Below, piece by piece: positions 1-64,000 of a stretch of DNA of 64,000 bases. The translations under genes and the position numbers were made by a program. Origin of the DNA: Yuukianura sp. NJ FZ-2021. Its lineage: Eukaryota. A model generated the notes under the pieces. It was not told where the DNA came from and did not search any database. It worked only from the letters and a program-made list of their open reading frames with translations. Numbering within the stretch: the stretch's first letter is position 1; the number at the start of each line of letters is the position of its first letter. Location of the stretch: positions 9,920,001 to 9,984,000 of the forward strand of contig CM102289.1 of NCBI GenBank assembly GCA_046563655.1, in the 5' to 3' direction.

Positions 1-3000
1 CGACTTTTTCAGCGAAAGATGCAATTTTGGCTGGAACTTTGCTAGATGGCGACACGATGACAGACTTGGATGGTTTTCCTTCTCCGATTCCAGTTGAGGC
101 AGTGACCCAGAATTCATAGCGTTCCTTTCGCTGGAGTCCAGACATTTCATACGTCGTTTGGAAACTAGGAACTCGCTGCGTCTTTGGTTCCGCCTACACA
201 AAAAATATCAAAAAAAAAAATCAAAATAATAACTGATTTTCGAAAATGATTTCGCAAGAAATATAAAATTGGAATCTTACTTCCTTCTCCCCAGTCGTAC
301 GAAAGTAAACAGTGTACTGAAAACAAAAGCAAAAATTAAAACCAAGTTCTACATCGCCAATTTCAAAATGAATTTTTTAATTCTTACTTGCGTGATGACT
401 CCATTTGGTTCAGACGGTGGTTGCCAGCTTACAAGGATCGAATCCACCGACATCACAACTCCTTTCTAAAAACAAATGTGCTTGTCCAGTACTAAAAAGT
501 GCAAATATTTTACTTGTGCTTAAATTTGTGTTACCACAGCCATTGGTGGGCCAGGAACGTCCTGTTCAGTGTGGCAACTGATGGCAACCGTCGGGACGCC
601 ATCTCCACCGCTAGTGTAAGCCAAAATCGTGATGTTGTAGTTTGTGTATTTCTTGAGTCCGTGCAAAATCGTTTCAGAGGCGGATGTCACTTTCGTTTCC
701 TTCGTCTTCTCATCTGAAATTCAAAAAAGTTCAAAATTCAAAAATGTGTAAAAAGAAAAGTGAAGCATAAGAAGTAGTTGAAAACTTGTTGACTTACCAT
801 ACCACGTTGAAGCTGGTCCGAAACTGACTTTGTAGCCCTTGATCACTCCGTTGGCAGACACAAGTGGAGGGGAACTCCATGAAACACGAATCGACTGGGA
901 AGTCAGAGTGGTGCAGGAAAAGTCCTAACAAATTCAAAATGTAAAAAACCATGTTCACTTTATGACATTTCTGAATTTGCAGTTAAACGATTCCAACCTG
1001 TGGTGCTTGTTCAGGCTTTCCTTCTGCAGTATGTTGAGTCACTTCCTTTGACATTGGTCCTGAAAAATATTAGAAAACAATTTAAAAATTGCTTGAATTC
1101 ACGGCAAGATGCAGCAAGATTTGGAAATGGAGCAAACCGGGTCCAATTCGGTTGAATGCTTGAACAACGACAGAGTATTCAGTGTAGGTCCTAAAACAAA
1201 TAGAGAAATATTTAAAATCTGTACAATCTTTGCAATTTTAATTCCTTAAATAACGTTTTACTTGAGATTGGAGATCATGAGATGGTGTTCCTTGCCAACT
1301 TCGCGTGAGAATTCCACAGTTTCAAACAGATAGGGTTTGTCGGAAGATGCCAATTTGTATCCAACATAATAACCTAAGCACAACAGAAAGTCAGTTCTGT
1401 TTCTCGTTAGTTCTTGATTTGGAATTTACCCATAATGTCGCCGTTCCATTCCTCTTTCACTGGTGGCTGTCAAAAACAAAAGCATTTCAAAACATTTAGC
1501 AAGTATTTTTAATTTTGAAAGTAAATTCTACCTTCCATGTAAGCTTCAAAGTGTGCTGATCAACAGGCTCAACCTAAAAAAAAACAGTAAAAAGTAAAGT
1601 AAAAATTTTAATTGGAAAATTATAAATGCTTGAAACTACGGTAATGCCAGTGGGTGGTCCAGAGGGAGCTTCCTCAGCAGTGATGATCGTAACAGATTGA
1701 GATGCTTCAGAAGTACCCACTTCATTTTCAGCAACAAGTCGAACTGTAAGATAAAAAAAAACTATTTTACTGAGATTCATTAAAAATAGTGATTGACTTT
1801 GTGTTACGATGGTAAGTAGTTGCAGGTCTCAAGTTGTAAACTCCGGCCATAACTTGATTTCCTGGCACGAGCACTCTGTCTTTCCCAGTGAGCCAGTCAC
1901 TCTTGGCCATTTTGAACTCAATGTAGTAACGAGTGATGGGGGAATTCCCATTGTACGGCTCACTCCAAGCAATAGTCACCGAACGACCAGACTTGTCCAG
2001 CACCTTCAATCCAAACGGCACCTCAGCAGGTTCTAAGGAAACACAAAAAGTTCAACTTTCCTGGAAATACTTCCGAATACTTGGAAATACTTGCAAGTAC
2101 TTGGGAATACTGACCCTGTACAATGAGGTTGATGCTTGTCTCATCAGATCCAAATGCGTTCGTGGCGACGCAAGTGAACAACGCAGTGTCAGTCCGTTCT
2201 GATCGCTTGACACTCAAGTCACTCAGCACTCCATGAGTCAGAATTTCCTCTCGAATGGTATAACCAGGGTCGGATTTCGGATCAAGTCGCTTCCTGAAAT
2301 TCAACTTTCAAAGTTAGCAAGGTTTCAAACTCGGAAAAAAGTCTGTTTTCTCAATTTTCACTTATTACCCGTCACGGCTCCACAGAATTCCAATTGGTTT
2401 TTCTCCTTTGGCTTCGCACTGTAAAACTGCCGGTTCTCCTCTCCTCGCCGTTTGGTTTCGGAATTTGATTTCAAATTGCGGAGGAGCTAAAGGGAATTCC
2501 GGCATTCAGAATTCAATTGTCTGAGTGTTGAGAACTGAAATGAGCCAGACTGACCTTGGACAGAGACGTAGATGACAGCGGAGAGTCCTGCGCCGATTCC
2601 ATTGTTGGCTTCACAGAGGTAGTAGCCCTCTGAATTCTTCTGGATTGAAGCAATGATCAAATGCCCATCTTCAACTCTCATTCCGGGAGCAGACCCCTTC
2701 AAATCTCGATAGTCCATTGGACCGTCACCTACAATCAAAAAACCAATAATTTCAACTTTTACTTTGTAAAAAATACATTCAAAAACTTAAAAAAAATCAA
2801 AAGTTGCCTCACCAGCAGCCTTCTTCCATGCAACATTTGGTTTCGGAAAACCATCAGCTTTACATTCAATTCGAGCATCCGTACCTGAAAATACAAAAGC
2901 GTTAGCACTTGCTGTCAACATTACAAAAAAGTTCTCAAAATCTGTTGTTTAAAAAATTGAACTTTTTGTGAATTTGGAAATATACCTTGAGCAAAGGCCC

Positions 3001-6000
3001 GATCAGTTGGTTCAACAATCCAACGCGGAGGAACTAATTTAAAGTAAAATCACAATTAGCATGTTTTCTTCACGTAGACGTTGGTAAATGTGGCTAAAAA
3101 GCGACAAGCACATGCGCACCACCATTAAGAAAGTACAGCACAGAAACTAAAAGTACAAATAGTAATTGTTAAATGAAAGTGAAATAATATTAAAAAGCAT
3201 AAAAGAGAATAAGAAGCATGGGAGGATTGGAGGGGAGACAGGAAAGGAAATGGATTTGTGACCCTAGTTACTCCCACCAAGTTAATTCGCAGCCTAACCA
3301 CCACCTCCAGGAATGTCCAGGAATAAGGGAATGAGGAACGTTAACGTTATTTGAGCTAACCTCATGCCCCTCCCACAACCGAATCCACCAATGACATCAA
3401 TCGCTGCTAAGCAATCACAAATCTATTCAAACCATCCACTTGAAGAAACGCTGAGGAGTTGGCCACTCCAGCCGAATTCCGAGCAGTGCAAGTGTACTCT
3501 TCCCAAAAAATCAAAGACAACTTCAAAATACTAAAATGTTCAACTTTTGTAAAATGTTTTGGAATTTGTTGAACTTTGAGCTCACCGCCCTGATTGGAGG
3601 GAGAGACTGGTTCTACAATGAGGACGTTGACACGGGCACCTAACGGAGCCGTTTTGAGACCGAGATGGGATCCCAGCGGACCGCCTTGGAAACTCCAGAA
3701 AATTTCCATCGGAAGGTCGCCTGATTTCAAATTTCGTTCAAACTTAAACTTCCCGCCAAAACTGAAACTTTACGTTTTGGACAAACCTTCGCTGACTAAG
3801 CATGTTGCTTGAGTCGTACTTCCAGCTAGGACAGGATCGAGTGTAAATGGGACAATGGTTGGAGGAACTGGAACAAAATCAAAAGCTTTCTCTCAAAATG
3901 TTGAAATTCTACGGTATCGGATCACAAATTTTCAGAAAAACTGGGTAGAATACAAAACTGAAAAAAATGAGCAGCACAGGCGAAGATGCTAAAAACTCCG
4001 AGGAACGAATACCTTGGACGACAAGATTGGCAGCAAATGTGCTGTTGCCTACTTTGTTTTTGGCTGTGCAAGTATATTTTCCACTGTGACTATGCTCCAT
4101 ATTTTCAATCATGAGGAGACTATTACGATCACCAACTTTCATTGTAGTTACTCCCTCCTGCTTCAATGTCGTTGCTTCTAAACTCTCGAAACTCCATTGA
4201 AATTGAAACGGCGGATCCCCCTCAGTCACAACACAGCCCACTTGAATCGAATTCCCAAAATGGTGAGCGTTTTCTCCGAAACTGAACGGCAGGATTTTGG
4301 GAGCGACTATTTCCAAATAATGTAAATCGTTAAATTCCGAAAATTCTTCACTAAAATTCTAAAATTCGAATTCTACTAAAAAAAATCACTTCTTTCGCTT
4401 CCTGTAAGGTTGGATAGGGAGAAAAACAGAAAAAATTAGCAAAGATTCGCAGATGCAAACGGCGCTAAAACTCCCAACAAAACTAAATACCTTGGACAAC
4501 AAGATTTGCCGCAAAAGTGGAGTTGCCTACTCTGTTTTTAACAGTACACGAATACTTTCCACTGTGGTTGTGCTCCATGTTCTCAATTGAAAGGAGACTC
4601 GTCCGATCTCCAATCTTCATCGTAGTTACTCCCTCCTGTTTGAGCGTCGTCGCCTCCAGACTCTCGAAGCTCCACTGAAAATGGAACGGTGGATCCCCCT
4701 CAGTCACGGTGCACATAACCTGGATTTGATTCCCAAATAGATGGTCGTTCTCTCCGAAGCTGAACGGCAGAATCTTTGGAGCAACTATTTCCAAATAACT
4801 TTAAATCATTAAAATCCTAAACATCCCAATTCCACTAACCAGTCACTTAAGTTCACTTCCTGTAAGGTAGCATAAGGAGAGAAAAAGCATATTAGCAAGG
4901 ATTCGCAGAGGCAAACGATGGCGAAATCCGAAGGACACAAATACCTTGGACAAGAAGATTGGCAGCATAAGTGCTGTTGCCTACTTTGTTTTTGGCCGTG
5001 CAACTGTACTTTCCACTGTGACTATGTTCCAAATTGTCAATCATCAAAACACTACTGCGATCTCCCACTTTCATCGTAGTTACTCCCTCCTGTTTCAACG
5101 TCGTTGCTTCCAAACTCTCAAAACTCCACTGAAATTGAAATGGCGGATCCCCCTCAATCACAACACAGCTCACTTGAATTGAATTCCCAAAATAACGAGT
5201 GCTGTCTCCGAAACTGAACGGCAGGATTATGGGAGCAACTATTTCAAAAAGTATTTTAAAGAAACTTGTTTCAAAAATTAACTTACTTTAACTAAACTTT
5301 TAACTTACTTTGGAAACTTTGTTTCAAAAATCAGAAAAACGAACTCCCTTTTTTGAAAACTTGGATTTTTTTTAAATATACAAGGAAACACGGATGACTT
5401 TAGAGTAGAAAAAAAAATTTTTAAGAAAAAACTTAAAGTGGTTCCGAAATAAAACAAAAGAGACCAGAAAGCTTGGCAGCGTGAAGCCCAGACGGGGAAC
5501 GGGAATGTCCCCGGAACGAAATACCTTGAACGATTAGATTTGCCGAGTAAGTGGTATTTCCCACCTTATTTTTGACCATACAAGTATATTTGCCAGTATG
5601 CGTATGTTCCACACTCTCAATAAACAAAAGACTACTTCTGTCTCCTGCTTTCATCGTAGTTACTCCCTCCTGTTTCGCAGTTGTCGCTTCCACACTTTCA
5701 AAGCTCCATTGAAATTGAAACGGCGGATCACCCTCCGACACGACACATTGGATTTGGACAGAATGCCCAAACTCATGTGCATTCTCACCGAAACTGAACG
5801 GCAGAATTCGGGGAGAAACTAAACAAAAAACCGGCAAAAATTACTACTTCGAATTTTGTCGGGAAAACGGGAATAGGAAAGTCATGAGGAAACTCCCGCC
5901 TTAAATTAAAGTAAAAACAAGTAGCAGCTTGCACGTCGTCAGCATGTTGAAATTAATTCCGAAGTTTACCGTGGACGACCAATTCAAAACTCTTGGAAGT

Positions 6001-9000
6001 ATTTCCCGCCTGATTACTAACTCCACAGGTATAATTGCCGGAATGAATAGAATCCACATCCTCTATAGTCAAAATGCTCGTCTTTTGTCCAAAGCGAGCC
6101 ACTTCCACACCTCTTTGGTTTGTCAAATTCTCATGTCCATGAAAAGTCCAGTGAATTGAGGTCAACGGAAGGTCACCATGCGTCACAACACAAGTGATCT
6201 GGACATGTTCTCCAGCGTACTTCGGACCATCGGATGTTTCAAGGGAAATTCTAGGAGGGACTGGCAAGCAATAAATCAAACCAGCAAATCAAAATTCCCG
6301 CACTTTTCAAAATTCATTCCCGACTTCGAAACCCTTTTTTTTGGGAGCTGAGCAAAAAGCACGCATGCCCTTTGACCTTAAATGGGAAATACCTATGACA
6401 ATTAGTTCTGCTGTGTGATTGGTTTGTCCAGCAGAGTTAGACACAATACAAGTATAATTTCCAGAGTGGATGTTGTGATTCAAACTGTCAATGGTGAGAA
6501 TACTTCTGCGTGGTCCGAATCTAGCAATTTCCACGCCCTGTTTGTGCAAATCTGCGCCGGGACCTTGCCAAGTCCACTGAATATTCAAAGGAGTGTCGCC
6601 CGTGGGGGCATAGCAAGTGACCTGCGCTTCTGTGCCCTCATGACTCGTTTCATCAAAGGAAAAAGGCTGAATAGTTGGAGGAACTAAGCCAAAATTTAAA
6701 AATAACAACATTCTTAAAATTAAAAAAAAATGCACCATTACTTAAAAACAGCCGCCATTCGCTATGATGCCAAAGTTAAAAATTAAAGGGATGGATACCG
6801 TTGACTATAAGATCGATGCTTTTGGAAGTATTGTTAGCAATGCTACATGAGTATGACCCAGTATGCTTCACATCCAGGTCACTGATTGTTAAAATGCTTG
6901 TTTTTGGTCCAAGTCGAGTGACCTGCACTCCCTCCTGCGTACTTGGATCCGCTCCATGAAAAGTCCACTGGAACGAAGCTCCAGGAGGCACGTCTCCCTG
7001 GGTGGAGCACATGAGCTGAACTTGGTCTCCAGCGAACTTCGGACCATCAAAGCTAAATTGTATTGCCAATTGCACAGGCACTAAACCCCATCATCAAAAA
7101 ATTCCACAAATCAATATTTCTCAAAATGGAAATTCACAAATTTTCTAAAAGTAAAAAAAAAGGTCAGAGGAATATTTAGGAGTTCGGAATGTATGCAGTA
7201 TAGATACTGGCAGCATTTAAAGCGTCAAGTGGACCACTTTTGTAACTGAAATACCCATGATTTGGTTTAAATGAGCCGTGTAATTGGCAGTTCCTGCTGC
7301 TGAACTCGCTTTGCAAGTATATGCTCCTAAGTGTTTAGTCGCAGTAACTTCAGAAATAGTCAAAGTACTTGTTCTAGGCCCCAGTTTGTAAATACTCACT
7401 CCATTTTGTCCAGCAGAGGAAGTCAACTCTGAACTCTGGTAACTCCAGTGGAACTGAATCGGCAGATCACCTCTATTGGCAGTGCACTGCAGATTGACCT
7501 GATCCCCTGACACGATCTCTCCAGGACCAAACTCAAACGGAACAATCTCTGGAGGAACTAAAGTCCAACATCCAAAAAATAAAATTTTCAACAACAGCTT
7601 CAAAATTTTGAAAACCCAAAATAGGGACATGGTTGGTAGGTGAAGGAGAAACGTAGAGCTAAGAAAAAAAAAGCAGGCGATTGGCTAAGAATTGGGCAAA
7701 ATGGACCAATATTGTCCAAGTACCCATGACTTCCTTGAGTTCTGCCGTAAAATTGGCAGTTCCAGCAGATGAAATTGCAGAGCAAGTGTAATTCCCTAGA
7801 TTGTGGACCGTGACTGCCTCAATGATGAGAACTGTAGTCCTTGGGCCTAACTTGGCAGTTCTCATGCCACTGTTGTTGATGTCACGCTCATTGTGTTGAG
7901 TGCTATGCGTCCACAGAATCTGCAGAGGAAGGTCTCCCACAGGAACATTACACTGCAGGGTCACATAAGACCCCTTCACAACTGTCCCATCAAACTGAAA
8001 CTCCGAAATTTCGGGCGGAACTGAACCCAAAAATTACCAAAATCAGCTAAAATTGCTTAAATGTATAATAAAATCAATTTTCAAACCTAAAAACAAGGGA
8101 ATGAGTAAGAGGGAAAGAGTTTAGAAATAGCAGATACAAAATATGGCAGTTGCAGATTGCAGATCAGCGTTTAATTTTTTTTGAAAGTGGTGCCTAACCC
8201 ATGACTTCCTTTAATTCTGCCGTGAAATTGGAAGATCCGGCGGGAGAACTAGCCTGACAAGTATAAGTTCCCACATGATTGGCAGAAACAGCCTCAATGA
8301 TGAGCATGCTTGACCTTGGCCCTACTTTGAGCGTTCTCATTCCCCCATGAGCCATGTCCGTTTGGTTACGTTTGGAACTGTGTGTCCACAGAATCTGAAG
8401 AGGCAAATCCCCCTGCACATTGCACTGCAGAGTGACATACGTTCCAGTCAACAGCCCCTCCTCAAATTGAAACTCAGAAATCAACGGGGGAACTAATCCA
8501 GAACAACCAAAATAGACGAAACTATAATTACAAATCTAGCAAAACTAAAAGAAAGTTCAGGAAAAAGGAATGTCAGCGAAATTTAGAGAAGCGTTTTGCG
8601 TTGTATGAGCTTCCTAAAAAAAAGGTTCCCTACCAGTTACATATTTCAACTCCGTCGTATAGTTAGCCGATAAGTTTGCTGGGCCTGACCTAGCCGTACA
8701 AGTATAAAATCCCACATGATGAGATCCAATTGCATCAATCATGAGCACACTGGCGCGATCCGACAGCTTCATCGTCCGAATTTCCCCCTTTTGTCCGCTA
8801 TTTCCCACCGACGCATTTGAATGGTGATGGTAACTCCAACTGATCGTCATTGGCAAATCCCCCTTAGCATTGCACTGCAAAGTCACTTGGTCACCCACAA
8901 CCAACGGCTCTTCAAAGGAAAACGGAGTAATGGAGGGAGGAACTACGCAAAAGAGCAGGAAAAAATGACAGAAAAAATGAAAACCGATGAACGTCCAATC

Positions 9001-12000
9001 TCTTCAGAAAAATTAGGAAATGCGGTTGCTCAGAAGCCAAAACGTGAAAAACTGCCGCCGTTTGCGAATTACCGAGCACAGTGAGTTGTGCACTGTGACT
9101 AGCATTTCCTGCCTTGTTGCTCACAAAGCAGTTGTAGGTCCCACTGTGGTGCAAATCCACTTCCTGAATTGTCAACATGCTCGTGGTTGGACCAAACTTG
9201 GAAATTTCAACGCCCTTCTGCTGATTCAAAGCGTCTTCGTGCCCTTGGAATGTCCAGGAAAAGGATTGGAACGGCAAATCACCTTGAGTGACCATACAAG
9301 CAAGTTGGGCAGAGTCACCAGGCTCCTTTGGTCCATCGAATGAAAAATTGGCAATACGAGGAGGGACTACAGGAAAAGAAGAGAACTGAAGCAACTAAAA
9401 AATACTGCCAAGTATTCCGCTGCTGGAAGCAAAGACTTTGGATGAACCTCGTCCTAAACACACCGTGAACCACAAGCTCAATGCTTTTGGACACATTTCC
9501 ACCATTGTGATTGGACAGAATGCAAGTGTAGAGTCCTGCGTGATTGGACTCCACTTCAGGAATAGCCAAAATGCTACTCTTTTGGCCAAATCTTGAAATT
9601 TGGATTCCTTGTTGTCCTGACACAGTGTCATGACCTTGAACTGTCCAATGGAATGACGACTGAGGTGACAAGTCACCTTGGGCCACGCACGAAATTTGGA
9701 CATAATCTCCCACAAACTTTGGTCCGTCCATAGTAAATTGCACAGTAATCTGAGCCGGAACTGACAACATCACAATATGAAATGTCGAAAAAAGAAAAGG
9801 GCGACAAAAAATTATGTCGCCAATCCACTCCTAGACTCCTAATCGCTAATTTTCCACTTTCAAATTACGTGATGACCTTAATATCAGGTCACCACTTTTC
9901 AGTTGTCGATGATTTTTCTAAATTCTTTGAAAAATTGATAAAAAAAAAATGAAAAGCTTGGACTTACCCATGACTTGTACTTCGAGAGTTCCTCTTGACG
10001 TGAATCCCTGTGGGTTTTTGGCTACGCAGACGTAGGTTCCTTGGTCCATGTTGCGTTGAACATTGTCCACCACGAGAGTTCCATTGGGAAATACACGTTG
10101 TCTCCTGTTGATCGGCAGAACTCGGTTGTCTTTTTCCCAAGTGACAGCCTCAATTGGATATCCAGCCACTGGACATGTCACTTCAAACGTATGTCCAGCC
10201 ACAACTTGGGCCTTTTCCATTGGTCGAATGTGAGGGCGTCCGTGGATGTTGAGTCGAGCCATGTGAGAAGCACTCCCAACTTTAGATACAGCAGTACATC
10301 TGCAAATAATTGCACCCATTTTAAAAATATTTCCAAGTATTTCAATTTAGATGCTGGAGAAACTAGTACAAAGTTTACTTGTAGAGTCCGCCATCATTGC
10401 TGTGCACATTCGTAATGTTCAGATGAGAAACCACTTCCCCGTTCGGATCAACATACTGAGCAACTTGAATTCTAAAATCCAAACAAGTATTAAAAAACTT
10501 TCTTTTTTGGAAAAAATTATTTAAAAAACTTTTGTTTTTCAAAAATGTTTTTTGAAGTTTACCGATCGGCGTTGACGACCTTCTTAGAATCCAATTCCCA
10601 GACAATTTCGGGTGACGGGTTGCCAGTAGCTTTGCATTTGAGAGAAACAGTGGGTCCAGGTTGCAGAATCTCTTCGCGGAATTTGAATGTCAGTTTAGGT
10701 GGATCAACTGTATCAAGGAAATCAGTTTTGTTAACATTCCAATCTTTAAAATGCATTTGAAGAATCTCACATCGGCCTCCAAGTTTGAGTTCGCCAGTGG
10801 CTTGTGCAGAGTCCTGGTCGTTCCGAACTGAAAAAAGTTCAAATTTAGCTCCAAAACAAAAAGAGAACGTTGGAAATCCTTACCGAAGCACTGGTACATT
10901 CCCTTATCCTCTCTGCAAATTAAAAAGGATTTCTCAGGAACACATTCTACTTTTAAGTTTTCACAAACACATTATTGCTAATTTGTGGAAGCCTCTTACC
11001 GCTTGACAGCATCAATTCGAAGTACAGATTCCGTGATTGGCAGTCTACGTCCATCCTTCATCCATGTAACGTTTTTAACCGGGGATCCCTACAAAAAAAA
11101 CGTTTTCTTTTTTAAATGATTTCACACTTAAGTGAAAAAAAGGATTAGTTGTTTATGTTACCTGATAATGACAAGTGAATGTTGCAGATCGTCCAAAATC
11201 AATCGTTTGAACTGCGGGCTCAACAGTGGCAGCCAACGGAGCTACACAAAAACAAGGAAATTTAAATTGTTATACTTGCAATTAGTTAATTAAATGTTAG
11301 TTAAATGAAATGGTCACTTGCCAGTGACAGTGAGGATGGTTTCTACAGATTCTGATCCGACAGAATTGGTGACAACACAAAGGTATTTCCCAGAATCGTT
11401 CACTCTCGCTTCTCTGATGATCAAAGTCCCACCGAGTTGCTTCACTCTTTCATCCAAAACCACCGCATCACGACTTCCACTTTCCGAAAACTTGTACCAC
11501 CTAAAACAAACATCAAAAGTCACAATCAATTGCTCTTTTCCTTCGTTTTGCAAATTGAGTTATGTAGGGGAGCAGAAAAAGCAAACCAAATGGAAACAAA
11601 ATGAGAACTGAAGTAAACTAAAAAGTTCCATTTTGAAAAACATAAAAGTATTTTCCGGAAATGCGGAGAAAGTGATTTTAAGAATTAACCGGATAGAAGT
11701 TGGTTTTGGGTTGGATTGGACTGGACACAGAGCTGCCATGCTTCCACCGCTAACTCCCTCGGGCGTTTCTAGAAATCTAACCTGGCTAGTTGGTTTCAAC
11801 GCCCCAGAAGGCTCTTTTCAAAATTTAAAAAATGCGTTTCCAAAATCAGTTATCGCTAGATAACCCAATAAAAACTAAATTCTAAAAATGATGCAGGAAA
11901 CCGGAAGTGATCAATATTCAGTAAATTTGAGCGATACAATGAAGGTAAGAGTTTTCAAAATTTCAGTTAATTCTCGAAATGTAAAAGTGAAAATTGTACT

Positions 12001-15000
12001 TTTCTGTTGGTTTATCGTAAGCTTGTGCTTCACAGAGCAAAGCCAAATCTTGTCCAGTGTCTCCCTTTATGCGTTGCCATCCATCACCATTCAATTTGGG
12101 ACCTGAGTGCCCCGTAGGTTCTGAACAAATCCCCAATTTCAACGTTTTAAATTTCGTTCAAATGAATTGAATGTTGGGGGGATAAGTTTTGCAACTTTCT
12201 TAATTTGTAAACCAAGCTCAATTTTGATGCCGTGCGTTTTAAAAAAATAACTTGTCCGACCTTTGAGTGGGAACGGGATATGCAAAGAATTCGCACATGA
12301 GGTTAACGTCCACTCCCACTTTCTCTACTTTCACCACAGTTGTGTCTTTGAGCGAAGCGTCACGCGGACTAGGACCAAGAGACACTTGCGGCTCTGGTCA
12401 ACAATTCAACAAAATTGAAATCACGCTTTTTAAATGTGAGCTTTCTTTAAAAACTGAATGTTGGGAAGCGTCAGCAATTGAATTTAAAAACCAAGTTATT
12501 ATAACGCACTTAAAAGCAGGAGGAGGACTGCCCTGTGCTTCACAACTCAACATGGTTTGTTCCATGGCGTTTCCTTGAACGTGATGTTTCGTAAGCTGCG
12601 GAATTTTTGGACTAACTCCCGCCAATGGTTCTAAAGTTAAATTGGAGTTTTGTTTTCAAAATTTGAAACTTAGAATTAACATTTATAGTTAGGAACGGAT
12701 AGTGAATTGCAAAATATGAAAAATGGGAACTTTTCTTTACATTGGATAAACATCCAAGCACTTACGATGTGCTTGGAGGTGGAACTCCACTAGATCTGCA
12801 CAATAACGCAACGGAATCTCCCTGTTGCTTTTTGAACGTCATGCTCTCATGTGCAGCTCCAAGAACAGGCTTAGTCCAACCATGCTTCGGATCTTCACAT
12901 TTAATTAATTCCGCAATTAGTTTTTTTTTTAAAAAGTTTTTGCAGCCCTTTTTTTCAAATTTAAAACTCAATTTTCAAATACAAAAAGTGAGGAGGCGGG
13001 AACTGAACTGTCAATTTGCAAAGTTTTTTTGACCGTACACTGTGCTTGGAGGTGGAACTCCACTTGATCTGCACAGAAAAGTGACAGATTCGCCCTGTTG
13101 CTTGGTAAATGCAGTGCTGTCATAGGATGACCCTAACACTGGCTTAGTCCAACCATGTTGTGGATCTACCAATTGTTACCCAAAAATCAAAAATTCTAAA
13201 ATTTTGGAAAACAAAATGCGGGAAGACGGGAATTGAACTTTGCCATATTTTCTAACCGGAATTTTGGTGGAGGTGTACTTTGTGCATCGCAGAGGAGAGA
13301 CACAGTTCCCTTGTCTGCCACTCCCACTCTCGCACCCAAGTAATTCGCATCTCTAATTTTGGGTGCTAAGGATTGGGATTCTAACACAACACGTTCAAAA
13401 TTTAAAATCTGCCTTCCATTGACTAAATTCTAAGCCGGAATGTTGGGAGTGACCAAGGAGTGTTGCAATGAACCATAAAATTAAAATTCTAACCGAAACG
13501 CTGGAGGTGGTGTACTTTGTGCATCACACAACAGAGCAACGATCCCTTTGCTATCCGAAGTTAACCGAATGATATTCTCATCTCTGATTTTAGGAGGAAG
13601 AGTAGGTGACTCTAAAGTTCAAAATTCCAAAAATACAACTAACACAAATTTCCGTTTCTGAAAACTTTCAGACTGAAACCTGAATGTTGGGATCTTAAAA
13701 TGGCAGGAATTGTTAAAAACTGAGATTTTTAATTTTTGTACCGAAAATTTGGTGGCGGCGTAGACTGAGCATCACAAAGTAGTGAAACCGACTCTTTGAT
13801 GTGAAACGTCTTTTTAGTACTCACGACATCTCCATCCCTAATTTTTGGCGCCAAGGACTGAGCCTCTGGTATTTAAAAAAAAACCTTTAAATTTTTAAAT
13901 TTTAAAGAAAAATCCTTCGAAAAAAGAAATGATGGGAAACGGAAGGTGACATTTTGACAAATAATTTTCTGGAAAATAAAAAATTGCCCACCGAAATTTG
14001 GGAGGAGGAGTTGATTGTGCGTCGCATAGCAACGCTACAGTTTCGCCATGAGGCAACATCCGTTTTGAACCAATTATACTTTCTCCGTCACGGATTTTCG
14101 GTGCCAAAGATTGGGCTTCTAAATTCCACAAATCCCAAAACAATTTTACTTAATCCGGCCTTATTAGCAAAAAAAAAATGAAACTAAGAACGCAGAATAT
14201 TGGGGAGGCGGGAAGTTTTTCAAAAAGTAAAAAACGAACCGGAAGTTTGGCGGTGGTGTTGATTGGGCATCACACAAAAGTGCAACTGTTTCTCCATTTG
14301 GACAAAACTTCCTAGTCCCTATGCTCTCTCCGTCTCGAATTTTTGGGGATAGCGACTGAGCCTCTATATACAATTTCAAAAACTTCAAAAACTTCTTTCA
14401 AAAAATTCAAAATCACTGAACTGCTAGGAGCGGGAAGCTGATTGTTTTTAAAAGTTTGTAAAATGGCAAACCGGAAGTTGGGTGGTGGAGTTGCCTGAGC
14501 GTCACACAAAAGAGCCAATGTTTCCCCAATTGGCAGCGATTTCCTCAGCATCTCTATGTTTTCACCATCACGGATTTTGGGCCCCAGCGATTGAGCCTCT
14601 GTCAAATTCAGCGATTTAAAACTTTCAGCGTCAAACGAACCAAATAATGTTAGGGACGGGAATGAAAAGCCAAAAAACCGAGTTCCGAAAAATTGAAATC
14701 CGTAAAAGACAATTTAAAAAAGAAGGAAATTCCTATTTTTGAAAACATTGCCAGACCTGAAAGATGGAGTGGGATGGCCTTGTACTGAACACAAAGCAGA
14801 CAGACTTTCACCCACTTTCCCCTCACGCGTCTCTACAATTTTGGCAGAAAACTTTGGACCAACATGCCCACGCGGTTCTACACAAACGATAAAGACAGCC
14901 CAGCGTATGAAACACCCATTTTCAAAATTTTCAAAATGTTTAGGAGGCGGGAAGCTGATTGCAATAAAAGGAAACTACTACCTGACTCTTGGTAATTCAA

Positions 15001-18000
15001 ATCCCTGTGCTGGACAAAGTACTGCGAGGTCACTTCCTTGCAAATACTTGTAGGACTGTGACCCTGAGCTTGAAGAAAACTTTGGAGCAATTCGTCCAAC
15101 AGGTTCTTCAACAAAAAACAAAAACCTCAACTTTAAGTTCCAAAAACTACAACTTTCCATTGAAATACGAATATTGGGAGACTGGACAGACTGGTGAAAG
15201 TATTTTTAAAAAGCGAATCTTAACATTTTTTGGAAATCGTGAATCTGACCTTGTGTTTGGAACTTCGTGACCTTGTGAATTGCACAAGAGAGAAAGTCCA
15301 TTTCCCTGCGCATGCGTGAATGACCCCTGAATTCCGCCTGAACTAGTCGCAAACCGTGGACCAATACCCCCAATTGGCTCTGTTCCAAGCACCAAATTTA
15401 CAAATTTAAAAATTCCTCATCAAAAATTTAAAAAAAATGTCGGGAGAGGGGCAGCAAAATGCAAGAAATTAAGACATTTTAAAAACATGAACCGCTCATA
15501 CTTGTAAGTTCCAACAGGAAATGCTTGTGCTTCACACAAAAGTGCTCCTGAATCTCCGCTTCCATAAGCAACTGTTGGACGCAGAAGGAGCGGAATCTTT
15601 GGTCCTACGCTTGCCACCGGTTCTAAACAACCAATCAACTCAAATTCAAAAATCAAAACAATCTCAACTGAAACTTAACATCTGCGTGTTGGGAAAGTGG
15701 AGTGACAGCAAATTGGAAAAAGTTGAGCCCAAGTGACCTGAGGTCACTGACCTCCTGTCCTTACGTTGTGACTGGTGGTGGAAATGAGGAAGATGCTGGA
15801 CAAAGAAGTGCAAATGAAGATGCCTTTTCCTTAATGAACGCCTGAACATGCGACTGCGTAGAACTCTGCGGTCTCGAATGTCCTGCTGGCTCTAATTTAC
15901 CAATTCAATCACTCAATTTCAACCTTAAACCGCAAAAAATTGCAAAAAACCTAGCCGAAAATTCTTAAAAACCGAAATATTGGGTGGGAAAGTCATTTTG
16001 CAAATCATGAAAAAAAAAAACGGAAAAAGTGACAAAAATGTGTTTTTTGAGCCACTTTTGCTTACTTATACTTTGGAGGTTCAAATCCAGTTGCAGTGCA
16101 TGACATAGAGATTCCCGTGCCCGCCTCTCTTACGAATGTCAACGTTCTTTGCTCAGAGGGGAAACTCGGTTTCATGTGAACATTGTTCGGTTCTAGGCAA
16201 ATTCCAAAACACTCTCAAGTATTTCCTAACTGTCCGAGAGACGGCGTGACAACAATCTTCCTACGCGCATGCGCTAATTCGGAGTGCAAGCAAAACAAGA
16301 TGAAAGTTGGGGATGAGGTCAAAGGTCAAAGAGAATGACTGGGTCAACTCACGCTGTTTTTGGAACAGGAAATGCGGATGTTTGGCAAAACAAAGTATGG
16401 CCTGTTCCGGAAGAAGTTTCCACTGAACGACTCTTCTCGTTCCCAAGCGTAAATCTCGGAGGCACAACACCCACCGGATCTTACAAAGTTCACATATGAT
16501 TCAGCATCTTAATTTTTTAACTCTCAAGTTTACCAATGGTAAAATTTAAACATGATAAATTACCGTTAACTGTTTAACTTTTACAAATTTTCATGTTTCA
16601 TTTTTAAAAATTTAAGCCGGCAGTTTACTCTGTCAGCACTGTGGAAATTAACGGGAAGCGGTTTGGTTTTCCAGATTTAAAATCAAAACTAAGAGCGGGA
16701 AAGTGGAAATTAAAACTAAAAAGTAGGCTAATTTAAGTAAAAACTAACCTAGTGATTGGAACTGGAAATGCGGAAGCGGCAGGACAAACGAGTGGAACAG
16801 ATTCCGATTCAACACCTCCAACCAATTTTAACTTTTCAGAAATAGCAACAGAAGGAGCCACGCTGCTCACAGGTTCTGATAAAACCAAACCAATTATGAC
16901 GCTAACTTGGAAGTTTCTTAAACCACTTGCAAAATGTTCAATTTTACTTTAAGTTTTTTGCAAACAGTGGGTGATATGAACTTGATTAGAAAATTGCAAA
17001 TCACTTCCCGTCTCCCAACATTCAGGTTTGGATTGCAAATGGCTTTTCAACTCATCATCATTCCATTTACGTTAACACTCAAGTTACTTTATCACAATTT
17101 TCAACGTTTTCCATAAAAATTTGACAGAGTTGGCCAATTTGCAATCTCTGAGAAAATACAATCAAATTCCAACACAATCCGTTTTCCAAAATTTCAACAG
17201 TTCATCTTGAATTTTACATAACATCTCCAAAATTGTGTCGAAAATTATTAGAATGAGAAATCGTGTTGTTTTTTGACATATATTTTCTCAAAAAAATATT
17301 TTCTAAGAAAAAACATAGCTTCAGCTTACCTGTTACGACCAATTTTCCGGCAGTTGCAGACAATCGAGTTTCACCAGTAAGTCGATGCTTGGTTTGACAT
17401 CTAAAAAAAACACCAAAAAATTTCTTTTACAAACTTGTCTAAAATCTTTTAAAAATCCAAATTTATTGCCCACTAATTACCTGTATTCTTTCAACCCATC
17501 TTCCGGCCGTACATCTTTGATGTGCAATTCTCCCGACGGCAACACAACAAATTTACCATCTTAAAAACCACAAACACAACGTCAACATCCAAACTTCATT
17601 TTAAAATTAGAAATAGAATTGTAAGAACAATCGGACATGGCGGGTGCACGGGTTAATATTAGGTCAATTTACATTTTACTTTTTAACTTTATTTTTACAA
17701 AAATCCGGGTTTTATTGTTCAAAGGCGGAACTGACTCTTTTGCGAATGCGGAAATCTTTTTATTTAAAACTAACCATTGATTTTGGCTACATCTCTGGGA
17801 TAGACGTTTTCGTCACTGTCTTGCCATGAAAGGATTTCCAAAAATTCTGCAATGTAAGATCCCATCTTACACTTCATCACAGCAGCATTCGCACTTTACA
17901 GTCAAAACAAACAATTTCAACGTGTGATCTCTTTAGTTTCACTTTTTAAATTTCAACCTGGACTTAAGATCTCATACCTGATGACATATTCGTTCTCAGC

Positions 18001-21000
18001 ATGAGTGTCGTAGACTTGCGATACGACTGAAATCAAAACCAATTCAAAAATTACAACTCTAAAAAGTGCTAATTTTGTAAACCCTGCTCAATTTTTAGCT
18101 CCTAAATCTTAGTCCTAACAATAACCTTGACCTGCCATGTCCTATCTTTCTTTTTAGTTTTCCTAAACGCACCAAATTGTTCAGAATTTGAAGGTGTGAA
18201 AACGTCTCCAGTGGAAGTTCGCCATTCAGTGATGGTCATGTACTCGGTGGAAAAGGAAACAGAACACGTGAAAATTATGTTGTTCCCTCTACACAAATCA
18301 ACAAAACCTATCCATTTCAACATTTCACTTTTCAAAATTTCAACTTTTTTTAAAAATCCGAACCTAATGACTTGTTTGTTATGAACTTCAACAAGAACGT
18401 GTTGCGGAATCACTAGGAATTAAACAAATTAGAAACAAAAATTACAAATGGCAAAATTTTCTTCAAAAATTTAAATCTAAAACCTGAGAGTGAGCTTAAA
18501 ATTATTGCCGCGATTCCAAAATAGTCGTATGTGTGAATTGTGAAATCAAAGTTTGTCTATGATTTTACATTTCGTTAGACACGTTGTTCTATTTTGAATT
18601 TTTAAACTTTCTAAAAGTAAGGCCCGGCCCACCATGTCCTATTGCCACTTTTTCTAAAATTTAAAACAGACCGTATTCTTTTGAACTCTCAGGAGAGTAA
18701 ATTTCACCGGTCGTAGTTCGCCACTCCGTTACGTACAAATATTCAGTGGAAAATGAAACCGAGCACACAAAAATTATGTTATTCCCCCTAAAATCCAAAT
18801 TCAAAATTTTATAAAAGTAATTCCTATTTTAGCAAATCCTTAGAAACTGATACCTTATGACTTGCTTATCATGAACTTGCACCAGAAGATGTTGTGGAAT
18901 CACTAAAAATTTAATTTCAAACTTTAAAAAAAAAATGAAATTTTATTTTAAAGTATCGCTTTTGCTTCTACCCTGCACCCGCCAGACGATTGTCTTCTGA
19001 AAAATAATTTCTAACCGAGCTTTTGAGATTCTACTGCATAAGAATCTCCATCTGAATCCTTCCAGGAAACAATGCTAAAGTAATCACTGCCAAACGGAAT
19101 GTAGCATCTCAGGATTCCGTAGTTCAGAACATACACATGATCATTCTGAACTTCAACAACGTAATCTTGATTTACAACTAAAAAGTCAAAAAGTCAAAAC
19201 TCAAAATTTCACTTTTCAATTTCGAAATTTTAGCATTTCGTTCCCCTTGCAACCTGCGCATGTCCGCTTATCCCTTCAATTTTTGCCAAAATGTTACCAT
19301 ATTGCTCATTTCGAGAAATTGGAACATCCGCTTGAAACCATTTTTCAATTTCAATAAAGTCAGCCACATACGACGGACTACATTTCAAAACGCATTCAAA
19401 AATTTCAAAATTTTCCAAAAACCTACAAAAATTACAAAATTTGAAATCTGTACAACTTTGATTGAATTTTACCTGACACATTTAAAGACAGCAGCATTCC
19501 GTGCAATGACTTGTTGTCGGAAAATGTCAACTTCATAGCCTTGTGACACAACTGCAAATATTTGTAGCTTTTAACTTTTGTAGCTTTTGTAATTTTACAA
19601 TTTTATAACCCGGTCAAATGAAAACAAAACTCTACCTAAAAATTAACCCTTGCACTTTTTCCCACGTCCGAGATGTTCTTTTTCCAACTTTTTACCGTAA
19701 ATGTCATTTCTCGGAATAGGAACATCCCCTTGAAACCATTTGTCAATGTCAACGAAATCAGTCACATACGATGGACTAGCACAAAGTGATCATTTTTAAA
19801 TCTCAAAAAATATCTCACTTTTCCCTAGGATGTCAACTGGTGGCCGAATTTACCTCAAGCATTTGAAAATGGCAGCGTTCCGTGAAATGACCTGTTGCCG
19901 CACAATGTCAACCTCATACGACTGTGCCACCACTGCAAAAATTATGCCCAACTTTTCATTAAAATCTAAAATTTAATCCCAATTGTCGCTTTCTCCGCAG
20001 GATATTAACGAGAATTAGCAAATTGTCTAACTTAACCAATGCACCCGTACGAGAACAAAAATCTCGCAGCCATGTTCGCTTTTCCGTCAATTTAAAATTT
20101 AAAATTCATAAAGTTACCGTAATTTTCATTTTTCTGAATGGGAACATCCCCTTGAAACCATTTCTCTACCCCAACAAAGTCAACCACAAACGACGGACTG
20201 AAGTGGATTAATTAAATATAATAGTTAATTAAATTAAGTTTAAAAATTAATGTTCCCGCTTTCCTAAATTACTTGAATTACCTCTGGCACTTAAACACTG
20301 CTGCGTTGTTTGCAATTACTTGTTGTTTCATCACATCAACATCATACATCTGAGACACAACTGAAACCATTCCCAAAATTCACCATTTTCAAAAACAATT
20401 TCAGAACAAAATTTGAAAAGAGCAGAATTCACTTTCAAAATTGACCCGGGACGCAACAAAAATCTGTAAAATTTGAGCACTTCTTTTACGCCTACCTCAT
20501 CCATGTCCGATTTTTTTCTCTTTTTTTTAAAGTGAAGTAAAAGTGTACCGTAGTTTTGTTGTTGTTTTATGGGATTGTCTCCGTGAAACCAAGAATCAAC
20601 GTGAATGAAATCACTCACATACGAAGGACTAACAAACAACACCAATATTTACTCAACGAATCACCGATTACTCCACACCTCAAACATTAGTTTTTAAGTT
20701 CCCCAATTACCTGATACACTTGAAAATGGCAGCGTTATGTTTGATTATGTCTTCATCGTACACTTTGTTTGCATAACTCTGATACACCACTTCAAACAAA
20801 AACCAAACATGAAAATTTCAATTAAAGTTATAACCTATTCGACTAGGAAGTGAAAATCAATGCCATTTGAGCAATGGGTGTCACTTTTTTCCGTTTAAAT
20901 TGTGCTAAATACCGTACACCCGCAGCCTTTAAAGTCCGAGTGCCCTCAAAAAATCGTTTATAATTTTTTTTTTACCAAAGTTGTCATTTCTTGTGATTTT

Positions 21001-23132
21001 TCCATCGTCCACTAACCAATCCTCCACACGCACAAAGTCAGTCACAAACGGGGGACTCAAAGAACATGTAAAAATTCCATGATTCTGAATAATCACATGC
21101 TGCTTCAGCACATCCACTTCGTAGTACTGCGTAATCACTTTAAAAAACGTTTAACAAACGTTACAGAAATACATAAATTTAAAAAGTATGAAACATTGTA
21201 AACTACGGGTGACAATGTAGAGCATTGACCTAACTCTGACCCTGTCTCCTGCCTATGTCCGAATTGTCTCTTTTTAAAACTTGTAACTAATTGTACCGTA
21301 GTTATCATTTTGGCCTCTTTTAATTGAGACATCATCTTGAAACCAACTGTCCACTTCCAGGAAGTCGATTACAAAAGCAGGCGTAAACAAGCACTTGAAA
21401 ATGGCATTGTTCTTAAAAATGACGTCCTCCTCAAACACTTTGGCAGCGTAGTGCTGGTTCACAACTGAAAACCAGGTCCAAAAAATACAGCATTCCCTTC
21501 GCTAATGCTTACTTGTCAGAAATTTTCAGAGAATTTTAAAATTTAAAAACTGAGCCAAATATTGTCCCAAGTACACCAGCGATGTCGACGTCCCTGTAAG
21601 TCCGATTGACCTACCGTACTTGTCGTTTGGCTCCACCGGAGTGTCATCAAGCATCCAACTGCTCACAACGACTGACCCTGACACTATTGCTGGGATGTTG
21701 CACTTTGTAATTTGGTTATTCCCAGTAATCACAAAGTCATCCATCACATTCGCTGCATACGGTTGACTAACGACTATTAAGTTAGGAACATTAATCCCCA
21801 GTCTCAATTTCACATGTCGCCATCTTACTATTTTTTTTAAATAACTCCCTCTGCTCAGCTTCGCGCTTTTTTTAAAAGAAAAATGGAAAAAGTGTGGGCT
21901 TACCTGCTCTGACGTGGACATCGCGAGAGTTGATGGTTCCAACTGAGTTTCGAGCCAAGCAAATGTACGTCTGCGCGTGAACTTCTTGTCGGTAGTCCTC
22001 GGCTCGGAAAGGCGGAAAAACCAAAGCTCCAGACGCCAAAACCTGCAAAAACAAATTCAAATCAAATCATGATGACAAATGAAAAGCATTTCAGCACACT
22101 CCATCAACAATTTAAAAAATTAGGCTATTTTTTGTCAAGTTAGAAACAAACAGAGGGCCAGTTCCATGCTTTTTTTGTCTAACTTTTTCCATCTGATGAG
22201 GCAGATGCTTGGGATGCAGCCAGACCGAGATCATATGGACCAAACAAGGCAGATGTTGGATGAACCAACTGTGGATTTGAAAGTTTCAGGATTTTCAGAG
22301 GATTAGAAAGTGTTTCTGACCTGTCTTAGTCCAGGAACATCTCCGATGGCAGTCCCGTCACCCCGAAGCCAAATGATTTCCGGTTGAGGATTTCCTCTTG
22401 CTTGGCAAGGAATCTCAGCTCCAGTTGAATTGGAGAAATCCATCTTGGATTGCGGTTCCCGAACAAATACCGGTCCAGTTTCTTCGTCAGAAGTTCCAGT
22501 TCCAGGAGAATTGGCATGACCTGGGAATCAACAAAAACCGAAAAACTGTTATCATTAAAATATTCTGAACAACTTTACATAAAAAAACTTATCACTAGAG
22601 ATTCATTGTCATAAGAAAGTGTAATCCACCGAGAAAGGAGAGGAGGGGCTTTAAATCTTAAAGAGTTTTCCTTTTTCGTTGGGTTTCCTGCCGAACAAAA
22701 AAAGTGCCGTGCTCCGTTTAAGGGGCACGTGAGAGCCCTTGGAGCTCCACATGCCCTTCATCATTGATCCAACATCTGCTTCTCCGTAGCCATTGTTACA
22801 ACAATGCAGTGTGGCCCTGAGCAAATGTCACAATGATGAAGGGCTCTCCCATCGTCCCTTGGCCTTATATGGTGCTTCTACTTGGGCATTTCATGGTGTC
22901 TTGCTGGATTATGCTGGATGGAAGCTGGATATTGATGGTCTCTGGACTCTGGCTACTAATAAACTAATGACACTGATTCAACTACTATCAACTAATTGAA
23001 ATTGAAGGACAGTTAACCTTTAGAAAAAGTTTAGTTTAGATTTAACTTTAGCAACTTGTTGGACTTACCGAAGTCGACGCCCGCAGTTAGCACGATGACC
23101 AACAACACCGGAAGAAACTCCTTCCAGTACAT
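1..23132 (-). CDS. Dscam1: Hypervariable Dscam1 (Down syndrome cell adhesion molecule), multi-exon; the 3' part (rest of Ig10, FN5-6, TM, cytoplasmic tail) runs off the left edge of the window
   Basis: ATG at 23132 (MYWKEFLPVLLVIVLTAGVDF signal peptide, exon 23132-23069). Ig1 exons 22520-22321 (GPVFVREPQSKMDFSNSTGAEIPCQARGNPQPEIIW) and 22042-21904 (LVFPPFRAEDYRQEVHAQTYICLARN), a diagnostic Dscam sequence. Constitutive exons 17559-17481 and 17400-17330 (DGKFVVLPSGELHI...CQTKHRLTGETRLSAT), 11500-9968 (Ig3 C-half to Ig6) and 3033-1 (VPPRWIVEPTD Ig8, Ig9, FN1-4, VPAKIASF start of Ig10). Splice sites and phases were consistent wherever checked. Confidence 0.98.
2061..2111 (+). repeat. Intronic 10-bp tandem repeat (~5 copies of TTGGAAATAC-like unit)
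   Basis: ctggaaatac ttccgaatac ttggaaatac ttgcaagtac ttgggaatac, inside a Dscam intron. Confidence 0.75.
3391..3420 (-). promoter_or_regulatory. Candidate Dscam exon-9 cluster downstream docking site
   Basis: Transcript-sense sequence is TTGTGATTGCTTAGCAGCGATTGATGTCAT, just after variant 9.14. Partial complements lie about 30-55 nt downstream of most variants (5471-5481, 8155-8169, 7672-7684, 9024-9037, 4436-4447, 4892-4903). Confidence 0.7.
3433..9760 (-). CDS. Dscam1: Dscam Ig7 mutually exclusive exon array ('exon 9' cluster), 14 variants, the last one in three pieces
   Basis: Whole-Ig exons (VPP/VAP start, C..GD.P...W, YxC; 282-309 nt, phase 1-1): 9760-9464, 9366-9073, 8942-8634, 8492-8199, 8020-7724, 7557-7255, 7080-6799, 6683-6393, 6260-5970, 5818-5525, 5238-4945, 4784-4491, 4306-4013. 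Variant 9.14 = 3867-3787 + 3720-3586 + 3498-3433. Confidence 0.95.
11690..16875 (-). CDS. Dscam1: Dscam Ig3 N-half mutually exclusive exon array ('exon 6' cluster), 20 variants
   Basis: Exons (AG/GT flanked, 118-133 nt, phase 1 to 2, (E/D)xxxxxP...C....P pattern): 16875-16749, 16479-16353, 16192-16066, 15891-15765, 15622-15502, 15379-15250, 15105-14982, 14877-14757, 14598-14472, 14363-14240, 14118-13992, 13865-13742, 13611-13494, 13380-13257, 13165-13039, 12892-12766, 12630-12510, 12393-12261, 12120-12000, 11813-11690. Confidence 0.95.
17001..17053 (-). promoter_or_regulatory. Dscam exon-6 cluster docking site (upstream, in the intron after constitutive exon 5)
   Basis: Transcript-sense sequence is TTGAAAAgccatttgcaatccaaaCCTGAATGTTGGGAGACGGGAAGTGA. 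The CCTGAATGTTGGGA core is the conserved insect Dscam1 exon-6 docking core. Complementary selectors precede the variants, e.g. a 17-nt perfect complement at 13676-13692. Confidence 0.92.
17624..17668 (-). promoter_or_regulatory. Dscam exon-4 cluster downstream docking site
   Basis: Transcript-sense sequence is ATTGACCTAATATTAACCCGTGCACCCGCCATGTCCGATTGTTCT. Complementary segments lie just downstream of each of variants 4.1-4.10 (e.g. 18970-18996, 19642-19679, 18623-18644, 20501-20512). Confidence 0.85.
17775..21773 (-). CDS. Dscam1: Dscam Ig2 N-half mutually exclusive exon array ('exon 4' cluster), 11 variants, 7 of them split into two half-exons
   Basis: Intact variants: 4.1 21773-21615, 4.2 21464-21297, 4.3 21137-20976, 4.8 19177-19016. 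Split variants: 4.4 20789-20711+20628-20549; 4.5 20360-20282+20197-20118; 4.6 19932-19854+19775-19696; 4.7 19551-19473+19377-19298; 4.9 18902-18854+18787-18672; 4.10 18412-18364+18288-18173; 4.11 18026-17978+17893-17775. All begin V(V/I)xQ, contain the Ig Cys and Trp, total 159-168 nt and run phase 1 to phase 1. Confidence 0.95.
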
Positions 23133-23535
23133 TTTCCTTAGTCGTCACTAAGCACTTTCTTGACTTGTAGATGTTAATTTGAGTATGAATGCAAATGTAA
23201 CCCGAGTTGTTACTGGATATCCAGCAGAGTCCTTTCGAAGAGATACACCGACTGAAGTCGAGAGTTCGGCAGCAAGGGAGACAGAATCCTGCAATCCAAA
23301 CACAAATAAACAGTGTCAATCACATTGCAAAGTAAAGTAAAGATTACACTAAAAAGTAGGCTAAAAAGCATAGCCTTGTCCCAAAAACAATGTTTCAACC
23401 ACCGATACACCTTGACATTTTAAGGGTCTGGAAGGGAACTGTCAAAACGTACATAAAACGTAACTTCCTTGATGATTAACAGTTTACCGTAATCGATTAC
23501 CAAAGAACTTAGTTAATTAGTAACTTGTTACTTAC

Positions 23536-23750
23536 TGAATATGTTTGGATTGATGGATGTTTTAACGATTTCCTTGACTAGGGGTAGGATTGACTGCCAA
23601 AGTGGCGCCTTCCAAGGTTGACCTGTTGGATAGAGATGACACAGAAGAACGATAGATGAAGGTGAATAAGAACTGAAGATGATGATTTTTACAGCTGAAT
23701 CCTGCCTGACTCACACTCCACAGTCCACACTCAATTGAATGAGAGACTGG
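23536..23750 (-). other. Probable non-coding first exon / promoter region of Dscam1
   Basis: Strong GTAAGT donor at about 23535 on the minus strand, upstream of the signal-peptide exon. Initiator-like CCAGTC/TCATTC near 23737-23750. The start site is approximate. Confidence 0.45.
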
Positions 23751-24541
23751 AGCAGCATGTGTTAAGTGCTATGCCAAACCAAAATATTGGACAGGGGCGA
23801 ATGCACTTTTCCTCATGAGTCACGCACCCGATACGCGTAAACGCACTCTTTCAAAACCGGCAACCACGGAAGGCGGGAGCCAAGTGCGTAACCTTCACAC
23901 AATCTTCTACCATAAATGTCAACTGCGGTTGGTTTACTTTCTGGTTACGATTACTTAATTAAAAAATGTATTTGAAAGGAAACCACAGATTTTTTGAGAG
24001 GCCGTAACCCGAAATACCAGGACCGTGTGACACTCAAAAAGTGGCCGCTAGAACTAAAAATAAGGATTTCTACTGTCTTCCTTGCATAAATAGCCTCCTA
24101 ATCCACGTTAATCAACGATAATTCTACGCTATTGTTGATTTGTTTACAGAATTTTGTTAATTTGCAGACTTGTGCAAATATTTTTCTGCAACTTCAAGCC
24201 AAGCCCTTTCCGCACCTGCGACATCTGCCGGCGCTGCATGTAAACATTTGGTTTGTTTACATTTTTGAATTTATGAATTTGGCGCCTTTTACTGTACCCA
24301 CTTTCTCCGTACATCAAATAAGGGATTTTTCATTTCTAATTAATGTGTTAATTGATGCTTTTAATTGTAGTTGTGTTAGGATATCATGAAGATAGTTAAG
24401 TGAAGTATGTTAATCAGGCATTAATTAGTAACAACAAAACAGAGTTCATGATTAATTAGAATAGTTGTGTGTATGGTCGTGAGTGGAAAGGGGGAGAAAG
24501 GGGGAGTAACTACAAGTAGAAGTGGGTGTTAAGTATAGGGT

Positions 24542-24813
24542 GGAAGCGTAGTAGAGAGCACAGGCGACCATGGGATCAGCACTTTCTGCCTTCGAGAGTG
24601 CGCGGTCCTTTGGTTGCTCTGCTTGTTTCTTTGTTTGGAAGTTTAAACCTGTATGGCCATCCCGCTCGCCCCTCGTGGCTGCGTCGGTCGATGGCCACTT
24701 TCCAGTCCTAAGGCTTTCTCCCGTCTCTTCTCGGGGCTAGAATCCTTTATTTCTTACCTTAAATACGCTTCCAGCTTACGGCACTCGCTAAGAGCAAGTA
24801 TGCCCTTCTTTTT
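24542..24813 (+). ncRNA. 7SK: 7SK snRNA (Pol III), ~272 nt
   Basis: The 5' GGAAGCGTA pairs perfectly with TACGCTTCC at 24764-24772 (end-closing stem). A 3' hairpin GGCA...TGCC (24780-24804) is followed by CTTCTTTTT, the same layout as the vertebrate 7SK 3' end. There is a long 5' hairpin with GATC/GGTC, a TGGCCATC/GATGGCCA stem, and a third hairpin at about 24710-24747. No run of 4 or more T occurs until the terminal T5. Confidence 0.8.
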
Positions 24814-26192
24814 GCAACTACAATTGAACACAAATGATTCACCACTCACCTAGTTTTTTTGCTCAATCATAAACATCTAATGGGCAAAACAAAAGAATTC
24901 CGATAGCTAAGACTGACAACCCTGGTAAGCTGGCAGGCGTTCTCTTATAGATGCAATTCGCATGTTCCGAACAGCTTAATTAAACTTTTATTAGGAAGTG
25001 ATAAATTAAGTTTAACTGGTATGGTAGCTCTGGTTGATTGAATTGTCGCCTGTGGTAATTTAATTCAGAAATAGAAGGGAGAATGCTAAGGCTACGCAGA
25101 ATGAGCCAACGTAAGGACTTAGTCGCTCCCCAATCCTTGCGAATTTCCAGAAAGTACCCAGCAATCTACAACAAAACACACAGCAATTCAATTGAAATTT
25201 GATCGAAACAAATGAAAAAAGCATGTGATGGAATTGATGAAATTACCCCGTTTTGTTTCCATCCAGAATAGAGGGGAAAATGGAATGAACGTAGGTACAT
25301 GTACAGATCATGAGAGCTATCACAGTCAGCAGACTCTGGAAGTTGAACAGGGCCGACTAAAACCAAAACAGAATCACAAACTTAATTAGTAATCGAAATT
25401 TAGTGTAAGAATTGACATTTTGTTGTTGAATTCTAATTAGTATGTACCATTATGCTTCAACTGGATCCTTATCCAGGAAGAAACCGATGGAATCCTATGA
25501 GAAGCAGGCAGGAGGTGTTACTAGTCGTAATAAATTACAACAATCGTTGACCAAATTCAAACAAAAACGCTAAACAACACAAAAAAAAATTGATATATTT
25601 TTTACACTTTTTGACTTTTATTTTTTGACTTTTGACTTTTTTTTTAAATTATTTTTTGAATTTGTGAATCATCTGGATTTGAATTGGGCGCCAAACTCCT
25701 CTGGAGGAAGCGACGCTATAAAACTTTCTCCGCGACGTCTGCTTATGAGCACCAAAATTTACACAATCCAGAATGAGTCAAAAGATTTACGACCATGAAT
25801 TTCTAAACAAATTTTCAAAATTACCTGTACGTTACCTTTTCTAAAAATACAATTAGTTTTTAAAACATACAGCATTCCAACTTGACTCTACTCCACAAAA
25901 TCTATTCAACACCAAAGGACGCACAGTTCAAAAAGTTCTTAAACTTGTTAAAAAGCGTGTTGAAATTAAATCAAATCACGTAAAAGTTATCTTAACCTAA
26001 ATGATGTTTCATTTGAAAACGATCACTTGGTAGTTATGTTGTGAGACCTAAAGAAGATAACCTTAACGTGAACTCACATCAACAACTAGGAACAAAACAA
26101 CAAGTTTCATTAACCTCCAGTGTCGTTTCGCTTCAATTCTTTCAAAATTCAGTTCAAAATAATAGTTAGTTGGACTTTGACAGGTGAACATC

Positions 26193-28019
26193 ATGGACAA
26201 AATTTACTCAGTCTTCGTTTTGCTGATCTCCGTCATTGCGTCAAGTGCTGAATCGATGGAACTCATTCAAGTTCAAATTGTAACTTCAAATGAATTTTGA
26301 CAATGAAAAGTGAGAATTTCATAAAATTTTGATTTCTTGCTTTTCCAGCTCTCTCGTCATGGTTTGCGATCCCCCGAATTTCCATTTCCAACTGACGCAT
26401 ACGCAGATCAGCCAAAATACTGGCCAAATGGGTGGGGTCAGCTACTGGAGGTCAGGATTTTCAAACTTGTTTAAAAAAAAAAAAAAAATTTTTTTTTGAG
26501 TTTTTATGTTTCACAGTTAGGAAAGCAGCAGGAATTTGAACTTGGGCGGTTCATTCGAAGGCGTTATGGGAACTTTCTCTCTGGGAATTTGTGGAGCAAG
26601 GAGACTTTTGCGATGAGTTCGGATTATGACAGGACGATTCAAAGCGCACAATTGGTTTTAGCTGGACTGTACGACAAAGGAAATGGAGTCGACATTGATT
26701 CATTTGTGCCCGTCCACTCGATTCCAAAAGAAGCCGACAGAGTATAAACTAAACAAATATTTATTTTAGTTTTTACAAAAGCAATCTCCCATGTCCAGAT
26801 GAACAAGCTTCCAGTTTGAGTACAAAAAGCTTCCCGATCCAGCACAAAAAGCTTCCAGCTCATAATTTTTGTTTTCATACTGAATAGATGATCAACCCAA
26901 ATCCAAATTGCCCTCGACGCAAACAGTTGTACGACGAATTTAAAAATTCAGCAGAAGTTAAGCAGCATTACGAAAAATATGAAGTGATGTTTGAGTCAAT
27001 TCTACAAAAAATGGGCTACAGGTCGAACGAAACCATGAAAATGTACCACGGGATTGGAGCGCTCATGATCCAAGTTAGTCATCTCCAAGAAAACTGAAAT
27101 TTCAATTTCCTTTTCACAAGTTCTTTTTCAGGATCCGTTTACAGAAGCTTTTAAGTCCATCTAATGAAATTTCCGATTGAATTTTTCACTTTTCAGAGAA
27201 TCTGCAACCTAACTATTCCTGCCTGGGCCGAGGATTTGCTCGACTCGGATGACTTTATGCGGATTATTTCCCAGGCATTTCGGTTTCTAACGGGGACGGA
27301 TGACCTGAAAAGACTCACGACTGGACCACTCCTGTCCTACATCGTGGACGGAATGAAAAGGACGGTGGACGGAATGGACAGGATGGACGGAAGGACGGAG
27401 GACAGGAAGCTGTACCTGTACTTGGGCCATGACATCACAGTGGCCAATATGATCAATACTCTCAGCACTTTTGACATTTGGCCCACTTTCTCCGCCACTC
27501 TCTTCTTTGAACTTCTGAGGAACACGACAACAAAAGAAAACTTCATCCGAGTAATAACCGTTTTTCAAATTGATCATTTTTTATTGGTCGGACAGATTTT
27601 TTGTGCACGCTGATTGGTCGATTTGAACTTTGGTTAGGTTTTGTACAAAAATGAAACAACTTCTGAGGAACTAAGAGAGCTCAACCTGCTCAAGTGCTCA
27701 TCTCCTTGCACTTTGGAAAAATTTACTTCCGGCTACCAACAATTTCTGCCGACTTCTGCCGAACTCGATGTCGAATGCAGTCTGGATCAAACTAAACTCT
27801 CCACTCTAGGTATCACAAAACTTGTTTATAGCTAGGTTACTTTTGTTCAAAATTTTGAAAACAAAAAAAAGAGTTGTCTTTTTAGAAAAGTATTAAGTTT
27901 TTTGAATTTCAGATGCAGTGTTGATTGGAGTCGTCGTTGGACTCGTGGTGGTTCTACTTGGATTCATTTTCTTCACGATTCGTCGAAAACCGAAACGAGC
28001 CTATGAAATTAACGCCTAA
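26193..28019 (+). CDS. Histidine acid phosphatase (lysosomal/prostatic acid phosphatase-like), signal peptide plus C-terminal TM, multi-exon
   Basis: MDKIYSVFVLLISVIASSAES signal. RHGLRSP catalytic motif (exon from 26349), GWGQL, SSDYDRTIQSAQLVLAGLY and GHD motifs. Last exon AVLIGVVVGLVVVLLGFIFFTIRRK...*. Confidence 0.93.
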
Positions 28020-28460
28020 TCTCTAATGTTCTTAATCACTTTTTTCAAACAGCAACTAATTTTCTAAACATTGACTAACTGCTTTTTTTTTTAATTTAAC
28101 AATTGATAAACCTAGACTTTGTAAAAGTCATTTACTTAATCTGTTCTTAATTAAACAACTCAGAGACTTGCCTTCTTAAAATTAAAACGACTTCAAATTA
28201 CATCTCCCACAAAAAGTTTTTTCATTTCATCATCTACTAGTCAAATTAAAGTTTCAGAAAAAAAAAATTTTGAGCGAGGTGAAAAGTTTTGAAGGTGAAG
28301 TAAATTTAGAGCAAGTAGAGAAAGAGCATTTGTAATTTTGAACTGACTGAGTTTAAAAAAGAAAGGAAGGAAGGGCGGATGCTTTTAATTATACACTCAC
28401 CGTCTCTCCTGTTTCGGATTTAGTTGAACCGAAAGCGGGAATGACTTCCTCCTCAAGCAG

Positions 28461-28493
28461 GGAGGAGGAGGAGGATGAGGAGGAGGAGGAGGG
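28461..28493 (+). repeat. (GGA)n microsatellite
   Basis: ggaggaggaggaggatgaggaggaggaggaggg. Confidence 0.85.
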
Positions 28494-30029
28494 AGATATT
28501 TATGGAGAAAGTGGTAACTTTCCCCCACTGACCCACTTCCTCTGAGCAGATGAACTCGTGACATTCGGCTCAAGACGAACGTCCCCTTGGCCTTGTTTCG
28601 GTTCACCAGGAGACCCTGCCAAGGCCCCACCAAAGCACACAACTTTTCAACTACTTTCACTTTCTCCACCAAAAAACTTCACTTCCATAACCTACTTTTT
28701 AGTCTTTTGTTCGCAAACCATATTTCCCCTCTTCTCCAAATCCTATCAACAGATTTATTTATTCAACTAGAAAGTTTTATGCTTAAAATTTTGAAACGTT
28801 TAACAAATTTGACTGATGAAGGACTAGATTTTAGCCTTTTGGAAAATTAATCCCACAGATTATTAGGATTGTCCGACTAAAACTAAAGAATTATTGAATT
28901 TTCGGAAAATCTATTTTTAAAAATAAATTGAGGCGTTTTTGGTTTCCATCCGACGCTAATCTCAGTTCATCTCATCTAATTACATTAAAAAAAACTCACA
29001 TTTCTAAGATAGGTAATTTGAAAAAAAAAAGTTTTAATCTTGATTTGAGACGAACCCAACATCTTCAAAAAAGTCAATGAAAACCTAGTAACTGAAATGC
29101 AATAAAAGGTTTGGATTTTTTTAAAATTCTACATAAAATTGCTTCAAAGAAAACTAAAATTGTGAGTTTTTTGGAGACGAAGAAAGAGGAGCCCACTTTC
29201 CCACGGTGTCCCACTAAAAAGTTGGAATTGGAAACTTTTTTGTTGAGTAAAAGGTTGTTGAGGAGCACCTTGGAATGTATCCAGTTTCCTGGAAGTTGGT
29301 GGGAGCCATGCTAATAGTTGGCCAAATTCAGTGCCAAAATATCTTTTGATTGGAAGTGCGCAGGCCCCTGCTAAAAATCGAATGGAGAAAGTAGGGCAGG
29401 GGAGACTTGGGAGTGTTACGTCACTTGGCCTTTGTCAGTACTCCACCAGCATCCAGCCAGCATCCCACTCTCATCCAAAACAACTCCCCACTCTCCACGC
29501 CCCTAACTCCAACACTATTTTTAAAAAACAAAAGATCATCCTGTGCCAATCCTCATTCATAACATTCACACATTCCCTATTTGTGGGTCACACATTTAAA
29601 TTCTAACAACAAATGGACTAATCGCTTAACCCAGACCTCAGAGTGGCTTGTTCCATTTCCAGCTCATTTACAAACAGAAACTGTAAGAACTGACTTTCTA
29701 TTTATTTCTGGACGGATTTCCTCAATTAAAACCTCAGTTCAAAAGTTTACAATTGCCATTGGCCCAAATTGGACCAATCTACGTCAAACCACTCTCAAGA
29801 CCAAAATTAAAATCAAAATCTACTTCACTCAAATACAGTTTGACTTGTTTTTTAAAAATTCCAGCATAATAGTTACTCAGAATTAGAAAGGAACACGAAA
29901 TTTACGAACAGTGCGAACGATTGACTCCAAAGTTCAAAAGTGCGTAATTTCAATTGTGGAATAGAATTTGACTCTTTTTTGGAAAAAGTGATCTTGGAAA
30001 GTTTTTTTTTTGAAAAGTGATTTTTGGCT

Positions 30030-32768
30030 ATGGAAATGAATAGCCTTCTTCTGCTCGTGTCCTACTTGGGTAAACACAACTTTCACTCTCTTTGCTTTCT
30101 CCTCCACAAAACAGCCATTTGTAACAAAGGTTACAGTCACTTTGACATTGTCAAACCAATTCAGACTTTTCATTTTTCACAAATTTGGCTCACTCATACC
30201 TTCGAATGTAAATCCAAATTCATCCGCCATGTATTTCAACCAAGGAATTTTGAATAATCTCCTTCGAAATGTTATTTTTGAATCTTTTTTTTTCTTTTTG
30301 TTTGCAAAATCAGCAATTTCAAGGCGACTGTGAAAGTAAAACAATCCGAATCTTTTCTTTCGAACGTGTTAGTTGTCCAGTTTTGTTATCTTTAGCACTT
30401 TATTTGTCTTTTCAGAAGAAGCAAAAGTTATCATGAACTGAGCATGACATAACGAATTCACTTTATCTGCATCTTTCTTTAAAAAATAAAACCGCTGACA
30501 CAAACATTTCTTTTGTGGTGAGACTAATTTAGAGCGACAAAGAAAAGGAAAATGCTTCATCATAAATATTTTGATAAGAAAAGTTTTTGACGTGCATGAA
30601 ATTTTAGTGTACGTCATTTGACGTCTACTGGAATTAGTCACTGCGTAACCCAAACTGAAATGTTAGGATGAATTTGATTGGTGGGTTGAGGCGTTAAAGT
30701 ATTAATTTAACTTGCTAGGAGCGTAATAACTTAGTTTGGAGTTTAGTTGGAGATTGCGTGTTTAGATTAAGGGTGACATTGTAAGAGGCATGTGACGCCC
30801 CGTGTAATTTGTCATTTGCTTTCTCTGACAGGTGAATTTTCTGTCAAAAAAAAAGTTACAAAACATTTTAACTCAATCAGTCCCGTGAAATGCTGTTGGA
30901 AAAAGTTGTTTACTTGACTTTTTAGAGTAAACAACTATTTTTGACTTTTTAAATTGTTGTTGACTTTTTAGTAGGTCTGTTGAGCTTTGTGAGTGGCCAG
31001 AAGGTGCCGAGGGTGTCCATTACTCCATCGGATAATAGTGTTGCCAAATTCGAAGGAGAAAACTACTTGGTGTCATGCAAAGCCAATGACAACTTGCCGC
31101 TCAAGTGGCAAAACCCAAGACAGGAAGTGGTCGGCATGAATGAACAAAGGTAAACAACTAAATTTCAAAAACGACATTTTAAAAACCAATTTTTAAAATA
31201 TACTTTTTTGAAAAGTCGAATCCGGACAGAGGCGAACGTAGGTCTGGAGTTATATTTTACTGATATTAAAATGGAGGATTCTGGACCCTACCTGTGCAGT
31301 AGCAGAGGGGGCAAAGCTGGATTCAACCTCACTGTAGTTCGTAAGTTCAACGAATACAAACTGCACTAAAACCTTAAAAGTTTTTGTTTTCTAGTGAAGA
31401 TTGTCTAAAAAGTGAAAGTTTGGTGTATTTGTAGGCCCTATTGTGTTTGACACTAGTCTTGCAATTCAGTCTGCAAGAGAAGGGAATGACTTTGTGATGA
31501 GGTGCGTTGCACGCGGTCACACTGCAAACACCAAGATCAACTGGAGAATCGACTTCAAACTACCAGAAGGTACTTTTCAAATATTTAAAAAAAAAGACAA
31601 TTTCAAAAAAACTTTTTGAAACTTTTTGGAATTTCAGGAAGATTCAAGCAGCAGTCTGATGGTAACTTGCTGATTAGTCGCGTGCAGGAGGCTGACGGTC
31701 GTCGGAAGTACTTGTGTCGTGCAATGGACGTGAACCCTGCTCGTCCTGACACCAGAGACATGTCAGTCACACTCAAAGTTCAAAGTAAGCAAAACTTTTT
31801 CTCAAAATGTCATTCTCACAAAATCAAAAGTTGAATTTCAAAATCAAAATCAAAAGTTGTAAAATATTCCAAAGTTTCAAAAATATTTGAGTTTGAGAGT
31901 TTGACTCCACTTTTTAGCGAAACCGAAGTTGCACGGCCCTTCCCGGAAGAACATGTACGGAGTGGACGGCGCCTGGGCGAACTTGACGTGTCAAGTGCTG
32001 GCTGAACCCCCCGCCAGATTCGAGTGGTACATTGGCAACAAGCGACTCTTCAACTCTAACGAAATTGTCATCGTCAACCAAAGTGACAACCAGTCTGTGC
32101 TCCAGGTACACAATAATTGATTATAAATTAATTAATATAATTAATTAATCTAAGTTAATACATTTAGATGTTGATTCGGAGGAGTGCTGACTTTGGAGAC
32201 TACTTGTGTCGTGCAATAAATCAGATGGGGAGTGTTGACCAGACTTTGAGTCTGAAAAGAGCCAAGAAACCGCGCACGCCCACACTGTCCGTGTTTCAGC
32301 TGGGGTCAACTGGGGTGGCCGTGAGAGTAGTGAATCCACAGGACCCTGGGCGCTACAATGACCCAGCGACAGAGGGCGACAAAAGAGCACGCGCAGAAGA
32401 TCTCCCCGTCATTGGCTACACTGTGCAGTACAAAATGTTGAAGAAGGAGAACTGGATTGTAGTCCACAACGCAACACTCACCAACTACGGTAAGTCATTG
32501 ACCTTAGTTTGACAAGGTCATTGACCTTTGACCTTGGTTTTCTCTAGGGTTCATTTTGCGGAATCTGCATCCGAACGTGTCGTACTTCATCCGAGCGGCT
32601 TCTCGGAACCAGGCGTCAACAGGCGACTACAGCGCAGAACTAGAAATTCTAACTCCTAAAAATACTCCTTTCAATCCGCCACTCAATGCTGGCAGCACAC
32701 TCAAACCACGCCTAGAATACTCAATACTCAACGTAGCATTTATTACACTCCTAGGCATCAACGTCTAA
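30030..32768 (+). CDS. Ig-superfamily cell adhesion molecule, 3 Ig + 1 FN3 + hydrophobic (GPI-type) C-terminus; Klingon/Wrapper/fipi-type architecture
   Basis: Signal MEMNSLLLLVSYLG|LLSFVSG (exon 30030-30069 joined to 30974). Ig motifs LVSC...W...DSGPYLC, MRC...W...KYLCRA and NLTC...EW...DFGDYLCRA. FN3 motif IGYTVQY...LRNLHPNVSYFIRAASRN. Ends ILNVAFITLLGINV*. Orthology not resolved. Confidence 0.88.
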
Positions 32769-34122
32769 CTCCCTACATAAAAAAAACATGAAAACATTAA
32801 CATTAGTCCAACAGCAGGACATTACATGAAAGTCAAAAGTAATAGGACTTGTGGAAACGAAATTGCACAATCAGACATGGAAATGCTACCAGAAACACAT
32901 TTCCTCAGCTCATTCACTACATGAATAGAACAAACCAAAAATATTCTAACAATAAACTTAAAATTTCCTTTTTTAAGTTAAATTGAACACTGACATTGAA
33001 TTTTCAATTTACGTTTACCTATGCTACACTTCAGTTCTGTTGTGTTGTTGTTACAACTTATTTCCTTGTTACTAAAAGTTAAGTCCCACAATGTTCATTA
33101 ACTCTAGTCATTAGGATCAATCTGTAAGTGGGAATTTACCTCGTTCAGCTAAATTTTAACTAAAATTGTAATTAGAGTTAAACTAACTAAAAAGTTAAGA
33201 AGTTGGCTAAGAGTTGCGGTGGAGTGTTAGTGGTTTGACCTTTGACCTTTCGTGTTTAAACTCAACAAAAGGTGCTTGTGAGTTGTGTAGATACAGTTGA
33301 CCAGATAGACGGAGGAATGGGTGACCTAATTGTGAGCGTACCTTGGATGATTAACTTTAAAACTTATTCTAAAGTAGACTAAAATTAAGTTTTGAGAGTT
33401 ACTAAAGTTGCCAAATGTTAAAAGTATTTCTATTCCAAGTAAGTTATGAAGTGGAATAAGTTAGATGTGACCTCTCCTAAACTACATTTTCTGTTAAAGG
33501 TCAAAGGTTGTGACAACAGAACCACTAAAAACGTTAATTTTGTTCCAATTTCTTTCAATGCAGTGGTCTTCTTGTTCATCGGACGGTCTAAAATACTTAC
33601 TACAAAGCACAAATTGTTCCAAGTTCACATTCTTTCGTTACTTTGTTGCTAAGCGACGTTATTCCATTTAAAGTGGGTACAAACTTGAAGTGGACAACTC
33701 AAACCGAAAACTAATTTAAGATTCAAAATATTGTTACGTTCGTGGCTAAATGCAGTGCTTCGTGTAGTTTTTTTAAAATACTAAAGTGCTTGTCGAGTTA
33801 ATTTCTACAACTAATTAGTCAACCAATGAATTCATTTAAAAGTTAAGAAAATACTCGTGATACCAAAACTCTCGATTCCATCATCATCGCAGTGTGAAAT
33901 TTTGAATTGGCATGAAATAGGAAAGTTTAGCTTTAAACTAACTTTGAGGTGTTAAAAACTCAATTCTCGTTTAGTATTATAGTTAGACGACTATAAAACA
34001 AATTTAACAAATCGTCTATTATAAAATACTATAAACAAATTATAATTATTCCACGAGGATGAATGGGTTCAACAAAATAAATAAAATTGCTTTTCCATAC
34101 AACTCCACCGATTTCTTCAAGT

Positions 34123-37100
34123 TCAGTGGCGTCGGCGTCCAAGTTCATTTCTAGAAAATTTTAAAACTTACTGCTCATAAAAAATTGAATAAAAGGCTCA
34201 ATTCATAGCATTTATAAAGACAAGAAATTTTATTTAGGTTCTTACAGCAGCCTTTAGTCAACAGTATTCCATTCCAAAGATTCATTTTACATGCAAAAAA
34301 TTGGGTGTGATGGGGACATTTTTTGAAAAACTTAAATTTTTAAGTCACGCGGACATTAGGCGAAAATAAACTTAAAACTATATGGATGGGTGGAAATTGT
34401 GAGTACAAATGCACAAAATAAGCCTCTTTTAAATAAACTTAGTCAAGTAAAAATTAACTTTTAGTGCAAATATCTGTAAATTAGGGTTGTAAACTTAATT
34501 TAAGTGGATACGAAGGAGAAAGTTAAATGTTGAAGTGGACCATTGCTCAAGTTGGAGTTGAATTAGACCGATTGGCGAAACTGTAGAAGAGTTTTGAAGT
34601 TTTTTGAAGATTTCAACTGTTCATAAAATCAGAAGAGGAATCGTGCACACAGTTAGAACTTCCAGAATTAAGTACAAAATGGACTTCCTTGTAATTGCAA
34701 TGTTACGATTTTTTCGATGCGAACAAAATAATTTTTGAGCGTAGGGAGAGAGTGTCGAAGTGTCAAAAAAATCACAGGGAAAATACTGGGACGCGGTTTG
34801 TTAGAGATCATCATCATCACAGACATTTTTCCAACTCGAGTCTTTCGAAATGGTCAATTTTTGGAATTTAGTCAAAAAATTTAGTGTCTTCCACTTTTTC
34901 CAAAATTTGAGCAAAGTAGGCGGAGCACTCGTAAAAAAGTGTCTTAACTCCGAGAAATCGTTATGGTTTTCCAGGATTTAATTGAAGTTTGGAATTAAAT
35001 GGCGACGGTGGAGTTGGATTTTTTAGAACTCTGGCGCGGAATGTTCGTGAAAGTCAAAATCGTAGCGTAGCGCGAATTTTAAAGTGAGAGTAATTTGTAC
35101 CTTGTGATCCATCTAATGGTTACTTTCTGACTGTTTGGCATAAGAAGTGAAGTTAAAGTGAAGAAGTGGCAACTTAGTAGCCACCGTAGCCATCGTGTCC
35201 AGAAGATCGTGAGTAGGACCCACCGTAGCCACCACCACTGTACATTGTATGCACGTACGAAACAGTCAGTTTTTACTGAAGTGAATAAAGACAAATGAAC
35301 GTAGAAAAGCAATGCTGGATAAGGTGGTCGGAAATGGCGGGAACGTTTAAAATTTCCGACGTTAACCGAAGCTCAGTTCCTCGAGAATTCAATTCAATTT
35401 AACGCGAATTTCAAAGGTAGGAAACTGTCGGAGATTTTTTTTTAAAAGGTTGGACTGTTTGCGATGGAGCGGCGACATTTAGGATTTTCTTAATCGGGAA
35501 GTGCAGTTTAAACGGTTGATGATGATAATTTACCTTGCCCTTCCGGCTGGGGATCGACTGCGATGTCTGGAGGAGGAACTGTAGCTTCCACCGCCGCCAG
35601 AGCCACCACCGTAGCCACGGCTTCCCCCACCGCGCGAAGAACCGTAGTCGTCGTAACGACTCCCGCGACTGTCCCCGTCACGACCGCTGCTTCCTCTGTA
35701 CCCTACACAATCCCCAGTCCAATTTTAGTCCAAGTTTTTAGTAGAAGTAGTAAAGTTTACTACAGGGTAACTTCATTTCCGTTTCACTCAGGCGACAGAC
35801 ATACTCAACCAACAGTTTGTAAAAATACGACGCAGAAGTGGGTACAACCGAAGGACAAAGTTAGTTTCAACCAAAATAAGAAAAGCGACAACACTTCAAA
35901 AGTTAGTGACCGTGCGAATATGCCAGTGACGACACGAAGAACTGAAGAGTTTAAATTTGCCGCATCTTTCGGAGTTATTTGCGTGAAATCGGTTGCGTAA
36001 AGTGGAAGTTTAAATGAAAATAAGAAGACGGAAATAGTGTCCGGGAATAGTTTTACTCACTTAATATTTTTTTGTTTTTGCAACATGTGTATTTGGAGAT
36101 AGTTGTTGAGTAGTTTAGTAGATTTCGTTCACAGGTACTGTGAAGATAACGTTAAAGGTGGATTAATTGGCGGAGATGCGTTAACTATTCAATTAACAAA
36201 TGATATAAATAGAGCCGAAGTGTTGGGTAGAAAAGTATACGCGAAATGGAGTCAACCGTCATGATCACACACCTATCTCACTCGGTATGAGCAACAAATG
36301 GGATATTTGCGTAAAAAATTAGTGAGACATTTATGGTATAAATGGAGTCTCAGAAATTTGTACAAAATAAAGAAGAAAGAAACAAGTGCAAAACAAATGG
36401 TATCGGGTGAGGTTACTAGACTGCACGAAGAGATTGGAAAGCTCTAGTTATTCCATCCACCTTCCTGTTGGTCATACGTACCACGAGAGCCGCCGCCGCC
36501 GCCGTAGCCACCGCCACGACTGTAGCCTCCACCTCCACCATCTCGGTACCCTAAACCATGGAACCACACTTATGAATGCTTTCGGCTCTCAATTAATTCA
36601 TCTCATCCCCTTCCCTCACTGATCACCTTATTCACTACACAGCTAAACTGCTGATAGTCAACGTCTCCAACTAACGGCATCAATCATTTCACTCATTCAT
36701 ACTCTACAGTCATCTCATCAAGCAAACTAATCAACTTGTACTATTAAACTTATCTAAATTGAAATGAAAGCACTAACCTCCGCCTCCACGTCCACCGCCA
36801 CCTCCACGGTATCCTCCTCCGCCATCACGGCCTCCATAACCTCCGCCGTCACGACCTCCGTAGCCACCTCCTCCCGAACGATCACCGTACCCACCACCTC
36901 CACGTCCACGGCCTAATAAACAATCAATTCATTAATCTTAATAGAAGTCAATAAAAAGAACCACCAAAAGATATCAAATCAACCAGTTTCGGTTTAGTAC
37001 TCTGCGAAATAGGTACTAAGTTAGGTGAATTACGGTAAGCGTTTACTTACCACCTCCTCCACCATAACCGCCACCACCGCGGCCTCCCCCACGAGGTCCA

Positions 37101-37428
37101 CGAGGACGCGAAACCTCAACTCGTAGCTTGCAGTTCATGAACTCTTCTCCGTTGAGTCCTTCCACAGCGGATTGTGCATCTGCTTCATCCTCGAAGTTCA
37201 CAAAGGCAAATCCAGGCGGGTTGAATGCAACCTAAACATAATGCCAAAACAATTAATTGTAATTTTTGAAGAACTTAAGGGTACATAAGAGTGTTATTTG
37301 TGTGAATAACTTACCCAGACATGCTCACACTTTCCGTACTTGCTGAAGAGACCCTCGAGATCCTCCCTTTTCACATCCTGATTGATTCCCCCCACGTAAA
37401 GACGGGTAGCCTCTCCCCGATCACCCAT
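34123..37428 (-). CDS. Rsf1: Rsf1-like SR-family RNA-binding protein (RRM + Gly/Arg/Ser-rich tail) with alternative 3' ends
   Basis: [14 protein letters not shown]...[29 protein letters not shown] closely resembles insect Rsf1, followed by a GR/GY-rich tail and RSRSP. Exons 37428-37315, 37231-37051, 36912-36778, 36550-36482, 35702-35534, then either 35237-35174 (stop) or 34150-34123 (stop). Confidence 0.88.
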
Positions 37429-38307
37429 GTCCCCTGCAATCACAACACAATTAGAACAGAACAGGTCAAAGGTCAATCTTCCCTCTATTCCTATGCAGTC
37501 CCCGACTACTGCAGTGCGGTGTCGTCAAAATGGGCGTCGCATTGCACCAGACATCTTATCCTACTACTTTAATCGGTTTCATGTCGATTCAGCAAGTGAC
37601 AACAGACCGGGAATTAAATTTTACACAGACCAATGGTGTACCCTTCACGAAGTACCCTGATTTCAAGCTTCTACAGCTTAAAATACTCCCTTTGGATACC
37701 GCATTCCGGCACCCGGTACTGATAAGCCCGCAACGTCGGTAAATCGTAATTTGTGCGTGAATAAAGAAAGTACTGACCTGTTAGATGTTGTAAGTGATGG
37801 AATGGATGGGGACTTGATTGACGATTAGCCTAAAAAGGCTCGAAGTTGGCGAAGACGATTGAAGAAAGTACGTCCACGGACGTACCTGTTCCTTGGTTGA
37901 GTCTATTTTCCGTAGTGAATCCAGAATCGGAAGATGGACGCTGTGCAAAGACAAAGCTCCACGCCGCACTCAACAAAAAGCCCCCTCCTCGCTTTTTTCC
38001 AACTCAAGCTTGGCTTCTTTTCTCCGCCAATCAAAACCCTCCTTTCTCCCCCTTTCCCTCCCAACCCCCTTCTCCCTCTCCTGGTCCCTGCTTTCACCAC
38101 GCCCACAAAAACACCGCCAAAAACAACACACAAACACACGCTGTCTTTTTATACACACACATTTCAATCGTGTAAACACTTACACGCAAAAGCTATGGTG
38201 ACATCATGAATCATGGACACTGTCCATTGGACATGACAACTTTAAATTTTACAACTTTACTTAAACGTTAATGTGAAGTATCTAAAATACTATGTATAAT
38301 AAATTAA

Positions 38308-40651
38308 CTACGTTGCATCCGTCAAAACTGCCATCAGAATTTCCATTTTGTTGAGGAAATTCTTCCCTTCCAGTTTGTCCATGTCCAATGCTCGAAAAGT
38401 TGACAGATCCTCCGTCTCCATGGATTTTTCAGTCTCAGCAGTACTTGGAGACTTGACAAATACTTGGATCCCTGTGATCGGATTTTGAGGACTCACACGC
38501 ACACCGATAACTCTGTAAATAGAATTTACAAAGTTAATTACAAAGTAAGGTTAATTATGTTCAAAATGCTTTCTGTAACTGTGGATTGTCTCACCGTTTG
38601 CCATTCGGCGAAGTAAGCAAAGCTCCAGTTGCATTTCCCAGAAGTTCGCATTCCCCAACGCCCAAATGACAACTGCTAGCAGATACGAACCAACCCACTA
38701 ATTTAGCCAACGACTGAAGTACCATGATCTGATGAACTGCAATCTGAAACAAATTCAACAACTATAAACTAAACTTACTTTGTAATGTAAAAGTGGTGGA
38801 ATTTACCTGTGACAGAATGACATCTCGGAGTTCTTGTGGTTCATATGACAGATGAATGGCCTTTCCGTCTTTCAAAATGCACTTGAGCGACTTTTCTTTG
38901 ACATGGATAAGGAGAGGTGTGCGAATAGTTGCGTCGTAACCGGAAGACAGCAGATTGATTCTGACACAGGAATGGGTGACTGCGTTTAGCGAAGCCCATT
39001 GAGTGATGATCAGTGGATCTCGTATGTCTTTTGCAAGGGAATCAAGCAGTATCATCGTACGAAGTCGGAGAACGACGTGCTGGGCTTGACGAATGATCTC
39101 TTCCAGTATTGTTTCCCTAGTATAACAAAAAGTAATTAATTAGTTAAGTTAATTAATTAGTCTAGCCCTTGTAACTTCTTATTCTCACCTCTTATTCATA
39201 TTTACAAGCGTTTGTTTATCGCAAGCCAAGGGTCCGGCTAATCTCCGTTTTTTAGAAACTCCGACTGGGGCAGTTGCTGGATGCGGCATCGGAAGACAAT
39301 TGTTTCTCCGATGAACATCACGCAGAAGTTGATGCAAAGAATGCTCAAGAACGGCGTTGTGATGGGCTATCGCAGTTGGAGAAGTTGTCGAAGTGCCTTT
39401 TCCGGTATTTTCATGACACAATCCAATAACTAGCAAAACATTTGGAAACAAAGTGGCCGTGATTTGATTTCCAACGACAGAAGGTGGCATCGGCAAGTCG
39501 TTCAGTTGAACAGCATCTCTCGCCATCAATGAAAAAAGTTCTCTGCAAAATAGAACATTCTGAGCCGCCTCCAGACGAGGTTGCCACTGGGCCTCGTGTG
39601 GATGGATATAAGCTCCGAGTGGTCCAATGTTGGCCATACTCAGAGTGTCTTGATTCTGTTGAATGACGACATGGATGTAAGAGTTCCCTTGCAGTTCGTG
39701 AGGAATAATGACTCGGAGTGCTGAAGTTGGTTTAGGTTGTGACCCATTCTGGAGGTCATCTAGAAGGTCACTCTGAGTACTTGGATCGTCTTCGGCTTTC
39801 TGTAGTTCGAATAATCCGGCTTGTGGAAATCGAGATCCAGCAGTCTTGTAAGAAAGATCTCCAAGTATCGTGTTCCCTACTTTTCGAAGTCTCCAGTTTT
39901 GTCGTAGACGTAATAACTCCATGTGAAAATCCTGCAAGGATGAAGTTTTCGATTTAGAGTCGTTGAGAGCCATTCGTAGTCTTTCAGCGCCTTGCAGCAA
40001 CACAGTTGAAGCAGCAGCCAGTGCCTAAGCAAAAAAAAATCGCATTTACATGTGTATTTAGTAATTGAAGTTCGGAAATGGATGTGATTGTACCTTTTTC
40101 TTGTAAATCAAGGTCACTCCTGCTCTAGGATCAGGGTGGTCTGCTTGGACGGGGTCAAGTACCAAATACTTCTTTTGCTGACTCAGCTGTAAAATGTCAC
40201 TTAGGACACACAGTTCTGTCAAGGCATTTCTGCAAAAAATAGACAGGAATAACTTTTGAACATGAATCACTGACAAAGATTAGTTGAGATTCGTTCTCTG
40301 CTAACCTTAGCTTATTTCTCATTTGATCCCAGGGCCAAGTGGCAAGCGTTTTAAAAGTTCCATCTTCTTGCTCATCCGTTTTCTCCGCCTCGCTTTCTGC
40401 AGCATCCGGTATCCCAGTTCCTGAAAAATCTATCCGATGTGCAAGTCGTGTGAGACTTTCAGTCATGGACAGCGGCCTGCAATAAATGAAAAGTGTTTAC
40501 TGCTCTTTCATAACAGCAAATGTACAACTGTCGTTCTAATCATATTGTATTGTTACGTTTGTAAAAGTTCTTGTCCATCGTAAGTGATTTCATGGACAAG
40601 GTTCTCCGCTGGCACTTCCACGGATACCATCACTCCATAGTTGTTGCTCAT
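38308..40651 (-). CDS. MED17: Mediator of RNA polymerase II transcription subunit 17, multi-exon
   Basis: N-terminal VSVE...EITYDGQE...PLSMTESLTRLAHRIDF, WPWDQMRNKLR, NALTELCVLSDIL, DFHMELLRLRQNWRLRKVGNTILGDLSYKTAGS and LEAAQNVLFCRELFS are all MED17 signature segments. Confidence 0.95.
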
Positions 40652-43600
40652 GATTACTTTCTGGCAGATTAACAACACTGGAAAACCAAATTAAAATTTC
40701 ATTTTCTGTTTTATGATTACAAAGCAAATGACACCTACCTCTCTCTGAATATCCACGATATGTCGCAGCATCAACTGTGACACTGAAGAAAAGTAACGGT
40801 TCTATAATTGTCAAATGTTGAATTAACAATTAGAAGTTAATTAAAAAAAGACGAAAAAATGAGCGGTAGTAAATTAAAAATTTAGAGTTTTACTTTTGAC
40901 TTTGAATTTCTCTTTTGAAGTTTTGAAAAAAGTTCCCGCAATTTTGTCTTATGGTCAAGAGAGGGAGATTGCTAATTCTAGGAAAATATCAGAAACTACT
41001 GCCATGGCTTTCTCTTTTACAACGAATGAGAAGAAAGTTGTGGAGGATTCCTGTTACCCTTTTGGTCCGCAATCCAAGTTACTTTCATATAAAGTGGAAA
41101 ACTAACCAAACATCCTGCACTGACTTGATATTAGTTTCACATGAACTTCACTCCGACAATCTAAGCAACATGTCATCAAAGGTCACTGGAACAGTCGGCA
41201 GAAGCTAAAATGAACATTTTAAAGGGAGGTAAGAACAAAAATGAAATGCGACCTTTAAAATTAAACGGAAATCAAAGTAATAAATCTTGTTCGGGAGAAG
41301 CAATGCTACATTAGAAGTTGTGTAAAGAACAAAGGGGTTTTGGCCACACTTGTCAGTGGTTGTTGTTGATGAGCGTGATGATGGGGGTAGATGAGGTTTT
41401 AATGACACGCATTCTTAGATGGTTTCAAAGAACACGGCTAACTTCCGATTTCCAGTGGATGACATTGTTTGTGCTGATGCAATGGTGGGCATGATTGATC
41501 ATTTAACTCTTCCAGATTCCAGTGACAAGTGGATTGTGGATTAGGCATGACGCAAGTACAGACAAGTTGCATCTCACTTCCTCTCATCATTACCATCTCC
41601 ATTCTGCGGTCCACCAACAATTCAATTCAAAGGGGTGACTATTTCTGGTAAAACGATGACCAAGGATTGGTGAATCGCTTCTCAACTTTCCAGTTGGAAT
41701 TAAGCGATTGATGCGGTGAGCATGGAGACCTCCGAGGTTAAAAGCGTCATCCATCAACAGCCTTTCACTAAACACCCTCCGTCGTCACCAGTTTCATGTC
41801 CAAGGATTAGTCAGTGTCCATTGCACCTCTTCTTTTATTCATCACTCTCCGCCCCACCTAATTTCTACAATCAAATTAATCTCCACGCTAAAAATTTTAA
41901 ACACAACAGAAACAGAAAAAACCACAAAAATTCCTTTTATAGGCTAAGTTAGTTAAGAATTAATCTTTGTAAATGTTGTTTAATTTGAATTTGCTAAGTT
42001 CTGGAGTGATTGATGGGAGAAAAGGTGCTGAGACGTGCATTTTGCGTGTGCTTGAGAGAAAGAGAAGAGAGAAAGAGTGAAAGTGACAATGGGAGTGATT
42101 AGCCTTGGAGACGGAGTAATTAGCATCTCAGAGGGTGACAAATAGAGACTTTCTCCTTCAGTTGAAAAAGAAGATAAATTCTTTTGGTGGCTCTAAAATC
42201 GGTGGGTCTTGAAATTTTGGTGGAGCAGAAGGGTAGAGCAGGCGGAACGGCAATTAGTGAAATGAAGTCTCGGATGGAAAAATTGAGAAGAAGGAAACAG
42301 AGAAATCTCATTTCACCAAATCAAAGAGGGATTAGTGCCACGGAGAAAGCCAAGGGGAAAGTTGAATAATTACGAAACATCTTAACTTCCATTTTTCAAA
42401 AATAAAGAAAATCAAAATTCAAAAGGACATAGGCTCAAGCTTTTCTTATTTTTTAAAATTTTCAAAATTTCAATTTTCAGTCTCAAATGACTAACATTTT
42501 TTTCAAGTGTAATAAAATATGAAAGTCACAGCGGAAGTGGTTTTGATGAACAGAAACAAAGGAGGCGTCATAAATCTAAACACAAACAATACCGCCTAAT
42601 TCAATGCTCAAAACTAAATGCTCCGAGACGAATTTTTTTATGAACTCTCCATTTCCAAACTCATTTTGACCAACTTTTACACTTTTTAGTTCACAAGGAA
42701 TAACTTTTTAGTAGAATCTGTTTCCGTTTGAATGATTTGTACCGTAATTTGCGGGTAATAAAATACTTCCGCTCTCTTTTTAATGTTACTGAGCGTATGC
42801 TGGGTAATGGACACTTGTCACCAAACAGGTAAATTATTAGCACCAACTTTGTATTTTTATGGATCCCTTGATTAAGGGCTCATTCGCAATTCGACAAGGG
42901 CTCTCACGAGTGGATGGTGGGTACTTTGTCTCACCATCTCAGATCAAGGGCCCCCTTTTCGAAAGTGTAAATCATTGAACTGGATCCAACTGAGAGAGGA
43001 CTGGGAGCAACAGTCATAAAATTGCTAAATTCCAATTCGTTTTGCACTTTCCTTTGTTAAAAGTTGGAGTGAGAAGTTTATTTTGGGCGGTGGAGTTTTG
43101 AGAATCGGCGTTCAATAGAGTGTTAAAATCAATCCATCGGGTGTCAAAGGGTGGGAAATTTACAAGGGTGGGAAATTCTCCCTCTCTTCACATCTTCTTT
43201 CTCTCACAAAACAAAAATCATCTCAAATTTCAATTCAGAGATCAATTTCTCTTTTGAAAAATTGAACACCAGCCGGCAAGAATGGAAAATGGACTTATTT
43301 AAATGTGGACTCTTAAATTTTCATTACACATTTAATAGTAATTTCGGAATGTTCAATGTTGCGTCCAAGTGATCTGCATTTGAAAGCCTTATTTTGTTAT
43401 TACCTTTGAAATGGCATGATTTTGACCTTCCCTTAAGAGACAAACACCTGAAAGTGCCATAAAATCCAGAGCAGAGAGAAACTATCTGTCACTCCGACTT
43501 TTAGTGCCTCCGAAATACAATTTAGCACATTCGGCAGAGGGGAGAACAACAATGGAAGTAGCTATTTCTGCATTCTGATTTGCATTCCTGCGCAAGAGCA

Positions 43601-43992
43601 GTTCAGTTGCAGAAGTAATGGGCCATGGCCATCCATTCCTCCTGCTCTCATAAAAGTCAAGAATCAACTTTGATCTTTAGGACTCTGAAGATTTAGCATC
43701 GACAGTCTCCTGCTTTTCCATTGTTTCCATTGTGTTGCTAATTTGTAAAAAGTGAAACTACTCGGCCTCCTTTCATCTGCCTCGCCTCTTAAACTCTTAT
43801 TAAATGATCCTAAACGGCCCTTAAGGGCCCAAAGGGACACCAATTTGTGTTTTAGTTTTATGCAGATCTGTCTTAAATTCTCAGTTTTAAGGCAAAGGGG
43901 TCACCTAAGGGCCCCCTGACACAACTTTCAAATCAAATTTTCAAAGCGAAGAGCAGCGTCACTTGAAATGGTTGTCCGTTACGAATCGTAAC

Positions 43993-44040
43993 TTACGATG
44001 TCACTGCGTTACGATGTCAGTCCGGTTACGATGTCACTGC
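43993..44040 (+). repeat. Short tandem repeat, 3 copies of TTACGATGTCA(C/G)T
   Basis: ttacgatgtcactgcg ttacgatgtcagtccgg ttacgatgtcactgc, preceded by the palindrome gttacgaatcgtaac. Confidence 0.8.
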
Positions 44041-47000
44041 AGGACATCAAAACGAAAAACCAGTCGACCGAATCTTGGTTACTAGTTTTGAAAAATATAA
44101 AGTTTTATGATTCCTCTAAATTGTGAGATTGAATTTGAGTGCGGAGAGAAATTGATTAGAAATGGTGAAGGGATGGAGTGGGTGACCCCTGCTGTGACCC
44201 TTGTACGGGACACAATGTCTAAACCTAACGATTATTCTTGTGCTGAGATTATTGGGCAAAGTGAAGTGGTTTGTTATATTTCCAATATTTTGTGCTGTTG
44301 TCATGGTGATGGGGTGGCAGGAAGAGGTGTATTGACAGTAACTGAGTCTCATAAACAAGAAGAAGGGAGTGGTGGCCTAATAAAGTTTTACGACTGGAGT
44401 GTTGATGTGTTGTGCCAAATGCAGATCCAATCCAGTTCCGTTGGACACTTTCTTCCTTATCATTAAATTAAATGGAAATGGAGGAATTTGGAGGCGGAAA
44501 TCAAGATGTCCCTCACACGCTCCGCTTCATTTCGCTTCTACTTTTATGTCCTAATCAATCCAAGGGCCCCCGGAACCCTACGAAGGGCTCCCAACACTCA
44601 AACTCACAAATAAGAAGGGAACAAATACACAAATCACCAACAATTTAAAAATAAGAAGAGAACAAATTCGGAAATCAGAAGAGAAAGTTATAGGAGAAAG
44701 TTTAAAATCAATTTTTTTTGTAAAAGTTTACGTTTTTGTTCAATTTTGGCTAGAAATTGGGTTGTTTTGTGAGTGAAAAGGAGTTTGTCCCTGGAGAAAG
44801 TTTAGGCGGGAGAAGTTTGTTGACTTGAGTGAAAAGTTTATTTTCATGTAGTTTAGCATGGACAATTGGAGTGAGTGTGGTCACTTGAGACTGTGTTGGG
44901 ATGATGGAAACAAATAGGTCTGTGAATCCTATTGACTTTGTATCGAGTCCATTCTGAAGATGAGCCCTTTGATCCCCAGTGACTTCCTGGACACTCTGTT
45001 CAGCTTATCATTTGTTTCTCCTCCCATTTCTCAAATGTCCACTCTTCCGGATAATCATTTCAAGCCTTCCGCTGACCAAGACGCTTTCAGCGATAACCAA
45101 AGTCTCCTCCATTTGTACCGTTCAACTGGAGTAGCAGAGGTCACTTTCTCAATGTCACCCTCACCCTCCAGGGAGGAGGAGGAGGTTGATCCACTTTAAT
45201 GAAACACAAATTCAAATCCACTCCGAGGAAAGTTGTTGGTGAGATAAGCCAATTCTTGGAATTTACTTACTGTAGTTGTGTTTTCACTTTCTGCTTTCTC
45301 CCTGCATAGAGTGCAGAGGGAGTTGTTTCTCCCTTTGAGAGAAAAGTGAAATACGGAAATTATGCAATGAAATTTTATGATTCGAAACCTATTTCTAATA
45401 GAAGTAAGGAGACTTCTCTTCCTCACAATTCCATGTTTTGAGGAGGAAGTGAGGAAATAGACTCGGGGGATGAATTCTGAAATGGGAGAAAGTGATAGGA
45501 AAGATGCACCAGACCAGAACCAAACGATTATTATTTCTTCCATCAATCCGCATTCTAATCCATTTTCTTAACTCTTGAAAAAGCAACACTCAATTTCTGA
45601 AAATTTTGCCGTTTTGTGAAAAGTTGGAAATTGCAAGAATTGCATTTCTAGATTGGCGAAAAGTTGAGTGTTTTGGTGAAAGTGGAATTGGAAATGGGAT
45701 AAAGATCTTTGTGGGAAAGCGGGTTTTATGAGTTTTTGATATCTGTCTTTTGAGTTCTCTTTCCTGGATTTTGAGTGTCATTAGGAGAAAGTAGTTGGGT
45801 GAAAGTGGGTCCTCAGACGAATGTTTGAATTGGTCCAATTCCTCCGTCCATAACTTTGTCCAAACTGCCAAAGATACCGCTGGACTCCTCCATAACAGTC
45901 ACTGACAATCAGAATGAGGAGGGGGACTTTACGACTCAAGTCTCATTCCACCTTGTGACAGTGTCCACTTTCTAACAAAAAGACAAAGAGACAGAGCGTG
46001 GCTGCCACAGGAGAGACTCTAAATTGGTGGAATTGATTCCCGCCTTTTCTAATCGCACCATCTTCTCCTTTGAGATGCTAAATGTTTATGCCAGTGTCAA
46101 TTCATGGACGAGAGAGGTGAAATGAGGAGGAAAGGCAGTGGACAGAGACACTAAACTTCGAATCTTCTCAAATCCTGGACATTTCTCCATGCGGATCCTT
46201 GGATGTCGTAAGAAAGTAGTAAAAGTGAGGGATCAGTTGAGGACGTTAATGCTTAATGGGGGTAGTTCAGTCTGAGTGTGTCACAATTACTAACACTCTC
46301 CCATCAAGGGCCCCCCAAAGTACCCCTGTCACTCCAGTCAGACTTTCACCTTAATTTATGTACCTCAAGACTTTAATCCAAAGAAGTCTTGATCAAATGG
46401 CTTTAGAGACACAGACATGGTCACTTCAATAAAAGAGAAAGCAGGAGAAAGTGAGAATAAAACGTAAGAATTCAAAGACTTTGATGGTGGAGCAGCGTCA
46501 GCTGTAAATTACTTTCTGTCTATTTTCATTTTTAGCTGAAATAAAAAACAATTGAAATTGCAATTGAGTAAGTTTTTGTAAAAATGTCTGGAGTTTAGTA
46601 AATGTTACATTTTGTAAAATATATGTTGAACTTGAAGTTGACTTTTGTGTCGTGTATCTCAGATGAAGCGATTAATTGTGTTGCAGAAGAGAAAGTTGTT
46701 TGCTGGCTTGTGTCCAAGTGACTTTTTCTTTGTAAAACAAATGGAGTGTCAAGGGAGAAAGCCATTACAAGATGGGGTTAATGAAAAAGAATCCATGAAC
46801 ATCCAAGTGGATAAATTAACAAAGTGTCTTTTTTGTTTACTCGAGAAGTGTCTCTGACCATGTCCATTACCCCCAACGTCCTTCTTTTCCGGGACACAAT
46901 TAATCCAAACTACAGAGAAAGTTAGTGAAAATAGAAAGATTCTACGACCAAAGTCTCTCCAAATTAAATTCAACCTCCATCAATTTACAAAACCAATTTA

Positions 47001-48670
47001 CACAACAAAAAAAGTTTTGTACTTTGATTCTTAAAACTTTTACGGCTCAACCCGACTTGTGTCTGGATCATTCTCAATCAGAACTGGTGAAAAGAATTTT
47101 TAAAATTGGAAGATCACCGCATGGAGTCGTTTTGATTGAAATTAAGCCTTGAAAGCTTAACTAGATTTTTTTAAACCTTGTGACCACAAATGGTTGACAT
47201 TGTGAATTGGTATGGATAGGGTTGTGAAGAGTTGTAATTTAGCAGAAACTAATTTCCACTGAACCACCCATGTCAATGCACTACAAATTGCTGGGGCGGA
47301 AGAAAAGAAGAAGGGGAGAGAAGTGTTTAAAATTTAAATTGCACAATTTCAAGGGTGGTAACAAATAAATCTACAAACGACTTTGAAACTCTCACAAAAA
47401 TTCAATTTTCAAACCCCGAAGTTTCTGTGACTCTTGAATTAAAAGTGAAAGGTTTAAAAAAGTTCAATTTAATTGACACTTCCAAATGTAGAACCCCTCG
47501 AAAGAATTTTGGTAACTGCAGAAGGTTTTTATTTTTCAACAGTTTCTTAAATTCTTTTTTAAAGGGCGCAAAGCTTTTCTTTTCGTTTCTGCCAATTTGC
47601 TGACTATTTAAGTTTCTATAACTTTGTGTGCATAATTGAGTGGTTGTGTCTGAGAGTTTGTTGAAATGAATCATGTATGTTATAAATTAGTGAAAGTAGA
47701 GGGTGGGTGTTGACTAAGTGCAGATCACCCTCAGGAGTCTGCAGGAGACTCAAAAAGACTAATCGACTTTTTGAGAAAGTGCGCTTTAGCTACTTTTGTA
47801 AAAATGTTTGTGCGTCTGTCCCACATTGACAATGGAACTCAACTAATTGGAAGAGAATGTGATGAATGGGACGCATTTTGTCAACGTCTCTCACCGCTCG
47901 CTCTCTCCTTTAATCAAAACAAAAGAAAAGACAGGCTTTGTTTCCATTTCCATTCCAAACATCCTCACCAAATTAATTTCACTCCAAAAAAAGTCACTTG
48001 AGCCAAGTGAAAAATGCCACGGAGAAAGTCAGTTTCAGACTGGAATTTCGATTTTTCTTTGCCTTTGGCCTTCCGTTTGCCTTCATTAGAAAAGATAACC
48101 TCTCCCCTCTGCTGGAAAAATTAGGAGGCGGCAAATTCCGCCTTTAATCACTTTTCTCTCTCTTTTTTCCCGGGATTCGGAGATTTAAGCTCCCGGGAAA
48201 AAACAATCCCGGGAAATTCAAAAGCGACTTGATCCGAGAAGTGTGACAGGAACACGGGCACATCTATTCAAATGAGAGACAAGTAATTTGATATGCTGAG
48301 ACTTAAGCCATCCACACTGCAATCAACAATCCTTTTAGCCCTTTGCTTTCACTTTTCTGTTTACTTTCCATTTTGAACTGGGCAGAGGTCACGTGTGCTG
48401 GTCACCACTCGTGTTTTTCTTATTTGAACAAAGCTTGTTGTTGTCTGCACAAACTATTTATTCCACTTCACCTCGTTATATTTCAAATATTTACTTGTGC
48501 TAAACCATTACAACCACACAATGTTTTCTTACAAAATGATTTTAGTTACTCCCTCCAACCACTGAATAACTTAAATCCACTCAATTTCCAATTCAAGGAA
48601 ATGAGCCACTTTGAATTAAAATTTTTCCCGAACTTTCATTTTCAACATCATCACTCTGTGAAATTGTGAC

Positions 48671-48734
48671 GAGTTGAAATGTTGAAATTAAAAAGAGTTG
48701 AAATGTTGAAATAGAAGAGTTGAAAATGTTCAAA
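48671..48734 (+). repeat. ~23-bp tandem repeat (GAGTTGAAATGTTGAAAT...), 3 copies
   Basis: gagttgaaatgttgaaattaaaaa gagttgaaatgttgaaatagaa gagttgaaaatgttcaaat. Confidence 0.75.
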
Positions 48735-51700
48735 TGCAGAGACTGGTGGCGGAAGAGAAAGCTTTTAAAAGTCCTAAAACACCGGAAAGTAAACGTCGTT
48801 GAGCAGAATAGTCAAAATCCGAAACCGGATGATTTGCATATGGGAATTAAAATGAAACGGATAGAGTCAAAGTTTGTGGAGAAGTTTTTATTCTTTTGTC
48901 ATGGAAAGCAGGGGGAAACAATGCCTTTCTCCCTTGACTCTTCTAATGCTAAAATGGAGAGTATGGAAATGAGAAACACAAAATTAAATGTCATCTGTAC
49001 AGTGTGTTAAAAAACAAAATGTTTTCCCTCATGCTGAACCAGGTCTGTGCAATTATGAAGTAAGACAGGCGATTAAGCCACATTTCCACTTCATTACGCC
49101 ACACCCAGGCCTTTGTCTTTTCAAATCTTCCGCAACGCCGTTCCTTCTTCCGCTTTTTTCTCTTTTCGGTGTAATGACTTGTAAGTTTTCTAAATGTCAG
49201 AGTCAAATTTTAAAACTCAGAAACCTAATGTATTTACTCCGCTTGGTTACTTTTTCTCCTCTCGACAAAGGAATCAAAATAATTACGCTTAAGAAAAATT
49301 GGTTGTGAAATGCAAAACAAAAGGCACTTCCGCACTTCCAAATTGACTTCCAAGCTTAATGCGAAAGAGTGAAAGTAGAAGCGGTTGATTTAGTTTTGGT
49401 GAAAGTACAAACGGAAGTTCTTTGCCTCTAGAAACATGATTTGTAAAAGTAAAAGTAAAAAAAGTGAACTAATATGTTGCATTAAGGGAAGAAATATGAG
49501 GGAGATGAAAGGAGGGCCCTTGAGAGCGGCTGGTGAAAGCTTTTGACATTTTGATATTTGTGAAAGTGAAGCACAGTAGATTGTGCGGAGAGTGGAAATG
49601 GCATTACCTTTTATGATGCTCCATTTCTGTGTCTGCTCTTATATGATTATTACAAAGAGAGAAGATGATTATGAGACGTGGTAAAAGGAGGTTTTTCCTT
49701 TTACTTTCTCTGAGTTACGACCTGCAAGACGTTCTTTGGTTTGACTTGTGGACTCTTTTATTGTTACCTCTTTCTTTTTTGTAGTAACAAAAGTCATACG
49801 CTGTTTCATGACATTTCATGTCCCATTGTCTCCTCTTCTTTTCCCTCCGTTTGTTTTACGACTTCAGAATTACTACAAATATTACACAAAACACAACGCT
49901 TTCTTCTGTTTCTAGAAATTCGTGACCTTTGACATGAGGTAGAGAAAGTTAAAATCGGCATGAAAAAAGTACTTCTGCCTAACTTTTTTCTGTTCTGTAG
50001 TAGATTGTTAACGCAATTGTAAAAGTTAAGTTCTTTTGATTTGGAGAGACTCAAGTGTCGTCTGGATCCTTTGACAAGCAAGTCCAAGTTGACTGCAAAC
50101 AAGGGATTTGTATTTTGTGAGATTCTGTGACACTTGAAACCCTGAATGAAATCAAAGAGAAAACTGCGACTGGAAAAGAGAAAGTACTTGAGCTTTTTCT
50201 GCTTTTTTCATAAGAGGGAGTGGAACTGATGGAAATCGGTGAAATAATCCTGTGCCGCTCTCTACTTGGGATAATAACAATCCTAATAATTCCATCCATC
50301 AATGTTCCTCTCCATCAGATAAAAGTCCTCACTTTCACCAACGTCCAACCAAAAACCAATCCACTTCTACTTTCTACTTTTCAGCTTTCAACTATTTTCA
50401 ACTACAACTTTGAGCGGTGAAAGTTGAAAAAGTAGAAGAGATGATGGAAGGGTGCACAAAGGCAATTTGAAAAAAGAAAAAGACAACAAGGTTCAACTTC
50501 ACTTTTTTTTTCTTCAGTTATCTTCAGCTTTTTTGTAACAAAAGGAGTTTCCCAGAAGATTTGAAGTTTGCCTGAAGAGAGTGAAAGGAGAAAGCGGAAT
50601 GCACGCAACAAGTCCCGGAAGGCAAATCTACTAAAGCCTAATAGACCAGTCGACTGAAAAGATTCAAGTGCATCTCTCCTTACTTTTTCTACAATTTTAA
50701 AATTGGCTCCTCTGCAAACATCTTTTTTTTTGAAGTGCCTGGAAGAAAAAACACAAAAGGTAAAGATGTCTGGAGTGCATTTGTTATTCATGCCATGGGC
50801 CTGGAAGTCTGGATTGTGAAAAGAAAGCAATTCCACAACTTGACATCCTTTCGATTTGCTTCATTCAATTTTATGAGCATTATGCTCAATACACGCTCTA
50901 CAGCCGCCTTTTACGACTCTCCGTTTTTGCATTTCCATCTCAGACCACTTTTCCTGATGGAGAATTTCAAATGCATAACTTGTGCTGGAGTTTATTTTTA
51001 TTTTTCAGTCCAATTTACATTTTTTGGTCAAAATAAGTTGGAATTGAGAAAAACGCGTGTAGTCCATGACACATGCCGCGCAGTTTTCAAAATCCAATCC
51101 ATCATGGCGTCACTTCAAAGTCTTTTTCTCAAAAAATGTACGGAGACACCGAAATCCTAAAATTCTTGGAAAACCAACATTTGTCTTGTATTTGACAGGT
51201 ATTTCACACACGCTATTTCGAGTTTAGACACAAAATCTTCTTAGGAACGTCTCATAGATTTGGAAAATTTCTAACATTCTAAACTGTGACATGGAAACAG
51301 AATTTTGGAAACGTCAGAGGCTGTTTGGAATTTAAGCAGAAAAAGTGGAAATCCAGGATGAGCCTTTTGGTTTTTCGAGGGATTTTGGCTGTCCCCTCCT
51401 CTCTGCGTGACAATGTTGAGATTTGATGGATTGCTCCTTTCTCCGACTTTCACTGAGCCATTTTGATCAAAGATCCACTTGAGCCTCTCTCTGAAAAAGA
51501 AAAAAGAGCTCAGATGAGACAGATTAGGATAATTGCAATGATTTCTGAGAGATCTTGATATTTGTACTTGGTCTTACACACATCTGCCACTGATTCCATA
51601 CAACACTCATCCATCAATCACTAATCACTTCAATTAATTCATAATTCATACAATATTTAACTCACATTTTCAAAAATTTCTTATTTTTTTCAACCAAAAA

Positions 51701-52230
51701 CTTAAACTTTGGAGACTTTCGCAGCAATTACTAACTGAGCCCATTTCGCATCTTGCAAAATCTGTAATTTTCCCACGATTATGTTTTTTTTTTGCGGAAG
51801 AGATACTTACAGAATTGTAAATAAGAAATTGCAAGTTGATGCTGAATATTGCGAAGGTCAGAGTTTAGATTGAGGCGGATGTTTGCGAAGTGTAAGAAGT
51901 TTCGAGTTACTTCCGGTGAGTGCGAGAATGTTTAAAGTTGGTTGCTGGGTGTATTGCCCCCTTCATCCCCCTCACAATTTGCAACGGTCGAGAGAAAAAG
52001 TGTTTTTTGAGGTGGAGCAATTAATGTTTTGCCTTGTTTTTGCCAACATTTGTGCAATTTTGCAAGGGGTAGAGGGGAAACCTGTTTGGATAGGAAGTGC
52101 TTATAGGAAAGTGAATTACATAATAAGTATAAGTGGACTTGTAGTTGCATTTTCATAGCAAAGGATTTCATCTCAGGGTTTCAGAAAAGTGCCTTAAGGA
52201 TACTCTTAAGAAACAGCTCAACAATTCGCA

Positions 52231-53344
52231 ATGGCAAAATCTGAAGACAGGACTAAGCAATTTGCTCAGGTGAGACTAAATTGTTCTTAATCCAAAGTTT
52301 GTTAAGCCAAAGTGTTAATTTTAACATTGGACACAGTTGAGGCAACTGGTGCAGGACGTCAGCACAGAAGAATACTACAAGAGTGACGGATATCTACTAA
52401 GATGGCTGCAATGTAAAATACAAATTATTTAACAAATATTTCATATAAGCACCGACTCAATTGTCTTCTTTTTCAGATACAAATTACGATGTCAAAAAAG
52501 CCTCAACTGCATTTCGCAAAGTATGGATTTTTGACGTTGGAAAAAAATTCTTCAATTTTGGTAGCTTTAAGCTAAATTGGCGTTTTATCTTTTATTTTTT
52601 TTTTCAAGTGCATGGAGTGGAGACGAGACAACAAAATGGACACAATTCTGGAGGAAGATTTCACGGAACTTTCGCTCAAATTCCCACTGGACTTGGGGTC
52701 GGTGGACAAACATGGGAGGCTTGGTAAGACTCTTTTTCTGGTTTAAACTTGCAAAATTTAATTTCGTTTTTGTTTCAGTTGTGAAGATATTCATAGAGAG
52801 TTTTAACTGCAAGCACCTTGATTTCAATGGAGAGAGAGATCGCTACCTCCGATTCGGATTCTGGACCAGCGAAAGAATCGAGAGGCGTCTGAGAGAGCAG
52901 TTCCACAAAACAGAGGGCGCTGTGAGTCAATGTGTTGTGGTGGTCGACTGTACTAAAATGTCTGAACACATGAAGGACGTCGGAATAACCAAACTCTACT
53001 CAGGTTACATTTCAAAATAGTATTTCCAAAAGCTAACTACTTCACTAATTAGAAATAATTTACGCAGTGATCATGTTCATAAAAGAGGCTGTTTCTAAAC
53101 TGGCCAACAATTTCCCACGCGGTTCTGAGAGAACTTATGTTGTAAACGGTATTTCCCGCAATCTTTCAATCATTACGATCCCATTCGTTCAAACTCTGAT
53201 TTCCTTTTCTTTTAATTTTCAGCGTCCAAACCCTTTACAATTTTTTACTCGGCAGTTAAGCATCTCTCTTGCAAGGAAACCATCGACGCCTTGCACATCT
53301 ACGGAACCGAAACTACTTTCGACTGGAACTCAGAACTATTTTAA
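52231..53344 (+). CDS. CRAL-TRIO / SEC14-like lipid-binding protein, paralog 1
   Basis: SDGYLLRWLQ..NYDVKKA (CRAL-TRIO N-terminal domain), DKHGRLV, QCVVVVD, NNFPRG...YVVNA; 7 exons with GT/AG sites. Confidence 0.85.
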
Positions 53345-54162
53345 CATCACTGTATTTTAGAAATCCATTTCTTTAAATTCCTGTTTTTCATACTCTTATT
53401 GTCCGTTTTATGACAAATGTCCTTGATCACAAAAGTAGTCATTGTGGTTCCCCGTGGTTTTTAACAATGGGGTTCTGCCAATGTCCTTCAGTCGCCCTTG
53501 CTAACTTCTCTTTTTCTTCTACGCTTTCAATTCTTTGCAAAATGTAACGTGTAACATTTGAAGTTCAAAGCGTAGTAACTACTGTGTTTTTTTATGTCAA
53601 AAGTGAAGGTTAAGGAGATATCTGATGACTTGGCAGATCCACAGAGTGGACAGAATGTGTTGAGGAGTGCAAAATAAAGTTGAATCATAGTTAAATGTTG
53701 ACTTTCCTTGAGAGACTTGAGTGACGCCAATGAGGATCCTGTGCATGGTTTAATTGAAGGTCACCTCAGTTGTCTTTTAGCAGCATTTCATTAGCAAAAC
53801 CAGTGGAAACACCCATTCCCAGTCCAATTGTCTGCCACTCTTAACTCAATTCCGTGCCAACATTGCTCCAGAACAGAACACAATTTAGAAATCTTCCCTT
53901 TAAATTATTAGGTCAATTTGCACAAACGACAGGCAAAGTGTGATTGTTGAGTTGGTGTGCTGGTGAGAGTATGATTCAAAGCAACTAAGGAAATTATCAC
54001 TTCGTTGATTACCTTAATCGTATACTACCCTCTAACTTCAGTTTCCGTGTTACGTACAAGTTTTTGCACTGAAAGTCAACAGTTGAAGTGCAAAAGTTGT
54101 ATAGCAACAAACACAAAATGTTATGAAAGGACATCAGCATTTTTTAATCCGCCACCCTCAGA

Positions 54163-55270
54163 ATGTCATCGGATTACACAAAGCTAACTGAGCAGGTAAC
54201 AGCTTAAATGTTAATTAAAAATAGGGTTAAGAATTGTTAATATCTTAATGTTAAGTTCACTATTTTTGAAGTTTAAATGTTTGCTAAGTTGCGTATACTT
54301 GTGGAAGATGTGGAGCTGGATGAATACTTGAGCAGTGATGGATACCTTCTAAGGTGGCTACAATGTAAGTACATTTCAAAACGCAAAATTTAACCACAGT
54401 GGTTTAAAGTTTGCGTTTTTTTAGATACAAATTATGATGTGAACAAATCTGCAATTGCCTTAAGACAAAGCATTCTGTGGAAGGCTAAACACAAAGTTGC
54501 CTCAATTCTGGCTGAAGACTTTGGTGATCTCTCCAAAAAGTTTCCAGTGGACATGACACAAATTGACAAACACGGACGACTCAGTAAGTTCAAAAACTCC
54601 CGCCAAAATTCAAAACTAACTTTGATTTTCAGTTGTGCAGGTCCGTTGTCAAGATTTTAACTGCAGAGATCTGAATGTGGAAAAGTCTGAGTGGAAACGG
54701 TTCATAAGATTCTCACTTTGGGTGCAACAGACAGTGGAGATGCGCTTAAAAGAGCAGTTCTACAACACAGGCCAAACGGCGTCTCAGGGAATTGCGATCT
54801 TGGACCTTAGCAATATGTCTCACCTCGTCAAAGAAGCTGGAATATCAAGAATTTACACAAGTAACAAATTTGTATTTCAATTCAAACTGCTCAAAAGTGA
54901 ATCTGTAAAAGTAAAAATAAAAGTAAATTTTGGAACAGTGCTTTGGCTCGTCAAGAAAATTGTGTCGGATGTGGAAACAAACTTCCCACGGGGTATAGAC
55001 GTAACTTATATTATCAACGGTGAGATTTTTTTGTTTAAAATGTTTCGTATAAAAACTGAAAAGCAGTTAACTAAAATAATTTAACTGTTTTTGAATGTAG
55101 CTCCCAAGATATTTTCCTTGTTTCATTCTGCGATGAAGACGCTCTTCTGCTCACAAACCGCAAAATCTCTCAAAATTCACGGTGTCGAAAGCAATTTCGA
55201 CTGGAAAACAGAACTTTTAAAACAGGAGGACATTGATACATTTTCACAAAAAGTTGAACCAGGTACCTAA
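54163..55270 (+). CDS. CRAL-TRIO / SEC14-like lipid-binding protein, paralog 2 (tandem duplicate)
   Basis: SDGYLLRWLQ..NYDVNKS, DKHGRL, QGIAILDL, TNFPRG...YIINAPKIF; 6 exons, collinear with paralog 1. Confidence 0.87.
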
Positions 55271-58200
55271 ATACCTAGTCTTTCGCATTGTTAACTAATG
55301 ATATTTTAAGATTAACGTTAAAAAGTTAATTTTCGCTACGCAGTTGACTAGTATTATTATGAGAACTTGTAGGGAGACTTTCTCCTTCTGATTTTTCTCT
55401 GTTGGACAAAGTTTGATGTTTGATTAATCATGTTTAACAAATGAATCCAAGTAAAACTGTCGCAAATGAAAGGAATGACTAGTAGTTTTTGGTTTGAGTG
55501 GAAGGACTTAAGTGGAGGTCCCTTGAGACATACTTCCATTAAGGACTTTCACTAAAGTCAATGGGACAAGGACTAATGAACATCCAAACTCAAATTCAAT
55601 TACAACTGGACAGCACAGTCACTCCGGAATTTCATTCCACTTTCTCCAAAAGACCAAATTCCGCATTCTCTCAATTTCACAAAAACAATCCAACTTCCAA
55701 GAGACATTTTTTTGAATTTGTGAAAGTTGACCTTGGATTGGGGGGAAAAGAGGATAATGAAAAGCATAATGTGTGATGAAGAGTGAGAAGCCAAGTGATC
55801 CATCATGCTCCACTCCACAGAGATCTCCATCTTTTCATCTTCCTAAATACAGAGTCCCAGTGCTATTAGACGGAGTATTAGTCATTGTCACCAACATAAA
55901 CCAGATATTCATACGCAACAAAAACCAATTCCAATCATAATCCCACTCAACTCTCCATTTCTTTCACTTTTTAGTTTGTCCGGGAATGACTCGACTCAAT
56001 TTCAAATCCAACAAAATCCACTTCAGATTCTCATGATTGATAACATGTCTCAAACTCCTGGTGAAGTTCAAGAATTTTCAAATTCTTGATTCCTTTGAAC
56101 TGAAAGTGGACAAAGAGCGTGGTTGATTTGATTGTACTTTGATTTCCCTAATAGAGTCCCCCGGTATTTCATCAACAGTTTTACGATCCATCATAAACTT
56201 GTGGAATTGTGTCCACACCCACACCCTCGTCCATCGTCATCCTCCCAAGTTACACAATTGGAGTGTAACTTCGGTGTAACTTCTGAGAGAGAGAAAGTGG
56301 ACAGAGTAATTCGGGTTTTTCGGAGGAGAGAGTGACCCGGGTGACTAAATCCCGATTACTGATTCAATTTGGAATGTTGGAGGGCAGGAGCAGAAGCCAT
56401 CACATCTCAACAGTTTTAGTGGCAAATACAAGGAAAGAATCAAATTCAATTTTGAGAGGGCAGGGTGAAAGTGGAAGTACGAAAGAAAAGCGATTTGAGT
56501 TTACGAGTTGGATTCGTGCGTTTTCTTTGGGTGTATTTTTACGACTGTTATTTTAACACCGTGGCGCATTTTGGAGAAAGTATGACACGTGTTTGACGCA
56601 GAAATGATCAGAGGGGGCACAAAAATGCGAGAGAAAGCGGCATTCCATAAATTCCATTTCTATAAATTCCACTTCTGCACCACGCCGCTACTTTCACTCA
56701 CAACTCTCAAGTATTTAAGTCTGGAACGCCACAAATCTGGAGGTGACGAAGCGTAGGTCCTCGATCCTGTTAGGTTTCACTCAATAACTGAAAGGACGAG
56801 GACACAATGGACGGAAAAGTAAGAATGGACGAATGGGCGAGACTGACCGATGAGAGGTTTCTGCTCAACTGGATTCCAAAAGCAAGTGTAAATTATTTCT
56901 GCCTCGCTTTCTCATATTAAATTTACTCAATTTAGTTGTGCAATGGATCTGCACTGGACAATGGATGGTCAAAGTGGTGACAAGTCTTGTGCATAACAAA
57001 TGCATTGTTGTATTTTCACAAAAAGCAGAAAAGGAGTGAAAGTGAATTCAAATTTCTCAATTTACCACAATCAAAATATTAATAGAAAGAATAGAATCCA
57101 ACTGACAAGTAACTAGGAAAATAATTTACTCTTTTCTAAATTGTAATTTTTAGTTTCAAAGGGTATTTTGCTTGTGCGAGATGATGATGAGTGGAAATAG
57201 GAGAAAGCCACTTTAGATTTCAAAACTATTTAGTTCGTTGCTCGTCATCGTGATTAGGGTTGCAGTTCACTTTCTCCGTTCTGAAGTTAATGACTGAGTG
57301 GCAGAAGTGGATCTGATGAATCTATGTTTTAGGCGTAAATAAATGAAGTTGTTCTATCTGCACTTCCTCTAAATAGAAATGACTCCTGGATTCTGTAATG
57401 ATGAGTGTTGACACATAAAGATCTGAGTGTCATTGCGGTTTGTCAGCCCAAATTCATCAAGAGACTCTCCGCTTTTAAAGTCCCGCTTTCTACTCTAATC
57501 GTATTATCTTCACTCCATGCAAAGCAACAGTCACAACTCACAAGCCTCCAAGCAACTTGATCTTCTAATAGCAAAAGTCTAATCAAACAAATGCACAACA
57601 ATTTCTCAAATAATCAAATTTCAACGCCATTCCATTTTAAGCAGGAGACTCATTAACTACCACTGGAAAATATTTTAGAATTATCTTGGTTTCTTTCTTT
57701 CTGTCGCTGGCTTTCACCTTCCTAATGAATATTTCTGTGGAGTTGAAGTGGGTAAAGTTCTTTTCAAAATTTGAATCTTCGGTTGGATTTCGGTGAAATA
57801 ATAATTAACTTAGGCTTTCAAGTCTCCTTTGAGCAGAAAGTTGGAGAAAGGGAAAGGAAAAGCTAAATATCCACTTCAGACTTCATTCAATTCTAACCTT
57901 ACTTTGTCAAAAAGGCAAAAAAGAACTCCATTTCTTTTACTTTTTTTAAAATAAGAATCTCTATTTTTGTACTTTGATACAAAGCAGAAGATGAAGAACT
58001 GAGAGAAAAAGAGAAAGAGAAAAGTGGGATTTGTGCTTTCACCCTGCTCATTATGTTCGTTAGGAAACACTTTTGGTGATGTGAAGAGGCCGAGGATGAT
58101 GAGAGATGAAGATGACCGGTCAATTGAGACAAGCAGAAGATCAAACTAATTCATCCTCCATTGTTACGTGAGTTTGAGGGGTTTTTGTTATTAGTTTGAG

Positions 58201-61200
58201 GAAAGAGGGTGATATTGGTGGAGATGTAGAAACTGAATCTGTCTGTGGATTAGGTATCATCCTAATAAGCACAAATCCACAAAAAGTGCCCTCTCATGTT
58301 TTACCAAACATCGCTTCATCTCTTCTCGTTTGTTTGCACACAGGAAAAATGGGATAAAAAGAAGAGAAAGAACATGAAAACGCCCCCCGAATCTCTACAA
58401 AGGAAGAAACCAATTCAGGATTGTGCGGAGACAAAAGAACTTTTTTCGGACTTTGTCACTGACAGACTCAGAAACTCCTACTTTGTCATTTTCAAAAAAA
58501 AAGTACGCTACTCTGAATTTTGAATATTAATTTCTAATGTTTGGAAGCTCGAAACCAAAATCCTTTTGAAGATGTTTTTCTAAAAACTAAAAAATGAGTT
58601 AGCGACTGAGATCATTTCACTGGCTTTGCTTTGTCTTTGAGGAATTCTATCCTGAGTGATAGTCTGTTGATGAAAATGCATTTGAGCAATTAAGCTGCTT
58701 AGACGAGTAACAAGGAAGCGGATTTCCTGTTCCCTCATTCCCTCTGTGTGAGGCGGGTATTAAAAAGTGGAGGGAGTAATTTTTGTGAACCTGGGAGGAT
58801 ATTGGGAGAGAGACTTAATGGAAGTTGACAATTTGTTGTTGGGTTTTGATGAAAGAAGAGATGAGATTCTTGTTTCAATTCTGAATTATTTAGAACCTGA
58901 CAAGGGATCTCAAAGGAACTCTTCTTTCTTCTAATTCCAATATCCCTCTAGTATTTTTTTAGTAAAACAAAAAAGACAATGACTTTGGAGGTTGGAATCC
59001 CTGAGGTTCAGTGAGGGGAAAAAAGAGAAAGCGGAAGGCAATTAGATTAAAAAAGAAATGTTTCAGGATGACAGACGGAGTTTCTCCACTCAGCCCAAAT
59101 CAACTTCACTTTCACTCTTGCTTTTTAGCCCCCCGAAATCCACCCCCAACATACTTTGTTAAAACACAAAACGTTCTATAAAAATTTACACAGAAAATAA
59201 ATGAAAAGACATTATTCAAAATTTAAAAATACAAAAGCAGAAAGTAGTTTGTGCTTCAGAAATTGTTTTACACTGCCTTTGTCTCGGCTTTTTGAAAGTT
59301 TGATCATGTTTACCCAACAATTTTTTTTGCAGTTAAATTTTCACTAAACTTTCAATTTTTGCGCCGTAGCACGTACGCTGACAGAGATTGAGGATGACGT
59401 GTTATTGACAGTGCGTGGCTTTTGTGTGTGTGGTTCGTTTTGCTTTGATTTAAGACTGAAACGTCGCTCAATTGCGTCGTCGTGTGTAAACTGAGAGACT
59501 GAGTGAAATGGATGATCTCGAATGTCAAATGGTTGCGTTAACATTACGTTAAGAGTAAAGGGTTGCATGTTTCCAATTGGAGGTGTTTGAAGGGCGTATT
59601 TTGAGAAGCGAAGACAATCGAGGAGAAAGTCACGTGCCGACGGCAGCCTTCTTTTCACTTGTCAACCGTCGGCACACAAATCAACACAAGCACGTAACCT
59701 GACCAGAATTTGAAAAATACTAAACTAGTGGATTGTTATTGTCAACTTACCCCTTCACTTACTAACTTCTAATCACATTTACATCTTCCATTGTTTTCAC
59801 TTGTCATCTAACTTCACGCATAATTGGAACAAATTTCAAATGTCCATTCACTTTTCAAAAAAAAAACGAAGAAGGAAACCATTCTCATTTTCCAAAAGTG
59901 CATTTAGGGGATAATCATGACTCACATTGACAAGTGACAAGTTGACATTGAGCATTGGATCATTACGCAACAAAACTAAACTTTCTTTCCACTTTTTATT
60001 TTAAACTGAAAGATTTAGTTGGAAATAGTTTAGAGCGTGAGTTGGGAAAAGTTGACTTTTGTAACTTTCTCCAGGAGCATTTAATTAAGCGTGTAAGTCT
60101 GAACGTTGTTTCGAAATGTGTAAATCTTTTGTATGGAGAAAGAGCAATCCATCATGAGATTAAGAAGACAGAATGTGAAAAGTGTCATGGTTGAATTTGG
60201 AGATTCAACTAATCAAAGATTGAGAATGGGATGGTTTTGCTCAAGGAGGCGATTCATCATTTCCACTCTCCTCCTGATTCAGATGCAGATTTGGGCGGGA
60301 AGAAAGCAAATGAAGGGAGCCACCATGAAACTCATTCACAAAGGATTAGCAACACTTCATTCATTCATCATCGCATCTCCCCTCTTTCTCTTCCTTCTCA
60401 CTCCCAAAACTTGTTTTCTGAACTAAAAATTATAAAAAGTTTTAAAAGTAACGTTATTTGTTCCTTGGTTCAGAGATTTCTTGTTTCGCAACACGACATT
60501 AATCAAATCAAGTGAGAGAATGGACTTCACAGGAAGATGGACGACTCCCGCAGAGAAAGTTGCGCAATCGCAGACCGTTCAGCTTTCACTTTTATGAACT
60601 CTCCTGTAAAAATTGATAAACTTAGATTTTTGGTTTGGGCAATTGATTGTTCTGGACGGAAGACAAAATGGTTGTGGGTTTTGAATTGAGTGTTTCGTGT
60701 TGCAACTGACCACTCAATTGATGTACCATTCCAGTTGTGACAGTTTTCCAACCGAGGTAGAATGGTTTTGATTAATCGGTTTCTTTTATGCCATTGACAC
60801 GCAGTGGCTGGACCCACTCGGTTCCTGCACAAAGTCAAAGTCAATAGAAACATCATGCAATGCTCTATGAATCTTTTTAAATTGTGGGAATAGCACACAT
60901 GACAACAAAACACAAGAATTGAAAAAAAAATGAAAGAAAATGAAGAAACTTCCAAAACTTTCTAAAGGAAAGTTTGGCTTTTACTAAAGCAAGAATTTAG
61001 ATTTGTGATTTTTGTCCTTATTTAGCTGAAATGAATCTTTTGTTGCTTAAAATCCTTGTCTTGTTGAATTTTGTGAGCTGGATGAGGATGTTGAAGGAAC
61101 CAAAGGAGAAGAGAAAGTGAAATATTTGTGGATGTTTTGTCTCATTATTCTCCTGTTTCTTTTGACACTGCTGTCTTCCCTTGATTCGGATCAGCTTCTC

Positions 61201-64000
61201 TCTTCCTCCTCTTCTGCTGAGTGCTAATCCATGCAAATGCAGTTGGAAATAATAATATCTGTTGGAGGAAGACAATGGTTTTGGCTGGGAGAAAGTAATT
61301 ACCCCAAGCAGAGGGAGAGAGACCTTGTCATTCCAAAGAGACAACCTCCACTTCATTAGAATAAATACAAAGTCTTGATTTTCTGCTTCATGATGTTTTA
61401 CAACCTCACTAGCACAAACGACTTCTTCCAAGTTTAGAATCTGAGGAATTAGAAAGTTAGTAGAAGAGTTGACGTGCTAAAAAGGCCATTCCCTAAACAA
61501 CAATTTCCTCAGACTTTCCCCAGAATGCAGAAAGTGAACTTATCCTTGGGCTCATTAATGAAGATGAGGTCATTAACACTCCTTCAACAACAACTCTCTT
61601 CATCTCCCAAACTGAGAGAACTTCCTAATGAAAGTGCATAATCCTCTTGAATCTTCCTTAGTGTAATGAGACCTTCTACTTTCACCAATTTACTAACTTA
61701 ACGCAGGAATAAGCAAAGGCTTTCACTCTCCGCACAAAACACTTCGTCTTTGTTCCTGCTAAGGGCCTACCTTCCCTCAAGTACCCCCAATTCTTTGTGG
61801 TGAAATTAATTAAGAACCTTTCCATTTTTACTTTGAAGTTATTGAAGAGAAGTTTTGAGAGAATTTTATTATGTATTTTTGAAACTAGATTTTAAAATTG
61901 CTGAAATCTAATTCTTCCTCCAATGTCATTTTTTAGAGTTTTGTGCAGCAGTTGGAGTGAATTGTGCTGTTTGTGCATGATGAGCGAATGACAAAGTCAT
62001 TTCCGTTTGGTTTTGTGCTTGAGACGTTGATTCCAATTGGAGTATCTCTGGGATCTTTTAATCCGGAGGGTGAAAGCTAAATGGATCTCTAAACTTTAAC
62101 TACTCACAACCAAATGAGAAAGTCTGTCTCTACATTGTACCAATATGCAGAGCAAAGGAAGCAAGATAGACATCTTCATGTACTTATGGGGGAGGGGGAG
62201 AAAAAAATCCTAAAGATTCAAGATAAGAATTTGAAAAAAAAATTTGAAAGTGAGGAGTGTAAAGGTAATGAAGGTCTATTGGCAAAATTATTCCAACACT
62301 CCACTCCTGCTTTCTCCATTTAATTTTTTCAAATATCTTCCTCTGGGGAATGCAATACTTTCTCCCAATGTCTCTAATTTGTTATTCTTCTACAGCTGCT
62401 CTCCTCTTTTCTTTTAGTCTTATCTACACTCATTTTTATTAGCTTCATTTCGTTTCTCCCAGACTCACATTCAGAAAATACTAAAAAATACCAATAATCA
62501 TATTTTACATAAATACGCAAAGAGAAAGTTTCATCTCAACTCCAACATCTACGATGTTGCGTTTTTTAGAACGAACAAATTGCGATTAAAAAGATTAGAC
62601 AAATTGACTTTTTTTTTCTCACAGATACTTTCACAAGTTCTAACTTGGACGATGGAGACTTTTTTTTTAAATCGTTCAAAATACAAATTTTTTTGAATCC
62701 GTTTCAGTTTTTTTTCGAATTTTCGAGAACAGAAGTTACCAATTTAGTAGAAAATTTGTGTTTAAAAACTGAGGGAGAGAGTGAAATTGGTTTTCATTTC
62801 CTTGATGCCAGGCGAGCTTTTACTTTTTATTATTACGAGCAAAAACGGTAATAAAAATGTTTAATAAAGTTCAGAAAAAAAACATAATTTTTTTAAGAGT
62901 TCAAAGCCGTATCTTTTGGAATTGCCTAAATTTTTACCCTCTGTTTTTTTTAGTTAATGCTTGAAATCTAGTGTAATTACAGACTTTTATGGGGAGAATG
63001 AAGTGTCTAAGTAATATTTAATAGAATCCTCTCATTTTCTCCACCATTTCCAATTCTACAAGCATTTTTTTTAGAGTTGAGCGCATGTGTGTTAGGTTGC
63101 GGTGTGAGGGGGGTCATTTGAGGCACAAGACGGCACTTATTCTTCTCTAAATGGATCCCTTGGGCCTCGTAAGTCCCTCTTTTCCCTGAATTTCTTTTTG
63201 AAGGAATGCGGGGGTCAAGCCTACTTTATTATGGAACCTCATTAGAAAAACATTGAAACTGTCACAAAATCCAGGAGATAATAAAAAGAAAGAGGGAGAC
63301 AGTACAAGAGTTATGACTTTGAGTTCTTTTCTATTTACACCAATCGATTACTCTTCCCGCTTCCACAATCCATTCGTCATTTAGCACTGGCACAAGGACA
63401 CATAAATTCTAAACTTAAAAAAAACGAAAATTTCGAAAAAGGAATTTCAAAAATTGGAAAGTGCGTTTCTATTGTTTTAGAAAGAGGGGAGTTGGAATTA
63501 GTAAGTTGAATTGGTTTGAATTGAGTTAAGAGAATTGGATTGGCCTCAGTGGGTGTGAAAGTAGAAGAAAAGAGAGTGAAAATAGCCGTGTCTTTTGACT
63601 AATGGTTCCCACTGAGTCTTTTGGAATTTTTTAATGGAGTTAAAAGAAGTGCTAATTGAGTTATTCAGTGTTAATTAGGAGAGTGGCAGTGAGGAACAAT
63701 GACTTTCTCCAGTGAAATGAACCGCATGCAGCTTTTCAAAAACTAAATCCTGCGGAGGGAAGAGGGGGAACGGTGGTTCATTTCACTTTCACACCCATTA
63801 TTTTTCCTACGACGACATTTAATTCAATTAACTCCAAATTCAAACTTTCCCTACTATGCCCAACCTAAAAAACGCAGAGCTCAATCCAGAATTGTTTCAA
63901 CAAATTACACAATTTTTCAAATTTTTCATTTCCGAGCTCAGAAAAACTTTGCTGAATGTTTTTGGTTTTTGAACAATTTTTTCCTGTTGCGATTGATTGA

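Follow-up and report, generated by a model that had tools for sequence, protein, structure and literature searches.

How does an alternative exon fare when an intron cuts it in two? This question is raised by a locus in Yuukianura sp. NJ FZ-2021 (GCA_046563655.1), where we analyzed a 64,000-nt stretch of CM102289.1 (the window). Between exons 3 and 5 of Dscam1, its minus strand carries eleven Ig2 (exon 4) variants. By homology and exon layout, the locus is the mutually exclusive Ig2 array of a hypervariable Dscam1 gene. The exon 3 peptide returns 416 protein matches, and the best 120 of these are almost all hexapod Dscam1/Dscam2-like isoforms or Ig-domain proteins, with a few nameless entries; no transcript-derived protein of this species is among the matches listed. 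A mayfly Dscam1 isoform aligns by tblastn to colinear exons from position 22497 down to position 8 of the window. As expected for a tandem array of this gene, the spliced variants are 159–168 nt long with phase 1 outer junctions at both ends, and joining exon 3, a variant, and exon 5 gives an open frame in 11 of 11 cases. The variants are presumably used one at a time in the mRNA. Hypervariable Dscam genes typically have one exon per variant, whereas seven of the 11 variants here are two-exon units; the remaining four (4.1, 4.2, 4.3, and 4.8) are unsplit.

21904..22042, minus strand: constant exon 3 of Dscam1, which closes Ig1 and opens Ig2, with its 3′ junction in phase 1; 96% amino acid identity to Allacma fusca P0005
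21615..21773, minus strand: variant 4.1, unsplit, 159 nt
21297..21464, minus strand: variant 4.2, unsplit, 168 nt
20976..21137, minus strand: variant 4.3, unsplit, 162 nt; reads AGT CCC where group A has its intron by homology
19016..19177, minus strand: variant 4.8, unsplit, 162 nt
17481..17559, minus strand: constant exon 5 of Dscam1, with its 5′ junction in phase 1

The split variants form two groups. Every unit of group A (4.4–4.7) consists of 79 + 80 nt, with the intron two residues past the B-strand cysteine (position A). In group B, 4.9 and 4.10 are each 49 + 116 nt and 4.11 is 49 + 119 nt, with the intron between the A′ and B strands (position B). The internal introns of 4.4, 4.5, 4.6, 4.7, 4.9, 4.10, and 4.11 are 82, 84, 78, 95, 66, 75, and 84 nt long, respectively, and all seven are GT-AG and phase 2. 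The coordinates, half lengths, and phases given in a preliminary description of this DNA hold to the base.

20711..20789, minus strand: 4.4a (5′ half), 79 nt
20629..20710, minus strand: 4.4 internal intron, 82 nt, GT-AG, phase 2, without a selector
20549..20628, minus strand: 4.4b (3′ half), 80 nt
20282..20360, minus strand: 4.5a, 79 nt
20198..20281, minus strand: 4.5 internal intron, 84 nt
20118..20197, minus strand: 4.5b, 80 nt
19854..19932, minus strand: 4.6a, 79 nt
19776..19853, minus strand: 4.6 internal intron, 78 nt
19696..19775, minus strand: 4.6b, 80 nt
19473..19551, minus strand: 4.7a, 79 nt
19378..19472, minus strand: 4.7 internal intron, 95 nt
19298..19377, minus strand: 4.7b, 80 nt
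18854..18902, minus strand: 4.9a, 49 nt
18788..18853, minus strand: 4.9 internal intron, 66 nt
18672..18787, minus strand: 4.9b, 116 nt
18364..18412, minus strand: 4.10a, 49 nt
18289..18363, minus strand: 4.10 internal intron, 75 nt; its retention would preserve an open frame
18173..18288, minus strand: 4.10b, 116 nt
17978..18026, minus strand: 4.11a, 49 nt
17894..17977, minus strand: 4.11 internal intron, 84 nt
17775..17893, minus strand: 4.11b, 119 nt

What would the reading frame permit? Products with a single half run into a stop in 14 of 14 cases, as do six of the seven products that retain the internal intron, the exception being the 75-nt intron of 4.10. Joins of a 5′ half to its own or a later 3′ half are in frame in all 28 combinations. 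Sixteen of these are within a group and open (10 in group A and 6 in group B, the numbers counted previously). The other 12, which the earlier count had overlooked, combine 5′ halves of group A with 3′ halves of group B and would be malformed, encoding two B strands. The suggestion that the frame serves as a quality check is borne out for products with one half, but not for these 12 chimeras, which stay in frame with the B strand duplicated.

Are the halves real exons? Comparison with relatives and among paralogues indicates that they are coding exons under purifying selection. The spliced peptides align without a gap at the junction codon to 20 unsplit homologues, 11 from L001, a metagenome contig from a related springtail, and nine from A. 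fusca P0005. For the six paralogue pairs in group A and the pair 4.9/4.10, pS is 0.56–0.73 and pN is 0.14–0.35, giving a dN/dS of 0.09–0.43 over the whole variant, to which both halves contribute; synonymous change is near saturation. The internal introns of paralogue pairs have an identity of 0.48–0.55, compared with a shuffled mean of 0.52, which is the random level. Thus, the duplicates appear to be old, with both halves kept as coding sequence, and the 79 + 80 and 49 + 116 nt lengths have been preserved across them. These observations weigh against the view that the insertions disabled the split variants, making them dead or decaying pseudo-exons and leaving 4.1–4.3 and 4.8 as the only variants in use. 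Several variants have lost motifs that do not vary in the two relatives, V-I-R-G-N and I-P-x-F-V-x-D-F among them, which could be read as relaxed constraint, but the unsplit 4.1–4.3 and 4.8 show motif loss too. Moreover, GT-AG ends, phase, and length are kept in seven of seven units, and every split unit that needs a selector retains a strong one. We consider decay of the split variants highly improbable.

How is one variant chosen from the array? The predicted pairings suggest that choice is most likely of the ordinary downstream docking-selector type. A candidate docking site lies in the 4.11–exon 5 intron. For every whole variant with another one after it, 10 in all, a predicted selector lies 0–31 nt past the variant's donor.

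17621..17656, minus strand: candidate docking site in the 4.11–exon 5 intron, complementary to 10 selectors; matches L001 at 33 of 34 bases
21565..21614, minus strand: selector after 4.1, ΔG −32.7, 0/200 shuffles
21238..21273, minus strand: selector after 4.2, ΔG −33.2, 0/200
20911..20949, minus strand: selector after 4.3, ΔG −41.8, 0/200
20488..20521, minus strand: selector after 4.4b, ΔG −32.2, 1/200
20031..20086, minus strand: selector after 4.5b, ΔG −34.7, 0/200
19642..19681, minus strand: selector after 4.6b, ΔG −42.3, 0/200
19243..19276, minus strand: selector after 4.7b, ΔG −38.3, 0/200
18969..18997, minus strand: selector after 4.8, ΔG −41.2, 0/200
18622..18651, minus strand: selector after 4.9b, ΔG −36.9, 0/200
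18121..18153, minus strand: selector after 4.10b, ΔG −32.6, 0/200

The docking-selector pairings range from −32 to −42 kcal/mol, values reached by none of 200 shuffles for nine selectors and by one of 200 for the tenth, with only mononucleotide content preserved in the shuffles. When the minus strand of the 64-kb window was scanned, the 18 most stable of 12,791 scan positions were all at a selector; a few unrelated sites, near 36820, 53835, 32300, 16150, and 3390, equal the weaker selectors, which lie at about −32 to −33 kcal/mol. The docking core is the sole conserved block of its intron relative to L001, the rest having diverged, and L001 has predicted selectors after 10 of 10 variants, none reached by any of 100 shuffles. 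On predicted pairing, the array has what characterizes docking-selector clusters, namely one conserved docking site and a selector next to every variant. A search of the internal introns for a selector, by pairing with the docking site, found none in seven of seven, with a ΔG of only −8 to −17 kcal/mol. For six of these introns, 146–199 of 200 shuffles reach the observed value; the AT-rich 4.5 intron reaches −15.7, matched by 2 of 200. Docking-selector control of exon 4 is contested for Drosophila in the available part of PMC6379703.

How might a split variant be spliced? The internal introns resemble the constitutive introns of the same gene in size and donor strength. They are 66–95 nt long, while eight of nine resolved constitutive introns are 71–91 nt (nine were resolved by script out of 12 junctions tried) and the inter-variant introns are 113–259 nt. 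The mean donor match to the 9-base consensus is 6.6 for internal introns (n = 7), 6.6 for constitutive introns (n = 10), and 5.1 for regulated outer junctions (n = 11). The explanation we favor, and regard as reasonably likely, is that the internal introns were gained here, that variants are chosen by docking-selector pairing, and that the seven split variants are functional two-exon variable units whose cognate halves are spliced as one. The selector just past the 3′ half would pair with the docking site before exon 5, meaning that the a + b pair would be selected together. The short internal intron would be removed constitutively by intron definition, proximal sites first, such that each 5′ half would be joined to its own 3′ half. 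We infer on these grounds that the internal junctions are actually spliced, and with cognate fidelity; non-cognate joins would be occasional errors rather than the purpose of the arrangement.

Could the halves instead be mixed? Under half-exon shuffling, a 5′ half could be joined with its cognate 3′ half or with any 3′ half further along within the group. If true, the number of Ig2 sequences would rise from 11 to up to 20, and epitope I in the 5′ half would assort independently of epitope II in the 3′ half, providing a second, splicing-level combinatorial layer within a single Dscam1 cluster. No sequence feature would stop a 5′ half from being spliced to a 3′ half further along. Every within-group forward join is open and in frame, and the selector fixes only which 3′ half is joined to exon 5, leaving the choice of 5′ half not visibly fixed. 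The 3′ halves of group A are 61–80% identical to each other in nucleotide sequence, so chimeras should fold, and within-group chimeras in general probably would. In the part of PMC3236188 that partitions the array-4 exons, epitope I comprises the 10 residues flanked by the conserved Q4 and V15, and epitope II is the 13 residues after W40. By this partition the split falls between the two segments, as previously proposed, the 5′ half containing the epitope I stretch and the 3′ half that of epitope II in both groups. In the shuffling reading, epitope I is homophilic and epitope II is an outward-facing surface; since the homophilic segment lies only in the 5′ half, chimeras would increase the number of sequence variants without creating new epitope I segments. 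The exact half lengths kept through old duplications could also be taken as support for shuffling, but Ig-fold constraint explains kept lengths and phases equally well. The a-b-a-b order, short internal introns, and strong donors favor the nearest partner. Furthermore, the internal introns carry no selector, conserved element, or unusual fold, with folding z-scores of −1.3 to +1.9, as in constitutive introns. Free joining would also be costly, because it would admit the 12 malformed cross-group joins. A chimera requires the same type of event as double inclusion in ordinary mutually exclusive arrays, where double inclusion is rare. We judge shuffling unlikely, and unlikely to yield a major product.

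Where did the internal introns come from? The preliminary description took single-exon variants to be the norm, and L001 agrees, with 11 of 11 unsplit. This suggests that the internal introns are probably lineage-specific gains, at two positions, with a polarity taken from one related contig and the textbook state in insects and crustaceans. Variants 4.4–4.7 probably share one intron gain followed by tandem duplication. In a tree of 55 columns, with 16 of 28 inner forks unresolved, the unsplit 4.3 nests within group A (support 83/95), and 4.9/4.10 belong to a different orthologue group from 4.11. For one gain per position to fit this tree, an intron must also have been lost, gained a second time, or transferred. 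The same placements could mean that the introns are ancestral, dating to springtails or earlier, and were lost in the related lineage and in 4.1–4.3 and 4.8. Position B is common to 4.9/4.10 and 4.11 although their orthologue groups are old and distinct, and the grouping of 4.3 with the split 4.5–4.7, together with its AGT CCC at the homologous site, would fit a precise intron loss. However, this requires many independent precise losses, the unsplit state of L001 and the treatment of insect and crustacean arrays as single exons in the literature argue against it, and the tree is poorly resolved; an ancestral origin seems doubtful. Repeated gains in one array would also be explained if the introns were copies of a mobile, introner-like element. 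The 4.10 and 4.11 introns have a 22-nt block in common, equally placed at 20–21 nt from the donor; the block is absent elsewhere on both strands of the window at up to two errors. Overall, the two introns have an identity of 0.64, above every one of 200 shuffled pairs (maximum 0.62). Nevertheless, the group A introns are no more similar than shuffled sequence, and blastn of the seven introns against the 64-kb window found no near-identical copies, the matches all being short and AT-rich and none longer than 25 nt. A mobile element is a long shot as the source, and we retain lineage-specific gain as the preferred origin.

What, then, is new? As judged from the sequence, it is the intron-split alternative variants; the Dscam1 Ig2 array with its docking-selector layout is known. 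A search of the literature found no published description of a split-variant Dscam architecture. The exon 4 array of insects and crustaceans is the same gene region, between exon 3 and exon 5, with one docking site downstream of the final variant and selectors following all the others, as predicted here. It differs in that seven of 11 variants here have two exons separated by a phase-2 intron at one of two positions, and in that the docking sequence here is clade-specific. Such downstream docking sites and selectors are described for exon 4 of Drosophila and Coleoptera, and docking sites flanking the cluster on both sides for Hymenoptera, in the available part of PMC8042237. The nearest likeness for an alternative unit made of an exon pair with an intron between is vertebrate GNAO, in which a duplicated two-exon unit gives homologous, mutually exclusive tandem pairs, 7.1-8.1 and 7.2-8.2. 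As far as the available part of PMC5896119 goes, GNAO differs in having just two pairs, which are the last exons of the gene, an intron that predates the duplication, no docking-selector array, and no single-exon variants mixed with the pairs.

Some units of the 5′ variable cassettes of chelicerate sDscam reportedly contain more than one exon. The sDscam loci are also of the Dscam family, with tandem variable units, chimeric transcripts (trans-splicing) that widen the repertoire, and docking-selector pairing invoked; in the available part of the account, however, the cassettes are at the 5′ end and picked by alternative promoters, and the chimeras link a variable cassette with constant exons from a different cluster rather than two halves of one Ig-coding variant (PMC9258826). 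Closest to the window are L001 and A. fusca P0005, in which exons 2, 3, and 5 are similar, exon 3 of L001 being 91% identical to that of P0005. P0005 is a gene model that strings nine alternative variants into one protein, such that intron positions are unreadable from it. L001 shares the count of 11 variants with predicted selectors and differs in having a single exon in every one. Elsewhere in the gene, the list of ORFs, counted by eye only, suggests about 20 exon 6 variants and 13–14 exon 9 variants.

The minus strand of the window carries a Dscam1 gene of the hypervariable type; in a tblastn search, a mayfly Dscam1 isoform maps to it as colinear exons between 22497 and 8. A database search with the exon 3 peptide gave 416 matches, none of them a 100% identical protein; the best by identity, at 96%, is P0005, a Dscam protein model of the springtail Allacma fusca. 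These best matches make a springtail the most likely source of the window. P0005, a public gene model of 680 residues, carries nine mutually exclusive exon-4 variants in series. This serial arrangement is an annotation artefact, of a kind expectable in unsupervised annotation of such arrays. Eleven Ig2 (exon 4) variants, 4.1 to 4.11, lie between exon 3 and exon 5 in the window. Four are single exons, and the others are each split into two half-exons (a, the 5′ half; b, the 3′ half) around an internal intron, at one position in group A and at another in group B.

Exon-4 array of Dscam1 (window positions)
22042-21904, minus strand: exon 3, boundary re-read from the sequence
17559-17481, minus strand: exon 5, boundary re-read from the sequence
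4.1, 4.2, 4.3 and 4.8, minus strand: single-exon variants of 159-168 nt (n = 4)
4.4-4.7, minus strand: split variants of group A, 79 + 80 nt each (n = 4)
4.9-4.11, minus strand: split variants of group B, 49 + 116 or 49 + 119 nt (n = 3)

The intron-split Ig2 architecture is real. All exon and half-exon boundaries of the preliminary description proved correct when checked with a sequence ruler and a script, and its account of the phases was borne out: every internal intron (7/7) is phase 2, and the outer junctions are phase 1. The internal introns measure 82, 84, 78 and 95 nt in 4.4-4.7 and 66, 75 and 84 nt in 4.9-4.11, and all seven are GT-AG. Joining exon 3, variant and exon 5 gives an open reading frame in 11 of 11 cases, and the junction codon aligns without a gap when the spliced peptides are compared with 20 unsplit homologues. 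The group A intron lies two residues past the B-strand cysteine, and the group B intron interrupts the codon ahead of the G-N preceding the B strand. The expectation that use of a single half would disrupt the frame also holds, with a stop in 14 of 14 one-half products. Retention of the internal intron leads to a stop in six of seven variants. The 75-nt internal intron of 4.10 (18289-18363, minus strand) is in frame and has no stop, so that its retention would add 25 residues without truncation.

Are the split halves live coding sequence? Among paralogous split variants (the six group A pairs and 4.9/4.10), pS is 0.56-0.73, which is near saturation, and pN is 0.14-0.35. Over the whole variant, dN/dS is 0.09-0.43, with both halves contributing. 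Identity between the internal introns of these pairs is 0.48-0.55, compared with a shuffled mean of 0.52 and maximum of 0.62 (n = 200). With synonymous change near saturation and the introns at the level of shuffled sequence, the duplications of the split variants must be old; both halves, their splice sites, lengths and phases have been retained since. The possibility that the split variants are pseudo-exons is strongly contradicted by this purifying selection and by the retained sites, lengths and phases.

Where did the internal introns come from? A metagenome scan yielded L001, a 10.8-kb contig of a related springtail with exon 2, exon 3, 11 Ig2 variants and exon 5, and a second contig, L002, which spans 1 kb, carries exon 2 alone and was left out of the comparison. 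At the amino-acid level, L001 matches the Allacma protein with 95% identity in exon 2 and 91% in exon 3; a search with P0005 found no relative among the genome contigs. All 11 variants of L001 are single uninterrupted exons, with AG before and GT after, and insect and crustacean Dscam variants are treated as single exons in passages of the literature. Hence gain of the internal introns in the window's lineage is the simpler reading. Two observations complicate this reading, both drawing on a tree of 31 variants built on 55 columns, in which 16 of 28 inner forks are unresolved. Variants 4.9 and 4.10 group with 4.8 and, from each relative, variant 4 (support 94/92), and 4.11 joins L001 variants 7-10 and Allacma variants 7-8 (93/89), which places intron position B in two different old orthologue groups. 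Unsplit 4.3 (20976-21137, minus strand) clusters with 4.5-4.7 (83/95); its codons AGT CCC fall precisely at the group A site, AG|intron|T CC, a pattern that fits either the pre-insertion state or precise intron loss. The two orthologue groups with position B and the placement of 4.3 would imply either extra gains or losses or the movement of an intron between paralogues.

The introns of 4.10 and 4.11 hint at a common origin. They share a 22-nt block located 20-21 nt from the donor (18323-18344 and 17937-17957, both minus strand), and their overall identity of 0.64 is above that of all 200 shuffles, with the flanking exon halves, which belong to different orthologue groups, only 0.49-0.53 identical. 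Allowing up to two errors, the window has no further copy of the block on either strand. The block could mark a common intron origin or serve a function within the introns. The idea that the internal introns are copies of a repeat within the 64-kb window is ruled out by a search of the window. As a separate observation, most window variants (17775-21773, minus strand) have lost motifs that never vary among the 20 variants of L001 and Allacma, namely V/I-I-R/K-G-N before the B strand and I-P-x-F-V-x-D-F after the cysteine. The Ig2 array has therefore changed more rapidly here than in the Allacma-like lineage.

Choice among the variants may involve a docking site, a pairing element before exon 5, and selectors, complementary sites that follow the variants.

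17656-17621, minus strand: docking core in the last intron, complementary to the selectors of 4.1-4.10

Pairing was scored with this 36-nt core; the whole last intron gave long, loop-ridden duplexes that were hard to interpret. A selector lies 0-31 nt past the donor of each whole variant 4.1-4.10, with a core-selector dG of −32 to −42 kcal/mol that is reached by 0 of 200 mononucleotide shuffles for nine variants and by 1 of 200 for 4.4. The 18 most stable of 12,791 windows in a scan of the 64-kb minus strand are all at selectors; a few unrelated sites, near 36820, 53835, 32300, 16150 and 3390, equal the selectors with the least stable pairing (about −32 to −33). No selector is found in the internal introns, where dG is just −8 to −17 and, for six of them, is equalled by 146-199 of 200 shuffles; the value for the AT-rich intron of 4.5 (−15.7) is equalled by 2 of 200. 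The intron between exon 3 and 4.1 likewise has no selector-like site (core pairing equalled by 73 of 200 shuffles), nor does it contain a block conserved in L001 (best local match 8 bases) that might represent an upstream docking site. The docking core is identical at 33 of 34 bases in L001 (5852-5885), the sole conserved block of that intron, and selectors follow 10 of 10 L001 variants, each reached by 0 of 100 shuffles. No exact match to a 30-base docking core was found in viral contigs or genome contigs; docking sequences are described as clade-specific in a passage of PMC8042237. The same source, in its passages on exon 4, reports a downstream docking-selector layout for Drosophila and Coleoptera, and docking on both sides of the cluster in Hymenoptera. 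The role of docking-selector pairing in Drosophila exon 4 is disputed (PMC6379703). The window array has the predicted downstream docking-selector layout reported for exon 4 elsewhere. In this putative layout each a+b pair is treated as a single unit, and only the 3′-half donor is marked. The selectors here are unusually clear for an exon-4 cluster.

In their own properties, the internal introns resemble the constitutive introns of the gene. Of 12 constitutive junctions tried, nine were resolved by script, giving eight introns of 71-91 nt and one of 278 nt (n = 9); the internal introns, at 66-95 nt, are of this size class, and the inter-variant introns are 113-259 nt. The mean donor match to the 9-base consensus is 6.6 for internal introns (n = 7), 6.6 for constitutive introns (n = 10) and 5.1 for outer variant donors (n = 11). 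The internal introns show no special fold (z −1.3 to +1.9, compared with −1.5 to 0.0 for eight constitutive introns). They most likely act as other short introns do, by intron definition, with each 5′ half being joined to its nearest partner as soon as that partner is transcribed. Each a+b pair would thereby become a normal variant, and the regulated step would be unchanged. The array is best explained by intron gain specific to this lineage, within a docking-selector array of the conventional kind, and by cognate splicing of the halves.

The preliminary description proposed instead that halves could be shuffled, each 5′ half joining its own or any downstream 3′ half of its group. Its counts of within-group joins, 10 in A and 6 in B, are correct, and all are open. 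Array-4 exons have an epitope I of 10 residues between Q4 and V15 and an epitope II of 13 residues after W40, according to a section of PMC3236188. In both groups, alignment places the epitope I stretch in the 5′ half and epitope II in the 3′ half, as had been suggested; shuffling is structurally sensible because the split separates these two surfaces. If true, it would yield extra sequence variants but no new epitope I segments. However, for a chimera a(k)+b(i) to form, exon 3 would have to select an upstream unit, and the 5′ half of that unit would then have to bypass its own nearby, strong partner. An error of the same kind, double inclusion, is rare in ordinary arrays. Moreover, forward joins are in frame and open in 28 of 28 cases, a set that includes 12 joins of an A 5′ half to a B 3′ half, and in these malformed products a segment of 65-66 residues would contain two B strands. 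Reading frame cannot filter the A-to-B joins, so fidelity must come from splice-site pairing, and free pairing of halves would be costly. Shuffling as a sizeable, functional product seems distinctly unlikely, and cognate splicing is the preferred reading.

How does the array compare with known systems? The closest is the ordinary Dscam1 exon-4 array, but its one-exon-per-variant feature is absent from 7 of the 11 variants here. Vertebrate GNAO exons 7-8 likewise form two-exon mutually exclusive units, but in the account given in sections of PMC5896119 just two pairs exist, they form the final exons of the gene, and a docking-selector array is absent. Chelicerate sDscam chimeras, as described in part of PMC9258826, arise by trans-splicing between a variable cassette and constant exons belonging to another cluster, rather than from two halves of one variant. 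Passages on Folsomia in PMC5490193 concern a Dscam2 palindrome only, and the text of PMC12962786 is without the words Collembola, springtail, Folsomia and split. In full-text searches and in passages of the retrieved papers, neither intron-split Dscam variable exons nor springtail Dscam1 arrays were found to be described. The intron-split Ig2 architecture is apparently undescribed.

What are the implications of such an array? In models of Dscam1 choice, every option is taken to be one exon that has a single acceptor and a single regulated donor. In 7 of the 11 options here, an additional donor and acceptor, both strong and constitutive-looking, lie within the unit, with the docking-selector layout kept, making the array a natural experiment on what enforces splicing fidelity. 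If only cognate pairs occur, short-intron definition and transcription order would suffice to hold a two-exon unit together in a mutually exclusive array. If non-cognate pairs occur, this would be a new way of multiplying receptor diversity. The array also offers a clean case of intron gain within tandemly duplicated alternative exons, and the presence of position B in two orthologue groups bears on the origin and spread of introns.

The window contains two further variable clusters of the same gene, whose variants were counted visually in the ORF list and the tblastn result: exon 6 (Ig3) at about 11560-17000 (minus strand), with roughly 20 variants, and exon 9 (Ig7) at about 3900-9830 (minus strand), with 13-14 variants. 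At about 26400-27800 on the plus strand, downstream of the Dscam1 5′ region, the ORF list includes ORFs that we take to resemble exons of a histidine acid phosphatase-type gene.

Follow-up and report, generated by a model that had tools for sequence, protein, structure and literature searches.

When a variant in a mutually exclusive exon array is itself split by an intron, does RNA pairing select the whole variant, or only the donor that joins the next constitutive exon? The Dscam1 locus in the window (the whole stretch of 64,000 nucleotides that was analysed) offers a natural experiment on this question, with seven exon 4 variants that consist of two exons and a selector only behind the second exon, setting the whole cassette against the exon-5-joining donor. 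It also bears on a wider dispute. Control of the Dscam1 exon 4 cluster by long-range RNA pairing is contested, and one group reports too few selectors in flies (PMC6379703); here, every inter-variant intron carries a strong selector. A preliminary description of this DNA had called competing docking/selector pairing in Dscam established, which is too strong: control of exon 6 is well supported, whereas for exon 4 the pairing is a proposed model that is contested in Drosophila (PMC6379703, PMC7430681).

The Dscam1 gene lies on the minus strand. Eleven in-frame variants sit between exons 3 and 5, the arrangement of the exon array for the N-terminal half of Ig2, and Ig3 and Ig7 arrays follow downstream. 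Among the 120 protein matches listed, the top ones carry the names Dscam1 or Dscam2, with 80% identity for an Orchesella entry and 57-69% for those of insects and crustaceans; a search of a protein atlas returned generic Ig clusters only. The locus is the Ig2 (exon 4) array of a Dscam1 gene, probably that of a springtail. Canonical AG/GT borders flank all 20 exon pieces and the reading frame is intact for the 11 variants, where ten had been counted before; the last of them, 4.11, has no selector. Seven of the variants are split by short internal introns (66-95 nt), all in phase 2 and at two positions, codon 27 in type A (4.4-4.7; introns of 78-95 nt) and codon 17 in type B (4.9-4.11; 66-84 nt). 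The inter-variant introns are short as well, at 113-259 nt (Table 1).

Table 1. Exons, selectors and docking site of the exon 4 array (positions in the window; dG, RNAduplex energy in kcal/mol; z, against dinucleotide shuffles).
Feature	Position	Strand	Remarks
Constitutive exon 3	21904..22042	-	donor CAG/gtaagc
Unsplit variants 4.1-4.3 together	20976..21773	-	
Unsplit variant 4.1	21773-21615	-	159 nt, AG/GT canonical, in frame with exons 3 and 5
Unsplit variant 4.2	21464-21297	-	168 nt, AG/GT canonical, in frame with exons 3 and 5
Unsplit variant 4.3	21137-20976	-	162 nt, AG/GT canonical, in frame with exons 3 and 5
Split variants type A (4.4-4.7) together	19298..20789	-	halves of 79 + 80 nt each
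Type A variant 4.4	20789-20711 / 20628-20549	-	
Type A variant 4.5	20360-20282 / 20197-20118	-	
Type A variant 4.6	19932-19854 / 19775-19696	-	
Type A variant 4.7	19551-19473 / 19377-19298	-	same structure in L021
Unsplit variant 4.8	19016..19177	-	L021 orthologue also unsplit
Split variants type B (4.9-4.11) together	17775..18902	-	5' half 49 nt each
Type B variant 4.9	18902-18854 / 18787-18672	-	
Type B variant 4.10	18412-18364 / 18288-18173	-	
Type B variant 4.11	18026-17978 / 17893-17775	-	
Constitutive exon 5, first piece	17481..17559	-	
Selector after 4.1	21537..21614 (main pairing 21548-21595)	-	dG -39.2, z -3.97
Selector after 4.2	21214..21272	-	dG -46.2, z -8.36
Selector after 4.3	20896..20948	-	dG -40.0, z -5.30
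Selector after 4.4 3' half	20438..20520	-	dG -33.8, z -4.44
Selector after 4.5 3' half	20018..20092	-	dG -38.1, z -4.59
Selector after 4.6 3' half	19613..19686	-	dG -49.1, z -8.20
Selector after 4.7 3' half	19244..19281	-	dG -37.0, z -4.66; 13-nt core identical in L021
Selector after 4.8	18955..19011	-	dG -40.7, z -7.72; 8- and 11-nt cores identical in L021
Selector after 4.9 3' half	18603..18656	-	dG -36.5, z -5.24; 9-nt core identical in L021
Selector after 4.10 3' half	18077..18152	-	dG -40.6, z -6.01; 13-nt core identical in L021
Exon 4 docking site	17623..17670	-	RNAduplex pairing and 932-window scan; 36-nt block 17623-17658 identical in L021

The element proposed as docking site, 45 nt at 17624-17668, is complementary in the minus-strand transcript to a segment in each of the ten introns that follow variants 4.1-4.10. 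Its paired region proved slightly wider than described (Table 1), and it lies in the 215-nt intron between 4.11 and exon 5, at distances of 105 nt from the 4.11 donor and 63 nt from the exon 5 acceptor. We paired the element with each intron by RNAduplex and compared the energies with those of 300 dinucleotide shuffles per intron, so that the lowest attainable p was 1/301. All ten inter-variant introns reached this floor, with dG between -33.8 and -49.1 kcal/mol and z between -3.97 and -8.36. Each selector begins 0-31 nt past the donor of the variant before it, as expected from the earlier claim that they are placed after the 3' half-exon. Nine of the segments named before fall inside the sites that we found; the exception is the selector after 4.1, which is a full-length site and not just 21600-21608. 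We looked for a local selector for 4.11 and found none.

We then used each of 932 45-nt transcript windows (22100..17400) as a pseudo-docking site in an unbiased scan. Only windows inside 17606-17680 bound all ten introns at -30 kcal/mol or lower; the best median among them was -40.3, whereas the background had a median of -18.9 and the best unrelated window, in GC-rich exon 3, reached -28. Most positions of a core at 17623-17652 are paired by at least 8 of the 10 selectors, and because the selectors use this same core only one can pair at a time. We found no structure in which the docking site sequesters itself. The complementarity did not discriminate between the strands (-41.8 versus -40.2 kcal/mol, with 32 G-U among 365 pairs).

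The internal introns of the split variants behaved differently from the inter-variant introns. None of the seven paired with the docking site at p < 0.05 (z from +1.10 to -1.73, p of at least 0.06), in agreement with the claim that they hold no comparable match, and RNAduplex and the window scan together bore out the picture of one selector for each of 4.1-4.10, located only downstream of the 3' half. At its 45-nt resolution the scan contained no pseudo-docking window that paired preferentially with internal introns. Nor did pairing among the upstream, internal and downstream introns of the seven split variants give a signal of cognate-specific complementarity, mean cognate and non-cognate energies being -29.6 versus -27.3, -27.8 versus -27.8 and -51.0 versus -51.7. 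The internal introns are unstructured (folding z -1.7 to +1.8).

To follow the elements in evolution we used four metagenome contigs from three related taxa, among them L016, L021 and L035, which cover the last 5-6 variants. The other 61 of 65 metagenome loci were chance matches with little similarity in the flanks, mostly G+C-rich, and were set aside. A 30-nt docking core is identical across the four contigs, whose introns are otherwise unalignable. A selector was present in 13/13 inter-variant introns of the relatives (z -1.9 to -9.7; ten at the floor p of 0.005 and three at p 0.010-0.025) and in 0/4 of their internal introns. L021 keeps the same split exons, with matching exon lengths and splice sites, and the distal variants of L016 and L035 are unsplit. 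Between the source DNA and L021 the exons are 78% identical (701/898 positions) and the introns 45% (internal, 144/320; inter-variant outside the cores, 316/700). Identical intronic runs of at least 8 nt occur at splice junctions, in the docking site (36 nt), in selector cores (8-13 nt) and, as an 11-nt block, at the exon 5 acceptor, and nowhere else; in this comparison no conserved stretch in the internal introns exceeds 5 nt. Orthologous selectors retained their duplex energies (-38.3/-39.3, -41.2/-42.8, -36.9/-38.1 and -36.0/-33.6) despite turnover: 76 pairs are unchanged, 12 differ in sequence yet remain paired, 23 have been lost and 25 gained. As to the covariation that had been suggested as a check, the docking site does not vary among the four taxa, and no two-sided compensatory change could be observed. 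Judged from these comparisons of sequence, the docking/selector pairing is conserved in evolution.

This pattern bears on whether the complementarity could be an inert by-product of tandem intron duplication with no role in splicing. The selectors are paralogous and would look alike anyway, and work on Drosophila has raised doubts about the exon 4 model (PMC6379703). Tandem duplication, however, does not create a reverse-complementary partner. Moreover, apart from the splice junctions and the block at the exon 5 acceptor, conservation within the introns is confined to the docking site and the selector cores, the docking core has stayed identical across the related taxa, and pairing energy has been maintained while individual pairs turned over. 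We regard an inert origin as very improbable, and infer that the pairing controls splicing.

The arrangement suggests a downstream competing RNA pairing layout in which the split variants act as cassettes, giving 11 cassettes to choose from, a reading to which we assign a probability of roughly 0.7. The selectors, which lie a few to ~30 nt behind each donor of 4.1-4.10, would compete for the single docking site in the last intron of the array. When one selector pairs, all variants further downstream would be looped out, and the chosen donor would be separated from the acceptor of exon 5 by ~63-94 unpaired nucleotides. The ordinary short introns of this gene are of that size, so the chosen donor would be joined to exon 5. 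Variant 4.11, which lacks a selector, may be the default used if nothing pairs.

In the cassette reading, the seven internal introns would be ordinary constitutive introns, excised first by intron definition, such that each pair of halves forms one cassette. The docking site is at the far 3' end of the array and all internal introns are transcribed well before it; being short, unstructured and free of selectors in addition, they are predicted to be removed before exon 5 is joined, with the halves joined cognately. We assessed the strength of the donors by a manual count of matches to the donor consensus CAG/GTAAGT, which is not a model score. By this count the type A internal donors match at 7-8/9 positions and that of 4.11a at 7/9, the 11 regulated donors at 4-6/9 and the donors of exons 3 and 5 at 8/9. 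Near-consensus type A donors next to weak regulated donors, together with early transcription, mean that internal introns can go first and fuse the halves. Several points weigh against the cassette reading. The inter-variant introns are also short, and shortness alone does not explain constitutive splicing of the internal ones; the donors of 4.9a and 4.10a match at 5/9 only in the manual count, no better than the regulated donors; the exon 4 docking model has been questioned experimentally in Drosophila (PMC6379703); and neither discrimination between the strands nor two-sided compensatory change was seen. Also, a search of a large protein collection with the 3' half of 4.9, the query being extended by two intron codons, returned no protein containing it.

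The preliminary description had drawn a different consequence from the position of the selectors, namely that the choice of the 5' half is either free, which favours shuffling, or needs a second, unknown coupling mechanism. Because selectors lie only behind the 3' half, the pairing itself does speak only to the junction with exon 5, and the halves are phase-compatible. However, the dichotomy omits ordinary early removal of the internal introns, and we found no second RNA element. The selector downstream of an unsplit variant is equally silent on the acceptor that is joined to exon 3, so the split variants pose no new problem of principle. Ordinary early removal of short internal introns is the simplest reading.

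Shuffling of half-exons would mean that the selector fixes the 3' half only and that it is joined by a 5' half which lies upstream and shares its intron type. The two halves correspond to different parts of Ig2: epitope I is a segment of 10 residues that lies between Q4 and V15, and epitope II is one of 13 residues that follows W40 (PMC3236188). Epitope I serves homophilic binding, and epitope II faces outward and has been proposed as a surface for ligands or pathogens. Shuffling would recombine epitope I, in the 5' half, with epitope II, in the 3' half, to give up to 20 half-domains instead of 11 (10 type A combinations, 6 type B combinations and 4 unsplit variants). If true, a mutually exclusive cluster would harbour combinatorial splicing, a second layer of Dscam diversity in which the two epitopes are recombined independently. 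The anatomy permits it, as all seven internal introns are in phase 2, half lengths are equal within a type, the junction context is recreated, and no selector or conserved element binds a 5' half to its 3' half. Both intron positions also fall between the segments for the two epitopes as that source describes them (PMC3236188), but this is not improbable by chance because about half of the exon lies there. Free choice would also produce joins of a type A 5' half to a type B 3' half, which keep the reading frame but contain the B-strand segment twice; such A-to-B joins account for 12 of the 21 non-cognate joins possible in the forward direction, and no frameshift removes them. Distance likewise favours cognate joining, since cognate halves are 66-95 nt apart and the nearest non-cognate half is several hundred nucleotides away (513 nt from 4.4a to 4.5b). 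We consider shuffling unlikely.

A dedicated second device could instead couple each 5' half to its 3' half, through a protein bridge or exonic elements that would not be seen as intronic pairing. In two taxa with introns saturated with change, the split layout has stayed the same, which is compatible with accurate splicing, and by the manual count the type B donors of 4.9a and 4.10a are weak and may need help. Our searches, which addressed introns only, found no conserved block, no cognate-specific complementarity and no structured internal intron, and ordinary intron definition would be sufficient in principle. A coupling device of this kind appears quite unlikely.

The locus places a known arrangement, the downstream docking/selector layout proposed for Dscam exon 4, in a new clade, probably Collembola, with the two-exon cassettes as the new part. 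In Drosophila Dscam1, downstream docking/selector pairing at exon 4 is attributed to Yang et al. 2011 NSMB (PMC8042237, PMC6379703, PMC7430681). There, as here, the docking site is described in the intron after the last variant and selectors in the intron after each variant, and competition for the one docking site is proposed to yield mutual exclusivity. The likeness concerns layout. Unlike in Drosophila, where selectors are said to be convincing in only a few introns and the model is under dispute (PMC6379703), selectors here are strong in 10/10 introns and some variants are two-exon cassettes. In Coleoptera Dscam1 (PMC8042237), a cluster of 8-11 variants of exon 4 is likewise followed by a single docking element, the variable exons have their selectors on the downstream side, and within the clade the conservation is at the level of pairing; the clade here is different, probably Collembola. 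The words 'split' and 'intron within' do not occur in the main text of that paper (PMC8042237).

In Hymenoptera, a docking site upstream of exon 5 also pairs with intronic elements of the exon 4 cluster, but the account given there is of dual (bidirectional) docking in which exon 3 is followed by a second docking site (PMC4691838). We found no such second site. None of the 932 45-nt windows formed a second docking region for the inter-variant introns (short stems under about -20 kcal/mol would escape), the intron between exon 3 and 4.1 paired with the docking site at z -2.0 (p 0.05), and it held no iStem-like structure (folding z 0.07). Docking/selector competition also chooses among alternative cassettes, outside a classical Dscam-type array of variable exons, in Drosophila PGRP-LC, CG42235 and Pip, where the alternatives are 3' terminal regions and not an internal mutually exclusive array (PMC6191721).

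The locus documents gain or loss of introns within the variable exons of a mutually exclusive array, for which we found no prior report in the open-access literature. A tree of the variants (26 rows, none dropped) resolved orthology of 4.8-4.11 between the source DNA and L021. It did not resolve whether 4.11 has its orthologue in the last variant, unsplit, of L016 and L035, and therefore does not decide between gain and loss.

The exon 6 docking site/selector system of Dscam1 reportedly goes back to Graveley 2005. It follows the same principle in the same gene, but in published accounts the system is mirrored relative to exon 4, the docking site being at the cluster's 5' end and each variant having its selector upstream (PMC6379703, PMC3535345). 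In the present locus, many sites within the Ig3 array are complementary to a conserved 33-nt element at 16994-17026.

We mapped the gene in region 17400-22100 by three-frame translation and junction inspection, which placed it on the minus strand. Eleven alternative exon versions for the N-terminal half of Ig2 lie between exon 3 and exon 5; in each, the frame is open for 53-56 residues and shows a conserved Q4, C25, W40 pattern, and canonical AG/GT borders were found at all 20 exon pieces. Four variants are unsplit (4.1, 4.2, 4.3 and 4.8) and seven are each interrupted by a short phase-2 intron, in codon 27 for variants 4.4-4.7 (type A; 79 + 80 nt, internal introns of 78-95 nt) and in codon 17 for variants 4.9-4.11 (type B; 49 + 116 or 119 nt, internal introns of 66-84 nt). 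The introns between variants are 113-259 nt long. Downstream of the cluster lie two further arrays, with about 20 Ig3 half-exons and about 14 Ig7 exons, and this three-array layout is usual for pancrustacean Dscam1. The last Ig7 member appears as three separate open pieces and may be another split variable exon; the other 13 are single open frames. A constitutive Ig exon used as protein query matched entries named Dscam1/Dscam2. Because the best identity among the 120 matches listed (80%) was to the springtail Orchesella dallaii, with insect and crustacean entries at 57-69%, we infer from this one exon that the animal is probably a collembolan or a close relative.

Coordinates of the exons and of the intronic elements discussed in the text
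Feature	Position	Strand	Remark
Exon 3	22042-21904	minus	
Selector after variant 4.1	21537-21614		
Additional docking-complementary site	19902-19958	minus	-31.9 kcal/mol
Variant 4.11	17978-18026 and 17775-17893	minus	no selector
Docking element	17624-17668	minus	
Block before exon 5 acceptor	17564-17574	minus	11 nt
Exon 5, first piece	17559-17481	minus	
Block upstream of Ig3 array	16994-17026	minus	33 nt; candidate docking site
Last Ig7-array member	~3410-3892	minus	

We determined the pairing of the docking element, which lies between variant 4.11 and exon 5, by running its transcript strand against each intron in RNAduplex, with 300 dinucleotide shuffles per intron. All ten inter-variant introns bound it at -33.8 to -49.1 kcal/mol (z -3.97 to -8.36), unmatched by any shuffle, and the seven internal introns within split variants did not stand out from their shuffles (z +1.10 to -1.73, p at least 0.06). 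These values bear out the preliminary description, which had placed a complementary segment (selector) after each of variants 4.1-4.10 and no comparable match in the internal introns. Nine of its selector coordinates were correct, the one after 4.1 proved much larger than it had given, and its count of ten variants overlooked 4.11. The intron between exon 3 and 4.1 was marginal (z -2.0, p 0.05). As a guard against circularity, one 45-nt window in five along the whole transcript stretch also served as a pseudo-docking site (n=932). Energies of -30 kcal/mol or lower with all ten introns were reached only by windows within 17606-17680; the best median, at the docking region, was -40.3 against a background median of -18.9, and the best of the unrelated windows, located in G+C-rich exon 3, reached -28. 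No window stood out when the scan was run against the internal introns. Selectors start 0-31 nt past the donor of the preceding variant, and all ten pair with docking positions 17623-17652 and further, so no more than one selector could occupy the docking site at any time. With only 32 G-U among 365 pairs, the duplexes are nearly all Watson-Crick, and a comparison of strands does not discriminate, the opposite strand folding equally well. The intron carrying the 4.5 selector holds a second docking-complementary site, which overlaps the 4.6 acceptor and 30 nt at the start of that variant's 5′ half and lies beyond the coverage of L021, a metagenome contig of a relative.

When 17 bases of the docking site were used to scan metagenome contigs, 65 loci emerged, 61 of which were chance matches with little flank similarity, mostly G+C-rich, and were excluded. 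The other four (L016, L021, L035 and L062) are A+T-rich contigs with extended similarity, and all carry the same gene; L062 and L035 were counted as one taxon because their open reading frames are the same across the shared part. A 30-nt docking core is identical in all four. L021 is the closest relative, with 78% exon identity to the window (701/898 positions). Intron identity is 45%, not above background (internal 144/320; inter-variant outside cores 316/700), and intronic identical runs of at least 8 nt are confined to splice junctions, five selector cores (8-13 nt), the docking site (36 nt) and the block before exon 5. Tested with each taxon's own docking site, selectors were present in the inter-variant introns of L021 (4/4), L016 (4/4) and L035 (5/5), with z from -1.9 to -9.7; ten of these 13 lay at the floor p of 0.005 and three at p 0.010-0.025. 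None of the four L021 internal introns contained one. L016 and L035 are more distant relatives than L021 and have the identical docking core and selectors. Between orthologous selectors a third of the individual pairs differ, but pairing energy is maintained. Since the docking site never varies across the taxa compared, two-sided compensatory change is not observable; the evidence for selection is footprinting together with maintained energy.

A downstream RNA pairing model has been proposed for Drosophila Dscam exon 4; it has also been applied to Coleoptera and, in a version with two docking sites, to Hymenoptera (PMC8042237, PMC4691838, PMC6379703). The Coleoptera paper describes exon-4 docking sites as clade-specific (PMC8042237). 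In layout, the anatomy here is that of this model. Pairing would loop out every variant that follows the selected one, and the unpaired remainder would be about 63 nt between the docking site and the exon 5 acceptor plus 0-31 nt between donor and selector. The resulting 63-94 nt matches the constitutive short introns of this gene (66-95 nt), and we suggest that pairing disguises a long intron as a short one for the intron-definition splicing machinery. Variant 4.11, nearest to the docking site at 105 nt, would be the default when no selector pairs; the acceptor of its 3′ half sits in a poor context (…ctgtaaag/). The intron bearing the docking site has no structure of its own (z 0.70). Directly before the exon 5 acceptor, a U/G-rich block is identical in L021, the rest of the intron being unalignable, and may be a polypyrimidine or branch region serving all variants. 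The docking/selector principle and its downstream exon-4 layout are already known, and this locus would add an unusually clear new example. A search of mainly open-access literature, whose negatives are weak for that reason, turned up neither a Dscam docking/selector description for this probable clade (Collembola) nor an account of a Dscam array with split variable exons; in the Folsomia genome paper, only Dscam2 copies are mentioned.

The preliminary description had held that the choice of 5′ half is either free or needs a second coupling mechanism. We found no RNA-level coupling device: neither the 932-window scan nor the scan against internal introns gave a second docking region, and the upstream, internal and downstream introns of the split variants showed no cognate-specific complementarity to one another. 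Internal introns did not fold unusually and contained no block conserved between the window and L021; apart from the intron ends, runs in common were at most 5 nt long. We favour an ordinary explanation, without such a device, on three points. The downstream selector never specifies an acceptor, even in unsplit variants, so the split creates no new logical gap. The docking site is transcribed last, and every internal intron is therefore present long before any choice. Finally, in a hand count of matches out of 9 positions to the metazoan donor consensus (CAG/GTAAGT), internal donors scored 7-8 for type A and 7 for the 5′ half of 4.11, with 8 for exons 3 and 5, against only 4-6 for the 11 regulated donors beside selectors. 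Two observations count against the ordinary explanation: the 5′-half donors of 4.9 and 4.10 scored only 5, and inter-variant introns are also short. As for every Dscam array, one must suppose that the regulated splice sites are repressed in some way.

Within one intron type, the sequence holds nothing that forbids recombination of 5′ and 3′ halves. By the exon map, 21 forward non-cognate joins are possible, and 12 of them would couple the 5′ half of a type-A variant to the 3′ half of a type-B variant; the products would be in frame with a duplicated strand, not removable by frameshift, so a wholly free choice of half looks costly. The parts of exon 4 assigned to the two epitopes are a stretch of ten residues between Q4 and V15 (epitope I) and one of thirteen residues after W40 (epitope II; PMC3236188). 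Both internal-intron positions fall between the two, a placement that is statistically unremarkable because about half of the exon lies there. That upstream 5′ halves could be joined to a selected 3′ half, yielding up to 20 Ig2 half-domains with the two epitopes recombined, seems to us quite unlikely. The L021 orthologues of 4.7-4.11 share exon lengths, intron positions and canonical borders with the window. The last five or six exon-4 variants of L016 and L035 are all unsplit, which makes the internal introns lineage-specific gains or losses; the variant tree does not separate the two.

Upstream of the Ig3 (exon-6-type) array, an intronic block is conserved in L021 and L035, and about 20 sites across 16960-11700 are complementary to it at -31 kcal/mol or better. 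Judged by these complementarities, the block is a candidate for the classical docking site of exon 6, and the sites for its selectors.
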